This document shows, piece by piece, positions 1 to 64,000 of a DNA stretch of 64,000 nt; positions within the stretch are counted from its first letter, which is position 1; the number at the start of each line of letters is the position of its first letter. The DNA is from Candidatus Cloacimonadales bacterium. Its GTDB lineage: Bacteria; Cloacimonadota; Cloacimonadia; Cloacimonadales; JAFGVF01. The stretch is taken from positions 12,317-76,316 of the forward strand of contig OY759729.1 in the NCBI GenBank assembly GCA_963662585.1, read 5' to 3'. The notes beneath the pieces were generated by a model. The model saw nothing but the letters and a program-made list of their open reading frames with translations. It was not told where the DNA came from and did not search any database. The position numbers and the translations under genes were made by a program.

Positions 1-207
1 CGAGTACAACTATCTTGCTTTCTTGGAGATATTAATCAAACGGAATTGAAAGAACTCTCTACTCATATCAATGATCTAATTAACCTGGAGAAAGATAAAG
101 TCTATATTTTTCCAATTTCCAAAGATGATTTTGATAAGACAATTCTTCTTGGTATGGCTTTTGATAAAGAACTAGTAACTGACGAAATAAAGGCTCTCTT
201 CTTATGA
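1..207 (+). CDS. cas2: Cas2, C-terminal part (gene starts upstream of window)
   Basis: Frame 1 is open from nt 1 to TGA at 205-207 and reads RVQLSCFLGDINQTELKELSTHINDLINLEKDKVYIFPISKDDF... The RVQxS-F and D-x-V-x-I-F patterns are typical of Cas2. The stop overlaps the cas4 start (ATGA), and the CRISPR array lies downstream. Confidence 0.7.
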   Translation, partial: RVQLSCFLGDINQTELKELSTHINDLINLEKDKVYIFPISKDDFDKTILLGMAFDKELVTDEIKALFL

Positions 208-794
208 GTAACTTTATCTTTATTACTGCTTCAGATATCATTGAATATCTTTACTGTCCAAGATTTATCTACTACCAAAATGTGTTAGATATTGAACAGC
301 ACGAACACGAAAGATACCTGGTAAATAAAGGAAGAGATATTCATGAGTTAAAAATGGTTAGAAATAAAGATTATCTACGGAAATCTATAGGATGTATCAA
401 CAAAGAAATTGATGTCTATCTAACTTCCGAAAAACTTCACCTGGTTGGAAGAATGGATGAAATATTGACTCTTGAGGATAATTCAAAAGCAGCGCTAGAC
501 TATAAATTTGCAAGCTATGAAGAAAAACTTTTTAAAACTTTAAAAACCCAACAAATTGCCTACTCACTCCTTATAGAAGAAAACTATAATTGTTTTGTCA
601 ATAAAGCCTTCATTGTCTATGTGAGATCCAAGAACTTAATAAAAGAAATTGAAATTAGTCAAAAAGATAAAGATATGACTATCATGATTATAAGTGAAAT
701 TTTTGATATCATAAATAAGTGCCACTTCCCTCAAGGAACAAAAAATACATTAAAATGCCAAGATTGTACCTATAAAAATCTCTGTTTCTCGTAA
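204..794 (+). CDS. cas4: Cas4 RecB-like exonuclease with 4-Cys Fe-S cluster
   Basis: N-terminal YLYCPRFIYY Cys motif; RecB motifs GRMDE and LDYK; QxxxY motif (QQIAYSLL); C-terminal CQDCTYKNLC. The 196-aa size is typical, and the gene is adjacent to cas2 and the array. Confidence 0.9.
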   Translation: MSNFIFITASDIIEYLYCPRFIYYQNVLDIEQHEHERYLVNKGRDIHELKMVRNKDYLRKSIGCINKEIDVYLTSEKLHLVGRMDEILTLEDNSKAALDYKFASYEEKLFKTLKTQQIAYSLLIEENYNCFVNKAFIVYVRSKNLIKEIEISQKDKDMTIMIISEIFDIINKCHFPQGTKNTLKCQDCTYKNLCFS

Positions 795-1060
795 ATTAAC
801 TTGACAAAAACTAACTTAAATATTTATTTGAAAAATACATAGAGTGCTAAAGTTTTAGACGAAAATTTGTTTCCTGAAGCAGATTTATTAAGAATCTTAA
901 TCATATAGTAATTATCCTATTACTAGATATAAACTTATAAATAATCTGAGAGGTGATTTATGCTGTTTGAAGACAAAAATACAAATAATATTATGAGAAT
1001 ATTTCATTCTTACTTTTTGAACTATTCTCCTGTAACTCAGATATTTATCCCCAAAATCGA
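795..1060 (+). promoter_or_regulatory. CRISPR leader (AT-rich, between cas4 and repeat 1)
   Basis: 266-nt AT-rich non-coding stretch next to the adaptation genes. The degenerate repeat sits at the opposite end of the array. Confidence 0.6.
1017..1045 (+). promoter_or_regulatory. putative sigma70-type promoter for pre-crRNA
   Basis: TTGAAC (1017-1022), 17-nt spacer, GATATT (1040-1045). It ends 15 nt before repeat 1. Motif match only. Confidence 0.3.
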
Positions 1061-4000
1061 GTCTAAAACCTAAATCCATTAAACCAAGGATTGAAACGTC
1101 TTATCACTTAGAGACTTGGAAACAGGGGAAGAGGTCTAAAACCTAAATCCATTAAACCAAGGATTGAAACATATAGTATTGAGAGCCACTAACAGAAACT
1201 CTCCAGGTCTAAAACCTAAATCCATTAAACCAAGGATTGAAACGAAGATTAGAAGAGATTGACCCGGGCGGGTATTTCTGTCTAAAACCTAAATCCATTA
1301 AACCAAGGATTGAAACGAGGGTTATTAATGCCCCTAAGAGTAGCTAGATAGGTCTAAAACCTAAATCCATTAAACCAAGGATTGAAACTTAGTTGGAAAA
1401 TCTGGTTGAATAGAGAAAAAGACTGTCTAAAACCTAAATCCATTAAACCAAGGATTGAAACTCATCCCAAGACATCTTTAGCTTCCACTTATAGATAGGT
1501 CTAAAACCTAAATCCATTAAACCAAGGATTGAAACATAAGTTGAAAATGTTTGAGATGTGCCGTAGATAATGTCTAAAACCTAAATCCATTAAACCAAGG
1601 ATTGAAACTTTAGTTACTTGTTAAAATGGAATTTGGTCGTTTAGTCTAAAACCTAAATCCATTAAACCAAGGATTGAAACCGGGAAATACCCTCCTCAAC
1701 TATATATTTATTATTGTCTAAAACCTAAATCCATTAAACCAAGGATTGAAACATAAGTTGAAAATGTTTGAGATGTGCCGTAGATAATGTCTAAAACCTA
1801 AATCCATTAAACCAAGGATTGAAACACTATGTGGACAGTTTAAGTGATACTTAAATAATTTGTCTAAAACCTAAATCCATTAAACCAAGGATTGAAACGC
1901 CTCTCAACAGACATAAGCGACTATTTAAAGCTTGGTCTAAAACCTAAATCCATTAAACCAAGGATTGAAACACAAGAGAATATTCCCAATCTTCAACAAC
2001 TCCATTTGTCTAAAACCTAAATCCATTAAACCAAGGATTGAAACAAATAGGTATTAGATTTTTTAACTTTTCTAAAATTAGTCTAAAACCTAAATCCATT
2101 AAACCAAGGATTGAAACTCTAGATTAAGGACTGCATTAACATTATGGTAGGTTGTCTAAAACCTAAATCCATTAAACCAAGGATTGAAACCGGAAAAAAT
2201 TGCATCAATGGAAATATACTCTTCTGTCTAAAACCTAAATCCATTAAACCAAGGATTGAAACACAGATTAAAAGCGACTACGGAGTCAACTTTGATAGGT
2301 CTAAAACCTAAATCCATTAAACCAAGGATTGAAACTACAGTGTGTAAAGTAACTTTGTTTACAGTTGGGGGTCTAAAACCTAAATCCATTAAACCAAGGA
2401 TTGAAACACCTCAAACACAAATCTATAACTATAATAGGTACCAGTCTAAAACCTAAATCCATTAAACCAAGGATTGAAACGTGATTTTATACTGTTTCAT
2501 TTTTCAATTCCTTTTGGTCTAAAACCTAAATCCATTAAACCAAGGATTGAAACGAGTTAATTGTGGAACGGTTGTTTCTTAGCACTCTGGTCTAAAACCT
2601 AAATCCATTAAACCAAGGATTGAAACGAAGCAGGTCAAAAGCTATATGCTGAAACCAAACAAGTCTAAAACCTAAATCCATTAAACCAAGGATTGAAACA
2701 TGGGTATAGTGGAGGGATTAGAAGCAGGTCAAATGGTCTAAAACCTAAATCCATTAAACCAAGGATTGAAACTCAAACTGGTCTATAAAGCTAACCATTT
2801 GAGGAGGTGTCTAAAACCTAAATCCATTAAACCAAGGATTGAAACGGGGGTTACCCTAGCCAAGCAACGCTACGCAGAGACCGTCTAAAACCTAAATCCA
2901 TTAAACCAAGGATTGAAACATGAGATTAGAAACGACTACAAAGAAGCTAAAGAGCGTCTAAAACCTAAATCCATTAAACCAAGGATTGAAACTTAAACAC
3001 ACCCACCACAACATCCCCATGGAATTTCGTCTAAAACCTAAATCCATTAAACCAAGGATTGAAACATCTCCATGGAATATCCCAAGCAAATCAAAACCAA
3101 CGTCTAAAACCTAAATCCATTAAACCAAGGATTGAAACAGTACAATTGTAAAGAATCAAAAAGTAAAAGATGCTCGTCTAAAACCTAAATCCATTAAACC
3201 AAGGATTGAAACAGACTTTCCCAAAGAATTCTTTCTGTTGATCAGTAAGTCTAAAACCTAAATCCATTAAACCAAGGATTGAAACAAGATTTCTTCATTC
3301 CTGAGAACTATATTCTCAAGGGTCTAAAACCTAAATCCATTAAACCAAGGATTGAAACCTAAGCCATTCCCAAACAATACACCGGCTGAAAAAGGTCTAA
3401 AACCTAAATCCATTAAACCAAGGATTGAAACTTGTCCGTAATATCGAAGTCATAGGAGGTTTCAGCAGTGTCTAAAACCTAAATCCATTAAACCAAGGAT
3501 TGAAACATATATCCCCACACAGAAGTATCGAGAGGGAACACAGTCTAAAACCTAAATCCATTAAACCAAGGATTGAAACTCCTAAATGCCAAGAAAGAAG
3601 GATCATCTGAATCTAAGTCTAAAACCTAAATCCATTAAACCAAGGATTGAAACTTTAAAAATTAGGGAATTATATATATACCCTAAGCATGTCTAAAACC
3701 TAAATCCATTAAACCAAGGATTGAAACAGGAAGAAGTACAATGAGTAAGACCTTAACCAACAAGTCTAAAACCTAAATCCATTAAACCAAGGATTGAAAC
3801 ATAAAACCCTGCCCACTGCGAGGTAGTTCCGGGAGTGTCTAAAACCTAAATCCATTAAACCAAGGATTGAAACTCAAAGAAACTATCTTTAAACTGTTGT
3901 TTCAGACTATGTCTAAAACCTAAATCCATTAAACCAAGGATTGAAACCTTACCATCAACCACATCTGAAAGAGAATTAAGTGGTCTAAAACCTAAATCCA

Positions 4001-7000
4001 TTAAACCAAGGATTGAAACTACAAGAATGGTGTAAAGAGATATGAATTAGTAAAAGTCTAAAACCTAAATCCATTAAACCAAGGATTGAAACCGAAATAT
4101 CAGCATAGTATTGAATTAGAGACATCTTGGTCTAAAACCTAAATCCATTAAACCAAGGATTGAAACCTGTATTTCTATACAAAATCTAAGATACAACTCA
4201 GTCTAAAACCTAAATCCATTAAACCAAGGATTGAAACTCCACGCTATCTTTGTTCATTCCTGCCACTTTCGCGTCTAAAACCTAAATCCATTAAACCAAG
4301 GATTGAAACAGATGAACCCTGAGAAGAAAACAGGGCACATTATACGTCTAAAACCTAAATCCATTAAACCAATGATTGAAACTACATAAAAGACACAATA
4401 ATTTATTAAATTAAAGTGTCTAAAACCTAAATCCATTAAACCAAGGATTGAAACTTCAATGCTGAACCTGCCAAAGTACCACCACCACCGGTCTAAAACC
4501 TAAATCCATTAAACCAAGGATTGAAACTGCCAATGAAGGCAATGATAATAACTTCGATAGCTTGTCTAAAACCTAAATCCATTAAACCAAGGATTGAAAC
4601 TTATGGCTGGTAATAATAAAATGATATACCTTATTGTCTAAAACCTAAATCCATTAAACCAAGGATTGAAACTCGATATGGCATATAGGTATAAGAAGCT
4701 AGGGTGTAGGTCTAAAACCTAAATCCATTAAACCAAGGATTGAAACGTGTCTGCATTAGAGGTAAAAGGGCAAGCTACTCTAGTCTAAAACCTAAATCCA
4801 TTAAACCAAGGATTGAAACGATAGAACAATCTCAAAATATAAAGTAAGGTTCTATGTCTAAAACCTAAATCCATTAAACCAAGGATTGAAACTCACTATC
4901 AAAAAGAGCTGGCAGAAATTGAGTCCAGTCTAAAACCTAAATCCATTAAACCAAGGATTGAAACAGAGTACAATTACTTCTTTCCTTTCTGGAATTCCTG
5001 TCTAAAACCTAAATCCATTAAACCAAGGATTGAAACCATCAATCTCCTCTGACGCTTCATCACCAGACACATGTCTAAAACCTAAATCCATTAAACCAAG
5101 GATTGAAACTTTCATTATTATCTACAGCAGACTTGATATTGTCAGTCTAAAACCTAAATCCATTAAACCAAGGATTGAAACACACAATCATAAAATCCAT
5201 CATTATTCCCATTAAATGTCTAAAACCTAAATCCATTAAACCAAGGATTGAAACTAGGCCTTTGCTTCTTGTTTGGAAACACTCTCAGGTGTCTAAAACC
5301 TAAATCCATTAAACCAAGGATTGAAACGGGGTAGAATATACTTGAATTTTTTAACTAGAGGGGTCTAAAACCTAAATCCATTAAACCAAGGATTGAAACT
5401 TAGGTTGTTCATAGACACTGAAGAAGAAGGGAAAAAGTCTAAAACCTAAATCCATTAAACCAAGGATTGAAACTTATAATATTATATAAGAATACAAATT
5501 TATACTTATTGTCTAAAACCTAAATCCATTAAACCAAGGATTGAAACTTCTATAAACCAATTGACAATATTAATTTTGTCAATGTCTAAAACCTAAATCC
5601 ATTAAACCAAGGATTGAAACTCTTTTTTAGTAGTTTATCATTATCAATATCAATAGTCTAAAACCTAAATCCATTAAACCAAGGATTGAAACCCAATTGA
5701 CAAAATAAAAGATCTTCTTATCTTTTCAGGTCTAAAACCTAAATCCATTAAACCAAGGATTGAAACTGAATTTTGATTAAATCTGGGTCTTTTAGACTCT
5801 CGTCTAAAACCTAAATCCATTAAACCAAGGATTGAAACATCAAAGCTAGATCTACCGACAACCCATTCCTACCTCGTCTAAAACCTAAATCCATTAAACC
5901 AAGGATTGAAACTAATAATAAGCAATCAGACTTCTCTTCAGGCTATCAGTGTCTAAAACCTAAATCCATTAAACCAAGGATTGAAACAACCAAGCGAGAC
6001 CGATAAATCTGAAACCACAAAAGGTCTAAAACCTAAATCCATTAAACCAAGGATTGAAACAAAAATAAGCTCCATTTTTCCCAGGTTCGCCGACCATGTC
6101 TAAAACCTAAATCCATTAAACCAAGGATTGAAACAATAAATAACTAAACCTAAAAAAGGAAAAAAGAAAAGTCTAAAACCTAAATCCATTAAACCAAGGA
6201 TTGAAACGTAGATTGTCTTCTTTTATATCAATATTATTATCATGTCTAAAACCTAAATCCATTAAACCAAGGATTGAAACTCGTACTCGTAAAGGCTTGA
6301 CTCGAGGGCTTCTTTAGTCTAAAACCTAAATCCATTAAACCAAGGATTGAAACATAAACCTTAAAAAAGTGAATAAGCTTGCTAAAATAGTCTAAAACCT
6401 AAATCCATTAAACCAAGGATTGAAACACATCGTAGTCGACGCACTATAAAATAACAGGGGTAGGTCTAAAACCTAAATCCATTAAACCAAGGATTGAAAC
6501 GTGGATTAGCGAAAGCATCTATTAACCCAATTACAGTCTAAAACCTAAATCCATTAAACCAAGGATTGAAACAAGAGTTAGAATCTCAATTTGGTGGATT
6601 AGCGAAAGGTCTAAAACCTAAATCCATTAAACCAAGGATTGAAACCCTTAAATTTAGCTGTTTCTATTGTTCCATCATTGGTCTAAAACCTAAATCCATT
6701 AAACCAAGGATTGAAACTGGCGGGTTTGAAACAAACGGGTTTATTACTATTAAGTCTAAAACCTAAATCCATTAAACCAAGGATTGAAACAGAAATAATA
6801 TCTTACAAAATTATTAATAAATTTTTGTCTAAAACCTAAATCCATTAAACCAAGGATTGAAACAACCAAGCGAGACCGATAAATCTGAAACCACAAAAGG
6901 TCTAAAACCTAAATCCATTAAACCAAGGATTGAAACAAAAATAAGCTCCATTTTTCCCAGGTTCGCCGACCATGTCTAAAACCTAAATCCATTAAACCAA

Positions 7001-7375
7001 GGATTGAAACTTAATTTTCTTAACTGTGTTAATTGGTAAGCCTTAAGTCTAAAACCTAAATCCATTAAACCAAGGATTGAAACTTGATTGTGTTAACGAA
7101 GCAACCTTGACAAATCCATGTCTAAAACCTAAATCCATTAAACCAAGGATTGAAACTCGAGTTAATAAACCAAACTTTACTTAAATTGATTGGTCTAAAA
7201 CCTAAATCCATTAAACCAAGGATTGAAACTTGATTGTGTTAACGAAGCAACCTTGACAAATCCATGTCTAAAACCTAAATCCATTAAACCAAGGATTGAA
7301 ACATAGACCAAGACGCATCATTACCATTAAAACCCGTTTTCTAAAACCTAAATCCATTAAACCAAGGATTGATTT
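1061..7375 (+). CRISPR. CRISPR array, 87 repeats and 86 spacers
   Basis: 37-nt repeat GTCTAAAACCTAAATCCATTAAACCAAGGATTGAAAC counted at 1061, 1134, 1207 ... 7266, 7339 (mean period 73.0). Spacers are 34-38 nt, mostly 36. The last repeat (7339-7375) is degenerate (G1>T, AAC>TTT). One internal repeat carries a G>T SNP at 4373. The 3' ATTGAAAC resembles the Cas6-generated 8-nt crRNA handle. Confidence 0.98.
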
Positions 7376-7378
7376 AGA

Positions 7379-7458
7379 CTTCGCACCCGTGGTGCGAAGT
7401 AGATCTATGTGGGGTGGTCTAAATTGCTACAAAGAGTTAGCTCCTCTGGAGCAATGAT
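7379..7458 (+). repeat. hairpin module A1 (forward)
   Basis: CTTCGCACC-CGT-GGTGCGAAG is a perfect 9-bp stem. It is followed by TAGATCTATGTGGGGTGGTCTAAATTGCTACAAAGAGTTAGCTCCTCTGGAGCAATGAT. The module starts 3 nt after the last CRISPR repeat. Confidence 0.9.
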
Positions 7459-7597
7459 GAGTATCAGTTTGTTTATCAGTAATTTATCGTTGTAGATAGT
7501 AAAGAGAAATTAGGATTTCATAAGAATAAATAACAATAATGGCATCATGATTCGTCTGTTAAATGAATCTATGGAGCAAAAAAAAGATATCCCTTTA

Positions 7598-7677
7598 CTT
7601 CGCTCCCGTGGTGCGAAGTAGATCTTTGTGAGGTGGTCTAATTTGCTACAAAGAGTTAGCTCCTCTGGAGCAATGAT
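7598..7677 (+). repeat. hairpin module A2 (forward)
   Basis: CTTCGCTCC-CGT-GGTGCGAAG (1 stem mismatch) plus the conserved 59-nt tail. Confidence 0.9.
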
Positions 7678-7816
7678 AAATATCAGTCTATCAAATTAGT
7701 ATTTTATTGTAAGAACAAGTAAATCGAAATTAGGATTTCATAAGAAGAAATAACATTAATGGCATGATGATTCGTCTGTTTAATGTATCTATGGATCTAA
7801 AGATATTATTTCTTCA

Positions 7817-7896
7817 CTTCCCACCCGTGGTGCTAAGTAGATCTTTGTGGGGTGGTCTAAATTGCTACAAAGAGTTAGCTCCTCTGGAGCAATAAT
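7817..7896 (+). repeat. hairpin module A3 (forward)
   Basis: CTTCCCACC-CGT-GGTGCTAAG (2 stem mismatches) plus the conserved tail. Confidence 0.9.
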
Positions 7897-8163
7897 AAAT
7901 ATCAGTCTATCAAATTAGTATTTTATTGTAAGAACAAGCAAAGGATTAAGAAGATTTTAAAAGAGATATTTACCCAAAAATAATCGAAGATATAATTGTG
8001 GGATGTTGTTACGATTGGAAAGTAATTGAGATTAATAAAATCATGAATATCAGTACATATTTAGATGTAAGGTCTTTAATGAATTTAGTTCTTTAATATT
8101 TTGTTGATGTTATCCCAAGAATAGAAATAAAAAAAATGCGAATAAATTTAAATGGTTCGATTG

Positions 8164-8239
8164 TCATGCTCCAGAGGAGCTAACTCTTTGTAGCCAAAAC
8201 ATCACCCCCAAGAAGAATGTTCGCACCTGCGGTGCGAAC
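8164..8239 (-). repeat. hairpin module B1 (inverted)
   Basis: The reverse complement aligns with the A modules: GTTCGCACC-GCA-GGTGCGAAC, then ...TGGGGGTGATG..GCTACAAAGAGTTAGCTCCTCTGGAGCA. The stem is a perfect 9 bp at 8219-8239. Confidence 0.9.
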
Positions 8240-8265
8240 TAACAATTAAGATAAAAGGATATTTT

Positions 8266-8355
8266 ATGGCAAACACATATTCTCAAATTTATATACAATT
8301 AATCTTTGCTGTAGAAGCAAGATTAAATATCATAGATGATTCATCTGTTAAATGA
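8266..8355 (+). pseudogene. N-terminal stub of IS200/IS605-family (RAYT-like) Y1 transposase
   Basis: MANTYSQIYIQLIFAVEARLNIIDDSSVK followed by a stop. The start resembles the MANTYTQ..Q.VFAVK.R N-termini of Y1 transposases. An AAAAGGA SD lies 8 nt upstream. The HUH and catalytic Tyr regions are absent. Confidence 0.6.
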
Positions 8356-8385
8356 ATCTATAGATCTATAAATGATATTTCTTCA

Positions 8386-8465
8386 CTTCCCACCTTTGGT
8401 GCGAAGTAGATCTTTGTGGGGTGGTCTAAATTGCTACAAAGAGTTAGCTCCTCTGGAGCAATGAT
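8386..8465 (+). repeat. hairpin module A4 (forward)
   Basis: CTTCCCACC-TTT-GGTGCGAAG (1 mismatch) plus the conserved tail. Confidence 0.9.
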
Positions 8466-8603
8466 GAGTATCAGTTTGTTTATCAGTAATTTATCGTTGT
8501 AGATAGTAAAGAGAAATTAGGATTTCATAAGAAGAAATAACAATAATGGCATGATGATTCGTCTGTTTAATGTATCTATGGATCTAAAGATATTATTTCT
8601 TTA

Positions 8604-8683
8604 CTTCACACCCGTAGTGTGAAGTAGATATTTGTGGGGTGGTCTAAATTGCTACAAAGAGTTAGCTCCTCTAAAGCAATGAT
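8604..8683 (+). repeat. hairpin module A5 (forward)
   Basis: CTTCACACC-CGT-AGTGTGAAG. The G-C pair at stem position 5 is replaced by A-T, a compensatory change. The tail has GGAGC>AAAGC. Confidence 0.9.
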
Positions 8684-8951
8684 AAATACCAGTTTATTTA
8701 ATTAGTATTTTATTGTATGTAAGAATCAAAGGAATAAGAAGAATTTAAAAGAGATATTTATCCAAAAATAATCGAAGATATAATTTTAGGATTTTGCTAC
8801 TATTGGAAAGTAATAGTGATTAATAAAATCATTAATATTTGTACAAATTAAGATATATAAATTTTTTAATGAATTTAGTTTTATATATTTCCTTAATGTT
8901 ATCCGAAGAATAGTAATGAAAAAATACACAAAAGTTTAAATGGGTCGATTA

Positions 8952-9028
8952 TCATGCTCCAGAGGAGCTAACTCTTTGTAGCCAAAAACATCACCCCCAA
9001 GAAGAATGTTCGCACCACGGGTGCGAAC
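8952..9028 (-). repeat. hairpin module B2 (inverted)
   Basis: GTTCGCACC-ACG-GGTGCGAAC is a perfect stem with a different loop. Confidence 0.9.
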
Positions 9029-9054
9029 TAGCAATTAAGATAAAAGGATATTTT

Positions 9055-9144
9055 AAGGCAAACACATATTCTCAAATATATATACAATTAATCTTTGCTG
9101 TAGAAGCAAGATTAAATATCATAGATGATTCATCTGTTAATTGA
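9055..9144 (+). pseudogene. Y1 transposase N-terminal stub, start codon mutated (ATG>AAG)
   Basis: Same 30-codon frame as 8266-8355, with AAG at 9055-9057. Confidence 0.6.
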
Positions 9145-9162
9145 ATCTAGGAAGAAACTTCA

Positions 9163-9242
9163 CTTCCCACCTTTGGTGTGAAGTAGATCTATGTGGGGTG
9201 GTCTAAATTGCTACAAAGAATTAGCTCCTCTGGAGCAATGAT
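9163..9242 (+). repeat. hairpin module A6 (forward)
   Basis: CTTCCCACC-TTT-GGTGTGAAG (1 mismatch) plus the tail. Confidence 0.9.
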
Positions 9243-9380
9243 AAATATCAGTCTATTTAATTAGGATTTTATTGTAAGAACTAGTAAAGAGTAATCAAGA
9301 TTTTATACAGAAAATAAAAATTATTGCATGATGATTCATCTGTTAAAAGAATCTATAGACCTAAAAATGATATTTCTTCA

Positions 9381-9460
9381 CTTCGCACCCGTGGTGCAAA
9401 GTAGATCTTTGTGGGGTGATCTAAATTGCTACAAAGAATTAGCTCCTCTGGAGCAATGAT
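9381..9460 (+). repeat. hairpin module A7 (forward)
   Basis: CTTCGCACC-CGT-GGTGCAAAG (1 mismatch) plus the tail. Confidence 0.9.
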
Positions 9461-9726
9461 AATTACCCGTTTATTTAATTAGTATTTTATTGTATGTAAA
9501 AAAAAGGATTAAGAAGATTTTAAAAGAGATATTTACCCAAAAATAATCGAAGATATAATTGTGGGATGTTGTTACGATTGGAAAGTAATTGAGATTAATA
9601 AAATCATGAATATCAGTACATATTTAGATGTAAGGTCTTTAATGAATTTAGTTCTTTAATATTTTGTTGATGTTATCCCAAGAATAGAAATAAAAAAAAT
9701 GCTCATAAATTTAAATGGGTCGATTA

Positions 9727-9803
9727 TCATGCTCCATAGGAGCTAACTCTTTGTAGCCAAAAACATCACACCCAAGAGGAGTGTTCGCACCTGCGGTGCG
9801 AAC
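9727..9803 (-). repeat. hairpin module B3 (inverted)
   Basis: GTTCGCACC-TGC-GGTGCGAAC is a perfect stem (9783-9803). Confidence 0.9.
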
Positions 9804-9829
9804 TAACAATTAAGATAAAAGGATATTTT

Positions 9830-9919
9830 ATGGCAAACACATATTCTCAAATTTATATACAATTAATCTTTGCTGTAGAAGCAAGATTAAATATCATAGA
9901 TGATTCATCTGTTAATTGA
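9830..9919 (+). pseudogene. Y1 transposase N-terminal stub
   Basis: MANTYSQIYIQLIFAVEARLNIIDDSSVN followed by a stop. Nearly identical to 8266-8355. Confidence 0.6.
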
Positions 9920-9949
9920 ATCTATAGATCTATAAATGATATTTCTTCA

Positions 9950-10029
9950 CTTCCCACCTTTGGTGCGAAGTAGATCTTTGTGGGGCGGTATAAATTGCTA
10001 CAAAGAATTAGCTCCTCTGGAGCAATGAT
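9950..10029 (+). repeat. hairpin module A8 (forward)
   Basis: CTTCCCACC-TTT-GGTGCGAAG plus the tail. Confidence 0.9.
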
Positions 10030-10295
10030 AAATACCAGTTTATTTAATTAGTATTTTATTGTAAGAACAAGCAAAGGATTAAGAAGATTTTAAAAGAGAT
10101 ATTTATCCAAAAATAATCGAAGATATAATTTTGGGATGTTGTTACGATTGGAAAGTAATAGTGATTAATAAAATCATTAATATTTGTACATATTAAGATA
10201 TAAATTTTTTAATGAATTTAGTTCTTTATATTTCATAAATGTTATTCCAAGAATAGAAATAAAAAAAATGCTCATAAATTTAAATGGGTCGATTA

Positions 10296-10373
10296 TCATG
10301 CTCCATAGGAGCTAACTCTTTGTAGCCAAAAACATCACACCCCAAGAAAAGTGTTCGCACCTGCGGTGCGAAC
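10296..10373 (-). repeat. hairpin module B4 (inverted)
   Basis: Perfect stem at 10353-10373. It is followed by GTG GCT AAC ACA TAA (10400-10414), a 4-codon relic of the stub. Confidence 0.9.
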
Positions 10374-10467
10374 TAGCAATTAAGATAAAAGGATATTTTG
10401 TGGCTAACACATAATCCCCAACATATTTTTAATATTTTAAATAAAATTGATTTTAATAAAAAAAAAC

Positions 10468-10496
10468 TTTACACAAAAATAAAATATACTAATAAT
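10468..10496 (+). promoter_or_regulatory. putative promoter upstream of guaD
   Basis: TTTACA, 17-nt spacer, AATAAT. Motif match only. Confidence 0.25.
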
Positions 10497-10523
10497 GGAC
10501 TACTTGACTAAAGGAAGGAAATT

Positions 10524-11750
10524 ATGATATATATTAAGTGTAACATTCTAAATCCTGTTTCATCAAAAGAAGCAGAAGAACTTAAGAATGTCATATTAAC
10601 AATAGATAATGATGAGATAAAAGCTATAAGCTCTTTTTCTGATTTTGACCCAGCAGATAAAAATATTATAGATAAAAGCAACAAGTTAATAATTCCTGGT
10701 TTAATTGATACTCATGTTCATTTATCCCAATGGGGAATTAGAGGAAAATACAAGAGTGATTTAATGGATTGGTTAAATTGTTATACTTTTCCTGAAGAAG
10801 AGAAATTTTTTAATAGAGAGTATGCAAAATCCATATCAAGAGATTTTTTCCAAAATTTAATAAATGCTGGAACAACAACAGCATCAATTTATGTTACAGT
10901 ATCCCAAGATGCAACAAATATTGCTTTTGAGGAAGCTGCAAGACTTAATTACCGAGCTTTGATTGGTAAGGTATGTATGGACCAGAACACTCCTATAGCA
11001 CTCTTAGAGAATACTGAAAAATCTTTCCAAGAATCAGTTGAATTGTGTCAACAGTGGGATAAATATGAATTATTAGATTATGTCTTTACACCGCGATTTG
11101 CTCCAGTGTGTTCTAGCAATTTAATGAAGAAGATTGGAAAATATGCTCATGAAAATGATAAATATATTCAGACACATCTATCAGAAAATCATAATGAAAT
11201 TGCCTTAGTAAAACAACTTTTCCCTCAAGCTACTTCTTATACTGATGTGTATAAGCAATCACAGCTTTTAGGTCCTAAAACAATAATGGCACATACAATT
11301 CATTTAGATGCTAAAGAATTAGATTTAATGAAAAAAAGTGATACCAAAATAAGCCACTGTCCTGATTCTAATTTCTTTTTAAAATCAGGAAGATTTCCTT
11401 ATAAAAAAATGCTTGAGAATAATCTTACAGTAGGTTTAGGTTCTGATGTAGCTGGTGGAACTTGTTTAGATATGTTTTATCATATGAAAATGGCAAATTA
11501 TATGCAAATTGATCAATCTTTAGAGGTGGAGGAGTTATTTTATCTTGCTACTTTAGGTAATGCCAAAGTCTTGAGTAAAGAGAATTTAATAGGTAGCATT
11601 GAAGTAGGGAAAAAGGCTGATTTTTTAATATTAGATGTAGATCCAAATCAGAATGGTCAAGAGATGCTTTCAGAATTAATTTTTGTTAGAGGCAAGGATG
11701 CAATTGAAGCAGTATATATCAATGGGAAAGAAATGATTATAGAAAGATAA
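10524..11750 (+). CDS. guaD: guanine deaminase
   Basis: PGLIDTHVHLSQ metal motif. Collinear with the E. coli GuaD blocks I recall: TFPEE, AGTTTA, TPRFAP, THLSEN, FCP/HCPDSN, GLGSDVAGG, YLATLGNAK. Confidence 0.85.
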   Translation: MIYIKCNILNPVSSKEAEELKNVILTIDNDEIKAISSFSDFDPADKNIIDKSNKLIIPGLIDTHVHLSQWGIRGKYKSDLMDWLNCYTFPEEEKFFNREYAKSISRDFFQNLINAGTTTASIYVTVSQDATNIAFEEAARLNYRALIGKVCMDQNTPIALLENTEKSFQESVELCQQWDKYELLDYVFTPRFAPVCSSNLMKKIGKYAHENDKYIQTHLSENHNEIALVKQLFPQATSYTDVYKQSQLLGPKTIMAHTIHLDAKELDLMKKSDTKISHCPDSNFFLKSGRFPYKKMLENNLTVGLGSDVAGGTCLDMFYHMKMANYMQIDQSLEVEELFYLATLGNAKVLSKENLIGSIEVGKKADFLILDVDPNQNGQEMLSELIFVRGKDAIEAVYINGKEMIIER

Positions 11751-11938
11751 AAAGAGATAATAATCTTAAGCAGTGCTGTCTTTCTATAGAAAGGAAATAT
11801 TGAAGAATTAAGTAAATTCTTGATGAATGACAATAGCACTTCTTTATGATAATTAATAGAATTTTGTTAATAAAATAATATTAGGTAATTAAACTAGATC
11901 AAACTTTGGTCTGATAAAACACAAAAAGAGAGAATTTA

Positions 11939-13414
11939 ATGCGTACTAGTAAGATTAAATTTATATTAAATGGGGAGTTGAAAAGTTTAGAGGTTACTCC
12001 TGGAACTACTCTTTTAGAAGTAATTAGAGACAAGTATAGATTAAATGGGACTAAAAGTGTATGTAACGAGGGAGATTGTGGGGCATGTACTTTAACTGTC
12101 GCTGATTATGTCGATGGTGAAATTAATTATAAGGCAATAAACTCCTGTTTATATCCTGCCGAGAAGATTATGAATAAGCATATTATAACTATTGAAGGAC
12201 TATCTGAGAATGATTCAGAATTGCATCCTATCCAAGAGATTCTCTATAATAATCATGGTACGCAATGTGGATTTTGTACACCTGGAATTATTATGTCAAT
12301 ATTTTCTTATCTTGCAGAAAATAGAGAATACAGTGAAGAGGAGTTGAGAGAGTCTTTAAATGGTAACCTTTGCAGGTGTACCGGATATATTCATATTATT
12401 CAAGGTGGGAAAGAGATTCTAAAATATTATACAAATCACCAAGTCAATTTACTTACTCAGAAGTTAATAAAGGGGAATGAAAAGCTTAAAGAAATTAATA
12501 ATAGCTTTGATATCACTACTTCTCAACAGAATATCAGTAGTAGGGGTGTAGAGGGTTATTATTTAATCAAAAGTTTAGAAAAATATCAAGAAGTTATCAA
12601 TAAGCTTAAGGGAACAGGAACAATAAAAGTAGTAGCTGGAGCGACTGACTTATTTGTTGTAGGTAATTTAAGAAGAACATATTTCAAAAATTATCTAGAC
12701 ATAACTTATATTCCTGAACTAACAAAAATTACCTTACAAGATAAGCAATTAGTTATTGGGGCTGGAGTTACTTTAGAAAAGCTACGGATTGATAAAATAG
12801 TGCAAGAAAACATACCTGCATTGGCTAAAGTTGTTTCCCAGATGGCAAGTAAACAGATTCGGAATATTGCTTCAATTGGGGGAAATGTTGGAAATGCTTC
12901 TCCAGTTGGGGATTGTGCTACTTCTTTAATAGGCTTGAATGCTAGGTTAATTCTCTTTGGAGAAGATGGTGAGAGGGAAGTTTCTATTGATCAATTCTAT
13001 AAAGGATATAAGGAAACTGTCCTCAAGAATCACGAGTTTATAAAAGAAATTATTATACCTATTAAAAAGCAGGGTTTTTATAGTTTCGAGAAATCTTCAA
13101 AAAGGAAAACTCTAGATATCTCTTCAGTATGCTCTTTTTGTTATATCGAGCATAAATCTGGTTTGATGAATATCTCTAGGTTTGCTTTTGGTGGTGTTGC
13201 TGCTTATCCAAAATTAGCTTTAAGTATTGCTTTAGAATTAAGAGATAAAGATATAAAAGATATTGAAATAGAGAAAATAGCAACTCAGGTAGCAAATGAG
13301 TTTTCGCCCATAAGTGATATTAGAGGAAGCGCTGAATATCGACATATTTTAATAAGGAATCATGTTATAAAACATTTAGAGAAGTTTAAGGAGGAGTTGC
13401 TGAATGGAAATTAA
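11939..13414 (+). CDS. xanthine dehydrogenase family fused [2Fe-2S] / FAD-binding subunit
   Basis: The N-terminus has CNEGDCGAC, CGFCTPG and NLCRCTGY, the two 2Fe-2S sites. The C-terminal half has VVAGATDL and GGNVGNASP, the FAD-binding CO-dehydrogenase flavoprotein type. Confidence 0.8.
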   Translation: MRTSKIKFILNGELKSLEVTPGTTLLEVIRDKYRLNGTKSVCNEGDCGACTLTVADYVDGEINYKAINSCLYPAEKIMNKHIITIEGLSENDSELHPIQEILYNNHGTQCGFCTPGIIMSIFSYLAENREYSEEELRESLNGNLCRCTGYIHIIQGGKEILKYYTNHQVNLLTQKLIKGNEKLKEINNSFDITTSQQNISSRGVEGYYLIKSLEKYQEVINKLKGTGTIKVVAGATDLFVVGNLRRTYFKNYLDITYIPELTKITLQDKQLVIGAGVTLEKLRIDKIVQENIPALAKVVSQMASKQIRNIASIGGNVGNASPVGDCATSLIGLNARLILFGEDGEREVSIDQFYKGYKETVLKNHEFIKEIIIPIKKQGFYSFEKSSKRKTLDISSVCSFCYIEHKSGLMNISRFAFGGVAAYPKLALSIALELRDKDIKDIEIEKIATQVANEFSPISDIRGSAEYRHILIRNHVIKHLEKFKEELLNGN

Positions 13415-15713
13415 TTCAAAACACCTTTCGGGTAAATTGCATGTAAGAGGTAAATCTACTTTCGTTGAAAACATAGCACTTCAAGCTAAAGATTGCCTTT
13501 ATGCATACCCAGTTGTTAGTAGTAAAGCTAAAGCTAAAATATTAAATATAAATTCTGAGATAACTGATAGTAATGATAACTTTCTAGCATTGATCACTTA
13601 TAAAGATATTCCTGGAGAAAACAATATAGCTCACGGAAATGGAGATTATCAACCTGTCTTAGCAGAAGAGCAAGTGAACTATGTAGGTGAACCAATTGCC
13701 ATTGTGGTAGCTAGCACTATGGAAGATGCTGTCTCACTTAGTAGGAAAATTAAAGTTGAGTATGAGGATATTGCACCCATATTAAGTGTTAAGGATGCAG
13801 TAGAAGCAAAAACCGAATTTGGTCCTACTAGATATTTTCAAAGAGTTGATGATTATGATAAAGCTAATCTTAGAGAACTAAAAGGAAACATAACTGTTGG
13901 AGCCCAAGAGCATTTTTATTTTGAAACCCAACGCTCTTTTGTAGCTAATGAAGAGAATGGTTGTTTTACAGTTTATAGTTCGACTCAAGCTGTTTCTGAA
14001 GTACAGGAAGTCTGTGCTCGCATATTAGGAGTATCATCAAATTATATTACTGTAGATGTTAGAAGGTTAGGTGGTGCTTTTGGAGGTAAAGAAGCTCAAG
14101 CGACACTTTGGGCAGGAATTACCACATTAGCAAGTTATGTATGCCGTAAGCCTGTATATCTTGCCTTAGAAAGAAAAGATGATATTAGTTGGACAGGGAA
14201 AAGACATGAGTTTGTTAATTCCTTCTCTATAAAATATAATGATGAAGGTGATTTATTAAGTTATCGGCTTGATTTAAAAGCCAATGGAGGTGCTTATATA
14301 GACCTCTCATTTGCTATTTTAGAAAGATCTTTACTTCATGCTGATAGTGGATATTATATTCCAGAAATGAATATAACTGGAACCGCTTACAGAACAAACT
14401 TACCTCCAAATACTGCTTTCAGGGGTTTTGGTGCTCCTCAAGCAATTATAACTACTGAATTAGCTTTAGAAAAGATTGGATATTCTCTAAATATGGATTT
14501 ACTAGAAATCAGAAAGAGAAATGTCTATAAAGCTGGACAAACAACTCAATACTCTATGGAAGTTAAAGAGGCTCTTGGTCTAGAAATGTTAGAAGATCTA
14601 GAAGAACTTACTAACTATAAAGAGTTGAAAAAAGAGATAACAGAGTTTAATCAAAAGAATAAATATAAAAAGAAGGGCATTGGGATAGTTACTGGTAAAT
14701 TTGGGATCTCATTTACTGCAACTTTCCTTAACCAAGGTTCAGCTCTTATCTGGATTTATTCTGATGGGTCAATATCTTTAAGTCATGGTGGCATTGAAAT
14801 GGGACAACAGCTTTATACTAAAGTTGCTACTGTCGTTTGCCAAGTTCTAGGGATAACTATTGATAATATCAGAGCGGAAAGCACTAACACTAAGAGAGTT
14901 GGAAATTCATCTCCAACAGCAGCTTCTTCTGGTTCAGATTTAAATGGAAATGCAGCTCGCAAAGCAAGTGAGAGTTTAAAGATAAGGCTAACGGAAGCAT
15001 CTCTAAAACTATTCAAAGAGAAATATAATCTTTTAGCAGAAGCTAAGGATATCATTTTCGAAAACAATTTAGTATTCTCTACTAAATATCCTGAGAAAAC
15101 TATCACCTTCGCAGAATTAGCTCATCATGCCTATATGAATAGGGTAGATCTGGGCCAACATAGTTTTTATAAAACTCCTGAAATTGATTTTAATAAAACC
15201 ACTAATAAAGGAATTCCTTTCTATTATTTTGTCTATGGAGCTTCTTTAATTGTTTCTGAAGTTGATATCTTAACTGGTTCTTATAAATTTGAATCTATTT
15301 ATGTTGTGCATGATAATGGAATTCCTTTGAATGCAGAAATTGATAAGGGGCAGATTTACGGAGCAACAATTCAAGGACTAGGTTATTGTACAATGGAAGA
15401 AGTTAAGTATAATGATAAAGGCGAGAGCATGGCAAATACCCCATCTACTTATAAAATTCCAACAATGAGTGATGTATGCTCAAATTTCCAAGTAAAACAG
15501 GTAAATAAAGAGAGATCTCAAGCAAGTGTTTTAGGTTCGAAAGCTGTTGGAGAGCCCCCATTCCTTTATGGTTTAGCTGGTTGGTTCTCAATTATGAATG
15601 CCCTTAGTTTCATAACCAATTCACCAGAAAAGATTGATTTAAAAATGCCAGCTACTCCTGAAGCGGTATTACTGGCAATAGAAGATTTAAAAAAGAGAGG
15701 TTTATATGTATAA
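13404..15713 (+). CDS. xanthine dehydrogenase family molybdopterin-binding large subunit
   Basis: RRLGGAFGGKE, FRGFGAPQ and GEPP motifs. 769 aa. Overlaps the upstream gene by 11 nt. Confidence 0.85.
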   Translation: MEINSKHLSGKLHVRGKSTFVENIALQAKDCLYAYPVVSSKAKAKILNINSEITDSNDNFLALITYKDIPGENNIAHGNGDYQPVLAEEQVNYVGEPIAIVVASTMEDAVSLSRKIKVEYEDIAPILSVKDAVEAKTEFGPTRYFQRVDDYDKANLRELKGNITVGAQEHFYFETQRSFVANEENGCFTVYSSTQAVSEVQEVCARILGVSSNYITVDVRRLGGAFGGKEAQATLWAGITTLASYVCRKPVYLALERKDDISWTGKRHEFVNSFSIKYNDEGDLLSYRLDLKANGGAYIDLSFAILERSLLHADSGYYIPEMNITGTAYRTNLPPNTAFRGFGAPQAIITTELALEKIGYSLNMDLLEIRKRNVYKAGQTTQYSMEVKEALGLEMLEDLEELTNYKELKKEITEFNQKNKYKKKGIGIVTGKFGISFTATFLNQGSALIWIYSDGSISLSHGGIEMGQQLYTKVATVVCQVLGITIDNIRAESTNTKRVGNSSPTAASSGSDLNGNAARKASESLKIRLTEASLKLFKEKYNLLAEAKDIIFENNLVFSTKYPEKTITFAELAHHAYMNRVDLGQHSFYKTPEIDFNKTTNKGIPFYYFVYGASLIVSEVDILTGSYKFESIYVVHDNGIPLNAEIDKGQIYGATIQGLGYCTMEEVKYNDKGESMANTPSTYKIPTMSDVCSNFQVKQVNKERSQASVLGSKAVGEPPFLYGLAGWFSIMNALSFITNSPEKIDLKMPATPEAVLLAIEDLKKRGLYV

Positions 15714-18168
15714 ATTTTTAACTGAAGCTCAGTTTCAAACAGAAATTGATAGATGTTTATTTTGTGAAGAGATGCCATGTATGGATGCATGTCCAGTTAG
15801 TTGCTCACCAGCTGAATTTATTAAAGCGGTAAAGAATGGAGAAGATAGTGATATCAAAAGAGCTACTACAATTATCCTATCTAAGAATATTCTAGGTGGG
15901 ATCTGTGGATCAGTATGTCCTGATTATCATTGTATGGCTGCTTGCTCAAGAGAGACTTTTGATAATCCTATTAAAATTCCTGATGTTCAGGCTAAAATTA
16001 TTCAAAAAGGTAAAGAACTAGATTTTAAACCCCAATTTGAACAAGGGGAAAATGTTAAGAAGAAGGTTGGCCTTATTGGTGGTGGACCAGCAGGAATTGC
16101 TTGTGCGAATATTCTTGCTCAGTATGGAGTTAATGTAGATATTTTTGAAAGAGAAGATAAATTAGGGGGAATGTGTCAGTTTATTCCTGAGAATAGATTA
16201 GCTACAAATGTATTGGAAAGCGACTTAGAAAATGCCCTAAAACATGATAATATAAGAGTTTATAACAAGACAAGTATTGTAGATTTAGATAAGTTTAGTA
16301 AAATGTATGATGCCGTGGTAATTGCAAGTGGCCAAGACCAAGCGATTAAACTTAATATTCATGGTAAAGAATTAGCACATGACTGGAAATCCTTCTTAAG
16401 TTTAGAGAAGTTAGAATCTGAAGGAAGATTTGCAATTATTGGCGGTGGTGCTGTTGCTATGGATTGTGCTATGAAAGCAATTGATAGTAATGCTGAAACT
16501 GTAGATTTCTTCACATTAGAAAATCTTTCAGAAATGAGATTGGATTCTAGAGAACAGAAAGAACTGCTTCATAATAATTTCGGAAACTATTTTAGAACTA
16601 TTGTTAAGGAGATAGAATCTGATGATGATGGTCTAAAACTTCACTGTCAGAGAATTAGGCTAAAAGGTAAAAAGTTTGATTTAACAAAGATAGAAAAGAT
16701 TCCTAATACAGAATTTCATTCAGATTTCTACGACTATGTGATTTTTGCTGTTGGTAGTAGAGTTAGTATAGAAACAAAAATAGCTAATGAAAAGGTCTTT
16801 ACTTGTGGAGATTTAAAAAACTCAGCTACAACAGTTGTAGAAGCTGTTGCAAGTGGAAGAAATTGCGCTGTGGAAGTCTTAACTGAATTTAAAATTAAAA
16901 ATGATGGCAAAATAGGTGAAAAACATACTAAATCCTACATTGGTTTAGAAGATAAATATATTAAACAGGTCTCTATAAAAGCTGATTTCTTCGGAAAAGA
17001 GCTTAGGTCTCCTTTTATCCTATCAGCTGCACCACCTTCAGATGGATATGAACAGGTCAAAAAAGCTTATGAAGCAGGCTGGGCTGGAGCTGTAATGAAG
17101 ACAGCTTTCGATGATTTAGATATTCATATTCCTCATGATTATATGTTTGAATTTAATTCTGAAACTTATGCTAATTGTGATAATGTCTCAGAAGTTCCTC
17201 TTAGAAAAGTTATAGATAATGCGCAAAGAATAATCAAAGAATTCCCAGATAGAGCTACTATAGTTTCAACTGGTGGACCTGTTACAGGTCATGATGAAGA
17301 GGATAAATTAGTATGGCAAGCAAATACAAAGTTAATAGATTCAGCTCATGTTCATGGGGTAGAGTACAGTCTATCTTGTCCTCAAGGTGGAGATGGAACT
17401 GAAGGAGATATAGTTTCCCAAAATGCTGAATTAACAGCTAAAGTGATAGATTGGGTTATGGAAGTATCTGATGCAGAAATTCCTAAATTATTTAAATTAA
17501 CTGGAGCTGTAACTTCTATTGTTCCAATTCTGGAAGCTATCAAAGAGGTATTTAATAAATATTCTAATAAAAAAGCTGGGATTACTTTGGCTAATTCTTT
17601 CCCTTCAGTAGCTTTTAGAAAGGATACTAAAAAAGAGTGGGAAGATGGAATCATGGTAGGAATGTCTGGTGATTCTGTAAAATATATTTCAAATTTAACG
17701 CTTTCGAAAGCAGCTTCGGTAGGTTTAACCATTTCTGGTAATGGTGGAACTATGAATTATAAAGATGCTGCCGACTTCTTAGCTCTAGGTTGTAAAACAG
17801 TGCAATTCTGTACTGCAGTTATGAAAGATGGGGTTAAGGTAATTCAAGATTTAGAACAAGGACTTGCATACTTGATGATAGAAAGGGGAATAAAATCAAT
17901 TTCTGAATTGATAGGTATAGCTTTACCAAATCCAATTTTAGATTTCATGGATATCTCACCTATTAAGAGAATCTCTGATGTTGACCCTGACTTATGTGAA
18001 CATTGCGGAAATTGCACTCGTTGTCCCTACATGGCAATAACTTTAAATGAAGATAAGATTCCTGAAACTGATGCTAGTAAATGTATCGGTTGTTCAATTT
18101 GTGTACAAAAGTGTTTCAGTGGAGCACTGTTTATGAGAGAAAGAACTAAAGAAGAGGTTAGAAACTAA
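15706..18168 (+). CDS. dihydropyrimidine dehydrogenase-like / YgfK-like Fe-S flavoprotein (PreT-PreA type fusion)
   Basis: N-terminal Cys-rich helical Fe-S domain; GLIGGGPAGIACA dinucleotide fold; DHODH-like TIM domain; C-terminal CEHCGNCTRCP and CIGCSICVQKC 4Fe-4S motifs. Confidence 0.7.
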   Translation: MYKFLTEAQFQTEIDRCLFCEEMPCMDACPVSCSPAEFIKAVKNGEDSDIKRATTIILSKNILGGICGSVCPDYHCMAACSRETFDNPIKIPDVQAKIIQKGKELDFKPQFEQGENVKKKVGLIGGGPAGIACANILAQYGVNVDIFEREDKLGGMCQFIPENRLATNVLESDLENALKHDNIRVYNKTSIVDLDKFSKMYDAVVIASGQDQAIKLNIHGKELAHDWKSFLSLEKLESEGRFAIIGGGAVAMDCAMKAIDSNAETVDFFTLENLSEMRLDSREQKELLHNNFGNYFRTIVKEIESDDDGLKLHCQRIRLKGKKFDLTKIEKIPNTEFHSDFYDYVIFAVGSRVSIETKIANEKVFTCGDLKNSATTVVEAVASGRNCAVEVLTEFKIKNDGKIGEKHTKSYIGLEDKYIKQVSIKADFFGKELRSPFILSAAPPSDGYEQVKKAYEAGWAGAVMKTAFDDLDIHIPHDYMFEFNSETYANCDNVSEVPLRKVIDNAQRIIKEFPDRATIVSTGGPVTGHDEEDKLVWQANTKLIDSAHVHGVEYSLSCPQGGDGTEGDIVSQNAELTAKVIDWVMEVSDAEIPKLFKLTGAVTSIVPILEAIKEVFNKYSNKKAGITLANSFPSVAFRKDTKKEWEDGIMVGMSGDSVKYISNLTLSKAASVGLTISGNGGTMNYKDAADFLALGCKTVQFCTAVMKDGVKVIQDLEQGLAYLMIERGIKSISELIGIALPNPILDFMDISPIKRISDVDPDLCEHCGNCTRCPYMAITLNEDKIPETDASKCIGCSICVQKCFSGALFMRERTKEEVRN

Positions 18169-19484
18169 TGAAAATACTAATAAAAAATAGTACAATTATT
18201 ACTTTAGATAAAAGTAATATGTTATTGCAAAATAGTAATATAGTTATAGAAGATAAATATATATCATACATAGGGAAGGATATATTAGCAGATTCAGAGT
18301 ATGATAGAGTAATTGATGGTGCTCACAAAATAGTTATGCCTGCTTATATTAATGCCCATACACATTTTTATAGTAGTTTTGCAAAAGGAATAGGAGGGAT
18401 TTCTCCTTCTGAAAATTTTGTCGAAGTACTAAACAATATGTGGTGGAAACTAGATAAAAAGTTACTTCTTGAGGATTGCTATTATAGTGCCTTAACGGCA
18501 ATTATGGATGGTGTAAAGAATGGCGTAACCACCTATATTGATCACCATGCAAGTCCTTATGCTGTAACCAATTCCTTACCTGAAATCGCCAAAGCAGTTG
18601 AAAGGATGGGAGTTAAAGCATCTCTTTGTTATGAAATTTCCGATCGGGATGGAGATGATATAAAGGATGCTGGTATTTTAGAGAATTTCTCTTTTATCGA
18701 AAATAATAAGAATCCAGACATAACAGGCTTAATAGGACTTCATGCTTCTTTTACTCTCTCAGATGAAACTCTTAAAGATATTGTAGCTAAAAACACTAAC
18801 AATTATGGCTACCATATTCATGTTTCAGAAGATAGAGCTGATGAGGCTGATGCAAATGAGAAGTATAATACTTCTGTAGTAGAGAGATTAGCTAAATTCG
18901 GAATTGTGAATAATCACTCTATTCTAGCTCATTGTGTTAATATCACAGAAAGTGATAGAGCTATTATTAGCGAGAATGACGCTATAGTAGTTCATAATCC
19001 TGAATCAAATTTGAATAATGCTGTTGGAATCAGTGATGTCTTAAATCAAGTAAATGATAATATTCTAGTTGGTTTAGGCACAGATGCCATGACAAATAAA
19101 ATGGGAAATGAAATGAGAATTGCTCTCTGGCTACAACATATTAAGCAGACTAATCCAAGCTGCGGTTTTATGGAGATTTCTTCTCTTTTATTAGAAAATA
19201 ATGCTAAGATTGCCAATAGATTATGGAATACACAAAAATTCGGAGTTCTTAAAGAAGGTAATTACGCAGACATAATTATGCTTGATTATGATCCAATTAC
19301 TCCTCTTAATCAAGATAATGTTTTAGGTCATATTGTTTTTGGTATTGCCGAAGCCAATGTAGCCACAACTATTTCTAATGGTAAAATCTTATGGCATAAT
19401 TATCAATTTGAAGATTTTATCGATCAACATCAAATTAACAAACATTCAAGAGAATTAGCAAAAAAATTATGGGAGAGAATGTAA
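18168..19484 (+). CDS. ssnA: SsnA-family aminohydrolase
   Basis: NAHTHFYSS, NMWWKLDK, IDHHASP, HVSED, HNPESN and GLGTD are collinear with E. coli SsnA. 438 aa. Confidence 0.85.
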   Translation: MKILIKNSTIITLDKSNMLLQNSNIVIEDKYISYIGKDILADSEYDRVIDGAHKIVMPAYINAHTHFYSSFAKGIGGISPSENFVEVLNNMWWKLDKKLLLEDCYYSALTAIMDGVKNGVTTYIDHHASPYAVTNSLPEIAKAVERMGVKASLCYEISDRDGDDIKDAGILENFSFIENNKNPDITGLIGLHASFTLSDETLKDIVAKNTNNYGYHIHVSEDRADEADANEKYNTSVVERLAKFGIVNNHSILAHCVNITESDRAIISENDAIVVHNPESNLNNAVGISDVLNQVNDNILVGLGTDAMTNKMGNEMRIALWLQHIKQTNPSCGFMEISSLLLENNAKIANRLWNTQKFGVLKEGNYADIIMLDYDPITPLNQDNVLGHIVFGIAEANVATTISNGKILWHNYQFEDFIDQHQINKHSRELAKKLWERM

Positions 19485-19485
19485 A

Positions 19486-20688
19486 ATGATAAGTTACGAA
19501 GCAATATTGAATAAATCAAAAGAGATTGAACCACAAATAGCAGATTTTTTAAGTAGATTAATTAAATGTAGATCACATTCAGGAACTGAAAAAGAAGTTG
19601 TTTTACTAATTAAATCAGAAATGGAAAAATTAAATTATGATGAAATACGAATTGATGCATTAGGCTCAATAATAGGTAGAATTGGCTCAGGTCCAAGGAT
19701 TATAGCCATTGATGCACATATTGATACTGTCTATGAAGGAAATCTGGCAAATTGGAATAAAGAACCATATAGTGGAGAAATTGATGATACTTATGTTTAT
19801 GGCCGAGGTACTTCTGACCAAAAAAGTGGATTAGCTTCAATGGTCTATGCTGGTTGGCTGATGAAGGAATATGATCTCTTAAATGATTTTACGGTTCTTA
19901 TTACAGGTACTGTAATGGAGGAAGATTGTGATGGAATAGCTTGGGAACATCTGATTTTAGAAGATGGTGTAAAGCCTGAATTAGTAATTAGTACAGAACC
20001 TACAAGTTGTAATATCTATCGTGGTCATCGTGGTAGAATGGAGATCTCTATTGAGGTTAAAGGTATCTCTTGTCATGGCTCAGCCCCTGAAAGAGGAGAT
20101 AATGCTATTTACAAGATGTCTCGTATTGCTTTAGAAATTGAAAAACTCAATGATAGATTGAAGCATGATGATTTCTTGGGTAAAGGTACAATCACTGTTT
20201 CTGTAATGAAATCAGACTCTCCTTCTCAATGTGCAGTTTCTGATTATGTCTATCTTCAATGTGATAGAAGATTAACAGATGGAGAAACAAAAGAAATTGC
20301 TGTTAAGGAGTTAAAAGAATGTTGCCGTTTAGCAGGTTATCCTGAAGCAGAAGTGAAAGTATTGGAATACAAAGAGAAAGCATATACTGGTAAGATTTAT
20401 CCAGTAGAGAAATACTATCCTACTTGGGTATTAAATGAAGATTCTAAGTATTTAAAAGTTGCCAAGAAAGGATTTTCTTCTATATTTAATAAAGAGCCAC
20501 TTATTGATAAGTGGACATTTAGTACTAACTGTGTGTTCATTATGGGTAAACATCCTGAAATCAAATGTTTAGGATTCGGACCTGGTGATGAAGATCAAGC
20601 ACATGCACCTAACGAAAAGGTGAAGAGAGAAGATTTATGGAAGGCAACAGCTTTCTATACATCATTCATTAAAACGCTTAAGGAGTAA
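19486..20688 (+). CDS. ygeY: YgeY-family M20 peptidase/deacylase
   Basis: M20 motifs AHIDTV, GRGTSDQK and EEDCDG. 400 aa. Located in the ssnA/ygeW context. Confidence 0.75.
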   Translation: MISYEAILNKSKEIEPQIADFLSRLIKCRSHSGTEKEVVLLIKSEMEKLNYDEIRIDALGSIIGRIGSGPRIIAIDAHIDTVYEGNLANWNKEPYSGEIDDTYVYGRGTSDQKSGLASMVYAGWLMKEYDLLNDFTVLITGTVMEEDCDGIAWEHLILEDGVKPELVISTEPTSCNIYRGHRGRMEISIEVKGISCHGSAPERGDNAIYKMSRIALEIEKLNDRLKHDDFLGKGTITVSVMKSDSPSQCAVSDYVYLQCDRRLTDGETKEIAVKELKECCRLAGYPEAEVKVLEYKEKAYTGKIYPVEKYYPTWVLNEDSKYLKVAKKGFSSIFNKEPLIDKWTFSTNCVFIMGKHPEIKCLGFGPGDEDQAHAPNEKVKREDLWKATAFYTSFIKTLKE

Positions 20689-20693
20689 AAATT

Positions 20694-21551
20694 ATGAAGA
20701 AAATACTGATTATTGTTATTATCGGAGTACTATTTAGTACATTAGTAGCTCAGGAGAAATGGGAATACTCATTTGATGTTAAAGGAACACTAAGTCAAAG
20801 TTATTATACTGATAACTGGGATGGGGAAGAGGAATCTAATATCAATTGGTTATTACAAGGGAATATGACTGCTAATAAACAATTGCTAGATTGGTTTAGA
20901 TCAATGAATACTTTAAAATTAAAGTTTGGACAAATCTATGATACTGACACAAATGCCGATGGCTCACAAGCTCCTGGATGGCAAGAAGCAAGAAAGTCTG
21001 ATGATGAAATTGATCTCTTGTCTTTGGGACTTCTAACTTTTGATGGTTGGGTAGATCCTTATGTATCATTAAGACTGCAAACTGTTTTTGAAGGAACTAA
21101 TAAAAGAGCTTTTGACCCTGCTCGTTTCTCTCAAGGTATTGGTGCTTCAAAAATAATATTTGAAGAACAAAGACTTGGATTAAACACTCGTGCTGGTCTT
21201 AGCATGAGAGAAAATTATCAATATGGTATTGCCCCACTTATTGATGGTGGTTTTGAATCTATCACAGAATTTATGTGGGTTTGCCCTTATGACAGATCAA
21301 AATTCACTTCTAACCTCTTTCTTTTCCAAGCAATATTTAACTCTGAGGAAGATAACTTAGTTGATGTTAATGGTGATAAAATTGATGATTGGAAACAGTT
21401 AGATATTGAATGGACTAATGAATTAAGTATTCAATTATACAAGTATCTATCATTCAATGTTTATACTCAACTTCTCTACGATAAAGAGATTGATTACTCT
21501 GGAAGATTTAAACAAACCTCTGGATTGTCATTAACCTATAAATTATTCTAA
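20694..21551 (+). CDS. putative outer-membrane beta-barrel protein
   Basis: N-terminal signal peptide MKKILIIVIIGVLFSTLVAQ; alternating-polarity strands; C-terminal ...LTYKLF ending in Phe (OMP beta-signal). Confidence 0.5.
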   Translation: MKKILIIVIIGVLFSTLVAQEKWEYSFDVKGTLSQSYYTDNWDGEEESNINWLLQGNMTANKQLLDWFRSMNTLKLKFGQIYDTDTNADGSQAPGWQEARKSDDEIDLLSLGLLTFDGWVDPYVSLRLQTVFEGTNKRAFDPARFSQGIGASKIIFEEQRLGLNTRAGLSMRENYQYGIAPLIDGGFESITEFMWVCPYDRSKFTSNLFLFQAIFNSEEDNLVDVNGDKIDDWKQLDIEWTNELSIQLYKYLSFNVYTQLLYDKEIDYSGRFKQTSGLSLTYKLF

Positions 21552-21585
21552 TTTAATTGACAGGTAATTAAATTAAATTATATTT

Positions 21586-21613
21586 GATTGAGGACTTAAT
21601 TAAGTCCTCAATC
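21586..21613 (+). terminator. putative intrinsic terminator
   Basis: Perfect 28-nt palindrome GATTGAGGACTTAATTAAGTCCTCAATC followed by TTCTTT. Confidence 0.5.
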
Positions 21614-21653
21614 TTCTTTAAAATAGAAAATAAAACTTAGCAATGAAGGTGAT

Positions 21654-22802
21654 ATGAGATATACTTGTACTAATTGTGGTAAAGATTTTAGTATTGATGA
21701 AATTAACTATTTATGCGATGTTTGTGGTAAAGATTGGATACCAGGAAATAAATTGACTGGTATTCTCCAAATAGAATATAATAATAATGATAGAATAACT
21801 ATTCATAAAGACCTAGATATAAAGAACTTTTTCCCTTTTGAACGACAAGACTTACCAAACATTCCTGTAGGCAATACTCCTTTCTATTATGCTGAAAAAT
21901 TAAGTACAAATAACAATTTAAATCTTTGGATAAAAAACGATACAGTAAATCCCACTGGTTCTTTTAAAGATAGAGCCTCTTACTGGGTAGTAGCCCAGGC
22001 TAAACATCATAATGTCGATAGTATTGTTTGTGCTTCTACCGGTAACGCAGGAAGTTCCCTTGCAGGAATCTGTGCAGCAACTGATATTAAAGCTAAGATA
22101 TTTATTCCTGCTAAAGCTCCCCTAGGAAAGAGAGCACAAAATATTGCTTATGGTGCAGACTTAGAGCTTGTTAATGGCACTTACGACGACGCTTATGAAC
22201 TATCCATTGATTATTCCCAGAAGCATGGTATTATAAATCGTAATACAGGCTATAATCCCATTACAATTGAAGGGAAAAAAAGTGTTGCTGTAGAAATTTA
22301 TCAACAAAACAACTTCAAAGTACCAGATTATATTGTTATCCCTGTCGGCGATGGAGTTATACTTTCTGGAGTCTTTAAAGGTTTTCAAGACTTAAGAAAT
22401 TTAGGTTTCACTACTACCCTTCCTAAGCTCATTGGAGTTCAAAGTAGCAAATCTAATGCGATTTATACTTATTGGAAGTCTGGAGAATATAGAGTATTAA
22501 GCAAAGCTGATACTATTGCTGACTCTATCTCTGTAAAAAATCCTGCTTGTGCAGATCTTGCTGTGAAGGCAATTAAGGAGAGTAAGGGATTTATGTTAGA
22601 AGTTGATGACTCCAAGATTGTTAGTTATCAATTAGAAATAGCTAGGAATAGTGGCATCTTTTGCGAACCTTCATCAGCAGTTGTAGCTGAAATATTATAT
22701 AATAAAAATCTTTTTGAAAATGATAAACAAGTAGTACTGCTCCTTACAGGGCATGGACTTAAAGACATTAATTCAATTTTGAATTACAAGGGAGAGAAAT
22801 GA
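21654..22802 (+). CDS. threonine synthase-like PLP-dependent (fold type II) enzyme with N-terminal zinc ribbon
   Basis: CTNCG..x..CDVCG Cys4 ribbon; PLP-lysine motif GSFKDRAS; ASTGNAG. Confidence 0.6.
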   Translation: MRYTCTNCGKDFSIDEINYLCDVCGKDWIPGNKLTGILQIEYNNNDRITIHKDLDIKNFFPFERQDLPNIPVGNTPFYYAEKLSTNNNLNLWIKNDTVNPTGSFKDRASYWVVAQAKHHNVDSIVCASTGNAGSSLAGICAATDIKAKIFIPAKAPLGKRAQNIAYGADLELVNGTYDDAYELSIDYSQKHGIINRNTGYNPITIEGKKSVAVEIYQQNNFKVPDYIVIPVGDGVILSGVFKGFQDLRNLGFTTTLPKLIGVQSSKSNAIYTYWKSGEYRVLSKADTIADSISVKNPACADLAVKAIKESKGFMLEVDDSKIVSYQLEIARNSGIFCEPSSAVVAEILYNKNLFENDKQVVLLLTGHGLKDINSILNYKGEK

Positions 22803-24124
22803 AATTATTAAAAAACTGTAGTCTAATCATTGATGATAATATCGTAAATCAAGATATCTTATTAGATGCAGATACGATAGTGAAAATTTCGGATAATATA
22901 CAAAAAGAAAACAACTGGGAAGTTGTTGATATAGATTTTAAATTTGTTCTTCCTGGATTTATAGACTTTCATGTTCATCTTGATGATGACATAAACGGAT
23001 TTCCAATTGCGGATACTTATGATTCAGGTACTCGGGTGGCATTAAAGAATGGAATTACTACTTTGTTTAGTTTTATTACCCAGCGAGAAGGAGAGACTTT
23101 AAGAGATGCAGTAAATAGAACGCATAAAAAAGCCGATGGTAATCTATGGTGTGATGTCGGCTGGCATCTTACTCCAACAACTTTTGATGAGAAGAGTCAT
23201 GAGATAATCTCTGAATTGATTGATGAAGGCTTTAGTTCCTTTAAACTATATACAACTTATAAAAAAGCTGGTATCTATAGTTCTTATTATCAAATTGAAG
23301 AGTTTGCTAAAAAATATGTAGATAAGCAAATATTAATATTAACTCATTGTGAAGATGATGATTTGATAAAGTCTAAAGCAATTCGATCAAATAACAAAGT
23401 TTTACTAAATCTTGTTAGAGTTCGTTCAAAAACAGTTGAATTGACAGCAGTTAATAAAATTTTAAGAATCGCCAGACAAACAGGGGCTCATTTTCACATA
23501 GTTCATGTCTCAACTTCAGAGGCAATGGAAGTAATTAATAGGCTTAAGTACCAGAGTTTCGTAAGTTGTGAAACATGTCCTCAATACTTCTTTTTAGATA
23601 ATACAAATTACTTGCAACCTAATGGTGAACAATATATCTGTGCTCCTCCACTAAGAGATAAGGAAAATAATGAAAATCTTATACAAGGCTTCCGTTTGAA
23701 TTATTTTAATATTATAGCTTCTGATCATTGTCCTTTCACCATTAATCAAAAGCTCATTGGAAGAAGATTTTATGAGAAAGCTCCAGGAGGATTGGATGGT
23801 TTAGATTTTCTCCCTTATTTAACATCTAATCTATTTGAAAGAACTTTTGATAAGGCAAAATATCTACAACAAAAACTTTCAACAGAGCCTGCTAGATTAG
23901 CAGGCTTATACCCTGAAAAAGGAGTCATTAAGGAAGGTTCAATAGCCGATCTTGTTGTGGTTGACTTTGACAAAGAGCACTATATTGCAGGTAGAGAAGG
24001 GATTTTCAATCCATACGAAAAAGTACTTACCAGTCTAACTATTTCGAAGGTTATGAAAAGCGGAGAATTTGTAGTTAACGAAGGTGAGTTCTTAATAAAT
24101 ATACCAACAGGGACTAAATTATGA
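22799..24124 (+). CDS. hydantoinase/dihydropyrimidinase-family cyclic amidohydrolase (HyuA-like)
   Basis: PGFIDFHVHL; FKLY (carboxylated Lys region); HVSTSEA; ASDHCPF. Confidence 0.7.
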   Translation: MKLLKNCSLIIDDNIVNQDILLDADTIVKISDNIQKENNWEVVDIDFKFVLPGFIDFHVHLDDDINGFPIADTYDSGTRVALKNGITTLFSFITQREGETLRDAVNRTHKKADGNLWCDVGWHLTPTTFDEKSHEIISELIDEGFSSFKLYTTYKKAGIYSSYYQIEEFAKKYVDKQILILTHCEDDDLIKSKAIRSNNKVLLNLVRVRSKTVELTAVNKILRIARQTGAHFHIVHVSTSEAMEVINRLKYQSFVSCETCPQYFFLDNTNYLQPNGEQYICAPPLRDKENNENLIQGFRLNYFNIIASDHCPFTINQKLIGRRFYEKAPGGLDGLDFLPYLTSNLFERTFDKAKYLQQKLSTEPARLAGLYPEKGVIKEGSIADLVVVDFDKEHYIAGREGIFNPYEKVLTSLTISKVMKSGEFVVNEGEFLINIPTGTKL

Positions 24125-26361
24125 ACAAGTGGAGAAATGATGGTATAGCAAAGGTTACCGGTAAAGCTAAATACGCTGATGATATCAAGTTTTATGATAT
24201 GCTCCATTGTGTGCCTGTATATACAAATGAGGTTCACGCAGAGATCCTTAAAATAGATACTTCACAAGCCTTGATTAGTGAAGGGGTAGTCAGGATAATA
24301 ACTGCCAAGGATATTCCTGGAGTAAAGAAGTTTGGCCAAATCAGGAAAGATTATTCTTTAATTGCTGAAGATAAAATTCGCTATGAAGGCGATGTTATAG
24401 CTTTAGTTGTAGCTGATACTTTAGAAAATGCTCTAAAGGCTGTTCCCAAAATTAAAGCAGAATTTAAGAAACTCAAGACTCTGCTATCACCAGAAGATGC
24501 AAGTAATGATGAAATTTTAATTCATGATGTTTATGGCTCTAATCTCATAAATCACCATAAAGTAAGAAAAGGCAATGCTGAAAAGGGTTTTTCAGAATGT
24601 GATTTAATTTTTGAAGATAAATATGAGACTAATTTTGTTGAGCATGGTTATTTAGAACCTGAATCAGCAGTTTGCCAAGTCAGAGATGATGGTGTTATAG
24701 AAGTCTTTGGTTCGATGCAACATCCATTTAGTACAAGAAGATTTACTGCTGCCCTACTTGGTAAAAAACTTTCGGAAGTAGAAGTTATCACAATTCCTAT
24801 GGGTGGAGGTTTTGGTGGCAAAGATGATACAGCAGCTATTGTTTGTGCTCGAACAGCTTTAGCAGCTTACTTATGTAAAAAGCCTGTAAAAATGACTTAT
24901 ACTCGCGAATGGTCAATGAAAGAGAGTTATAAAAGACATCCGTATAAAATGGACTACAAAGTTGGTATCAAAAATGGTAAAATTCATGCTCTCGAGTGTA
25001 ATATTATTGCCGATGGAGGAGCTTATACTTCTGTTTCACCTTGGGTAACTTGGAGATCAACAGTACAATGTGGAGGACCTTATGTGATTCCAAATGTTCA
25101 CACTGATGTCAAAGCATATTATACAAACAATGTTTATACAGGAGCTTTTAGAGGTTTTGGATCTCCTCAAGTTAATTTTGCCATAGAACAAATTATTGAA
25201 GATATTGCAGAAAAACTCAAGATTGATCCAATTACTTTCAGGCAAAATAATATGCTCAGACAGAATTCTATAACTGTCTCTCAACAGAAATTAGATAATC
25301 ACATTGTCTCTTTAGATCAAGTACTTGAGAAGGTAATTAAAGAAAGCGATTATTATAATAAACTAAAAAAATGTACTTATGGCGATAATGATAGTCCAAA
25401 GCAATATGGAATAGGTTTAGCAATGTCCTACAGAGGCTGTAGTTTAGGAGCAGAAGGCAAGGATTTTACCTCTGCAATAATAAATGTCCAATTTGATGGT
25501 TCTATACTCTTAGAAGTATCAATTCATGAGAATGGGCAAGGTTCTGAAACAGCTATGATAAATATTCTTGCTAAAGAAATAGGTGTGCCAATTTCTAAAA
25601 TACGCTATCGTCGCTCTTCAACCTCACAGATTCCTGATGGTGGTACAACAGTAGCTTCTCGTGGAACATTAATGGGTGGGGGTGCATTAATGGATGCGAT
25701 AAAAAACCTTAAACTAATTATTAATAAGATTATAGCTGATGATTTAAAATGCAAAGCTGAAGAAATCATCTATCAAGACAATCAGCTTTTTGCTCCTTCA
25801 GGGGAAAGTATAACTTGGGAAAAAGCTATAGGGATTTTATATCAAAACTGTACATATCCTTATGCTTTTGGCAGTTTTGAAGCACCTCCTGTAACTTGGG
25901 ATGAAGAATGTGGAGCAGGTAAAGCCTATTTCACTTATGTCTATAGTGCTCAAGTAGCTGAAATAGAAATTGATGTTAAAAGTAAAAAATTAAAAGTAGT
26001 AAATATTTATGCAGTACATGACATTGGAAAGGCTATCAAATCAGGACTTTTATCAGGTCAAATATATGGCGGAATTGTTCAAGGTTTAGGTATGGCTCTT
26101 AAAGAGAATTTAATTATTAAAGAAGGCCATTTAATTACCGATAATTTCCACAACTATAGAATATATCGTGCCAATGAGTTACCAAGGATTCATGACTTCA
26201 TTATTGAAAATCCGGATCCAAATACTCCTTCAGGTGCTAAAGGAATAGGAGAGCCTGCTTTAGAAATAATTTCGCCTGCTATAGCGAATGCAATTTATAG
26301 AGCAACTGGAAAAAGAATGAAGAAGTTACCGATGTTAGTGGAGGATATATGCAAGCAATAG
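24121..26361 (+). CDS. second xanthine dehydrogenase-family molybdopterin subunit
   Basis: MGGGFGGKDD, FRGFGSPQ and GIGEPA motifs. 746 aa. Confidence 0.8.
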   Translation: MNKWRNDGIAKVTGKAKYADDIKFYDMLHCVPVYTNEVHAEILKIDTSQALISEGVVRIITAKDIPGVKKFGQIRKDYSLIAEDKIRYEGDVIALVVADTLENALKAVPKIKAEFKKLKTLLSPEDASNDEILIHDVYGSNLINHHKVRKGNAEKGFSECDLIFEDKYETNFVEHGYLEPESAVCQVRDDGVIEVFGSMQHPFSTRRFTAALLGKKLSEVEVITIPMGGGFGGKDDTAAIVCARTALAAYLCKKPVKMTYTREWSMKESYKRHPYKMDYKVGIKNGKIHALECNIIADGGAYTSVSPWVTWRSTVQCGGPYVIPNVHTDVKAYYTNNVYTGAFRGFGSPQVNFAIEQIIEDIAEKLKIDPITFRQNNMLRQNSITVSQQKLDNHIVSLDQVLEKVIKESDYYNKLKKCTYGDNDSPKQYGIGLAMSYRGCSLGAEGKDFTSAIINVQFDGSILLEVSIHENGQGSETAMINILAKEIGVPISKIRYRRSSTSQIPDGGTTVASRGTLMGGGALMDAIKNLKLIINKIIADDLKCKAEEIIYQDNQLFAPSGESITWEKAIGILYQNCTYPYAFGSFEAPPVTWDEECGAGKAYFTYVYSAQVAEIEIDVKSKKLKVVNIYAVHDIGKAIKSGLLSGQIYGGIVQGLGMALKENLIIKEGHLITDNFHNYRIYRANELPRIHDFIIENPDPNTPSGAKGIGEPALEIISPAIANAIYRATGKRMKKLPMLVEDICKQ

Positions 26362-26807
26362 TTAATGGAAATAAAATTGAATTGAAAGAAAAAGATTTAG
26401 ATAAACAGCTTCTTGAATTTATTAGAGAAGATTTAAACCTCACTGGCACCAAAAATGGGTGTAATATTGGTGTATGTGGTGCTTGTACTGTCTTGATCAA
26501 CAATGAAGTGCAAAGATCATGTAAGTTAAAAGTCAAAGACATAATTGATAAAGAGTTATTAACAATAGAAGGTATGACACAAAATGAAGAGTTACATCCC
26601 TTGCAAAAATCATTTTTGGATCACGATGCCGTGCAATGTGGTTTTTGTACCCCAGGTATGGTGTTAAGTGGTCATGCCTTATTACTTAAAAATTCTAATC
26701 CAACTGAAGCTGAAGTAAGAGATGCCATTAAAATTAATCTTTGTAGATGCACAGGTTATCAACAGATTGTAGATTCTATACTTGCAGCTAAAGAATTCTA
26801 TAAATAG
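26349..26807 (+). CDS. [2Fe-2S] small subunit of molybdenum hydroxylase
   Basis: CNIGVCGAC, CGFCTPG and NLCRCTGY. 152 aa. Confidence 0.85.
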   Translation: MQAIVNGNKIELKEKDLDKQLLEFIREDLNLTGTKNGCNIGVCGACTVLINNEVQRSCKLKVKDIIDKELLTIEGMTQNEELHPLQKSFLDHDAVQCGFCTPGMVLSGHALLLKNSNPTEAEVRDAIKINLCRCTGYQQIVDSILAAKEFYK

Positions 26808-26815
26808 GAGTATTT

Positions 26816-28003
26816 ATGAGAGAAAATACCACACAATTGTTTGAAAAAATAATGAACTTTAATTTTGATAATTATGGAAGAAATTTCCTCTTAACTAAAG
26901 ATAAAAGTTTTAACCATATACAAGCAACAATTTTACTAGCCAATTGGTTGAAATTGATTCATCAAAATCACAAATCATTTAGAGTGTTTGATAATGGTTT
27001 GGCAATTTCAATTTTTAGAGATAATTCCACTAGAACAAGATTTAGTTATTCCTCGGCAGCTCACGCTCTTGGCTTGGGTGTTCAAGATCTTGATGAGGTT
27101 AAATCACAAATTGCTCATGGTGAAACAGTAAGAGAAACTGCCAATATGATCTCTTTTTTAGCAGAGATGATTGGTATAAGAGATGATATGTATCTTGGTG
27201 AAGGACATACCTATATGAAAGAAGTATCTGATGCTTTAGATTTAGGCTATGAAGAAGGAGTTCTGCACCAAAGACCAGGCTTGATTAATCTTCAATGCGA
27301 TATTGACCATCCTACCCAATCTATGGCTGACCTATGCAAATTAAGAGACTATTTTGGAGGATTTGATAAGCTTAAAGGTAAAAAAGTAGCTATGACTTGG
27401 GCTTATTCACCAAGTTATGGAAAACCACTTTCTGTGCCACAAGGTATCATTACCCTTCTTCCTCGCTTAGGAATGGATGTCGTTTTAGCACATCCAGAAG
27501 GATATAATCTCCTTGATGAAGAAGTTAATTATGCAAAGCAAGCAGCTTCTGAAAATAATGGTAGCTTTACAATCACTAATTCTATGGAAGATGCTTTTAA
27601 AGGTGCAGATATTGTTTATCCAAAATCTTGGGCACCTATGCAAGTTATGCAAGAGAGAACTGAACTTCTTATGGCCAAAGATAAGGCAGGTTTAGAGAAT
27701 TTAGAACATAGATGTCTAGAAAACAACAAGAAATATATTAATTGGGAATGTGATAGAGATAAAATGAACTTAACCAAAGATAAAAAAGCTCTCTATATGC
27801 ATTGTTTACCTGCTGATATAACGGATGTTAGCTGTGCACAAGGTGAAGTCTCAAAAGAAGTCTTTGAAGAATACAGAAGAGAAACTTATCATCAAGCAAG
27901 TTTTAAACCTTTTGTGATTGCAGCAATGGGAATTCTCACCAGATTTGATTCACCAGGACAAATAATCAGTAAAATACAAAACAATTTAAACTATCGTTTT
28001 TAG
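26816..28003 (+). CDS. ygeW: YgeW-family carbamoyltransferase
   Basis: STRTR carbamoyl-phosphate motif (DNSTRTRFS); HPTQ; HCLP. 395 aa, the same size class as E. coli YgeW. Confidence 0.8.
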   Translation: MRENTTQLFEKIMNFNFDNYGRNFLLTKDKSFNHIQATILLANWLKLIHQNHKSFRVFDNGLAISIFRDNSTRTRFSYSSAAHALGLGVQDLDEVKSQIAHGETVRETANMISFLAEMIGIRDDMYLGEGHTYMKEVSDALDLGYEEGVLHQRPGLINLQCDIDHPTQSMADLCKLRDYFGGFDKLKGKKVAMTWAYSPSYGKPLSVPQGIITLLPRLGMDVVLAHPEGYNLLDEEVNYAKQAASENNGSFTITNSMEDAFKGADIVYPKSWAPMQVMQERTELLMAKDKAGLENLEHRCLENNKKYINWECDRDKMNLTKDKKALYMHCLPADITDVSCAQGEVSKEVFEEYRRETYHQASFKPFVIAAMGILTRFDSPGQIISKIQNNLNYRF

Positions 28004-28011
28004 GAGACTAA

Positions 28012-29490
28012 ATGAAGAACTTAACACCTCAACAAAATAAAGTATTAGAAAATACTATTCAACGCTGTAAAGAGAGAAATATAATAATACCTACTTATAA
28101 ACAAATGAGAAACCCTGAACTTGTTCCTGGGAAAATTGTAGATAAACTTAAAAATGTTGGTCTATGGGACTTAAATCCACTTAATTTGTTTAGAATAACT
28201 TGGAAAAATGAACCCACTAAATTTGGGGGTGGATTCCAAGGTGTAAATCATTTGATTATTCCTCCTGAATTAAGTGGTATAAAAAGCAATATTGTTATTC
28301 TGATAGGTAAATATTTCCCAACGGGTGCCCATAAAGTTGGAGCAACATTTGGACCTTTAGTTGAAAAACTAGTTACTGGAAGATTCGATCCTACTACTCA
28401 AAAAGCTCTCTGGCCTTCAACTGGAAATTACTGTCGTGGTGGAGCATATAATTCAGCTTTGTTAGGATGTGAATCTATTGCTGTCTTACCTGAAGAAATG
28501 TCAGCTGAAAGATTCAGTTGGTTAAAAGAAATTGGTGCAGAAGTATTTGCAACTCCAGGATGTGAATCTAATGTGAAGGAAATTTATGATAAGGCTAAAG
28601 AATTGCTACACGAAAGAGGTGATACAATCGTTAACTTAAATCAGTTTGCGGAAATAGGGAATCCTCTTTGGCATTATGCTGTTACTGGACCAGCTATGCA
28701 AGAGGTGTTTGAATCCATTAAAGGTGAGAATGATACTTTCTCAGGATTATTCTTAACTCAAGGTTCAGCAGGTACTTTAGGTTCTGGTGATTATCTTAAA
28801 GAACAATATCCTCATCTAAAAATTGCAGCTGGTGAAGCAACTCAATGTCCAACTTTACTTTATAATGGATATGGTGGACACAGAATCGAAGGTATTGGTG
28901 ATAAACATGTACCTTGGATTCATAATATTAAAAATATGGATATGGCTATAGCTGTAGATGATAATGATGTCATCAATGTTATGAGACTATTTAATGAAGA
29001 AGAGGGACATAAACTTCTTAAAGCCAAGGGTATTAATGAAGAACTTATTAATAAACTTAATTTACTTGGTGTCTCTTCTATTGCAAATATGTTAGGTTGT
29101 ATCAAAATGGCTAAGTACTATGAGTATGATGAAAATGATTATCTCTTTACTGTTGCTACTGATTCAATGGAAATGTATCAATCTAGAATTCTTGAATATC
29201 GTAAAAAACAAGGAGAATATAACAATACTCTTGCAAATATTCATTTTGAGAAGAACATCATGGGTATTAAAACAGATGATATTATTGAAACTACCTACTA
29301 TGATAAACGAAGAATGCATAATCTAAAATACTTTACTTGGATTGAACAACAAGGAAAAACTGTTGAAGAATTAAATGCCCAGTGGTATCAAAAAGATTAT
29401 TGGACTTCGCAATACTCTCAAGTTAATCAGTGGGATGAATATATCGAAGAATTTAATGCTCGTACAGGGCTAATGGATGCACTTAAGTAA
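28012..29490 (+). CDS. PLP-dependent fold-type II enzyme (Trp-synthase-beta superfamily; OrtB/lyase-thiolase-like)
   Basis: PTGAHKVGA (candidate PLP lysine), STGNYCRG and QGSAGTLG blocks. 492 aa. Family assignment is tentative. Confidence 0.45.
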   Translation: MKNLTPQQNKVLENTIQRCKERNIIIPTYKQMRNPELVPGKIVDKLKNVGLWDLNPLNLFRITWKNEPTKFGGGFQGVNHLIIPPELSGIKSNIVILIGKYFPTGAHKVGATFGPLVEKLVTGRFDPTTQKALWPSTGNYCRGGAYNSALLGCESIAVLPEEMSAERFSWLKEIGAEVFATPGCESNVKEIYDKAKELLHERGDTIVNLNQFAEIGNPLWHYAVTGPAMQEVFESIKGENDTFSGLFLTQGSAGTLGSGDYLKEQYPHLKIAAGEATQCPTLLYNGYGGHRIEGIGDKHVPWIHNIKNMDMAIAVDDNDVINVMRLFNEEEGHKLLKAKGINEELINKLNLLGVSSIANMLGCIKMAKYYEYDENDYLFTVATDSMEMYQSRILEYRKKQGEYNNTLANIHFEKNIMGIKTDDIIETTYYDKRRMHNLKYFTWIEQQGKTVEELNAQWYQKDYWTSQYSQVNQWDEYIEEFNARTGLMDALK

Positions 29491-30025
29491 TCCTAAAGTA
29501 TTAATTTTATCAGGCGGAAAGAGTTCCAGGTATGGTTCTCCTAAAGCCTTAATTAAATATAAAGGAGAGACATTTTTGAACACTATTGTGTCTAAGTGCC
29601 TCTCCTTAGACTTAGAAGTATTCCTTGTTCTAAACACTGAACTTAATACTTTAGTAGATGTAAATGAGCATTGTAAGAGGATTATTGGTGATTCTACTAA
29701 GGATATGTATGACTCAATCATAAAAGGTATAAACTATATAAAAGATTTCTCACAGCTTATTATTTGGCCTGTTGATCATCCTTTTGTTAAGGTTGAAAGT
29801 CTTCATAGATTGATAGAAAACAAAGATGCTAAAAAAGTTATTGTTCCCTCTTTTATTGGAAGACTTGGGCATCCTGTTATGTTACCTTTTTCAAGTGTAG
29901 CTTATCTTAATCAGTGTCAGAATCTTAGAGAATTGATTGAAGTTGTAGGAAGAACTATTATTCAAGTAGACGACAAAGGCATACTTTATAACATAAATAG
30001 TAAGGAAGATTTACCTAATGAATAA
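29477..30025 (+). CDS. MobA/MocA-like molybdenum cofactor nucleotidyltransferase
   Basis: LILSGGKSSRYGSPKAL matches the GG-S-R-G-KAL signature. 182 aa. Adjacent to the XdhC-like gene. Confidence 0.7.
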   Translation: MHLSNPKVLILSGGKSSRYGSPKALIKYKGETFLNTIVSKCLSLDLEVFLVLNTELNTLVDVNEHCKRIIGDSTKDMYDSIIKGINYIKDFSQLIIWPVDHPFVKVESLHRLIENKDAKKVIVPSFIGRLGHPVMLPFSSVAYLNQCQNLRELIEVVGRTIIQVDDKGILYNINSKEDLPNE

Positions 30026-30782
30026 TTATTATAGACATTTATTAGATTTATTAGCAAATAATAAGTTAGGTTGGAGTGTTACAGTAACTAATGTAAAAGA
30101 TTCTTCTCCAGGTAGTTTAGGACAAAAAATGTTAATAGAAAAAGAAAGTGATGAAATATCAGGAACTATTGGTGGAGGAAACTTAGAATATACTATTATT
30201 AATAAAATAAGGAAAGAAGCTCCTAATAAGTTTATGCGTCTAACATATACACTTTCTGAGCAAGCTGAATTAGGTATGGTATGTGGTGGAGATATTGAAT
30301 TGATCATTGAACCAATAAATATTCATGAAAGAGTCATAATATTTGGTGCAGGCCACTGTGCTCAAGCATTAGCTTCAATTTTAAGCAACTTGAATTTTGA
30401 AATGGTGATCTATGATAATCGTGATTCATGGTTAAATCCTGAATCTTTTCCAGCTAATACAAAATTAGTCCATGCAGATTTTCAGGATATTACTAATAAT
30501 TTGGAAATTTATAGTTCTGATTACTTGATAGTAATGACTTATGGTCATGAGTATGATAATATTGTAGCTGAGCAATTGATTAAACTAAATTCAAAATATC
30601 TTGGAGTTATGGGAAGTAAAAGTAAGGCAAAAGAACTTAAAGCATTCCTAGACGAGAATAATTCCCTAGAGAAGATTAGCAAAATTAATTGTCCCATCGG
30701 CTTACCTATTAATTCACGCACTCCTTATGAAATAGCTGTGAGCATTTCTGCTGAGCTAATTAAGATGAGAAATATAAAGTAA
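30018..30782 (+). CDS. XdhC/CoxI-family molybdenum hydroxylase accessory protein
   Basis: N-terminal XdhC_CoxI region with MVCGG; Rossmann-like VIIFGAGHCAQAL. Confidence 0.7.
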   Translation: MNNYYRHLLDLLANNKLGWSVTVTNVKDSSPGSLGQKMLIEKESDEISGTIGGGNLEYTIINKIRKEAPNKFMRLTYTLSEQAELGMVCGGDIELIIEPINIHERVIIFGAGHCAQALASILSNLNFEMVIYDNRDSWLNPESFPANTKLVHADFQDITNNLEIYSSDYLIVMTYGHEYDNIVAEQLIKLNSKYLGVMGSKSKAKELKAFLDENNSLEKISKINCPIGLPINSRTPYEIAVSISAELIKMRNIK

Positions 30783-30927
30783 GTTATTACATAAATACTC
30801 TTTTTATCCCTGTTTTCATTATTGATTTCTAAATACTTGAGCAGCGATTTATTTTAATTAAAGTAATGGATAATAAGATAAATAGCCTAATTAATAATCT
30901 TTATTGGGCAAGAAAATATTAAATAAG

Positions 30928-30956
30928 TTGACATAAATTTAAAAGATATATATATA
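30928..30956 (+). promoter_or_regulatory. putative sigma70-type promoter of sensor kinase gene
   Basis: TTGACA, 17-nt spacer, TATATA. Ends 18 nt before the ATG. Confidence 0.35.
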
Positions 30957-30973
30957 TGATTTAAGAGGATATA

Positions 30974-33900
30974 ATGAGAGAAAATAAAAAAATCTTAGAT
31001 AGAGTAAGAATACTTAATTTTTACATGATACTTGGAAGTTTAGTATTAGTGGCTTCAATATCTATTGTCATTGATTATTATTATTATCGAATTAATTTAG
31101 ATTTTTTGAACACTAAGCGAATATCTGATACTCAACGGAATTTGCAAAATATCAACAATCGTATTAAAAGATTCTCTCAAAATATGTATAGTAATGTCGA
31201 TGATATGATTGTCGATTTAATCAAACAACAAACAGAGCAAGGTAAAGTTGTTGTAGAACACATTTTGCTAAAATATCAGGATAGAACATTTACCGAGAAA
31301 ATGGAGCATATTGAGAATGCTCTAAGAGTTACAAAGTTCTTTAATAATCGTGGATATTATTATATTATGGATAAGAAAGGAAAAATGATTTTCAACTCTG
31401 TTTTCACTGATTTAGAAAATACCATGCTAACAGAAGATGATTACATCCTTTCAGCAAAAAAAGTCATGAGAGAAGGTGATGAAGGTCTCTTTAAAGGAAT
31501 GATGCGAAAACCTGGCTTTAAAGATACTGAATCCTTTTTAAAATGGAGCTACATTTCTCGAATAAAAGACACTGATTGGTATATAGGGACTGGTGAGTAT
31601 TACTATGATTTCATTAAGGAGTATAAAGAAGAATTATTAAAAAATATTAGTATTTTGAGGAATAACCATTATGGTTTCTTCTATATAATTGATATTTCAA
31701 CAGGTAGCTTTATTTTCAAAGATAATGAAATTATAAAAAATCCCGTCAGTATCTATATTTCTCCATCCAAAGATGATGATAAGATTTTTGAAGATGCTAT
31801 AAAGGTTACTCAGAGGGATGGAGAAGGATTTTCAAATTTCTATTTTGCTGAAAATAATATTAGTGGTATAGAAAACGCATTGGTAAATGTTGTTAAAATA
31901 CCAGAATTAAATTGGCTAATTTCTTCAGGAGTTTATCAAGGAGATATAAATTCATATTTCGAGAGTGACAGAGCTCTATTCATAAAGAAAGCAAAAGTTA
32001 ATTTGATTGTTATATTATTTGCAATTACAATGATTATTATTTTTTATAGTTATTTTAATAAGAAAATTATTAACAGATTAAAAGACTTGTTTGAAACCTT
32101 AAAAGCCTTTTTCAAAGATTCTATTCAAACTGATCAATTAATGAATAGAGATAAACTCCATTATGATGAATTTGTTGCTATAGCAGATTCTGTTAATAAA
32201 ATGTTGATAGCTAAAAAGGGGGTATCAGACGCATTAGTAAAAGATAAAATTTATATAGATCAGTTGATGATAGAAAATCCTGAGGCTATTGCCTTGGTAG
32301 ATAAAGATAGTAAAATTATGAAAATTAATCCAGCTTTTACAAAGTTATTTTCATATACAATTGATGAGTGTAAAGGTATAAATATAGACGATTTATTGTG
32401 CTCAAGTAAAGAACTAGAAAATGCTAGGAATAATACTTTAAAAGTGGGAACAGGTATTACTGTACAATTTTATGCTAACCGTATATCGAAAGATGGTAAA
32501 ATAATGAATATGTACATAACTGGAATTCCTGTAATGTACCAGCAAAAAGTACAAGCAGTTTTTGCAATTTATCAAGATAAGACAGAAATGATTAATCATG
32601 AGATTACTTTAAAAATCGCTTCTGATCAAGCATTAGAAGCTGCAAAAACTAAATCACAATTCTTGGCAAATATGAGCCATGAGATTAGAACTCCAATGAA
32701 TGGAGTTATTGGTATGACAGATTTGTTATCGAAAACTGAACTTAATGATGAACAAAAGGATTATGTTGAAACAATAAAAATCTCTGGTGAAAGCTTACTA
32801 AGAGTGATTAATGATATTTTGGACTTCTCAAAATTAGAATCAGGGAAATACAATTTTAACTATACTGATTTTGAATTATCTACATGTATTGAAAAATCTT
32901 TAGATGTAATTGCCTTAAAGGTACAAGAAAAAGGTGTTAAATTGACTTATGCGATTGATAGTGATGTCCCTCTGTATATTAATTCTGACTTTGACAGGTT
33001 AAAACAGGTGCTCATAAATCTTTTAAACAATGCTTATAAGTTCACTAATTCTGGTTACATAAAGGTTAGTGTAAGCAAAGTAAAATATGAAAACAATACA
33101 TACACATTAAAATTCAAAGTATCTGATACAGGAATTGGAATACCACAAGAAAAGATTCATACTATTTTTGATTCTTTCTCTCAAGTTGATTCATCATCTT
33201 CTAGGAATTATACAGGAACTGGTCTAGGACTTGCTATATCAGAGGCGATTGTTCATAATTTTAAAGGTGATATATGGGTTGAATCTAAGCTTAACATTGG
33301 CTCATCAGTTATTTTCACTATAGAAACCGAATCAAGAATAATCACTGATTATAATAACAAGATTAGTACACTTTTAGATGTTAAAGTTGGTATTATTGCT
33401 AGTGAAGAAGAATTTGATAATGTTTCTTCAATATTATCTTCTCGTGTCAATCATGTAGAACATGTTGCTGATAGTGAATCACTTAATGGAATTGATGAAT
33501 TCTATGAAAATTGGGATATTCTAGTTATAGATTATCATCTATTTTCATCTTTTTCTGAAAATATAATGTCTTTTATTACTAAAATTAGTTCTCCAGCGCT
33601 TACAGTTATATTCTTAAAGAATATTAAGGATGAAAAAAGAGAAATTAGCAATATTAATGCTAATATTCACTATTTAAATTATCCTATTCATAAGAACAAA
33701 CTTATCAAAACAATCGGAGTTGTGTCTGGTTTTAGTAAGCCAGATGATAAAGATGAAGAGGTTTTCCCTATTGATTTGATTTCTGAACTTAAAATACTAG
33801 TTGCAGAGGATAATCTTATTAATCAAAAACTAATGCAAAGGCTTTTTAGTAAAATAGGTATTACTGTTGATTTGGCTAATGATGGACAAGAAGCTTTAGA

Positions 33901-34159
33901 AATGGCTTTGAAAGTTTCTTATAACATGATATTTATGGATATACAGATGCCAAGGTTAGATGGTTTGAAGGCTACGGAACAAATCAGGGAAGTATTGAAA
34001 GATAAAGCTCCTACAATTATAGCTTTAACTGCCAATGTTTTACCTGAAGATAAAGAGAAATGTATCGACTCAGGTATGGTTGCATTTTTACCAAAACCTG
34101 TAAAAATAGCAGATATTGAAAAGATCTTGTATAAAATTATCAAAAAGGAGATTTTATGA
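30974..34159 (+). CDS. hybrid sensor histidine kinase (periplasmic Cache-like, PAS, HisKA, HATPase, receiver)
   Basis: Two TM segments flank a ~300-aa extracytoplasmic domain. H-box SHEIRTPMNG; N-box NLLNNAYKFT; GTGLGLAIS; C-terminal receiver with FMDIQMPRLDG. Confidence 0.9.
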   Translation: MRENKKILDRVRILNFYMILGSLVLVASISIVIDYYYYRINLDFLNTKRISDTQRNLQNINNRIKRFSQNMYSNVDDMIVDLIKQQTEQGKVVVEHILLKYQDRTFTEKMEHIENALRVTKFFNNRGYYYIMDKKGKMIFNSVFTDLENTMLTEDDYILSAKKVMREGDEGLFKGMMRKPGFKDTESFLKWSYISRIKDTDWYIGTGEYYYDFIKEYKEELLKNISILRNNHYGFFYIIDISTGSFIFKDNEIIKNPVSIYISPSKDDDKIFEDAIKVTQRDGEGFSNFYFAENNISGIENALVNVVKIPELNWLISSGVYQGDINSYFESDRALFIKKAKVNLIVILFAITMIIIFYSYFNKKIINRLKDLFETLKAFFKDSIQTDQLMNRDKLHYDEFVAIADSVNKMLIAKKGVSDALVKDKIYIDQLMIENPEAIALVDKDSKIMKINPAFTKLFSYTIDECKGINIDDLLCSSKELENARNNTLKVGTGITVQFYANRISKDGKIMNMYITGIPVMYQQKVQAVFAIYQDKTEMINHEITLKIASDQALEAAKTKSQFLANMSHEIRTPMNGVIGMTDLLSKTELNDEQKDYVETIKISGESLLRVINDILDFSKLESGKYNFNYTDFELSTCIEKSLDVIALKVQEKGVKLTYAIDSDVPLYINSDFDRLKQVLINLLNNAYKFTNSGYIKVSVSKVKYENNTYTLKFKVSDTGIGIPQEKIHTIFDSFSQVDSSSSRNYTGTGLGLAISEAIVHNFKGDIWVESKLNIGSSVIFTIETESRIITDYNNKISTLLDVKVGIIASEEEFDNVSSILSSRVNHVEHVADSESLNGIDEFYENWDILVIDYHLFSSFSENIMSFITKISSPALTVIFLKNIKDEKREISNINANIHYLNYPIHKNKLIKTIGVVSGFSKPDDKDEEVFPIDLISELKILVAEDNLINQKLMQRLFSKIGITVDLANDGQEALEMALKVSYNMIFMDIQMPRLDGLKATEQIREVLKDKAPTIIALTANVLPEDKEKCIDSGMVAFLPKPVKIADIEKILYKIIKKEIL

Positions 34160-34773
34160 AAAGGTGTGTTTTATTAATTCTAACTTTCTTTGTTTTATCG
34201 ATGATTCAATTAAATGGTATTGAAACAGAAATATTCAATCAAGATGGGGCTCTTAAAGTTGAAAAAAACGATAGTGATTATCTAAGTGGTTTAGGATTTA
34301 CTGCAGGAAAAATATCAGGTGTAGGTTTTGCATATAGGCGGTATTTTGCTAAAAGTGGAGTTCAATTCACTTTTGGTTTGTTATCAAACGCGGATAAAGT
34401 GCCAAGTTTTCCTGATGAATCATATTCTGATACAAGAAGTAAAACAGGTTGGGATGTTGATGGTTGGTTAAGTTTTATGTATTTAAGAACTATAAGAGAA
34501 AGCGATGATACTAGATTCTACTATTTTTTGGGAGGAAGTATGAATATTGATTATTCCAAAAAATACACCCAGAATTATGAAAATAATATTGCCTATGGTG
34601 ATCCTATAAAAAAGATTCGTAATGATAATTCTTATTATTTTGGACCAGGAATCGGACTTGATTTTCGAGTAAGTAAATACATCTCATTTATTGTTGAATT
34701 GCCAATATCTATTTCTTCTGATAAAAAGATTGAGACTTACATACCACAAGGAAGCATACAAGTAAAATTTTAA
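34156..34773 (+). CDS. putative small outer-membrane beta-barrel protein
   Basis: Signal peptide; Gly/aromatic-rich strands; C-terminal ...IQVKF. Start overlaps the kinase stop. Confidence 0.4.
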   Translation: MKRCVLLILTFFVLSMIQLNGIETEIFNQDGALKVEKNDSDYLSGLGFTAGKISGVGFAYRRYFAKSGVQFTFGLLSNADKVPSFPDESYSDTRSKTGWDVDGWLSFMYLRTIRESDDTRFYYFLGGSMNIDYSKKYTQNYENNIAYGDPIKKIRNDNSYYFGPGIGLDFRVSKYISFIVELPISISSDKKIETYIPQGSIQVKF

Positions 34774-34892
34774 TAGTTTTAATCTTGTAAATGCAATGTT
34801 CAAAAGTTAAGCATAGATTTAAATTGACTTTCTTCCGGATTTTAATAGAAGAAGCTAATAATTTTAAATAATATATATAATAAGGTGGAGAA

Positions 34893-36107
34893 TTGATGAA
34901 ATTAGAAGGAAAAGTAGTTGTGGCTCAAGGTGGTGGACCAACTGCCGTCATTAATCAGTCATTAGTTGGCGTCGTTTTAGAGTCACGCAAATTTCAACAA
35001 GTAACTAGAGTTTATGGAGCTGAGCATGGAGTCGATGGTATTCTCAATGAGAATTTCTTTGATTTAAGTCAAGAAACAACCAATAATTTAGAAAAAGTTG
35101 CTCAAACTCCATCATCCGCACTCCTTTCAACTAGAGTAAAACCAGATGTTAAGTATTGTCAAGAAATGTTTAAAGTCCTAAAAGCTCATGATGTAAGATA
35201 TTTCTTTTACATTGGTGGGAATGACTCTTCAGACACTGTTAGAATAGTCAATCAAGAGGCTGAGAATGCTTCTTATGAATTTAGAGCTATTCATATCCCC
35301 AAGACAATTGATAATGATTTAGTATTAAATGATCATACTCCTGGATTTGGATCAGCAGCAAGATTTGTAGCAAATGCTTTTGCTGGAGCTAACTTAGACA
35401 ATCGTGCTTTACCTGGCGTTTATATTGGGGTAGTAATGGGAAGACATGCAGGCTTTCTAACCGCAGCCTCAGCGCTAGCAAAGAAATATCCAGATGATGG
35501 ACCTCATTTAATTTACCTTCCTGAAAGAAGATTCCAGATAAGTAAATTTTTAGAAGATGTTAAGAAAACCTATGCTCAATATGGACGCTGTGTTATTGCA
35601 GTATCAGAAGGTATTTCAGATGAGAATGGAATCCCCATTGTTACCAAGTTATCTAAACATCAAGAGATGGATGCTCATGGAAATGTTCAACTTTCAGGTA
35701 CTGGTGCTTTAGGCGATCTATTAGCAGATGAAATTAGAAGTAAATTAAAGATAATGAGAGTTCGCTCAGACACTTTTGGTTATTTACAAAGATCATTTTT
35801 AGATTGTGTTTCTGATGTTGACCAACAAGAAGCAAGAGAAGTAGGGGAGAAGGCAGCTCATTTTGCTATTTGGCACAATTTAGACGGCTCAATAAGTATT
35901 AAGAGAACTGGTAATTATTCTGTTAATTATTCCCTAGAAAAATTAGAAGATATTGCAGGTAAGACTAGAGTTATGCCAGATAATTTTATCTCAGCAGATA
36001 ATAATAATGTTACCCAAGATTTTCTTTTCTATTGCCGTCCTTTAGTTGGATCAGGCTTCAAACAAGCTCATCGTTTAAGAGTACCAAGAGCTGATAAAAT
36101 TTTATAA
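34893..36107 (+). CDS. 6-phosphofructokinase family enzyme (ATP- or PPi-dependent)
   Basis: GGGPTAVIN, IGGNDS, IPKTIDNDL and MGRHAGF motifs. Confidence 0.85.
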   Translation: MMKLEGKVVVAQGGGPTAVINQSLVGVVLESRKFQQVTRVYGAEHGVDGILNENFFDLSQETTNNLEKVAQTPSSALLSTRVKPDVKYCQEMFKVLKAHDVRYFFYIGGNDSSDTVRIVNQEAENASYEFRAIHIPKTIDNDLVLNDHTPGFGSAARFVANAFAGANLDNRALPGVYIGVVMGRHAGFLTAASALAKKYPDDGPHLIYLPERRFQISKFLEDVKKTYAQYGRCVIAVSEGISDENGIPIVTKLSKHQEMDAHGNVQLSGTGALGDLLADEIRSKLKIMRVRSDTFGYLQRSFLDCVSDVDQQEAREVGEKAAHFAIWHNLDGSISIKRTGNYSVNYSLEKLEDIAGKTRVMPDNFISADNNNVTQDFLFYCRPLVGSGFKQAHRLRVPRADKIL

Positions 36108-36118
36108 TTTATAACTAA

Positions 36119-36156
36119 AGTGAGTGTAACATAAATTTGTTACACTCACTTTTTAT
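36119..36156 (+). terminator. rho-independent terminator
   Basis: 12-bp stem AGTGAGTGTAAC / GTTACACTCACT, 8-nt loop, then TTTTTATT. Confidence 0.8.
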
Positions 36157-36321
36157 TAATGATGCTAAGAATATTAACTCCAATTATGAGCTAGAACTGA
36201 AGTACATTATGGAAAGAGATTAGGAATATAACATAGAAATTCTTTGTTAATAAATTAAGACTGATTATCATTTATTATGAACTATTACTAAGATTTATTT
36301 TAACCAAAAAGAGGATTTAAT

Positions 36322-36876
36322 ATGAAAGTAACTAAACAGATTCAAGAAAAGTTATTAGAACATGCAAGATTGGTTATAGAAAACTATTTACAATCAACTG
36401 AATACAGTTATGAAGTTCCAAAAACATCAATTTTAGGTAAAAAACACGGTATATTTTTAACAATTTTTGTTGATGATAAGTTGAGGGGAAGCTTAGGTTA
36501 TGTTGATAGTGAGCAATGTATTATGGAAAGTGTTAATGAATTAGCAAAGGCCGTTTGTGATGGAAGTGAGAAATATCCTAAACTCGAGAAGTTTGAACTT
36601 CCATATTTATCAATTCAGGTCAATATCTTTTCCGCTCTTAAACAGATTTATGAGAAGCAAGAGATAAAAATTGGCAAACACGGACTTTATGTTAATCATC
36701 CTGAGGGTGAAGGTCTTTTGTTTCCTCAAGAAGCTGTTGATATGGATTTCGATGAAGTTATATTTTTAAATGAAGTTTGTCACAAGGCTGGATTACCATC
36801 TTTTACTTGGGAAGATGATGAATGTAAAGTTTATACTTTTGAAACATTAGTTTTTTCTGATAAAGAGAGACATTAG
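36322..36876 (+). CDS. AMMECR1-domain protein
   Basis: GIFLTI...LRGSLG (variant of the LRGCIG motif); HGLYV; GLLFPQ; CHKAGL. Confidence 0.65.
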   Translation: MKVTKQIQEKLLEHARLVIENYLQSTEYSYEVPKTSILGKKHGIFLTIFVDDKLRGSLGYVDSEQCIMESVNELAKAVCDGSEKYPKLEKFELPYLSIQVNIFSALKQIYEKQEIKIGKHGLYVNHPEGEGLLFPQEAVDMDFDEVIFLNEVCHKAGLPSFTWEDDECKVYTFETLVFSDKERH

Positions 36877-36935
36877 GGTTGACTTAATTCTTATTCTAAT
36901 TTTATTGTGATTAATAATAATTTAATGAGGAAAAT

Positions 36936-37538
36936 GTGCAGAGAATTACCAATGAAGAGATATATGAAGAGAAAATAGAGAGAAGTAGATTTATAGTTCA
37001 CTTAAAGTATGTAGAAGAAGTTGAACAAGCAAAAGATTTCATTAGTAATATTAGTAAAGAGCACAAGAATGCAAATCACAATTGTTGGGCTTTTGTGATA
37101 GGGAAAACAGGGGATTATGCTCATAGTTCAGATAATGGAGAGCCCTCAGGAACAGCAGGTAAGCCTATTCTAAATGCTATTAATAAAAGTACTTTAACAA
37201 ATATAGTTGTAGTAGTTACCCGTTATTTTGGGGGAGTCAAATTAGGGATAAGAGGATTAATTGATGCTTATGGAGGCGTAGTAGAAAGAGCTATTTCACT
37301 AAATAAAACTGAAGAACTAGTTGATTACCATTCATTTTCTGTAACAACTACATACGACTTTCATAATATACTCACACATAAATTAAAACAGTTTGATTTA
37401 GAGATTACCTCAACTAACTTTAGTGCAAATGTTGAATTGAATATTTCTATAACAGAAAAGATATTAACAGAATTTACAGATTTTTTAGAAGATTTAAAAA
37501 ATAGTAATAAAATTGAATATATAAAAGAGGAAAAATGA
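36936..37538 (+). CDS. yigZ: YigZ/IMPACT-family (UPF0029) protein
   Basis: IERSRFI, HNCWAF, DNGEPSGTAGKPIL and RYFGGVKLG. GTG start with a GAGGA SD. Confidence 0.8.
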   Translation: MQRITNEEIYEEKIERSRFIVHLKYVEEVEQAKDFISNISKEHKNANHNCWAFVIGKTGDYAHSSDNGEPSGTAGKPILNAINKSTLTNIVVVVTRYFGGVKLGIRGLIDAYGGVVERAISLNKTEELVDYHSFSVTTTYDFHNILTHKLKQFDLEITSTNFSANVELNISITEKILTEFTDFLEDLKNSNKIEYIKEEK

Positions 37539-38419
37539 CTTATTTAAACCTATTAATCATAGTCCTAATGTTGCTAGGCTTATGTACTGCAAATGGCCAA
37601 GATTTTAAAATTGTTGAATCAGAAAGTGGAAAGCCTTATGATTTAGATATTCTCACTGCAGAACTTCTTAATTATGATGTAGTTTTTTTCGGTGAATTAC
37701 ATGATGATTCTTTACTTCATTATTTAGAAGCTGAAATGTTCTCAAGATTAGTTTCTCAGAGTAAAAGCGTAGTTCTTTCTATGGAAATGTTTGAGCGTGA
37801 TAACCAGATAGTCTTATCTAATTATATTAGCAATAAGATAGATTATCCTGAATTTTCTCAAAGTGCAAGGTTATGGCCAAACCACGAGACAGATTACGAG
37901 CCTCTTTTACAAATTGCTAAAGAGTATAATAGAGATGTTATAGCAGCTAATATACCGAGGAGATTTGCCTCTATATTAGCTAGAGAGGGAGAAGATGCTT
38001 TAAGTAAAGTTGATGAAAAAGATAAGAAGTATTTTGCTGAGAAATTACTAGTCTTAGATGATAGGTACAAAACAGAGTTTTATGAAACAATGAGTAGTAT
38101 GTCTAAGCAAGGAATGCCAAATAAATCAGGGCATGATATGATTTTAAATATTTATAAAGCTCAATGTTTAAAAGATGACACCATGGCAGAGTCTATTAAT
38201 AATTATCTTTCTAAAAATCCTGAAAGAAAAGTTCTTCATATTAATGGTGATTTTCATAGTCGTTATTATCTTGGAACAGCACAAAAATTAGCCTTGCTGA
38301 ATAGTAATTTAAAAATAGCAGTTATTGCTCCAGTAACTTTCTCGCCAGGAGATGAATTAGATTGGAGTCCTGAATTCACAGAAGCAGGCGATTATCTCAT
38401 ACTTTTTCATAGAAATTAA
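37535..38419 (+). CDS. ChaN-like (haem-binding/Tiki superfamily) lipoprotein
   Basis: Signal/lipobox-like LLGLCTA; VVFFGELHDDSLLH; QCLKDDTMAESI; HINGDFHS. Confidence 0.6.
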   Translation: MTYLNLLIIVLMLLGLCTANGQDFKIVESESGKPYDLDILTAELLNYDVVFFGELHDDSLLHYLEAEMFSRLVSQSKSVVLSMEMFERDNQIVLSNYISNKIDYPEFSQSARLWPNHETDYEPLLQIAKEYNRDVIAANIPRRFASILAREGEDALSKVDEKDKKYFAEKLLVLDDRYKTEFYETMSSMSKQGMPNKSGHDMILNIYKAQCLKDDTMAESINNYLSKNPERKVLHINGDFHSRYYLGTAQKLALLNSNLKIAVIAPVTFSPGDELDWSPEFTEAGDYLILFHRN

Positions 38420-38437
38420 TAAGGATTAAGAAAATTA

Positions 38438-41296
38438 ATGAAGAAAATAATTCTAACACTACTAGTACTTTCAACCTACATTATAGGATTCTCTTTAGAT
38501 TATAAGATAGTGAAGTCAGAGACCGGACAAGAGATTTCATTTAATCAATTAATTCAAGAAATAAGATTAAATGATGTTGTGTTTTTTGGTGAACTTCATG
38601 ATGATTCTTTGCTTCATCAAATCAAGAGTGAAATGTTCCAGCAACTTACTAAAGTTGATTCAAATTTCGTTCTTGGTTTAGAGTCATTTGCTAAAAATGA
38701 TCAAGTAGCCTTAAATAGTTATCTAAATGGCGATTTTTCTTATGAGCAATTAGATGCAAACTCTAATCTGTGGTCAAATTATCAAGAAGCATATTCTGAA
38801 GTTGTAGATTATGCTAAAGATAATAATATAAAGGTACTAGCTACAAATACTCCAATTTATATTTCCGGATTAGTTGCTAGAGAGGGTTATATGGCTCTGA
38901 ATAAGTTATCTGAAAAAGAGAGAACTTATTATGCTCGTGAATTCAAACCTTTTGAAAATGATTATCGTAGAATGTTTTTGGAAGAAATGAAAAAGTTAAC
39001 CAAAGGAAGTAGCTCCCAGGTAAACAGTTTGATATTGGAGAGATTATACCAAGCTCAATCTCTTAAAGATGATACGATGGCTGAAACAATATTCGACTAT
39101 TTAGAAGATAATCATCATGCTAAAGTTTTCCATATTAATGGAAGTTTCCACTCCGACAACCACTACGGAGTTTTTCAAAAACTAGAATTATTGAATCCAA
39201 ACTTAAAAATATCATCTATATCTCCTGTTTATCTTCCTTCGGGAGAGGCTCTTGAGTGGGATTATACAATGTTTGGTCTTAGTGAATATATCATTATGTA
39301 TCACAGAGACCAAGAATCCTCTGTTGTTAATGATAAAGCTGATAAGAGTGAGTTTTTATCCATAGATAAACATACCATATCATTTATTTTTGAACCAAGT
39401 GCACAAGTCCTTACGGTTAATGATAAAATTACTTTCAATCAGACGATTAATAATGACAAGTTACTGATAAGTAAGGATATCAAAGATCTAAAGATTTATA
39501 AGGGAAAAGAGAGTGTAGATTTTAATCAGATTGACTATAATGATAAGTTCAATCAGATAGAAGTTAAAGCGTCTGCAAAAGATCTAGATTTTGTTTATAT
39601 ATATAAATACCAAGTAAATCAGGAAAGGCCCTTTCATTTTAACCTACAAGAATACATGTGGCATCCTATTGTTTCTCTAGGCGAAAAGTCTAATTTTGAA
39701 GTGAATGCCCTTGGTCCTAATAAAATGAAATTTATTGCTCCAGCTGAAGTTACTATTACTCCTATGAAGAAAGATGCAATCTATTATTCTTGGAAAAGTT
39801 TCGATAAAGAATATGGTTTTTCTATTATTGGAGATATATATTTCACTAAGAGTGTGGAAACAGATGATATCCTAATTACTCTTTATAGTTTCCAAGAGGA
39901 TTATTACCTTCTGGAGGATTATGCTTATTTTATTGAACAGTATTTTCATAACTATAAGCTATATTTCGGTGATTTTGGTTATGATTCCTTTTCTATAATC
40001 CAATCAGTAGATCATAACTATAAGTCTTTTGATAATATGTTATTAGTTAATAAAGAAGTTTTTAATACTCAAGATATTTTTATATCTCCAGGTGTACTAG
40101 GGCATGATCTCGCAAGAGTTTGGATTGATTCAAAATGCAGTTGGAGTCATCAAGGAGCAAATTGGCAAGAGATATTAGCTAATTTTGTTGCGAACTATTT
40201 ATGGCTAGAATTAAACAAACCTGAAGAGGCTTCTCTTTGGAGAAAAGCTGCTTTAGAAGACATTAGTGCTATGCCACGCGATGAAATTAAATCTCTTGAG
40301 GAATTTAGTTTTCCTAATAATAAATTTAGTGCTGTAAATGGCTATAAAATAGGTGGAATGCTTTTTTATTATATCTACAACAAAGTCGGTAAAAATGATT
40401 TTTTCGCAGTAATAGGAGATATTTTAAATAATAACAAAATGCTTTCAGGCGAAGAATTTTTTGATTTGCTCCAAGATAAGACAGGTGTAAAAGAATTTAG
40501 TAAACTCATGGAAGAAATCTACCCTGTTAGAGTCTTTATTCAAGAAGCTAGTGTAAAAGATGCTACTACAAAAGTTAAAATTATAAGTTCTCGAGGAGAT
40601 GAGAGTGATTTTGATTTAGATATTAAAATTACCAATAAAGATCAATTTGTACAAACATCTTATCATATAGATAAAAAAGAAACTATCTTAGAATTTGGTA
40701 TAGAAGCAACTGAAATCGCTATTGACCCTGATTATAAGCTATATCGTTATTTAGATAATAGTGAGAATATCTTTAATCTTAAACGAACATTCTTAGAAAA
40801 ACCACTTCTTATTGTTCCACAAGATAGTGAACAATTTCCTGATATATACAATGTTGGTAATCGGCTTAGGTCGAATGGGGTAACTATTGATATTATGCCT
40901 CTATCCTCTTTGAATGAATTTAGCTGGAAAGAAAAATCCATAATCTATATGGGCAAACATACTAATAATTCTTTGGTAAATACTTTGCAACCCTATTTAC
41001 CTCCATCATTCATATTAGGTAATAATAAATTTACTTATGAAGGAGTAGTATATGATCAAGAGAATTATTCCTTAATTATAAATACAAAAAACCCATTCGC
41101 TACTAACAAATCTATATCAATGTGGCTATGGAATAGTGATAAGAAAATCAGCAATATTCAGGCAATATTTAACTACACTGCCCCTTCTTGGGTAATATTA
41201 GAAGATAATGGAATTGGTTTTACAGAGATTGCTAAAGGTAATTTAGTTGATGAAAATCTATTCCCAACCAGAGTTAAGATAGAAAGAGGAAACTAA
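38438..41296 (+). CDS. ChaN-like domain fused to an M1-peptidase-like domain with degenerate zinc motif
   Basis: The N-terminal 290 aa are paralogous to the preceding gene (VVFFGELHDDSLLH, LKDDTMAETI, HINGSFHS). The central region has HDLAR-x-W...WQEILANF where M1 peptidases have HExxH...NEGFA. Confidence 0.5.
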   Translation: MKKIILTLLVLSTYIIGFSLDYKIVKSETGQEISFNQLIQEIRLNDVVFFGELHDDSLLHQIKSEMFQQLTKVDSNFVLGLESFAKNDQVALNSYLNGDFSYEQLDANSNLWSNYQEAYSEVVDYAKDNNIKVLATNTPIYISGLVAREGYMALNKLSEKERTYYAREFKPFENDYRRMFLEEMKKLTKGSSSQVNSLILERLYQAQSLKDDTMAETIFDYLEDNHHAKVFHINGSFHSDNHYGVFQKLELLNPNLKISSISPVYLPSGEALEWDYTMFGLSEYIIMYHRDQESSVVNDKADKSEFLSIDKHTISFIFEPSAQVLTVNDKITFNQTINNDKLLISKDIKDLKIYKGKESVDFNQIDYNDKFNQIEVKASAKDLDFVYIYKYQVNQERPFHFNLQEYMWHPIVSLGEKSNFEVNALGPNKMKFIAPAEVTITPMKKDAIYYSWKSFDKEYGFSIIGDIYFTKSVETDDILITLYSFQEDYYLLEDYAYFIEQYFHNYKLYFGDFGYDSFSIIQSVDHNYKSFDNMLLVNKEVFNTQDIFISPGVLGHDLARVWIDSKCSWSHQGANWQEILANFVANYLWLELNKPEEASLWRKAALEDISAMPRDEIKSLEEFSFPNNKFSAVNGYKIGGMLFYYIYNKVGKNDFFAVIGDILNNNKMLSGEEFFDLLQDKTGVKEFSKLMEEIYPVRVFIQEASVKDATTKVKIISSRGDESDFDLDIKITNKDQFVQTSYHIDKKETILEFGIEATEIAIDPDYKLYRYLDNSENIFNLKRTFLEKPLLIVPQDSEQFPDIYNVGNRLRSNGVTIDIMPLSSLNEFSWKEKSIIYMGKHTNNSLVNTLQPYLPPSFILGNNKFTYEGVVYDQENYSLIINTKNPFATNKSISMWLWNSDKKISNIQAIFNYTAPSWVILEDNGIGFTEIAKGNLVDENLFPTRVKIERGN

Positions 41297-42225
41297 TGAA
41301 TACGAATAAGAACCATTTACCTGAATTAGAATATTCTTTTGAAGTAAGAAAGGCTATTGATAATAATGAGCCTATTCTTGTGTTAGAATCTACTATAATC
41401 ACTCACGGAATGCCCTATCCTGAAAACTATCAAACAGCTCAGATGCTAGAGAATATTTGTAGGGACAATGGTGTTACTCCGGCGACGATAGCTCTCATTG
41501 AGGGTAAAATCCACATTGGACTTAATGATTCAGATTTAAAGATATTAAGTAACTTGAAGACAAAAGTCGAAAAAGTCTCTATTCGCGATATAAGTTATTG
41601 CTTAGCGCAAGGTAAAAGTGGAGGAACCACTGTAGCAGCAACATCTTTCTTAGCCAGCTTAGCAGGCTTAGAAGTTTTTGCCACTGGTGGAATAGGCGGG
41701 GTTCATCGAGGCGTAGTCAATTCTTGGGATATTTCTGCAGATTTGCAATCTTTAAAGAATAATCCTGTGATTGTTATTTCAGCTGGAGCCAAAGCCATTC
41801 TAGATATTTCCAAAACTTTAGAAGTTTTAGATAGTTATTCGGTACCTGTCATGGGATATAAAACAGATGATTTCCCAGCTTTTTATAGTTGCACAAGTGG
41901 TAACAAAGTAAGAAGAATAGATTCTGCTGTGGAAATTGCTAGCATCTGGAAGAAACAAAGAGATTTAGGATTTTCTACTGGCTTCCTCATTGCTAATCCA
42001 ATACCTCAAGAATATGAAATACCTGCTGAGATGATAGAAGAACAGATACTTCTAGCTTTGCAAGAAGTATCCGATTTAAATATTAGTGGCAAGGAAATTA
42101 CTCCTTTTTTATTGCAAAGATTATATGAACTTACTGAAGGAGACTCTTTATCTACAAATATTGAGTTAGTGAAAAACAATGTAAGATTGGGATGTGAAAT
42201 TGCCAAAGAGTTGAAAGAAATATGA
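41296..42225 (+). CDS. psuG: pseudouridine-5'-phosphate glycosidase
   Basis: ESTIITHGMPYPEN, GGTTVAAT and TGGIGGVHRG motifs. 309 aa. Confidence 0.9.
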   Translation: MNTNKNHLPELEYSFEVRKAIDNNEPILVLESTIITHGMPYPENYQTAQMLENICRDNGVTPATIALIEGKIHIGLNDSDLKILSNLKTKVEKVSIRDISYCLAQGKSGGTTVAATSFLASLAGLEVFATGGIGGVHRGVVNSWDISADLQSLKNNPVIVISAGAKAILDISKTLEVLDSYSVPVMGYKTDDFPAFYSCTSGNKVRRIDSAVEIASIWKKQRDLGFSTGFLIANPIPQEYEIPAEMIEEQILLALQEVSDLNISGKEITPFLLQRLYELTEGDSLSTNIELVKNNVRLGCEIAKELKEI

Positions 42226-44207
42226 AAGTAGCTTTTTATGTAACTTCCCATGGCTTTGGTCACGCTAGTAGAATAGCTGCACTTGTTACTGAGTTTATTA
42301 AATTCGGTTGTGATTGTTATATTATAACCGATCGGCCCAAATTTCTCTTCCCCAAGGAGAATAGTTTCTGCCACATTATTCAGCGAAAAACAGATACAGG
42401 AATGATTCAAGATACTTGGAAAATACCTTCAGTGAATAAAACATTTTCCCAATTAATAGAGTTTTGGGATAATAGAGAAGAGTTGATTAAGCAAGAGACA
42501 CTTTTTTTGCAAGAGAAGAATATTGGTTTAGTTATTGTTGATGTTCCCTATTTACCTATACTATCAGCTAAAAGTTTGGGACTTCTAGTCTATGCAATAA
42601 CTAATTTCGACTGGTATTTTAACTATGTTGAAATTGTTGATGATAGTACAGATTCAAAGATAGTAGATATCCTTGCGGAAATATATTCCATCTATCAATC
42701 TTGCGATAAATCATATATCCTACCTTTTTCCAATGCTAAAAGTGTTCAGGCTTTGCCAAATCAACTTCAATGTGGAAATTTGGCCAAGTATTCTAAACCA
42801 AACAAAAAAGCTATCTGCCAAGAGTTTAAGATAGATTCTTCAAAAAAGTTAGCTTTAATTACTTTTGGCGGAATAATGTCTGATATATCTTATTTTAATA
42901 ATCTAACTGCTCGCCAGGATTATATTTTTCTAACAAATTCTCCTATAGGCCAAGCTGATAATGTAATTTTGCTTCCTCGCGATTATGATTACTCTTTGTT
43001 AATCTCATCCTGCGATGTAGTTATTACTAAAGTAGGATATAGCACTTTAGCAGAAACTTGTGCCGCTGGTACTTATCTATGCTATGCTACTCGTGATAAT
43101 TTTCCAGAAGATGAACCTCTAGTTGCTGAGCTTGCTAATTATCCTCATTGTCAGCATTTTAAGTTACTAGATGATTCTATTGATATTGATTTACCTACTG
43201 GTGAGATTAAGAAGTTTAAAAGTGATAGGTTTGCCTTAAAGAATAAAGATATTGCTCTAGATATGATAAGTTCTTTTATAAGTCATAATAACTCAAAATT
43301 AAATTGTATAATCGATTTCGGTACTAATAATAGTACTCTCTTAATCTATTCAGAAAACTCTCAAGATTTTGAACCTGTCTTCTATGATATTCGTATAACT
43401 GGTATTGGTCTGAATTTAAAAGATGGACTGATACATAAGAACTCTCTAGCAAAAGCCAAACAAGAGTTATCTATTCAGTTAGATTTATGTAGAGAATTAA
43501 AGATAATACCAAAAATACTAGTTACTAATATTGGTAGAATTGGAATAAATTTTAATTCATTTCAAGAAAACATAGATTCTCTTTATCAAGTTGATTGGGA
43601 AATAATTACTGCAGAGAGAGAAGCCAAGCTCGGAGTAGATTCTTCTCTCTACTGGAATCCTAATACAGAAAAATTCTATAATGTTGATATCGGCGGATCA
43701 AGTACAGAATTAACTCTTGTTAAAGGTAAAAAGATTGTTCAGTATATTAGTATGCCTTGTGGTATTTTAACTTATTACCATCAATTTAGAGATTCTCGCC
43801 TTAATTTTGAGCAGATGTCTGAGATAATCCAACAGGATCTTGAAAATGAACTTAGTATCTGTGATTTCCCTGTTAAAGAGACTACTTTCTTTTATGGAAT
43901 AGGTAAAGTTTTCCAGAATCTAACCTGTATTTATGAAGGGAAGAATAATTATGAGCAATTCTCAGAAATTAAGTATTTCGATTTACAAGACTTTATGTTT
44001 AACCTACACGATTTGATTATTCATAAATCTAAGTATAACTACCATGATTATAATGGTAAAAAATTAAATGAAACGATATTCTACATTTCGCTAGCAATTC
44101 TTCAAGCCCTAAATAATATACTAGATACACAAAAATTAGTAGTTAATCCTTGGGGAATTGAATTTGGATACTTATTAGAAAAAAGGAGTAATAATTATGA
44201 AATATGA
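42222..44207 (+). CDS. fusion protein: glycosyltransferase-fold-like N-domain plus Ppx/GppA (ASKHA) like C-domain
   Basis: The N-terminal VTSHGFGHASR resembles the GT-like domain seen, for example, at the N-terminus of plant L-arabinokinase. The C-terminal IIDFGTNNSTLL and VDIGGSSTEL are ASKHA phosphate-1/2 type motifs. Confidence 0.4.
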   Translation: MKVAFYVTSHGFGHASRIAALVTEFIKFGCDCYIITDRPKFLFPKENSFCHIIQRKTDTGMIQDTWKIPSVNKTFSQLIEFWDNREELIKQETLFLQEKNIGLVIVDVPYLPILSAKSLGLLVYAITNFDWYFNYVEIVDDSTDSKIVDILAEIYSIYQSCDKSYILPFSNAKSVQALPNQLQCGNLAKYSKPNKKAICQEFKIDSSKKLALITFGGIMSDISYFNNLTARQDYIFLTNSPIGQADNVILLPRDYDYSLLISSCDVVITKVGYSTLAETCAAGTYLCYATRDNFPEDEPLVAELANYPHCQHFKLLDDSIDIDLPTGEIKKFKSDRFALKNKDIALDMISSFISHNNSKLNCIIDFGTNNSTLLIYSENSQDFEPVFYDIRITGIGLNLKDGLIHKNSLAKAKQELSIQLDLCRELKIIPKILVTNIGRIGINFNSFQENIDSLYQVDWEIITAEREAKLGVDSSLYWNPNTEKFYNVDIGGSSTELTLVKGKKIVQYISMPCGILTYYHQFRDSRLNFEQMSEIIQQDLENELSICDFPVKETTFFYGIGKVFQNLTCIYEGKNNYEQFSEIKYFDLQDFMFNLHDLIIHKSKYNYHDYNGKKLNETIFYISLAILQALNNILDTQKLVVNPWGIEFGYLLEKRSNNYEI

Positions 44208-45363
44208 TTTTGATAAAATATATGATAGAAAAGATTCAGGTTGCTTTAAATACGACGCCATGAAGATAATGTATGGTAGAGATGACCTCCTTGCACTTTG
44301 GGTTGCTGATATGGATTTCTCTATCGCCCCAGAAATTATGAATCAGATAAAAGCAAGACTGGAACATCCTATTTTTGGATACAACTTTAAGAAAACTGAC
44401 CATTTCGATAGTTTTATAAAATATGTGGCTAAAAGACATAAGTGGGACTTAGATTCAAGCTGGTTTCAAATGAGTCCAGGTATTGTACCTGCAATAAATT
44501 TTATGGTCAAGATTTTCACTGAGCTAGGGGATAAGATTCTTATTCAACAACCTGTTTATGCTCCTTTTAAAGAGGCAGTAGTTGCCCATGATAGACGATT
44601 ATTGGTTAATAATTTAATTGAAGATAAGGGACTATATACCATTGATTTTGAAGACTTAGAAAATAAAATAGCTAAAAGTAAAATCTTTATCTTCTGTTCT
44701 CCTCATAACCCAGTTGGCAGAGTTTGGACTAAAGATGAGCTACTAAAAATAGGTAGAATGTGTAAAAAACATAATACTCTTATTTTTGCTGATGAAATCC
44801 ATAATGACCTAATTTACCCAGGAGCTCAACATATACCAATTGCATCCTTGGAAGATTTTTCAGATTTCACTATTACGATGATGTCTCCAGCTAAAACTTA
44901 TAATATAGCTGGTCTCCAGTCTTCAGTAATAATTTGTCCAAATAGTACTTTGTTTGAACAGATTAGAAAATATCTCTTTGATATTCATGTTTATGGCTCC
45001 AATGCTATCGGAACTATTGCTTTTAGAGCTGCTTACGAGTATGGTGAAGAGTGGTTAGAAGAACTTCTCGTATATTTGCAAGAGAATCGAGACTATCTCT
45101 ATGATAGAATTTCTAAGATGAAAGGTGTAAGTATGCAAAAACCTGAAGCTACTTATTTAGCTTGGTTAGATTTTAAAGAATTAAATCTAGACGACAAAGA
45201 ATTAGCAGATTTCTGTAAGAATAAAGCAAAGTTAGCATTGAATGCTGGTGCATCTTTTGGAAGAAAAGGTTCTGGATTTATGAGATTAAACTTCGGTTGT
45301 CCTCGTTCGATTTTGGTTCAGGCAATGGATAACTTAGAAAAAGCTTTAAAGGAGTTATCATAA
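44197..45363 (+). CDS. MalY/PatB-type PLP-dependent C-S lyase (class I/II aminotransferase fold)
   Basis: YDRKDSGCFKYD N-terminal signature; SPHNPVGRVW; SPAKTYNIAG (PLP lysine). Confidence 0.75.
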   Translation: MKYDFDKIYDRKDSGCFKYDAMKIMYGRDDLLALWVADMDFSIAPEIMNQIKARLEHPIFGYNFKKTDHFDSFIKYVAKRHKWDLDSSWFQMSPGIVPAINFMVKIFTELGDKILIQQPVYAPFKEAVVAHDRRLLVNNLIEDKGLYTIDFEDLENKIAKSKIFIFCSPHNPVGRVWTKDELLKIGRMCKKHNTLIFADEIHNDLIYPGAQHIPIASLEDFSDFTITMMSPAKTYNIAGLQSSVIICPNSTLFEQIRKYLFDIHVYGSNAIGTIAFRAAYEYGEEWLEELLVYLQENRDYLYDRISKMKGVSMQKPEATYLAWLDFKELNLDDKELADFCKNKAKLALNAGASFGRKGSGFMRLNFGCPRSILVQAMDNLEKALKELS

Positions 45364-45364
45364 T

Positions 45365-46171
45365 ATGTTGAAAGAAAGAATATTACAAGCTTATGAAGAT
45401 AAAAGCTATGATAGGGAAGAGGCACTTGAGATTTTTACAGAATTTCTTAACTTGCTAAACACAGGAAAAATTAGAGCTGCTGAAAAAATAGATTTAAAAT
45501 GGACTGTTAATGAATGGGTTAAGAAAGGTATTCTCCTTGGCTTTAGACTTGGAAATATCATAGATATGCCTTATTCTAACCATAAGAATTTTACAGATAA
45601 AAGTACTTATCCTGAAAAGCAGATTTACTCTGGGTCAGGTATTAGAATTGTCCCAGGAGGTTCTTCAGTAAGAACAGGCTCTTATATTGCCCAAGGTGTA
45701 ACTATGATGCCTCCTGCTTATGTGAATGTAGGAGCTTTCGTAGATAGTGGTTCAATGATTGATTCCCATGCTTTAGTAGGTTCTTGTGCTCAGATTGGCA
45801 AGAATGTGCATCTATCTGCTGGAGCGATGATTGGTGGTGTTTTAGAACCTATTAATGCAACTCCAGTCATTATAGAAGACAAGGCTTTTATCGGTGGGAA
45901 TAGTGGCTTATACGAAGGTGTCTTAGTTCAGGAAAGAGCTATTATTGCTCCTGGTACCATAATTACCAAAGGAACTCCTGTTTTTGACGCTGTGAATGAT
46001 AGATTTTTAGACTTTGAAAATTCCCCTATCATCCCAGCGAACGCTGTTGTGGTTCCAGGTAGTAGACCCTTAAAATCAAATCCAAACTTCCAACTCTACT
46101 GTCCTATTATTGTTAAATATCGTGACGAAAAGAGTTCAGCATCTGTGGAATTAGAAAACTTACTCAGATAG
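45365..46171 (+). CDS. dapD: 2,3,4,5-tetrahydropyridine-2,6-dicarboxylate N-succinyltransferase
   Basis: Collinear with E. coli DapD: RAAEKID..W.VNEWVKK, VNVGAFVD, VGSCAQIGKNVHLS.G..IGGVLEP. Confidence 0.9.
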   Translation: MLKERILQAYEDKSYDREEALEIFTEFLNLLNTGKIRAAEKIDLKWTVNEWVKKGILLGFRLGNIIDMPYSNHKNFTDKSTYPEKQIYSGSGIRIVPGGSSVRTGSYIAQGVTMMPPAYVNVGAFVDSGSMIDSHALVGSCAQIGKNVHLSAGAMIGGVLEPINATPVIIEDKAFIGGNSGLYEGVLVQERAIIAPGTIITKGTPVFDAVNDRFLDFENSPIIPANAVVVPGSRPLKSNPNFQLYCPIIVKYRDEKSSASVELENLLR

Positions 46172-46183
46172 AATAGAGGTTTA

Positions 46184-47251
46184 ATGAAAAAATCGATTAT
46201 TAGACAGATTTTTGACTCAGCTCAAGCAGATTCCATCAATCTTGGCCTAGGAGAATTGCAATTTCCTATGCCAGAATACTTGCATAGTGAGGCCGTAAAA
46301 GTTCTTTTTGAAGAGAATATTCGTTATACTCCTAATGCAGGACTGTTAAATTCTCGCCATGCTATTGCTGGACAATACAAGCAGGCATCCTATGAACAAG
46401 TAGTTATAACAAATGGGGCTCAAGAAGCACTCTTTGCTACTTTTAAAACTCTTCTTATCCCTGGTGACGAGATACTTCTTCCTGATCCCGGATTTAGTGC
46501 TTATGAATCTATAGCAAGAATGCTAGGAGCTGTTCCGAAGTTCTATCATCTAGACGAGAGAAGAAATTTTGCTTTAGATAACGATTCACTTTTTTCCCAA
46601 ATTACTCCTAAAACAAAAGCTATCCTTATTAATACCCCAGGAAACCCAACAAGTATTGCTTTAACAGAAAATGAACTTAATGTTATAGCAAATTGCTGTA
46701 GAATTAATGATTTATACTTAATATCTGATGAAATATATAGAGATCTTTACTTAGAAAAGCTAGCCAACAGTGCCTGGGATTTTTATCAAAAGACTATTAT
46801 TATCTCTGGTCTTTCAAAATCCCACTGTATGACAGGTTGGAGAATTGGTTGGGTTCTTGCCCCTTTAGAAATTGCTCAAGAAATTACTGTTACCCACCAA
46901 TATATCTCTACTTGCGCTAATTATATAGGTCAACGACTCTGCGAATATGCTTTCACAGATCAAGCAAGGCAATTCCAGAGAGAGTTAAGAGCTAAATTAA
47001 GAGTAAACTATCGAACTTTGCAAGATATTCTATCTAATACTATTATTAATAGATCCGATTCTGCTCCTTATTTCTTCATTAACATTCATAAAGATGGTTT
47101 TGAATTTGCCAAGAAAATGCTAGACTATAAAGTAATAGTTATCCCAGGAATAGCTTTCTCTAAACACTTAACTAACTGGATAAGAATATCTTTTGCTCTA
47201 CCTGAAGAGCAACTAATAGTAGGAGCAGAGATACTCAGCAAGTATCTTTAG
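46184..47251 (+). CDS. class I/II PLP aminotransferase (possibly the succinyl-DAP aminotransferase partner of dapD)
   Basis: NTPGNPT; SGLSKSHCMTGWRIGW (PLP lysine). Substrate is inferred from context only. Confidence 0.6.
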   Translation: MKKSIIRQIFDSAQADSINLGLGELQFPMPEYLHSEAVKVLFEENIRYTPNAGLLNSRHAIAGQYKQASYEQVVITNGAQEALFATFKTLLIPGDEILLPDPGFSAYESIARMLGAVPKFYHLDERRNFALDNDSLFSQITPKTKAILINTPGNPTSIALTENELNVIANCCRINDLYLISDEIYRDLYLEKLANSAWDFYQKTIIISGLSKSHCMTGWRIGWVLAPLEIAQEITVTHQYISTCANYIGQRLCEYAFTDQARQFQRELRAKLRVNYRTLQDILSNTIINRSDSAPYFFINIHKDGFEFAKKMLDYKVIVIPGIAFSKHLTNWIRISFALPEEQLIVGAEILSKYL

Positions 47252-47531
47252 TTTATATTTTGTTTGAAGATCCCCTGGTCTTCCTTTGCTCCCTTACTGG
47301 CAACTCAATTTAATTTTGGAATTTACTTGAGATTAGTGAGATGGAGAAGAGGAAAAGCATTGAGGAAGCATTTGGAAAGCACTAACTAAGAATATGTGCA
47401 ATAATAATTTAACTGGACTCTCGGAAGAACTTTTTTAAAGCTTTTTTGATATCTGCTAGCTTGCTAAGGATTTATAGAAGTTAACTCCCTTAGCGCAATG
47501 AGCATTAATTAACTAAATCAAGATTAATTTC

Positions 47532-47560
47532 TTGACATAAAACAAGTAATTTATTTTAAT
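47532..47560 (+). promoter_or_regulatory. putative sigma70-type promoter (SpoVG-like/hflX operon)
   Basis: TTGACA, 17-nt spacer, TTTAAT. Confidence 0.35.
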
Positions 47561-47596
47561 ATATTAGAAAAAATATACAGGTTATAGGTGAGAAAA

Positions 47597-47890
47597 ATGA
47601 TTATAAAATTTAGAGATGTCTCTCAAGGTGTTGTCCTAGCTCGTGCAGTTGTTGAAATAGTCCCTGGAGTCTATATTAATGAAATAACAGTTTTAAATGA
47701 CACTGCAAATGATGATATAAGAATAGAATTTCCTACAAAAAGTTTTAAAGGAAAAGATGGCAGAGCACACCACATGAACATAATTATGTTCGCAACAGAA
47801 GATAAAAAGACTCTTTTTGAAATTGATATCAAAGAGGCTTATAGAGCATGGAGGCATGACACTAAAAAAGTATTAGTCTATGAATCTTAG
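47597..47890 (+). CDS. SpoVG-like small nucleic-acid-binding protein
   Basis: The ORF track starts at GTG 47588. ATG 47597 has an AGGTGAG SD 5 nt upstream. The layout M-IIKFRDV...ARAVVEI...INEITVL...FPTK resembles SpoVG (MEVTDVR..A.ASIT...VHDIRVI..AMPS). Weak similarity, read by eye. Confidence 0.4.
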   Translation: MIIKFRDVSQGVVLARAVVEIVPGVYINEITVLNDTANDDIRIEFPTKSFKGKDGRAHHMNIIMFATEDKKTLFEIDIKEAYRAWRHDTKKVLVYES

Positions 47891-49184
47891 AGAAGAAGAA
47901 AAGATTTTAGAGCAAGTAGTAATTGTAGGAAGTTACCAAAAGAATAATAGACAGTCTGAATTTGAAGAATTACTAGAAGAAACAAAACTTCTATGTAAAA
48001 CTGCCAATCTTGAAGTAGTAGAGATTTTTACTCAAGGTCTACCTAATTATAAATCAGATAGTTATGTTGGTAAAGGTAAATTAGCAGAAATTAATGAGTA
48101 TTGTGAAGAACATAATATTCATACACTAGTTTTTGTAGATAATCTTAATCCTTCTCAAGCTAAATTGATAAGTCAAGTTACTCTTGCCAATGTAGTAGAT
48201 AGAACTGAACTAATCCTAAGTATTTTTGCCAAACATGCAAGAACTAGTGTTGCTAAAATGCAGGTAGAATTAGCCCAATTAGAATATAGTTATTCTAAAC
48301 TTAGAAACCTTTGGCAACATTTCTCAAGAATAGTTGGTGGCGTAGGAACTAAAGGTCCAGGAGAAAGTCAGTTAGAGATAGATAGAAGATTAGTACAGAA
48401 AAGAATTAGCTTCCTAAAAAATAAAGTAGAAATGCTAAAAAAGATTACTCATGAACAAAGGAAAAATAGAGAAGAATACTTCAAAATAGCCCTAGTAGGA
48501 TATACTAATGCTGGTAAATCTACTCTCTTTAATGCTTTGACTAGATCTGAGATCTATGTGGCAGATGAGTTATTCGCTACTTTGGATTCTAAATCAAAAT
48601 TACTCTACAATGAAGCGGGAAAGATTATTTTAACTGATACTGTTGGATTCATAAGGAATCTTCCCACAACTTTAGTATCATCTTTCTATTCAACCTTGAC
48701 TGATGTAGTTGATGCAGATTTATTGCTTCATGTTGTTGATTCTTCCCAGCTAGGAATTGAAAGAAGAATCGAAGAAGTTAATAAAGTAATTAAAGAGATT
48801 AATGCTCAAGATGTCCCAGTAATTATGGTTTTCAATAAAATTGATTCAATTGAAGGCTTAACCTCGAAATTCTTACTAAAAGGAATTAGTCTCTCTTATC
48901 CTAATTCTCTCTTTATTTCTGCTAAATTAAAAACAAATATCTTAGAGATAAATGAGAAAATTAAAGAGTTATTGTTAAAAAAAGATAATAAGAAAAAGAT
49001 TGAAATTCCAATAGATTTAAAATCTTTAATCTCTTTTCTTGACAAAAAATATAGTGGTTCTAAAAAATTGTATATAGAAGATAAAATGAGTTATGAATAT
49101 ACTTTAAATATTGCAGATTCAGAGTTTTTAGAAATAAAGAAGCAGGTTGATAAGTATCATGAACTACAATTCATTAACTCTTGA
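47880..49184 (+). CDS. hflX: GTPase HflX
   Basis: HflX N-domain, then G1 GYTNAGKSTLFNAL, DTVGF and NKID. Confidence 0.9.
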   Translation: MNLREEEKILEQVVIVGSYQKNNRQSEFEELLEETKLLCKTANLEVVEIFTQGLPNYKSDSYVGKGKLAEINEYCEEHNIHTLVFVDNLNPSQAKLISQVTLANVVDRTELILSIFAKHARTSVAKMQVELAQLEYSYSKLRNLWQHFSRIVGGVGTKGPGESQLEIDRRLVQKRISFLKNKVEMLKKITHEQRKNREEYFKIALVGYTNAGKSTLFNALTRSEIYVADELFATLDSKSKLLYNEAGKIILTDTVGFIRNLPTTLVSSFYSTLTDVVDADLLLHVVDSSQLGIERRIEEVNKVIKEINAQDVPVIMVFNKIDSIEGLTSKFLLKGISLSYPNSLFISAKLKTNILEINEKIKELLLKKDNKKKIEIPIDLKSLISFLDKKYSGSKKLYIEDKMSYEYTLNIADSEFLEIKKQVDKYHELQFINS

Positions 49185-49211
49185 TAAAGTCATAAAACAA
49201 AATAAAAATAA

Positions 49212-50444
49212 ATGGGGGAAATTATGATTAAAAATTTAGATGCTATTCTCTCTACTAATGTAAAACGCATGAAGCGTTCTGCTATCAGAGAACTACTAAA
49301 ATTAGTCAATAATCCTGATATTATCTCTTTTGCAGGTGGATTACCTGCTCCAGAGTCCTTCCCGATTGATGAACTAAAAGAGATCACATTAGAAGTTCTA
49401 GAACAAGATGGAGCCCAAGTACTCCAATATGGAGCAACTGAAGGTGATCCTCTTTTAAGAGAACAATTAGTTAAAATGTATGTTGAAACTGGTCACGATG
49501 TTACAATTGATAATTTAATCATTACAACCGCATCTCAACAGGCTTTAGATCTAATTGCAAAAGTATTTATTACTCCAGGTGATAAGGTTATCGTAGGACT
49601 ACCATCATATCTTGGTGGATTAAGCGCTTTCAATAGTTATGGTGCAGAAATGGTAGGAATTCCTTTAGATGAAAAAGGTATGAGATCTGATCTTTTAGAC
49701 AAAAAATTAGCTGAATTAAAGTTAAATAATGACCTCCCTAAATTCATTTATATTATTCCTGATTTCCAAAACCCTGCAGGTATTACTATGCCTGAATGCA
49801 GAAGAAAAGAAATTATTGAGATAGCTCATAAATATGATATTCTTATTTTAGAAGATTCTCCTTACAGAGAATTAAGATTTGAAGGTGAACACCAAAAAAC
49901 TATGTATCAGTTAGACGGTACAGAGCAAGTTATTATACTAGGAACCTTCTCAAAAATCTTTGCTCCTGGTTTTAGAATTGGTTGGGTTTTAGGTAATTCT
50001 CAAGTACTTGACAAGATAGTTGTTGCTAAACAAGCTACTGATTTATGTACACCTCCTTTTACCCAAAGAATTGCGGCACGCTACCTTGAAAAAGGTTTGC
50101 TTAAGCAGAATGTTAAGAAAATTATAAAAATGTATAGTGCAAAAAAAGATATTATGATGGATGCTTTAGAAGCAAATATGCCTGAAGGGGTTACTTGGAC
50201 AAAATCTGAAGGTGGATTATTCACATTAATGACTCTTCCTGAATATATTGATACTAACGAGTTAATTAAAACAGCTATCAAAGAAGAAAATGTTGCCTTT
50301 GTTGCTGGTTCATCTTTCTACTGCGATGGTGGCGGTACTAATACATTGCGTTTAAATTTCTCTTACGCTTCCGAAGAAAAGAACTTAGAAGGTGTAAGAA
50401 GATTAGCCAATGTTATCAAAAAAGAAATAAATAAACATAAATAA
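49212..50444 (+). CDS. PLP-dependent aminotransferase (class I, 2-aminoadipate/aromatic aminotransferase-like)
   Basis: ISFAGGLP, QNPAG and GTFSKIFAPGFRIGW motifs. Confidence 0.7.
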   Translation: MGEIMIKNLDAILSTNVKRMKRSAIRELLKLVNNPDIISFAGGLPAPESFPIDELKEITLEVLEQDGAQVLQYGATEGDPLLREQLVKMYVETGHDVTIDNLIITTASQQALDLIAKVFITPGDKVIVGLPSYLGGLSAFNSYGAEMVGIPLDEKGMRSDLLDKKLAELKLNNDLPKFIYIIPDFQNPAGITMPECRRKEIIEIAHKYDILILEDSPYRELRFEGEHQKTMYQLDGTEQVIILGTFSKIFAPGFRIGWVLGNSQVLDKIVVAKQATDLCTPPFTQRIAARYLEKGLLKQNVKKIIKMYSAKKDIMMDALEANMPEGVTWTKSEGGLFTLMTLPEYIDTNELIKTAIKEENVAFVAGSSFYCDGGGTNTLRLNFSYASEEKNLEGVRRLANVIKKEINKHK

Positions 50445-50455
50445 GGAGTCGTGCT

Positions 50456-50659
50456 ATGGCAAGAATGACAGTCAATCCTAAATATTGTAAGGGTTGTGGA
50501 CTATGTATTGCAGCGTGCCCTAAGAAAATCATTAGATTTTCTGTGAATATTAATGAAAAAGGTTATAATTATGCTGAATGTTTTGATCAAGAAGCATGTA
50601 TTGCCTGTAAATTATGCTACACAACCTGTCCGGATGTAGCGATAACTATCGAAAAATAA
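50456..50659 (+). CDS. 2-oxoacid:ferredoxin oxidoreductase delta subunit (2x[4Fe-4S] ferredoxin)
   Basis: CKGCGLCIAACP and CIACKLCYTTCP. Confidence 0.75.
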   Translation: MARMTVNPKYCKGCGLCIAACPKKIIRFSVNINEKGYNYAECFDQEACIACKLCYTTCPDVAITIEK

Positions 50660-50669
50660 GGAGAGGAAA

Positions 50670-51749
50670 ATGGCAAAAGTTTTAATGAAAGGTAATGAGG
50701 CGGTTGCAGAAGCTGCTATAAGATCAGGTTGCAGATTATATTTTGCTTACCCTATAACTCCTCAAAGTGAGTTAATTGAATATATGGCCCGCATGATGCC
50801 TAAGGTTGATGGTGTATTCCTTCAAGCTGAAAGTGAAGTTGCTGCTATAAATATGGTTTATGGTGCAGCTGGTGCAGGAAGAAGAGTTATGACCTCTTCA
50901 TCTTCACCTGGAATTTCCCTAAAAATGGAAGGAATTTCCTATATTGCTGGTGCAAATTTACCTGCTGTTATAGTTAATGTACAGCGTGGTGGACCTGGAC
51001 TTGGTGATATCCAACCTGCTCAAGGTGATTATTTCCAAGCTACTAAGGGTGGCGGACATGGCGATTATCACACAATCGTTTTAGCACCTGCTTCAGTTCA
51101 AGAATTTGCTGATATGGCAAGTGAAGCTTTTGAATTAGCAGACAACTATAGAATCCCTGTTATGATTCTTTCAGATGGTATGTTAGGTCAAATGATGGAA
51201 CCTGTTGAATTCAAAGATCCTGTAACTGATGAAGAGTTAGCTGTAATGGATAAGCGTCATAAAGATTGGTGTATTCATCCAAAAGAAGAGGGCGAAGCTC
51301 CTCATCACAATGAGATTAACTCTTTAGAAATCGATCCAAGTGTTTTAGAACAACATGTTATGGATTTAGATAAGAAGTACAAGCTTATTGAATCAAAAGA
51401 GATTAAAGTAGAAGAATACAATATAAATGATGATAATGAAATGGTATGTGTTGCTTTTGGAACTGCTTCTAGAATAGTTCGTTCTGCAATTGACCAGCTT
51501 AATGCTGAAGGTAAAAATATCGGATTAATCAGACCTATCACTGTATGGCCTTATCCTTATGCAACTATTGCTAATGCACTACATGATAAAGTGAAAAAAG
51601 TTATGGTCTTTGAACTTAACTTAGGTCAGATGGTTGAAGATGTTAAGCTAGCAGTAAATGGCAAGTTACCGGTAGAATTCTTTGGTAAAGTTGGTGGAAT
51701 AGTCTTCACACCTGAAGAAATTAAAGCAAAAATCGAAGAAAACTTATAG
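50670..51749 (+). CDS. 2-oxoacid:ferredoxin oxidoreductase alpha subunit
   Basis: MKGNEAVAEAAI..YPITPQSE N-terminus typical of KorA/PorA/VorA. Located in a four-gene delta-alpha-beta-gamma operon. Confidence 0.85.
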   Translation: MAKVLMKGNEAVAEAAIRSGCRLYFAYPITPQSELIEYMARMMPKVDGVFLQAESEVAAINMVYGAAGAGRRVMTSSSSPGISLKMEGISYIAGANLPAVIVNVQRGGPGLGDIQPAQGDYFQATKGGGHGDYHTIVLAPASVQEFADMASEAFELADNYRIPVMILSDGMLGQMMEPVEFKDPVTDEELAVMDKRHKDWCIHPKEEGEAPHHNEINSLEIDPSVLEQHVMDLDKKYKLIESKEIKVEEYNINDDNEMVCVAFGTASRIVRSAIDQLNAEGKNIGLIRPITVWPYPYATIANALHDKVKKVMVFELNLGQMVEDVKLAVNGKLPVEFFGKVGGIVFTPEEIKAKIEENL

Positions 51750-51757
51750 GAGTAAAA

Positions 51758-52501
51758 ATGCAAGTAATCGCAACAAGACCTAAATCATTAACTGATTTAC
51801 AGTTTACTTACTGTCCAGGCTGTCTTCATGGGGTAGCTCATAGATTGATTGCCGAAGCTATAGATGAATTAGAAATCCAAGATACAGCTACAGGTGTTGC
51901 ACCTGTTGGTTGTTCCGTATTCGCATATAAATTCTTTGATATGGATATGGCTGAAGCTGCTCATGGTAGAGCTCCTGCAGTTGCTACTGGTATCAAAAGA
52001 GCTAGACCAAATATGCAAGTTTTCACTTATCAAGGTGATGGAGATTTAGCTGCTATCGGTACTGCTGAAATCGTTCATGCTGCTAATAGAGGTGAACATA
52101 TCTCTGTATTCTTCGTGAATAATGCTATTTATGGTATGACTGGTGGCCAAATGGCACCTACAACTCTTCCTGATATGAAAACTACAACTTCTCCTTATGG
52201 TAGAAAAACTGATGATGTTGGTTTCCCTATCCAAGTATGTGAGTTACTCAATACTTTACATGCTCCTTATTATATTGAAAGAGTTTCTCTCCTTTCACCT
52301 GCTGATATTATCAAAGCAAAAAAGGCTGTGAAAAAAGCTCTAACTTATAATAAAGAAGGAAGAGGATTCACTATTGTTGAGCTACTTTCAACTTGTCCTA
52401 CAAACTGGGGAATGACTGCTGTTGATTCTCTTAAATGGGCAAAAGAAAAAATGATTCCATTCTTCCCACTTGGAAAGTTCAGAGATAGAGGGGAGGAATA
52501 G
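51758..52501 (+). CDS. 2-oxoacid:ferredoxin oxidoreductase beta subunit (TPP-binding)
   Basis: YCPGCLHG, GDGD and NNAIYGMTGGQ. Confidence 0.85.
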   Translation: MQVIATRPKSLTDLQFTYCPGCLHGVAHRLIAEAIDELEIQDTATGVAPVGCSVFAYKFFDMDMAEAAHGRAPAVATGIKRARPNMQVFTYQGDGDLAAIGTAEIVHAANRGEHISVFFVNNAIYGMTGGQMAPTTLPDMKTTTSPYGRKTDDVGFPIQVCELLNTLHAPYYIERVSLLSPADIIKAKKAVKKALTYNKEGRGFTIVELLSTCPTNWGMTAVDSLKWAKEKMIPFFPLGKFRDRGEE

Positions 52502-52503
52502 AA

Positions 52504-53040
52504 ATGATGTATGAAATAATAAGCTCAGGTTTTGGTGGTCAAGGTGCTTTAACTATAGGAAAGTTCTTAGCTAAAGCTGGTATGAAAGAAGGAAAACATG
52601 TTTCTTGGTTACCTTCTTATGGTCCTGAAATGAGAGGCGGTACAGCTAATGTTGCTGCAGTAATCTCTGACAAACCAATCGCTTCCCCAATCGTTACATA
52701 CCCAAATGTATTGATTGCTTTAAATCAGCCTTCAATCGATAAATTCGCATCTTTTGTTGTAAAAGGTGGGTTTATCATTGCTAATGAAGACTTATGTCCT
52801 AAGATTCCTCAAATTGAAGGAATCAAAACTGTTTCAGCTTCACTTTCAAAGTTAGCTGCTGAGATAGGTAGTGATATGGTGCTTAATATGTTAGCTATTG
52901 GTATTGTAATCGGTTTAACTGATATGATAAAATATGAGACTATTGAATCTGATTTAACCTCATTCTTAATTAAGAAAAATCCTGAATTACTCAAGATGAA
53001 TCTTATCGCAATTAAGAAAGGTATGGAGTTAGCTAAATAG
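52504..53040 (+). CDS. 2-oxoacid:ferredoxin oxidoreductase gamma subunit
   Basis: GFGGQG and YGPEMRGG motifs. Confidence 0.8.
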   Translation: MMYEIISSGFGGQGALTIGKFLAKAGMKEGKHVSWLPSYGPEMRGGTANVAAVISDKPIASPIVTYPNVLIALNQPSIDKFASFVVKGGFIIANEDLCPKIPQIEGIKTVSASLSKLAAEIGSDMVLNMLAIGIVIGLTDMIKYETIESDLTSFLIKKNPELLKMNLIAIKKGMELAK

Positions 53041-53058
53041 CTTAAAGTAAATATAATT

Positions 53059-53094
53059 AGAGAGATTGTGTTTTTACCGGTCTCTCTTTTTTTA
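53059..53094 (+). terminator. putative intrinsic terminator
   Basis: AGAGAGA ... TCTCTCT stem followed by a T7 run. Confidence 0.55.
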
Positions 53095-53247
53095 TTTGAA
53101 AAAAATATTAAAAAAGCTTGCATTGTTAAATTACAAAATAGATTGAATTTATAAGACTTAGTTTAACGATATTATAATAATTTATTTTAAAGATACTTGA
53201 CAGATAATTTGCCTTAAAAAAAATAAAAATAAAACCACTGGAGAAAA

Positions 53248-54051
53248 ATGGAAAAGAGAGCGATTGGGATTTTCGATTCAGGTGTTGGAGGACTCACAGT
53301 TTTTAAATCAATTAGAGAATATTTTCCTTATGAAGATATAATCTATTTTGGTGATACTGCAAGAGTACCTTATGGACCTAAGTCAAAACATACAGTAATA
53401 AACTATTCTATACAAAATACTAGATTCTTGCTTCAACAAAATATTAAATTATTAATAATTGCTTGCAATACTTCTTCAGCTGTAGCAATTCCATATTTGC
53501 AGAAAATGACAAGCATCCCTGTCATTGGTGTTATTATTCCTGGGGCAGAAGAAGCAATTTCTTTATCAAAAACTGGCAGAATAGGTATTATCGGAACTGA
53601 AGGAACTATCAATAGCGAAGCTTATAAAAATGAACTGTTAAAACTAAATTCTAACTTAGAAATTTTTTCCCAACCATGCCCTCTCTTTGTATCTCTAGTA
53701 GAGGAAGGCTGGCTTGACAAAGAAGTAACCCATCTGGTTATCAATGAATATCTTTCTGAATTTAAGAAATATGGTGTTGATACCCTAATATTAGGCTGTA
53801 CCCATTATCCAGTTCTCAAGCCTGCAATTAATACCTTCTTTTCAGAGAAAGTAAATCTCGTCGATAGCTCACAAGCAATTATTAAACACATCAAACCCTA
53901 TATTGATTCTTCATCTTCTCAACTGGGTAAAGATCTCTTTTATGTGAGTGATAATGAGAATAAATTCATCAAAATTGCAGATATGATTTTAGATAAAAAG
54001 ATTACTGATCTAAAGAAAGTTACTCTTGGCGAAAGTTGGTTTATAGATTAA
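53248..54051 (+). CDS. murI: glutamate racemase
   Basis: IGIFDSGVGGLTV, ACNTSS and LGCTHYP. Confidence 0.9.
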   Translation: MEKRAIGIFDSGVGGLTVFKSIREYFPYEDIIYFGDTARVPYGPKSKHTVINYSIQNTRFLLQQNIKLLIIACNTSSAVAIPYLQKMTSIPVIGVIIPGAEEAISLSKTGRIGIIGTEGTINSEAYKNELLKLNSNLEIFSQPCPLFVSLVEEGWLDKEVTHLVINEYLSEFKKYGVDTLILGCTHYPVLKPAINTFFSEKVNLVDSSQAIIKHIKPYIDSSSSQLGKDLFYVSDNENKFIKIADMILDKKITDLKKVTLGESWFID

Positions 54052-55112
54052 TGAATATGCAGGAAATATACAAATTATTAATTGAAGATTATTTAAATAT
54101 TAATTCAGAACAAATTATTGTTTTATCAGGAATCTTAGACACTTCTGAGAATTGCGACTTGTCTGATGTTAAAATTATAGAAGACTTAGCTTTATTAGTC
54201 CGGAATAGAGGTGCATTTCCTGTTTTAGATTTAGCATCAAAATCACTGAAAATTAGAGTTTTAGAAGAAACACCTGAAGAAAATTACTTCGTTCCTACAG
54301 AGTATTTTTCCCAATGGGTCAAATTAGTTAATGTTATTATTGATCTTAGTTTCCCAGAAATTAGAAATATATTTACTGATAACTACTTTACTGCTCAAAA
54401 AACTGATTTAATAAATAAATCTCTTCAAGCAATTTATAAAAATATGCTTATAGCAGACAAGATCGTTCTTCTTCCTAATTTTCCCAAAAAGGCTATTGCA
54501 AACTACTACAATATCGATCTATCTATCTTGGAAAGATTCTATATTGGTACTTTTGGACCTATTGAAAATAAAATGAATGTTAAAGGCTTAAAAGTGCTTA
54601 ATCATATAGTGCCTGGTAAAACCTTTTATTTACAGGATAATGATGATACTCAAGAAAAATTAAAATTACAAATTTCAGACCAGCAAAGTTATTTTGTTAG
54701 CAATACGATTAGTAGCTCATATACAGTGCTTCCTTATGGTTTTGTTTCCCTCACAGTAGATAAAAATAGTTTAACAGGTGTTATTAAGGCTGAAAAGTTA
54801 TATTATAAGAATTTGTGCAAGAATTCTGTAACAATACATTTCTCTTATGGCAATATTCTCTCTCTTCAATTTGAGAATAATGATAGTATAGCTGAAATAA
54901 TTAAAGTTGGTTTGATTAATAGCAAAGAGAGAGTAGAATTCTTTATTGGGGTTAATAATGGAGTTTCTGAACATTGTAACTACAACTATTATGATCGCTG
55001 TATTGATAACAATTTTAGTTTGGTATTCTACGACGAATTAAACAATATTATTGAAATTAGTTCAAAATCAGTTCAGTTAACAAATGAAAATTCAAAAAAT
55101 ATTTTATTATAA
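54036..55112 (+). CDS. hypothetical protein (possibly aminopeptidase-T/M29-like fold)
   Basis: Long ORF co-directional with its neighbours. No diagnostic motif was recognised. The true start may be the internal Met at 54051 or 54057. Confidence 0.4.
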   Translation: MVYRLMNMQEIYKLLIEDYLNINSEQIIVLSGILDTSENCDLSDVKIIEDLALLVRNRGAFPVLDLASKSLKIRVLEETPEENYFVPTEYFSQWVKLVNVIIDLSFPEIRNIFTDNYFTAQKTDLINKSLQAIYKNMLIADKIVLLPNFPKKAIANYYNIDLSILERFYIGTFGPIENKMNVKGLKVLNHIVPGKTFYLQDNDDTQEKLKLQISDQQSYFVSNTISSSYTVLPYGFVSLTVDKNSLTGVIKAEKLYYKNLCKNSVTIHFSYGNILSLQFENNDSIAEIIKVGLINSKERVEFFIGVNNGVSEHCNYNYYDRCIDNNFSLVFYDELNNIIEISSKSVQLTNENSKNILL

Positions 55113-55123
55113 AAGGTGTAAAA

Positions 55124-56728
55124 ATGGCTAAACATATTTTTGTTATGGGTGGTGTGTTATCCTCTTTAGGAAAAGGAATTGCTGCAGCCTCTATTGGCTT
55201 GTTGCTTAAGAAAATGGGGTATAAAGTTGGACTGCAAAAAATGGACCCCTATTTAAATGTTGACCCTGGGACTATGAGTCCTTATCAACATGGGGAAGTC
55301 TTCGTTACTGATGATGGAGCTGAGACAGATTTAGATTTAGGACACTATGAAAGATTTATAGATGTTCCCTTATCTAAACTCTCCAGTGTATCTTCTGGGC
55401 AAATCTATGAATCAGTTATCAAGAAAGAACGCAGAGGAGACTATCTTGGCAAAACAGTTCAAGTAATACCTCACATAACTAACGAAATTATCTCCAAAGT
55501 TAAGCAGATAGGGGAGATGTATGATATAGTTATTACTGAGATAGGTGGAACTGTTGGTGATATTGAATCCTTACCATTCTTGGAAGCTATAAGACAATTT
55601 AGGATGGAAGTTGGTACTGAGAACTCACTTTTTGTTCTATTAACTTATGTTCCTTATATTAAATCTGCTGGAGAATTAAAAACTAAACCAACTCAACATA
55701 GTGCTATAAAGTTAAGAGAGATTGGTATTCAACCAGATATTCTCTTATGTAGATCAGAAAAACCTTTTTCTCAGGATATTATTAAAAAAATATCACTCTT
55801 CACTAATGTTCAGATTAAATCAGTTATCAATGCCATTGATGTTGATTCTGTCTTTAGTGTACCAAGAAACTACTTCGTTGAAGGACTACACGAAACTATA
55901 TGCAAACAATTAGGTTTAGATGTGAAAGAAATTGATTTCTCTCAATTAGATAATTATATTAAAAAAACTCAAGGCCATAAACACGAAATCAATGTTGCTG
56001 TTTGTGGGAAGTATGTTCAACATCAAGATGCTTATAAATCTGTTGAACAATCAATAATCCATGCTGGTATAGCTAATGAAATTAAAGTAAATATAGAATG
56101 GATTGATTCTGAAACTAGTTATGACCCTGAATTACTAAACGAGAGATTTAAGAAAATAGATGGTATCCTAATTCCTGGTGGTTTTGGATTAAGAGGAATT
56201 GAAGGTAAAGTCAACATCGTTAAGTATGCCAGAGAAAATAATATTCCTTTCTTTGGAATTTGTCTAGGTATGCAGGTAGCTGTTATAGAATTCGCCAGAA
56301 ATGTATGTAACATTAAAGATGCTTTTAGCTCTGAATTTGACCACTCTTGCGAAAATCCTGTTATTCATTTGATGGATGACCAAGCCTATATTGATAAGTT
56401 AGGCGGAACTATGCGTTTGGGTGCTTTCCCTTGCAAAGTTCTACCTAAGACCCTAGCTTGGGACGCTTATCAGTCTACTGATATTATCGAAAGACACAGG
56501 CATCGTTATGAATTTAACAATAAATATCGCCAAGTAATGCAAGAAAAAGGAATGGTGATTTCAGGAACCTCTCCAGATGAACTTTTAGTTGAAATTATTG
56601 AATATCCTGCTAATGACTTCTTTATTGCAGTTCAATTTCATCCAGAATTTTTATCAAGGCCATTAAGACCACATCCTATTTTTAATAAATTCATTATCTC
56701 TTCTCTCAAGAAGAAGAATTCAAAATAA
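55124..56728 (+). CDS. pyrG: CTP synthase
   Basis: KHIFVMGGVLSSLGKGI; GGTVGDIES; GATase GICLGMQ; HRHRYEFN. Confidence 0.95.
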   Translation: MAKHIFVMGGVLSSLGKGIAAASIGLLLKKMGYKVGLQKMDPYLNVDPGTMSPYQHGEVFVTDDGAETDLDLGHYERFIDVPLSKLSSVSSGQIYESVIKKERRGDYLGKTVQVIPHITNEIISKVKQIGEMYDIVITEIGGTVGDIESLPFLEAIRQFRMEVGTENSLFVLLTYVPYIKSAGELKTKPTQHSAIKLREIGIQPDILLCRSEKPFSQDIIKKISLFTNVQIKSVINAIDVDSVFSVPRNYFVEGLHETICKQLGLDVKEIDFSQLDNYIKKTQGHKHEINVAVCGKYVQHQDAYKSVEQSIIHAGIANEIKVNIEWIDSETSYDPELLNERFKKIDGILIPGGFGLRGIEGKVNIVKYARENNIPFFGICLGMQVAVIEFARNVCNIKDAFSSEFDHSCENPVIHLMDDQAYIDKLGGTMRLGAFPCKVLPKTLAWDAYQSTDIIERHRHRYEFNNKYRQVMQEKGMVISGTSPDELLVEIIEYPANDFFIAVQFHPEFLSRPLRPHPIFNKFIISSLKKKNSK

Positions 56729-56742
56729 ATAATTTTACTAAT

Positions 56743-56780
56743 AAAAAAAGCTTAAAGATATTTATCCTTAAGCTTTTTTT
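56743..56780. terminator. bidirectional intrinsic terminator between convergent pyrG and rnr
   Basis: AAAAAAAGCTTAAAG ... CTTAAGCTTTTTTT: a stem flanked by an A-run and a T-run. Confidence 0.65.
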
Positions 56781-56793
56781 CTTTTATGAGATA

Positions 56794-58950
56794 TTATTTA
56801 TCAAGTAATAAATCAAAATATATATCATCAGTAACTGTAGCTACTCTTATTTTAACTTGTTGAGCTAATTGGAATTTCTGCTTTTTCTTTTTACCTGTTG
56901 CTATTAATCTTTCTTCATCAACAACATAGTAATCTCCAGGAATATTACTTAGTTTTATAACACCTGTTATAGGATATTTAACTAAAGTAGCAAACATATT
57001 AGAATTGTTCATTCCTGTTATAATAGCTTCATATTCATTACCAATTCTATCTTTCATAAAGTACTGAACCATCTTCTTCAAAATCTCACGATATGCTTCA
57101 TCACTAAGGGCCTCTTGCTCAGTAGCTATGTCTGCAAGCTCCATTAAAGATTTTGCTCTAAATTTATAACCATCTTTACCTAAGTAACTCTTCAGTTGAA
57201 GATGAACAACTAAATCTGATAATCTTCTAATAGGTGAAGTGAAATGAGTATAGTTCTCGATAGAAAGACCAAAGTGAATGTCATGTTCAGTAGTGTATTT
57301 TGCTTTTTTCATGGATCTTAAAATCATCTTATTAAATACTTTCTCTTCGAAAGTACCTTCAAAAGATTTTAAAACTTCTTGAATAGAGTGATTTAAGGTT
57401 CCATCAAACTTCATTCTATGACCATAATAATTTAGTAACTTAGCTATTTTATCAATCCTCTCTCTATCTGGTAATTCATGTACACGATAGATAGTGGTTT
57501 TTGCTTTACCCTTTAAATATGTCGCGATATATTCATTAGCTAACAACATGAAATTCTCGATAAGTTTGTGAGAATCTGTTTCTTCACTTTCAATAATAGA
57601 ATCTAAACGACCCTCTTCATCATAAATGTATTCCACATCAGGAAGTCTAAAGTTAATATAACCATTCTTCTTAAGTTTTGCGGAGAATTTGTGGGATATT
57701 CTGAGGGATTCATTAAGCATCTCTTTAATTTCATCGCTTTGATCAAGTTCATTAGTGGCAAAGTATTTATCTACTTCCTCGTAATTCAATCTAGCATCTG
57801 AATTTATAATAGATTCTACAGCATACTGTTCTGTGATTTCGTACTTATCATTAAGTTTTGTTACTACAGAAACGGTTAATTTCTCTTCATCAGGTCTTAA
57901 ACTACATATCTTGTTAGAAATATGTTCAGGTAACATTGGTATTACTCTTTTTGGAAAATAGAAACTATTTCCTCTTTTAGTAGCTTCTTTAAATGTTTCA
58001 GTACCTGGCTTGACATAATGACCAACATCAGCAATATGAACATAGAGAGTATAACCAAAATCTTCTTTTACGATTGAAATTGCATCATCATAGTCTTTTG
58101 CTGTAATAGGGTCAATAGTAAGAGTAATAATATCACGGAAATCACTTCTGCGATTTATCTCCTCAATCCTGATAGATTCTGAAATATCTGATGATTCTTG
58201 AACTACATTTTTAGGAAATTCTAAAGGAAGATTAAATTGCTTAATAACGCCTAAAACTTCTATTTCAGGATCATGAGCATCACCAAGAACACTGACTACT
58301 TTACCTGAAGGTAAAACAGCTTTGCTTTTATTTCCCCAATTAGTTATTTCAATTTCTACTTTCTTATTGTCTATGTTTTGATTAGGACTATCTACCATAA
58401 TGGAAGTATGGATTTTATGATTATCACATACAAAGATGTAAGATTTTCCATATTTAGTAGCATTTCCAACCATTTTGTGATTAGCTCTTTCTACTACATT
58501 CCTTACAACACCATAGTATTTTCCATTCTTTTGCTTATAAGGCTCAATTTGTACTTTATCTCCATGGTAAGCATCAAGTAAATCCTCTGAAGATATAAAA
58601 TAATCATTTTCTTCTGTAGTCGCAAAACCAAATGAGTATCCTTTACCTAAGGAAGTACCATCAAAAGTAGCATCAATCAAAGGAGAACTTACTTTATCAT
58701 GTTTCTTTTTGGTTGAGCTTTTAGGATTGGCAGAAGTCGTGGCTTTACTTATTTCTTTAGCTGCCGTAAAGTACTGACCCTCTTTTATTAATAAATTATC
58801 TTTAATTAGTTTTCTAACTGTATCATTCAAGTTTTTATAATCATGTTTTTTGATAGATAAAATACTTGAGATTTCTTTCATTTTAAGTTGTGCACCAGGG
58901 TATCTACTGAATAACTGTAATACTTGGGTTTCTATATCTTTTATGTACAT
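56794..58950 (-). CDS. rnr: ribonuclease R
   Basis: N-terminal winged-helix/cold-shock region; RNB motifs IDPITAKDYDDAIS and HFGL..YTHFTSPIRR; C-terminal S1 domain. Confidence 0.9.
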   Translation of the reverse strand: MYIKDIETQVLQLFSRYPGAQLKMKEISSILSIKKHDYKNLNDTVRKLIKDNLLIKEGQYFTAAKEISKATTSANPKSSTKKKHDKVSSPLIDATFDGTSLGKGYSFGFATTEENDYFISSEDLLDAYHGDKVQIEPYKQKNGKYYGVVRNVVERANHKMVGNATKYGKSYIFVCDNHKIHTSIMVDSPNQNIDNKKVEIEITNWGNKSKAVLPSGKVVSVLGDAHDPEIEVLGVIKQFNLPLEFPKNVVQESSDISESIRIEEINRRSDFRDIITLTIDPITAKDYDDAISIVKEDFGYTLYVHIADVGHYVKPGTETFKEATKRGNSFYFPKRVIPMLPEHISNKICSLRPDEEKLTVSVVTKLNDKYEITEQYAVESIINSDARLNYEEVDKYFATNELDQSDEIKEMLNESLRISHKFSAKLKKNGYINFRLPDVEYIYDEEGRLDSIIESEETDSHKLIENFMLLANEYIATYLKGKAKTTIYRVHELPDRERIDKIAKLLNYYGHRMKFDGTLNHSIQEVLKSFEGTFEEKVFNKMILRSMKKAKYTTEHDIHFGLSIENYTHFTSPIRRLSDLVVHLQLKSYLGKDGYKFRAKSLMELADIATEQEALSDEAYREILKKMVQYFMKDRIGNEYEAIITGMNNSNMFATLVKYPITGVIKLSNIPGDYYVVDEERLIATGKKKKQKFQLAQQVKIRVATVTDDIYFDLLLDK

Positions 58951-58951
58951 A

Positions 58952-59428
58952 TTAAAATCTCTTTCCTATTTTTTGTTCTAAAAAGTTAAGTAGCTCTTCT
59001 TTTTCAAGCTGGGTTTTAGAATATCGTACTGACATTCCTCGAAATGGATCCAATCGTCTAGGAGTTTTGAATGTACTAAGCATTACTCCATGTTTATCTG
59101 AATAAAAACAACCAAAATCTTTGTATGGTCTCTCTACTTTAAAGAATAGGTACTTAGCTACAATTCTATTCTCATAAAAAGTATATCGACTTGGGATGAA
59201 ATATGAACTGATACTAGCAAAAATAAGCATCATACTAATCCAATACCAACCAATTGGCAATAACATAGCATGTTCAATAAAGTATCGTAATAGTACGGAA
59301 AGAAATATTAAGAAAACAACCAATAGGGTAGAGGTGCGTGGTCTATCTACAAAAGGAAAAGATACCCAATCGAAATTGACCTTATCTTTTACTTTGAAAT
59401 TATTCTTGGGTGGCTTCTTACTGGACAT
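58952..59428 (-). CDS. hypothetical membrane protein (two TM helices plus cytoplasmic domain)
   Basis: Two hydrophobic segments (LLVVFLIFLSVLL, WYWISMMLIFASI). Tightly packed between rnr and yicC. Confidence 0.4.
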   Translation of the reverse strand: MSSKKPPKNNFKVKDKVNFDWVSFPFVDRPRTSTLLVVFLIFLSVLLRYFIEHAMLLPIGWYWISMMLIFASISSYFIPSRYTFYENRIVAKYLFFKVERPYKDFGCFYSDKHGVMLSTFKTPRRLDPFRGMSVRYSKTQLEKEELLNFLEQKIGKRF

Positions 59429-60299
59429 TTAAAATCATCTCCTTGCATTTATCTATTTCCTCTTTGATAGTAAGAATATACTCAAAGGTCTCTGGAATAC
59501 TGAACTTAGATCCTAAAGTATTAGCCTCTCTGTGCATCTCTTGAATTATAAAGTTGAAAGATTTTCCAATGTTATCATCTTCTGATTTGAGTAGATTTTC
59601 ACATTTATTGATATGATCTAAAAGTCTGATAACCTCTTCATTAACATCATTTCTATCTACATAAAAGGCTGTTTCAACAACTACACGACGAAGAATGTCA
59701 TCAGTAATCTCAGCCTTAAGCATCTCTTTAATATTATCTACTATTTTGTTGTATACCTGAGACTTATATAGAGGAATAATCTCTTTAATCTTCTCTGTTG
59801 CTGCTCGCATTAAAGATAGGGAAGATGTAAAGAAGTCTAACATTATCTTACCCTCATCTAAGGCCATTTTCTGATGTTCTAATAAAGCTTTCTGAATAGC
59901 ACATTCTAATGTCTCTAAAAGAAGATCTTCATTACCCGTTTGGGATTTCATCTCTAAAATGCCCTGATAAAGCAAAATCCTGTCTAAGGAAACTTCCCCA
60001 TCAGCTTTTAGTAAATCTTTAGCCCTCTGAGCTGCTTCCCAAATAGCTTTCAATTTTCCTTCATTAATCTTAAGTAAAGGTTCACTAAGATCTGTAATAT
60101 TAATTCGACATTCAATACTTCCACGACTTATAGTTTTCTTTATTAATTTGCTCACAAAAGATTCTAAATATGAATACTCACGAGCAGAGTAAAATCTGAA
60201 ATCAAAGTATTTTGAATTCAAAGTTTTAATTTCTATTTCTATATCATATATTTCATTTGTTAAGTTATGCTTACCATAACCAGTCATACTTTTAAACAT
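59418..60299 (-). CDS. yicC: YicC-family stress-induced protein
   Basis: N-terminal MFKSMTGYG; C-terminal EMHREANTLGSK motif (DUF1732). Confidence 0.8.
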   Translation of the reverse strand: MFKSMTGYGKHNLTNEIYDIEIEIKTLNSKYFDFRFYSAREYSYLESFVSKLIKKTISRGSIECRINITDLSEPLLKINEGKLKAIWEAAQRAKDLLKADGEVSLDRILLYQGILEMKSQTGNEDLLLETLECAIQKALLEHQKMALDEGKIMLDFFTSSLSLMRAATEKIKEIIPLYKSQVYNKIVDNIKEMLKAEITDDILRRVVVETAFYVDRNDVNEEVIRLLDHINKCENLLKSEDDNIGKSFNFIIQEMHREANTLGSKFSIPETFEYILTIKEEIDKCKEMILNVQ

Positions 60300-60425
60300 T
60301 TCTACATCTCCATATATCTTTATTTAAGAAAGGGTTAGCTCTTTATATACTCAAGTATACATAATATGCGTTATGGTCTTGATTGTATAAATGAGCAAAT
60401 AGACTTCCCTTAGATTCATTTATCT

Positions 60426-63386
60426 TTATTTTACAAAACACAAGCCTCTTTTTCCATCCATTTTGATAGTTAGAGGTTTTTCTGTTCTTACTACTTTAAT
60501 ATATTTAGTCTCTTTTATTAAATTGACACTATCTAATTTATTCCAATTAATAATATTATTCTCTTCACCAAAAGGAACTGAGACATAACCAATATTCATT
60601 GATAGAATATTATGAAAGAAATGAGTCCCTTGTGAAGGGTCAACTCTGAAGTTTTCCAATCCAGCTTCTACGATAACTTTTGCCATGGAGATATTACTAA
60701 AGGCCACTGGAATTCCTAAGAATCTATCTCGTGATCCCCAACGACCTGGTCCAATTAAAACATAATGAATGTTTTGGTCTAGCATTTCTCGATTAACAGC
60801 ATCAATTTCATTCATGATTTCAATTGTTTGGGTATTATCAAATGATTGAGGCTTAACATAGAGAATATGGTCAAGGTCATCAATCACTCCATTACCCATA
60901 GAGTACTTAGAATAAATAAGGCAATCTGCTGGATTTGCTTCTTGAGCATTTATCACAACATCTTCAGCATTAATTGATAAGGGTCTAATCTGCAAAATAT
61001 AGAAAGTTGGTTTCTGAATTTTCATTTTATTTGGTTGCAGATTTACAGCAAATTCAATCTCTACTGGAACTCCCATAGCAACTTCTCCAATAGATAAGAT
61101 ATCTTCTAAAATTGCAGCAAGTGGAAATCTATTGTATTTTACAATATTATCAAAAGTAACAACAGGCATTCCATCACCAAACATTCCTGAAATGAAAGCT
61201 CTACTGTTGTTATCCCAATATGATACAACTTCCTTCAAAGCTGGCTTAATGCTAGGATTTCTTATTGATATTTTTTTTAGACAAACATCTTCCCCACTAA
61301 GTAGATCGTAAGAATCATCAGATAAATCTACTGCATAAAACTCCTTTTGCGAGTTTCCAACTAAATATTCTCCAGAAAGTAGCTCCTTTTTAGGATATTT
61401 CGGACAAAATCTAAATGTGTTTTCACCTTCTACCACAGATTTCCCCATTCCTACAGCAATCGTAGCGATTCCATCTGAGTTATTCAAGTCTGAAGTAGGA
61501 TAGAAGTTGAATGACTGTGCTACACCAGAAAAATTTGGGAAATAATAATCCCCGTATTTAGAACCAGTCACTTCTTGAATGATTATTGCCATTTTCTCTT
61601 CAGCAATCATATAATTAACATTTTCAATATAATCTCGTGCTTTCTTTACAAATATAGAAGAATATACTAACTTAACTGCATTAGTAAGGTCTTGAAACCG
61701 ATCCAAATCATCTTCTGAAACATTCGGTAACATATAGGTAGAATATATTCCGGCAAAAGGTTGAGCTTGAGAATCTTCTAAAAGACTTGAAGATCTTACA
61801 GCTAAAGGATTTTTTAGTTCAAGAACTACTTTATATAAGCGTTCTTCTAATTCATTTGACAACTTACATTCTAAGAAGTATTTCTCAATTTCTTCATCTG
61901 GAAGTTCAGATACATCAGTAGTTATATTATTTATTTCTATAAAGTTATCAAATTCATTAGTTCCGATGATGCAGGTCGCTGGGATAGAGATATTTACTTC
62001 TGGGTAACTCTCATCAAATTCCATAGAGTTTAGCAAAGAGTTCATAAAAGATAAGCCTCTCCCCTTTCCCCCTAGTGAGCCTTCAGCAATCTTAACGATC
62101 TGATCTTCTAGATTAAACTCTGCATTATCAAAATTTATAATTTTACCTCTAGCTCTCAAAGACTTAACCTCTTTAAAGGTATTTAATAGAAAGCTTCTAA
62201 GCTCAACAATAGAAGCAAATTCACTAGTACTGATTGGTCTAATTTTCTTAGCAACGAGAAATTCACCATGCGCTATTAACCAAGAAGAAAAATGATTCCT
62301 TCTGGAATGGAATAAAAGACTTTTATCCGGAATATCAGCTAATATATTTTCAAACTCTTTAAGGGTGTTAGCTTTTCCATAAGCATTTCCAACTTCATCC
62401 TTAAAAATAAAATCTCCATAACCTAAATTGGTTTTAATAAATACCTTAAGTTCCTTTATTAGATTCCTATCATGTTTTCTAATGAAACTAGCATTTTTAC
62501 TTAGTACATCTGCTTGATAGTCTTTATTTGCTGATTGCATCAGTATTGGTAAATCTACATTCATTGAACGAACTTCATTAAGAAGTTTGATACCTGCTCC
62601 TAGATAATCATCACCTTGCTTTGGAAAGTCTATATCAGATATTAAGCAAACTATGAATTCTTGATATTTTTTATAAATTTCAATAGCATCTTCATAATTA
62701 TTAGCAAGCAGGACTTTAGGTCTTGCTCTCATTCTCAAACGCTTGTTCATATCATTCATTTCAGTATCAATAAGAAGTTGGGTTTGCTTCATGATTTCAG
62801 CATAGAGTAATGGTAAATAGGATGAATAGAAGTTTATAGAATCTTCAACTAATAAAATCACCCGAACTAATCCAACAGTTGTATCAAAATCACAATTCCA
62901 TCTATCTTCAACATATTTTATCATTGCAAGGAACAATTTGCTATCACCATTCCAGTAAAAAATATTATCTATATTGACCATCTTTTCTGGAAACTTCTTT
63001 ATTAAATTTATATCTCCAGTATTATTCAGAAGTAAGAGAACTGGAGTTTCGGGAGACATTTTCTTAATTGCTGTTGAAAGCTCATAAGGGATAGTTTCTC
63101 CTACCCTCATCATAGTTATCACTAAATCATAGTTATGAATAGAAATCTTCTTTAATGCCTCCTCTTTAGTTGGTACAGAGGTAATACGAGGTATGGTAGT
63201 TAGATTTAAATGTTTATATTCACCAAAAATCTGTTCTGATAATCTTCCATCCTGTTCAAAGATATAAGCATCATAAAAAGAGGAGACCATTAAGATATCT
63301 TTAACTCTTTTCTTCATTAAATAATGAAAATTGTCTTCACCAAATTTGAACTTATTATAATGATAGTTTAACTGTTTTAAATCCAT
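60426..63386 (-). CDS. receiver-domain protein fused to PEP/pyruvate-binding (PPDK_N, ATP-grasp) domain
   Basis: Two CheY-like modules; the second has ILLVEDS...ISDIDFP. They are followed by GSLGGKGRGLSFM and VRSSSLLED, typical of the PEP synthase / PPDK nucleotide-binding domain. Confidence 0.7.
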   Translation of the reverse strand: MDLKQLNYHYNKFKFGEDNFHYLMKKRVKDILMVSSFYDAYIFEQDGRLSEQIFGEYKHLNLTTIPRITSVPTKEEALKKISIHNYDLVITMMRVGETIPYELSTAIKKMSPETPVLLLLNNTGDINLIKKFPEKMVNIDNIFYWNGDSKLFLAMIKYVEDRWNCDFDTTVGLVRVILLVEDSINFYSSYLPLLYAEIMKQTQLLIDTEMNDMNKRLRMRARPKVLLANNYEDAIEIYKKYQEFIVCLISDIDFPKQGDDYLGAGIKLLNEVRSMNVDLPILMQSANKDYQADVLSKNASFIRKHDRNLIKELKVFIKTNLGYGDFIFKDEVGNAYGKANTLKEFENILADIPDKSLLFHSRRNHFSSWLIAHGEFLVAKKIRPISTSEFASIVELRSFLLNTFKEVKSLRARGKIINFDNAEFNLEDQIVKIAEGSLGGKGRGLSFMNSLLNSMEFDESYPEVNISIPATCIIGTNEFDNFIEINNITTDVSELPDEEIEKYFLECKLSNELEERLYKVVLELKNPLAVRSSSLLEDSQAQPFAGIYSTYMLPNVSEDDLDRFQDLTNAVKLVYSSIFVKKARDYIENVNYMIAEEKMAIIIQEVTGSKYGDYYFPNFSGVAQSFNFYPTSDLNNSDGIATIAVGMGKSVVEGENTFRFCPKYPKKELLSGEYLVGNSQKEFYAVDLSDDSYDLLSGEDVCLKKISIRNPSIKPALKEVVSYWDNNSRAFISGMFGDGMPVVTFDNIVKYNRFPLAAILEDILSIGEVAMGVPVEIEFAVNLQPNKMKIQKPTFYILQIRPLSINAEDVVINAQEANPADCLIYSKYSMGNGVIDDLDHILYVKPQSFDNTQTIEIMNEIDAVNREMLDQNIHYVLIGPGRWGSRDRFLGIPVAFSNISMAKVIVEAGLENFRVDPSQGTHFFHNILSMNIGYVSVPFGEENNIINWNKLDSVNLIKETKYIKVVRTEKPLTIKMDGKRGLCFVK

Positions 63387-64000
63387 ATTCCCTTCTTTAT
63401 TTCTTTCATTATTATATTGTGAATTGATTTAAATATTTGTCAATGATTTTCTCTTTTATTTTAAGAGTTTGACTTATTTAAGGATTTAATCAGATCTCCG
63501 AACTGTAAAGATTGTTTACCAGCGTACATTAAGTGTATGAAATTGCAAACTTCGAAATATACATTGCAAAATATTAGCTAAATGCCTGTGCAAATTAATC
63601 AACAAGAGAAATTTTAGTTATTTTTCGATAGTAACAATGAACTCAAAGAATGTCCATCGTTTAATTTTAAAGTATAGGCTTTTAAAAAGTAGTTATATTT
63701 AGTAAAATATTATTAAAAAGCAACGATTACGATATAGTCTTAATGTGTTGGTAATGTGCTTATACAGCTAATAACACCATAATTTTTTTACTTTAACAAA
63801 ATTATATTTTATAGCACCTCCTTTTTTTTCAAATGTAACAAAAAAAAAGTTGTCTAATTATTTTTATAGATTATTAATATAATAAGGAAAGCGAAATTGT
63901 TGAAAAAATGAAAAAAAGTTAACAAAATAAAAAAAAGTTAAAATTGTAAAAAATGCCTATATTTAGAGATTTTTTCCATTACGATAATTGATAATTTTAT

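Follow-up and report, generated by a model that had tools for sequence, protein, structure and literature searches.

The window analysed here is a 64-kb stretch of DNA from a Candidatus Cloacimonadales bacterium, and it holds a gene-free block of about 3 kb (7376-10414) between a CRISPR array and a set of purine genes. As the earlier note on this DNA had stated, no ORF of at least 60 aa lies in the block on either strand; the longest ORF touching it is 53 aa. The left edge of the block falls inside the last CRISPR repeat. This terminal repeat retains 34 of 37 positions, and 7339-7372 matches 33 of the first 34; the first base is changed from G to T and the last 3 nt are lost, after which TTTAGA and the first hairpin of the block follow. 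Part of it (7351-7372) still gives a weak match to the Rfam family DR7. The neighbouring "purine operon" of the note is more precisely a purine-catabolic cluster, encoding guanine deaminase, xanthine dehydrogenase, SsnA, YgeY, and a hydantoinase-like protein. The closest guanine deaminases from outside the clade of the window organism are from Cloacimonadota (~50%).

The block is composed of eight forward (A) and four inverted (B) two-hairpin modules of ~75 nt, four AT-rich linkers (X, ~275 nt), and four stubs (s) of a transposase gene, tnpA. This anatomy had been read from the letters alone, and sequence, repeat-family, and pattern searches bear it out. The make-up of the A-to-A intervals (Y) is based on alignment to an intact unit in a sister genome, L002, and on reading of both sequences. 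From left to right, the features are as follows.

7339..7372, + strand: truncated terminal CRISPR repeat, the left junction; identical junction in L002:6118-6158
7379..7453, + strand: module A1; hairpin CTTCGCACC-CGT-GGTGCGAAG, then TAGATC-TaTGTGG; on the other strand CTACAAA-GAGTTA-hairpin GCTCC-TCT-GGAGC
7454..7597, + strand: interval Y1, from A to A; first ~55 nt of X, ~45 nt unplaced, and the decayed 3′ end of tnpA
7598..7672, + strand: module A2, one stem mismatch
7673..7816, + strand: interval Y2; the L002 counterpart is X1-B1-intact tnpA, 845 nt
7817..7891, + strand: module A3, two stem mismatches
7892..8166, no strand: linker X1, 275 nt, AT-rich, no conserved ORF
8167..8239, - strand: module B1, which forms the left (upstream) cassette end in inverted orientation; + strand reading: hairpin GCTCC-AGA-GGAGC, TAACTC, TTTGTAG and, further on, the perfect hairpin GTTCGCACC-TGC-GGTGCGAAC
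8266..8355, + strand: stub s1; codons 1-23 of tnpA followed by what is left of the decayed C-terminal end (MANTYSQIYIQLIFAVEARLNIIDDSSVK*), with ~119 codons deleted
8386..8460, + strand: module A4, from pattern searches
8461..8603, + strand: interval Y3, from alignment to the intact unit
8604..8678, + strand: module A5; compensated stem change (G-C to A-T), second hairpin broken (GGAGC to AAAGC)
8679..8954, no strand: linker X2
8955..9028, - strand: module B2
9055..9144, + strand: stub s2, start codon lost (AAG)
9163..9237, + strand: module A6
9238..9380, + strand: interval Y4
9381..9455, + strand: module A7
9456..9729, no strand: linker X3, 98% identical to X1 (94.9% over X, B, and leader)
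9730..9803, - strand: module B3
9830..9919, + strand: stub s3, with ATG, 29 codons
9950..10024, + strand: module A8
10025..10298, no strand: linker X4
10299..10373, - strand: module B4
10400..10414, + strand: stub s4′, four codons and then cut (GTG GCT AAC ACA TAA), the right junction; identical in L002:9877-9891

A 28-nt core, GCTACAAAGAGTTAGCTCCTCTGGAGCA, is shared by the modules. Searched with up to two mismatches over the 64-kb window it gives 12 matches (8 on the + and 4 on the - strand), all inside 7426-10326, and 100 shuffles gave none. Likewise, the hairpin TTCGCACC-NNN-GGTGCGAA occurs 12 times, all in 7380-10372, with 0.02 expected. Copies of the module, the linker, or the stub were not found elsewhere in the window. 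The spacing is regular: A-to-A distances are 218-219, the X linkers are 274-276 nt long, the stubs start at 8266, 9055, 9830, and 10400, and the B-to-B periods are 788/789, 775, and 570. A1 lacks the ~50 nt of upstream flank that the remaining A copies have in common. Both hairpins are recovered in DNA folds of the modules (z between -2.8 and -5.4). The 9-bp hairpin ascribed to every module is present without mismatch in A1 and in all four B copies, whereas the other A copies carry one to three stem mismatches. The A and B ends form inverted repeats of 74-77 nt, with a complementarity of 70-73% over the whole module and 86-100% over a core of 28-43 nt.

X, Y, and s, the intervals between modules, are repeats in their own right, with 64-98% identity between copies, which agrees with the earlier statement that the array does not bear spacers; with no unique spacers, a CRISPR or other spacer-bearing array is ruled out. 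An integron-like attC array is ruled out by the absent integrase, the alternating orientation of the modules, and the absent cassette ORFs. A minus-strand ORF in X is 81 aa long in one L002 copy; it was rejected as a gene because it is broken in the other eight copies and shows no bias in codon-position variable sites (18/17/21).

The origin of the block becomes apparent from L002. The two genomes have the same left and right junctions, and the right flank is 99.2% identical over 11.3 kb. The L002 array reads A Y A X B [intact tnpA 6827-7291] A X B s A Y A X B s A Y A X B s A X B s′, i.e., it equals that in the window except for one unit, which carries an intact gene for a 154-aa Y1 transposase with the inverted module B upstream and the forward module A downstream. 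Collinearity resumes at window 7798, corresponding to L002 7289 in the tnpA stop codon, and A5 in the window is 97% identical to the A module downstream of the intact gene. A full-length Y1 transposase beginning MANTYSQIYIQLIFAVEARLNII, which the note had proposed to search for, is present at exactly the same locus. In the window, tblastn with TnpA finds three stubs and nothing else, each retaining codons 1-23 (E 2e-10 for s1 against the intact protein). The 29-aa stub is too short to give a Pfam match, and the first lead to its identity was a tblastn match of the stub to a Bernardetia tnpA among plasmids (E 0.02).

The intact L002 protein matches Pfam Y1_Tnp (PF01797) and scores 63.8 on the NCBIfam IS200/IS605 model (cut-off 55) and 39.5 on REP_Tyr_transpos, below the cut-off of 80. 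It has the HUH (DHIH), WQ, and YILNQPIHH (Y---Q--HH) motifs. Its closest solved structures are the ISDra2 and IS608 TnpA proteins, and E. coli TnpA-REP is absent among the PDB matches at E <= 1. Its alignment, compared with Table 1 and section 18 of PMC6006769, shows Y---Q--HH, DH[IV]H, WQ, and the conserved C-terminal domain; together with a low copy number, this places the transposase in the IS200-like subclass 1.2 of Quentin et al. 2018. In GTDB, its nearest Y1 genes are found in Bacteroidota, Ignavibacteria, and Acidobacteriota (52-62%). No tnpB lies beside any of the four cassettes examined, ruling out a TnpB/omega-RNA or IS605 two-gene element.

Together, these data make it very probable that the block consists of tandem copies, bound to this locus and now decaying, of one small Y1 (HUH, single-tyrosine) transposase cassette of subclass 1.2. 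Since the intact gene survives at the same spot in the sister genome, the block represents an element of a known kind in relic form and not a new system. The earlier proposal, that a Y1 (IS200/RAYT-type) element gave rise to derivatives amplified in tandem and that the transposase-gene stubs are real, is supported. The ancestral unit would have been ~1.07 kb long and would have consisted of the linker X, the inverted module B at the left end, tnpA (154 aa), and the forward module A at the right end. An internal deletion of ~119 codons in tnpA would have produced the 29-codon stubs, and a second deletion, from ~55 nt into X through to the last part of tnpA, the Y intervals. The repeated units would then have multiplied and been shuffled as they underwent unequal homologous recombination and gene conversion with one another. 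In the window genome, which has lost the intact gene, a Y interval took the place of the last copy, so that the array is a non-autonomous relic and its stubs are pseudogenes.

The alignments are consistent with this scheme. In stub units, alignment to the intact unit breaks off at codon 22-23 and resumes from the stop codon, and Y units align to A and the first ~55 nt of X and then again from the stop codon. All pieces of the block have homology to the intact unit, apart from ~45 nt per Y interval without confident placement. Decay of the stubs is seen in the AAG start of one copy in the window and an internal stop in one L002 copy, and the last stub is cut after four codons at the right edge in both genomes. 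Moreover, X is duplicated along with the modules at constant positions, which segmental duplication predicts and end-defined transposition does not; we infer that amplification proceeded by recombination rather than transposition. The collinear part of the two arrays is 91.8% identical, a divergence of ~8% compared to 0.8% in the flanks (~10 times faster), and the best unit matches between the genomes are shifted by one higher-order unit. The arrays are therefore mosaic.

The hairpin modules most likely served the lost transposase as its cognate recognition sites in single-stranded DNA, and as such are candidate sites for its binding or cleavage. The 28-nt core CTACAAAGAGTTAGCTCCTCTGGAGCA is nearly invariant in 28 copies from three genomes and is conserved far better than expected of a neutral relic. 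In another species the A-to-A period of 217-220 nt is retained with a spacer sequence that is unrecognisable. Core and period together hint at some constraint or ongoing activity. In this context, the window genome carries an intact paralogue, P0250 (67% identical), which may act in trans on the array. Exact-protein look-ups of P0250 and of the window's guanine deaminase returned no record.

The same architecture recurs at orthologous and paralogous Y1 genes. The cassettes of L004 and L005 (84% TnpA) read A X′ B T A (Y′ A), that of L089 reads A X′′ B T A X′′ B A, and in L008 several modules lie on either side of the Y1 gene; in L002, L004, and L005 the intact gene is preceded by B and followed by A. 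More widely, 55 of 84 related Y1 loci have flanking inverted repeats with z > 5, and at 54 of 80 related Y1 genes the flanks follow one grammar, a GC hairpin, ~6 nt, and TTTGTAG, of which we found no description in the searchable literature. A generic hairpin-TTGTAG motif has 11 matches in the 64-kb window, all in the block, and in 80 other genomes it is confined to ~1 kb around the Y1 gene, with 7 matches in 476 kb of distal sequence. These observations leave some room for a different reading, in which subclass-1.2 Y1 proteins would be locus-bound single-stranded-DNA enzymes and not mobile-element transposases, acting on their own flanking sites; this activity, and not ordinary recombination alone, would generate and remodel local higher-order arrays such as the present one. 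It would explain the independent origin of reiterated A-X-B units in three paralogous lineages, the near-invariant core, and a ~219-nt period across species with unrelated spacers. We regard it as unlikely.

The modules were also labelled "REP/REPIN-like". In a stronger form of this idea, the modules, or B-s-A and A-X-B doublets, would be an active non-autonomous REP/REPIN or PATE-type family, dispersed and mobilised in trans, with the block as its densest, BIME-like cluster. A and B are inverted around the Y1 gene as REPs are around RAYTs, a GTAG-containing tag adjoins the hairpin, JGI names relatives "REP element-mobilizing transposase RayT", the intact paralogue could serve as a source of transposase, and REP clusters tandemly reiterated along with flanking DNA are on record (PMC3733652). 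However, the modules are absent from the ~61 kb of the window outside the block, from L002 outside its array, and from L003, and none lies outside the cassettes in L002, L003, and L004 (with the window, ~100 kb read; two of the genomes are 3.1-3.3 Mb). Only four stub ORFs occur in a collection of 15 billion proteins, all mapping to the two blocks and thus none elsewhere in either genome, and transposase P0128 is the sole member of its cluster, on one contig. Exact scans for a 27-nt core gave no match in GTDB species genomes, IMG/VR, or JGI metagenomes, collections that do not include the source genome or close relatives; a second scan of JGI metagenomes used a pattern that also covers the module of the paralogue. 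The paralogue lies at a different locus and between different ends, with a module sequence of its own, the generic motif stays near the gene as described above, the protein is below the cut-off of the REP-associated transposase model, and subclass 1.2 is reported to be low-copy and without associated REPs (PMC6006769). Insertion-sequence behaviour was not seen either: near-identical copies at unrelated loci were not found at the protein level, the next relatives in the same genome being 67% identical, and the ends are inverted repeats instead of the same-strand subterminal hairpins without terminal inverted repeats typical of IS200/IS605. Within the ~100 kb read the modules are not dispersed and are therefore not a REP family, although a low number of dispersed copies may exist elsewhere in the 3.1-3.3-Mb genomes; the label is not earned, and an active dispersed family is very improbable. 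Copies at this locus only, which the note had taken as the sign of local amplification as opposed to dispersal, are what was found.

The block is instead a local cluster resembling REPtrons or TIRtrons, in which a Y1 gene (RAYT or TIRYT) sits between inverted REPs or between terminal inverted repeats (Nunvar 2010; Ton-Hoang 2012; Di Nocera 2013, PMC3733652). With these it shares a low-copy Y1/HUH gene between inverted structured repeats with a GTAG tag, a repeat variant of its own for each paralogue, a syntenic position in a related species and, as in REP clusters, local reiteration of repeats plus flanking DNA. It differs in that a genome-wide repeat family was not found in the ~100 kb read and in that the gene in the window is cut down to stubs. 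The protein is of class 1 (IS200-like subclass 1.2) and not a class 2 TnpA-REP/RAYT, and the module has two hairpins over ~75 nt with GTAG ~9 nt 3′ of the hairpin and not at its foot. Enterobacterial bacterial interspersed mosaic elements (BIMEs) are similarly extragenic, with palindromic units alternating in orientation, conserved linkers, and a tandem higher-order repeat, but they consist of 35-40-nt REPs with 1-30-nt linkers at hundreds of loci, whereas the present array has linkers of 140-275 nt, gene stubs, and a single locus found. As in PATEs and other IS200/IS605 deletion derivatives, both ends are kept around an internally deleted transposase gene (B-s-A, ~294 nt). PATEs, however, are dispersed by mobilisation in trans and have subterminal hairpins on the same strand; here the ends are ~75-nt inverted repeats, and tandem copies lie at one site with a co-duplicated linker.

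It is very improbable that the block is kept for a host function, as a battery of structured ncRNAs or of DNA hairpins that would separate the CRISPR array from the purine-catabolic operon as terminators or insulators. Its hairpins are stable and the core is strongly conserved, it lies directly downstream of the CRISPR transcript, and it has eight terminator-like sites against 0.9 expected. Seven of these eight, however, are on the - strand, opposite to both CRISPR and operon. At the gathering threshold of Rfam 15, CRISPR-DR7 alone matches; at E <= 1 the matches in the block are to part of the terminal repeat and, by chance, to one miRNA, and no family covers the block itself. Of 23 distinct copies of hairpin 1, 10 contain an unpaired C-C, near-identical genomes differ in copy content, X has neither conservation between species nor a coding signal, and the block is missing upstream of guanine deaminase in L003. 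With no Rfam match, decaying stems, and an array diverging about ten times faster than its flanks, the ncRNA alternative raised earlier finds no support. The CRISPR adjacency is incidental, because in a related species the cassette precedes guanine deaminase and no CRISPR array is present; an array is absent beside the cassettes of the related species and two paralogues (L004, L008, L089). A possible CRISPR-repeat remnant downstream of the L004 cassette (AACCCAAGGATTGAAAT) is not significant (29 of 200 shuffles equal it). Finally, tandem repeats of 0.2-0.8 kb are hard for assemblers and short metagenome contigs with the orthologue break at modules (L005-L007), but expansion of a single unit by the assembler is scarcely credible, as the same junctions, architecture, and a largely collinear array with different copy content occur in two independent complete assemblies, the copies differ by 2-35% and are therefore distinguishable, and the differences between the genomes are structured, with an intact gene in one and a Y interval in the other.

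The conspicuous 3-kb "desert" is thus explained as mobile-element debris and does not warrant annotation as a new RNA battery or a CRISPR-linked device. The near-identical pair of genomes, with and without the intact gene, captures the loss of a low-copy Y1 cassette together with the persistence and reshuffling of its ends. The protein has the hallmarks reported for subclass 1.2 (PMC6006769), namely DH[IV]H, WQ, Y---Q--HH, ~150 aa, a conserved C-terminal tail (..YD.KYLFDW), low copy number, and relatives mostly in Bacteroidota and allied phyla. That subclass was reported without associated structures and with its role unknown (PMC6006769), whereas the gene described here, its orthologue, two paralogues, and 54 of 80 relatives are flanked by hairpin-N6-TTTGTAG. 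This feature provides a testable DNA grammar for subclass 1.2, i.e., a hairpin, ~6 nt, and TTTGTAG, with opposite orientations on either side of the gene. Should the proteins indeed cut such sites, subclass 1.2 would represent a second lineage of apparently domesticated HUH enzymes beside the RAYTs.

Reading of the window from 6800 to 11000 confirmed that the repeat block at 7376–10414 is real and built as an earlier note had described it. It is bordered by the following features.

204–794: cas4, the left neighbor
1061–7302, forward strand: CRISPR array with 85 repeats of 37 nt (Rfam CRISPR-DR7)
7339–7372: last CRISPR repeat, cut after ...GGATTGA and followed directly by the first hairpin module
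10415–24124: purine-catabolic gene cluster, the right neighbor

Twelve copies of the 28-nt core GCTACAAAGAGTTAGCTCCTCTGGAGCA are present in the window, eight on the plus and four on the minus strand, and a pattern search for the hairpin TTCGCACC-NNN-GGTGCGAA also returned 12 copies, matching the eight forward (A) and four inverted (B) modules counted previously. All copies of both lie within 7380–10372, and no shuffle approached the count. Both predicted hairpins form in single-stranded DNA folds of the modules (computed z −2.8 to −5.4). The 9-bp hairpin stem is perfect in A1 and in all four B copies but carries one to three mismatches in the other A copies. Repeat analysis recovered the B-to-B periods noted earlier (788/789, 775, and 570 bp) and gave an A-to-A period of 218–219 nt. 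The longest ORF overlapping the block is 53 aa, in keeping with its description as ORF-free. The order of the units is A Y A Y A X B s A Y A X B s A Y A X B s A X B s′, where X is an AT-rich linker (~275 nt), Y the interval between two A modules, s a stub of the transposase gene tnpA, and s′ a shorter stub. The "purine operon" next to the block is indeed a purine gene cluster but a catabolic, not a biosynthetic, one. This cluster is selenium-linked (guanine deaminase, xdhA/xdhB-like xanthine dehydrogenase subunits, a PreA/GltD-like fusion, SsnA, YgeY, and a hydantoinase-like protein).

Pfam gave no match to the stub, which at 29 codons is below the length it can detect; tblastn aligned the stub with the N-terminal end of a Bernardetia gene annotated as IS200/IS605 tnpA (L001). 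In a collection of 5.8 billion proteins the stub retrieved only two clusters of 29-aa ORFs, comprising four sequences on two contigs, one from the genome of the window (3,296,030 nt) and one from a sister genome (3,119,857 nt). The sister locus (L002) was found through its guanine deaminase. To the right of the block, this locus and the window are 99.2% identical over 11.3 kb, and the left and right junctions of the block are the same in the two genomes. The order in L002 is A Y A X B tnpA A X B s A Y A X B s A Y A X B s A X B s′, and the full-length Y1 transposase, the search for which had been proposed as a check, is present there at the same locus.

L002, 6827–7291: intact tnpA, 154 aa (Pfam Y1_Tnp; NCBIfam IS200/IS605, score above the cut-off)

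The protein carries the motifs DHIH, WQ, and YILNQPIHH, and the closest solved structures are ISDra2 TnpA and IS608 TnpA. The ATG of the gene is preceded at 26 nt by a B module, and an A module follows ~15 nt past the stop codon.

The derivation of the block was read from the alignment of the window units to the intact L002 unit. Stub units align to the latter through codon 22–23 and then again from the stop codon; on our reading, the ~40 nt between the matched parts of the stub would be the decayed last ~14 tnpA codons (..DDKYLFDWYDE*). The Y units align to A and to the opening ~55 nt of X, with a second match from the stop codon onward. Since collinearity of the two genomes resumes at the tnpA stop (window 7798, L002 7289), the second Y interval of the window sits where L002 has X-B-tnpA. 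Hence, the unit alignments together with the collinearity show that all components of the block come from a single ~1.07-kb cassette (X, B, tnpA, A), consistent with the earlier proposal of tandemly amplified Y1 derivatives with real transposase stubs. The three stubs are the sole tblastn matches of the intact protein in the window. One stub has an AAG start codon, one L002 copy has an internal stop, and the terminal stub is cut after four codons in both genomes; these changes represent pseudogene decay.

The collinear parts of the two arrays are 91.8% identical, compared with 99.2% for the flank. Moreover, the closest unit-to-unit matches are often offset by one higher-order unit: window X2 is closest to L002 X3 (95%), window A5 is 97% identical to the A following the intact L002 gene, and some window units are nearest each other, e.g., X1 and X3 (95–98%). 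Such a pattern is characteristic of paralogous units that undergo unequal crossing-over and gene conversion. In every case X is co-duplicated at a constant position, which is consistent with segmental duplication but not with end-defined transposition. No conserved ORF was found in X (variable sites per codon position 18/17/21), and its similarity to the orthologous cassette of another species is unrecognizable. A hydrophobic minus-strand ORF in X reaches 81 aa in one copy (L002 9532–9777) and is broken in the other eight; this candidate (also at window 10177–10299 and 8786–8929) was rejected, showing no excess of third-position substitutions. The A-to-A period, 217–220 nt, is common to the window, L002, and another species (TnpA 84% identical; L005), at the following spans.

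Window 7426–7891: A-to-A span
Window 8433–8678: A-to-A span
Window 9210–9455: A-to-A span
L002 6202–6446: A-to-A span
L005 863–1108: A-to-A span

Despite the same period, no similarity of Y between species was detectable (z about 0).

Most likely, the block is what remains of a Y1 cassette bound to this locus, the units of which would have been multiplied and shuffled through homologous recombination, and the last intact tnpA of which would have been lost in the genome of the window. The modules are probably former recognition sites of the Y1 enzyme. The 28-nt core is almost unchanged over 28 copies in three genomes, and the ~219-nt period is kept though the spacer sequences are unrelated; these two features argue against pure neutrality and leave room for a minority reading, in which arrays of this kind are remodeled by the Y1 enzyme.

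A relic bound to its locus agrees with where the modules are found. Pattern searches placed all modules of the 64-kb window inside the block, and a generic scan ("GC hairpin, N4-9, TTGTAG") gave 11 matches, all in the block (shuffles 0.06). In L002, 13 of 13 modules lie inside the array, and a scan of the relative L003 gave none. The four known stub ORFs correspond exactly to those stubs of the two blocks that can be translated, and the intact L002 protein forms a singleton cluster on a single contig. These results agree that, in the scanned sequence, the elements are confined to the locus, the outcome earlier equated with local amplification. In GTDB genomes, IMG/VR, and JGI metagenomes, collections without the source genome or close relatives, pattern searches returned nothing. 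REP families are dispersed by definition, whereas dispersal of the modules was looked for over ~100 kb and not found; hence, they are not classed as a REP family, and the REP/REPIN-like label is not borne out. A 67%-identical paralogue (P0250) is intact elsewhere in the genome of the window; its sister-genome copy, which is flanked by the rnf operon and rlmL, carries a module variant of its own, TTCGCACCTACGGAGCGAA plus GCTACCAAGAAACAGCTCCTCTGGAGC. Relative to this copy, P0250 has a Y>C change in the WQRGYG motif, which is conserved.

In another species from a marine metagenome (L004), a tnpA with 84% identity immediately precedes guanine deaminase and xdh, in the arrangement A X′ B tnpA A, without a CRISPR array and with kinase and PEPCK genes upstream. 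Short contigs of this organism read tnpA A Y′ A with a period of 220 nt, and a further paralogue reads A X″ B tnpA A X″ B A. A third relative at comparable distance, L003, has an empty 265-nt intergenic region at the same place (guanine deaminase identity 71–74% for the pairs compared). Given the L004 cassette without a CRISPR array and the empty L003 region, the CRISPR adjacency is incidental. Local reiteration of A-X-B units is recurrent in three paralogous lineages.

Several further features of these loci can be recorded. Upstream of guanine deaminase, each of the three lineages examined has a different neighbor. The CRISPR arrays of the window (1061–7372) and L002 (56–6150) do not differ in repeat sequence, the truncated terminal repeat included; they share none of their 83 and 80 spacers, trailer end included, next to a downstream flank of 99.2% identity, and contain four and six internal spacer duplications, respectively. 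Paralogous Y1 genes at unrelated loci (L008 5780–6800, 67%; L089 4540–5880, 70%) each have their own diverged two-hairpin module, reiterated on both sides of the gene, and at L089 there is a second A-X-B unit, complete except that its gene is deleted. At L004 7915–8164, directly behind the orthologous cassette's A module, a 72-nt unit is repeated 3.5 times (89% identity), opening with the same sequence as the X′ linker of that species.

By its motifs, the transposase can be assigned to TnpA-Y1 subclass 1.2 of Quentin et al. 2018, described as IS200-like, low-copy, without insertion-sequence properties, and with no associated structures listed (PMC6006769). The NCBIfam REP-associated transposase model scores the L002 protein at 39.5, below the cut-off of 80. 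As in REPtrons and TIRtrons, structured repeats that carry a GTAG tag flank a low-copy Y1 gene in inverted orientation, and tandem reiteration of repeats with flanking DNA has been described for REP clusters (PMC3733652).

Relatives of 52–62% identity were collected at 80 GTDB loci (L009–L088), all covered by a strict scan, while an inverted-repeat test covered 84 loci. A significant inverted repeat between the two gene flanks is present at 55 of the 84. The arms share a common grammar, a short GC hairpin (e.g., AGCTCC-GTA-GGAGC), ~6 nt, and TTTGTAG, with one to five units per side of the gene. Up to 500 nt from the gene, the strict scan found 126 sites, spread over 54 of the 80 loci (shuffles ~0); beyond 500 nt, it found seven sites in 476 kb, all within ~1.1 kb of the gene. 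Most upstream units point toward the gene (46 vs 7), and loci with the grammar span Bacteroidota, Ignavibacteria, Acidobacteriota, and other phyla. On its opposite strand, the window core is an exact fit: GCTCC-AGA-GGAGC, TAACTC, TTTGTAG (window 7427–10325). No description of this grammar was found in the searchable literature. Its presence beside these genes contrasts with the 2018 classification, in which subclass 1.2 is listed without associated structures.
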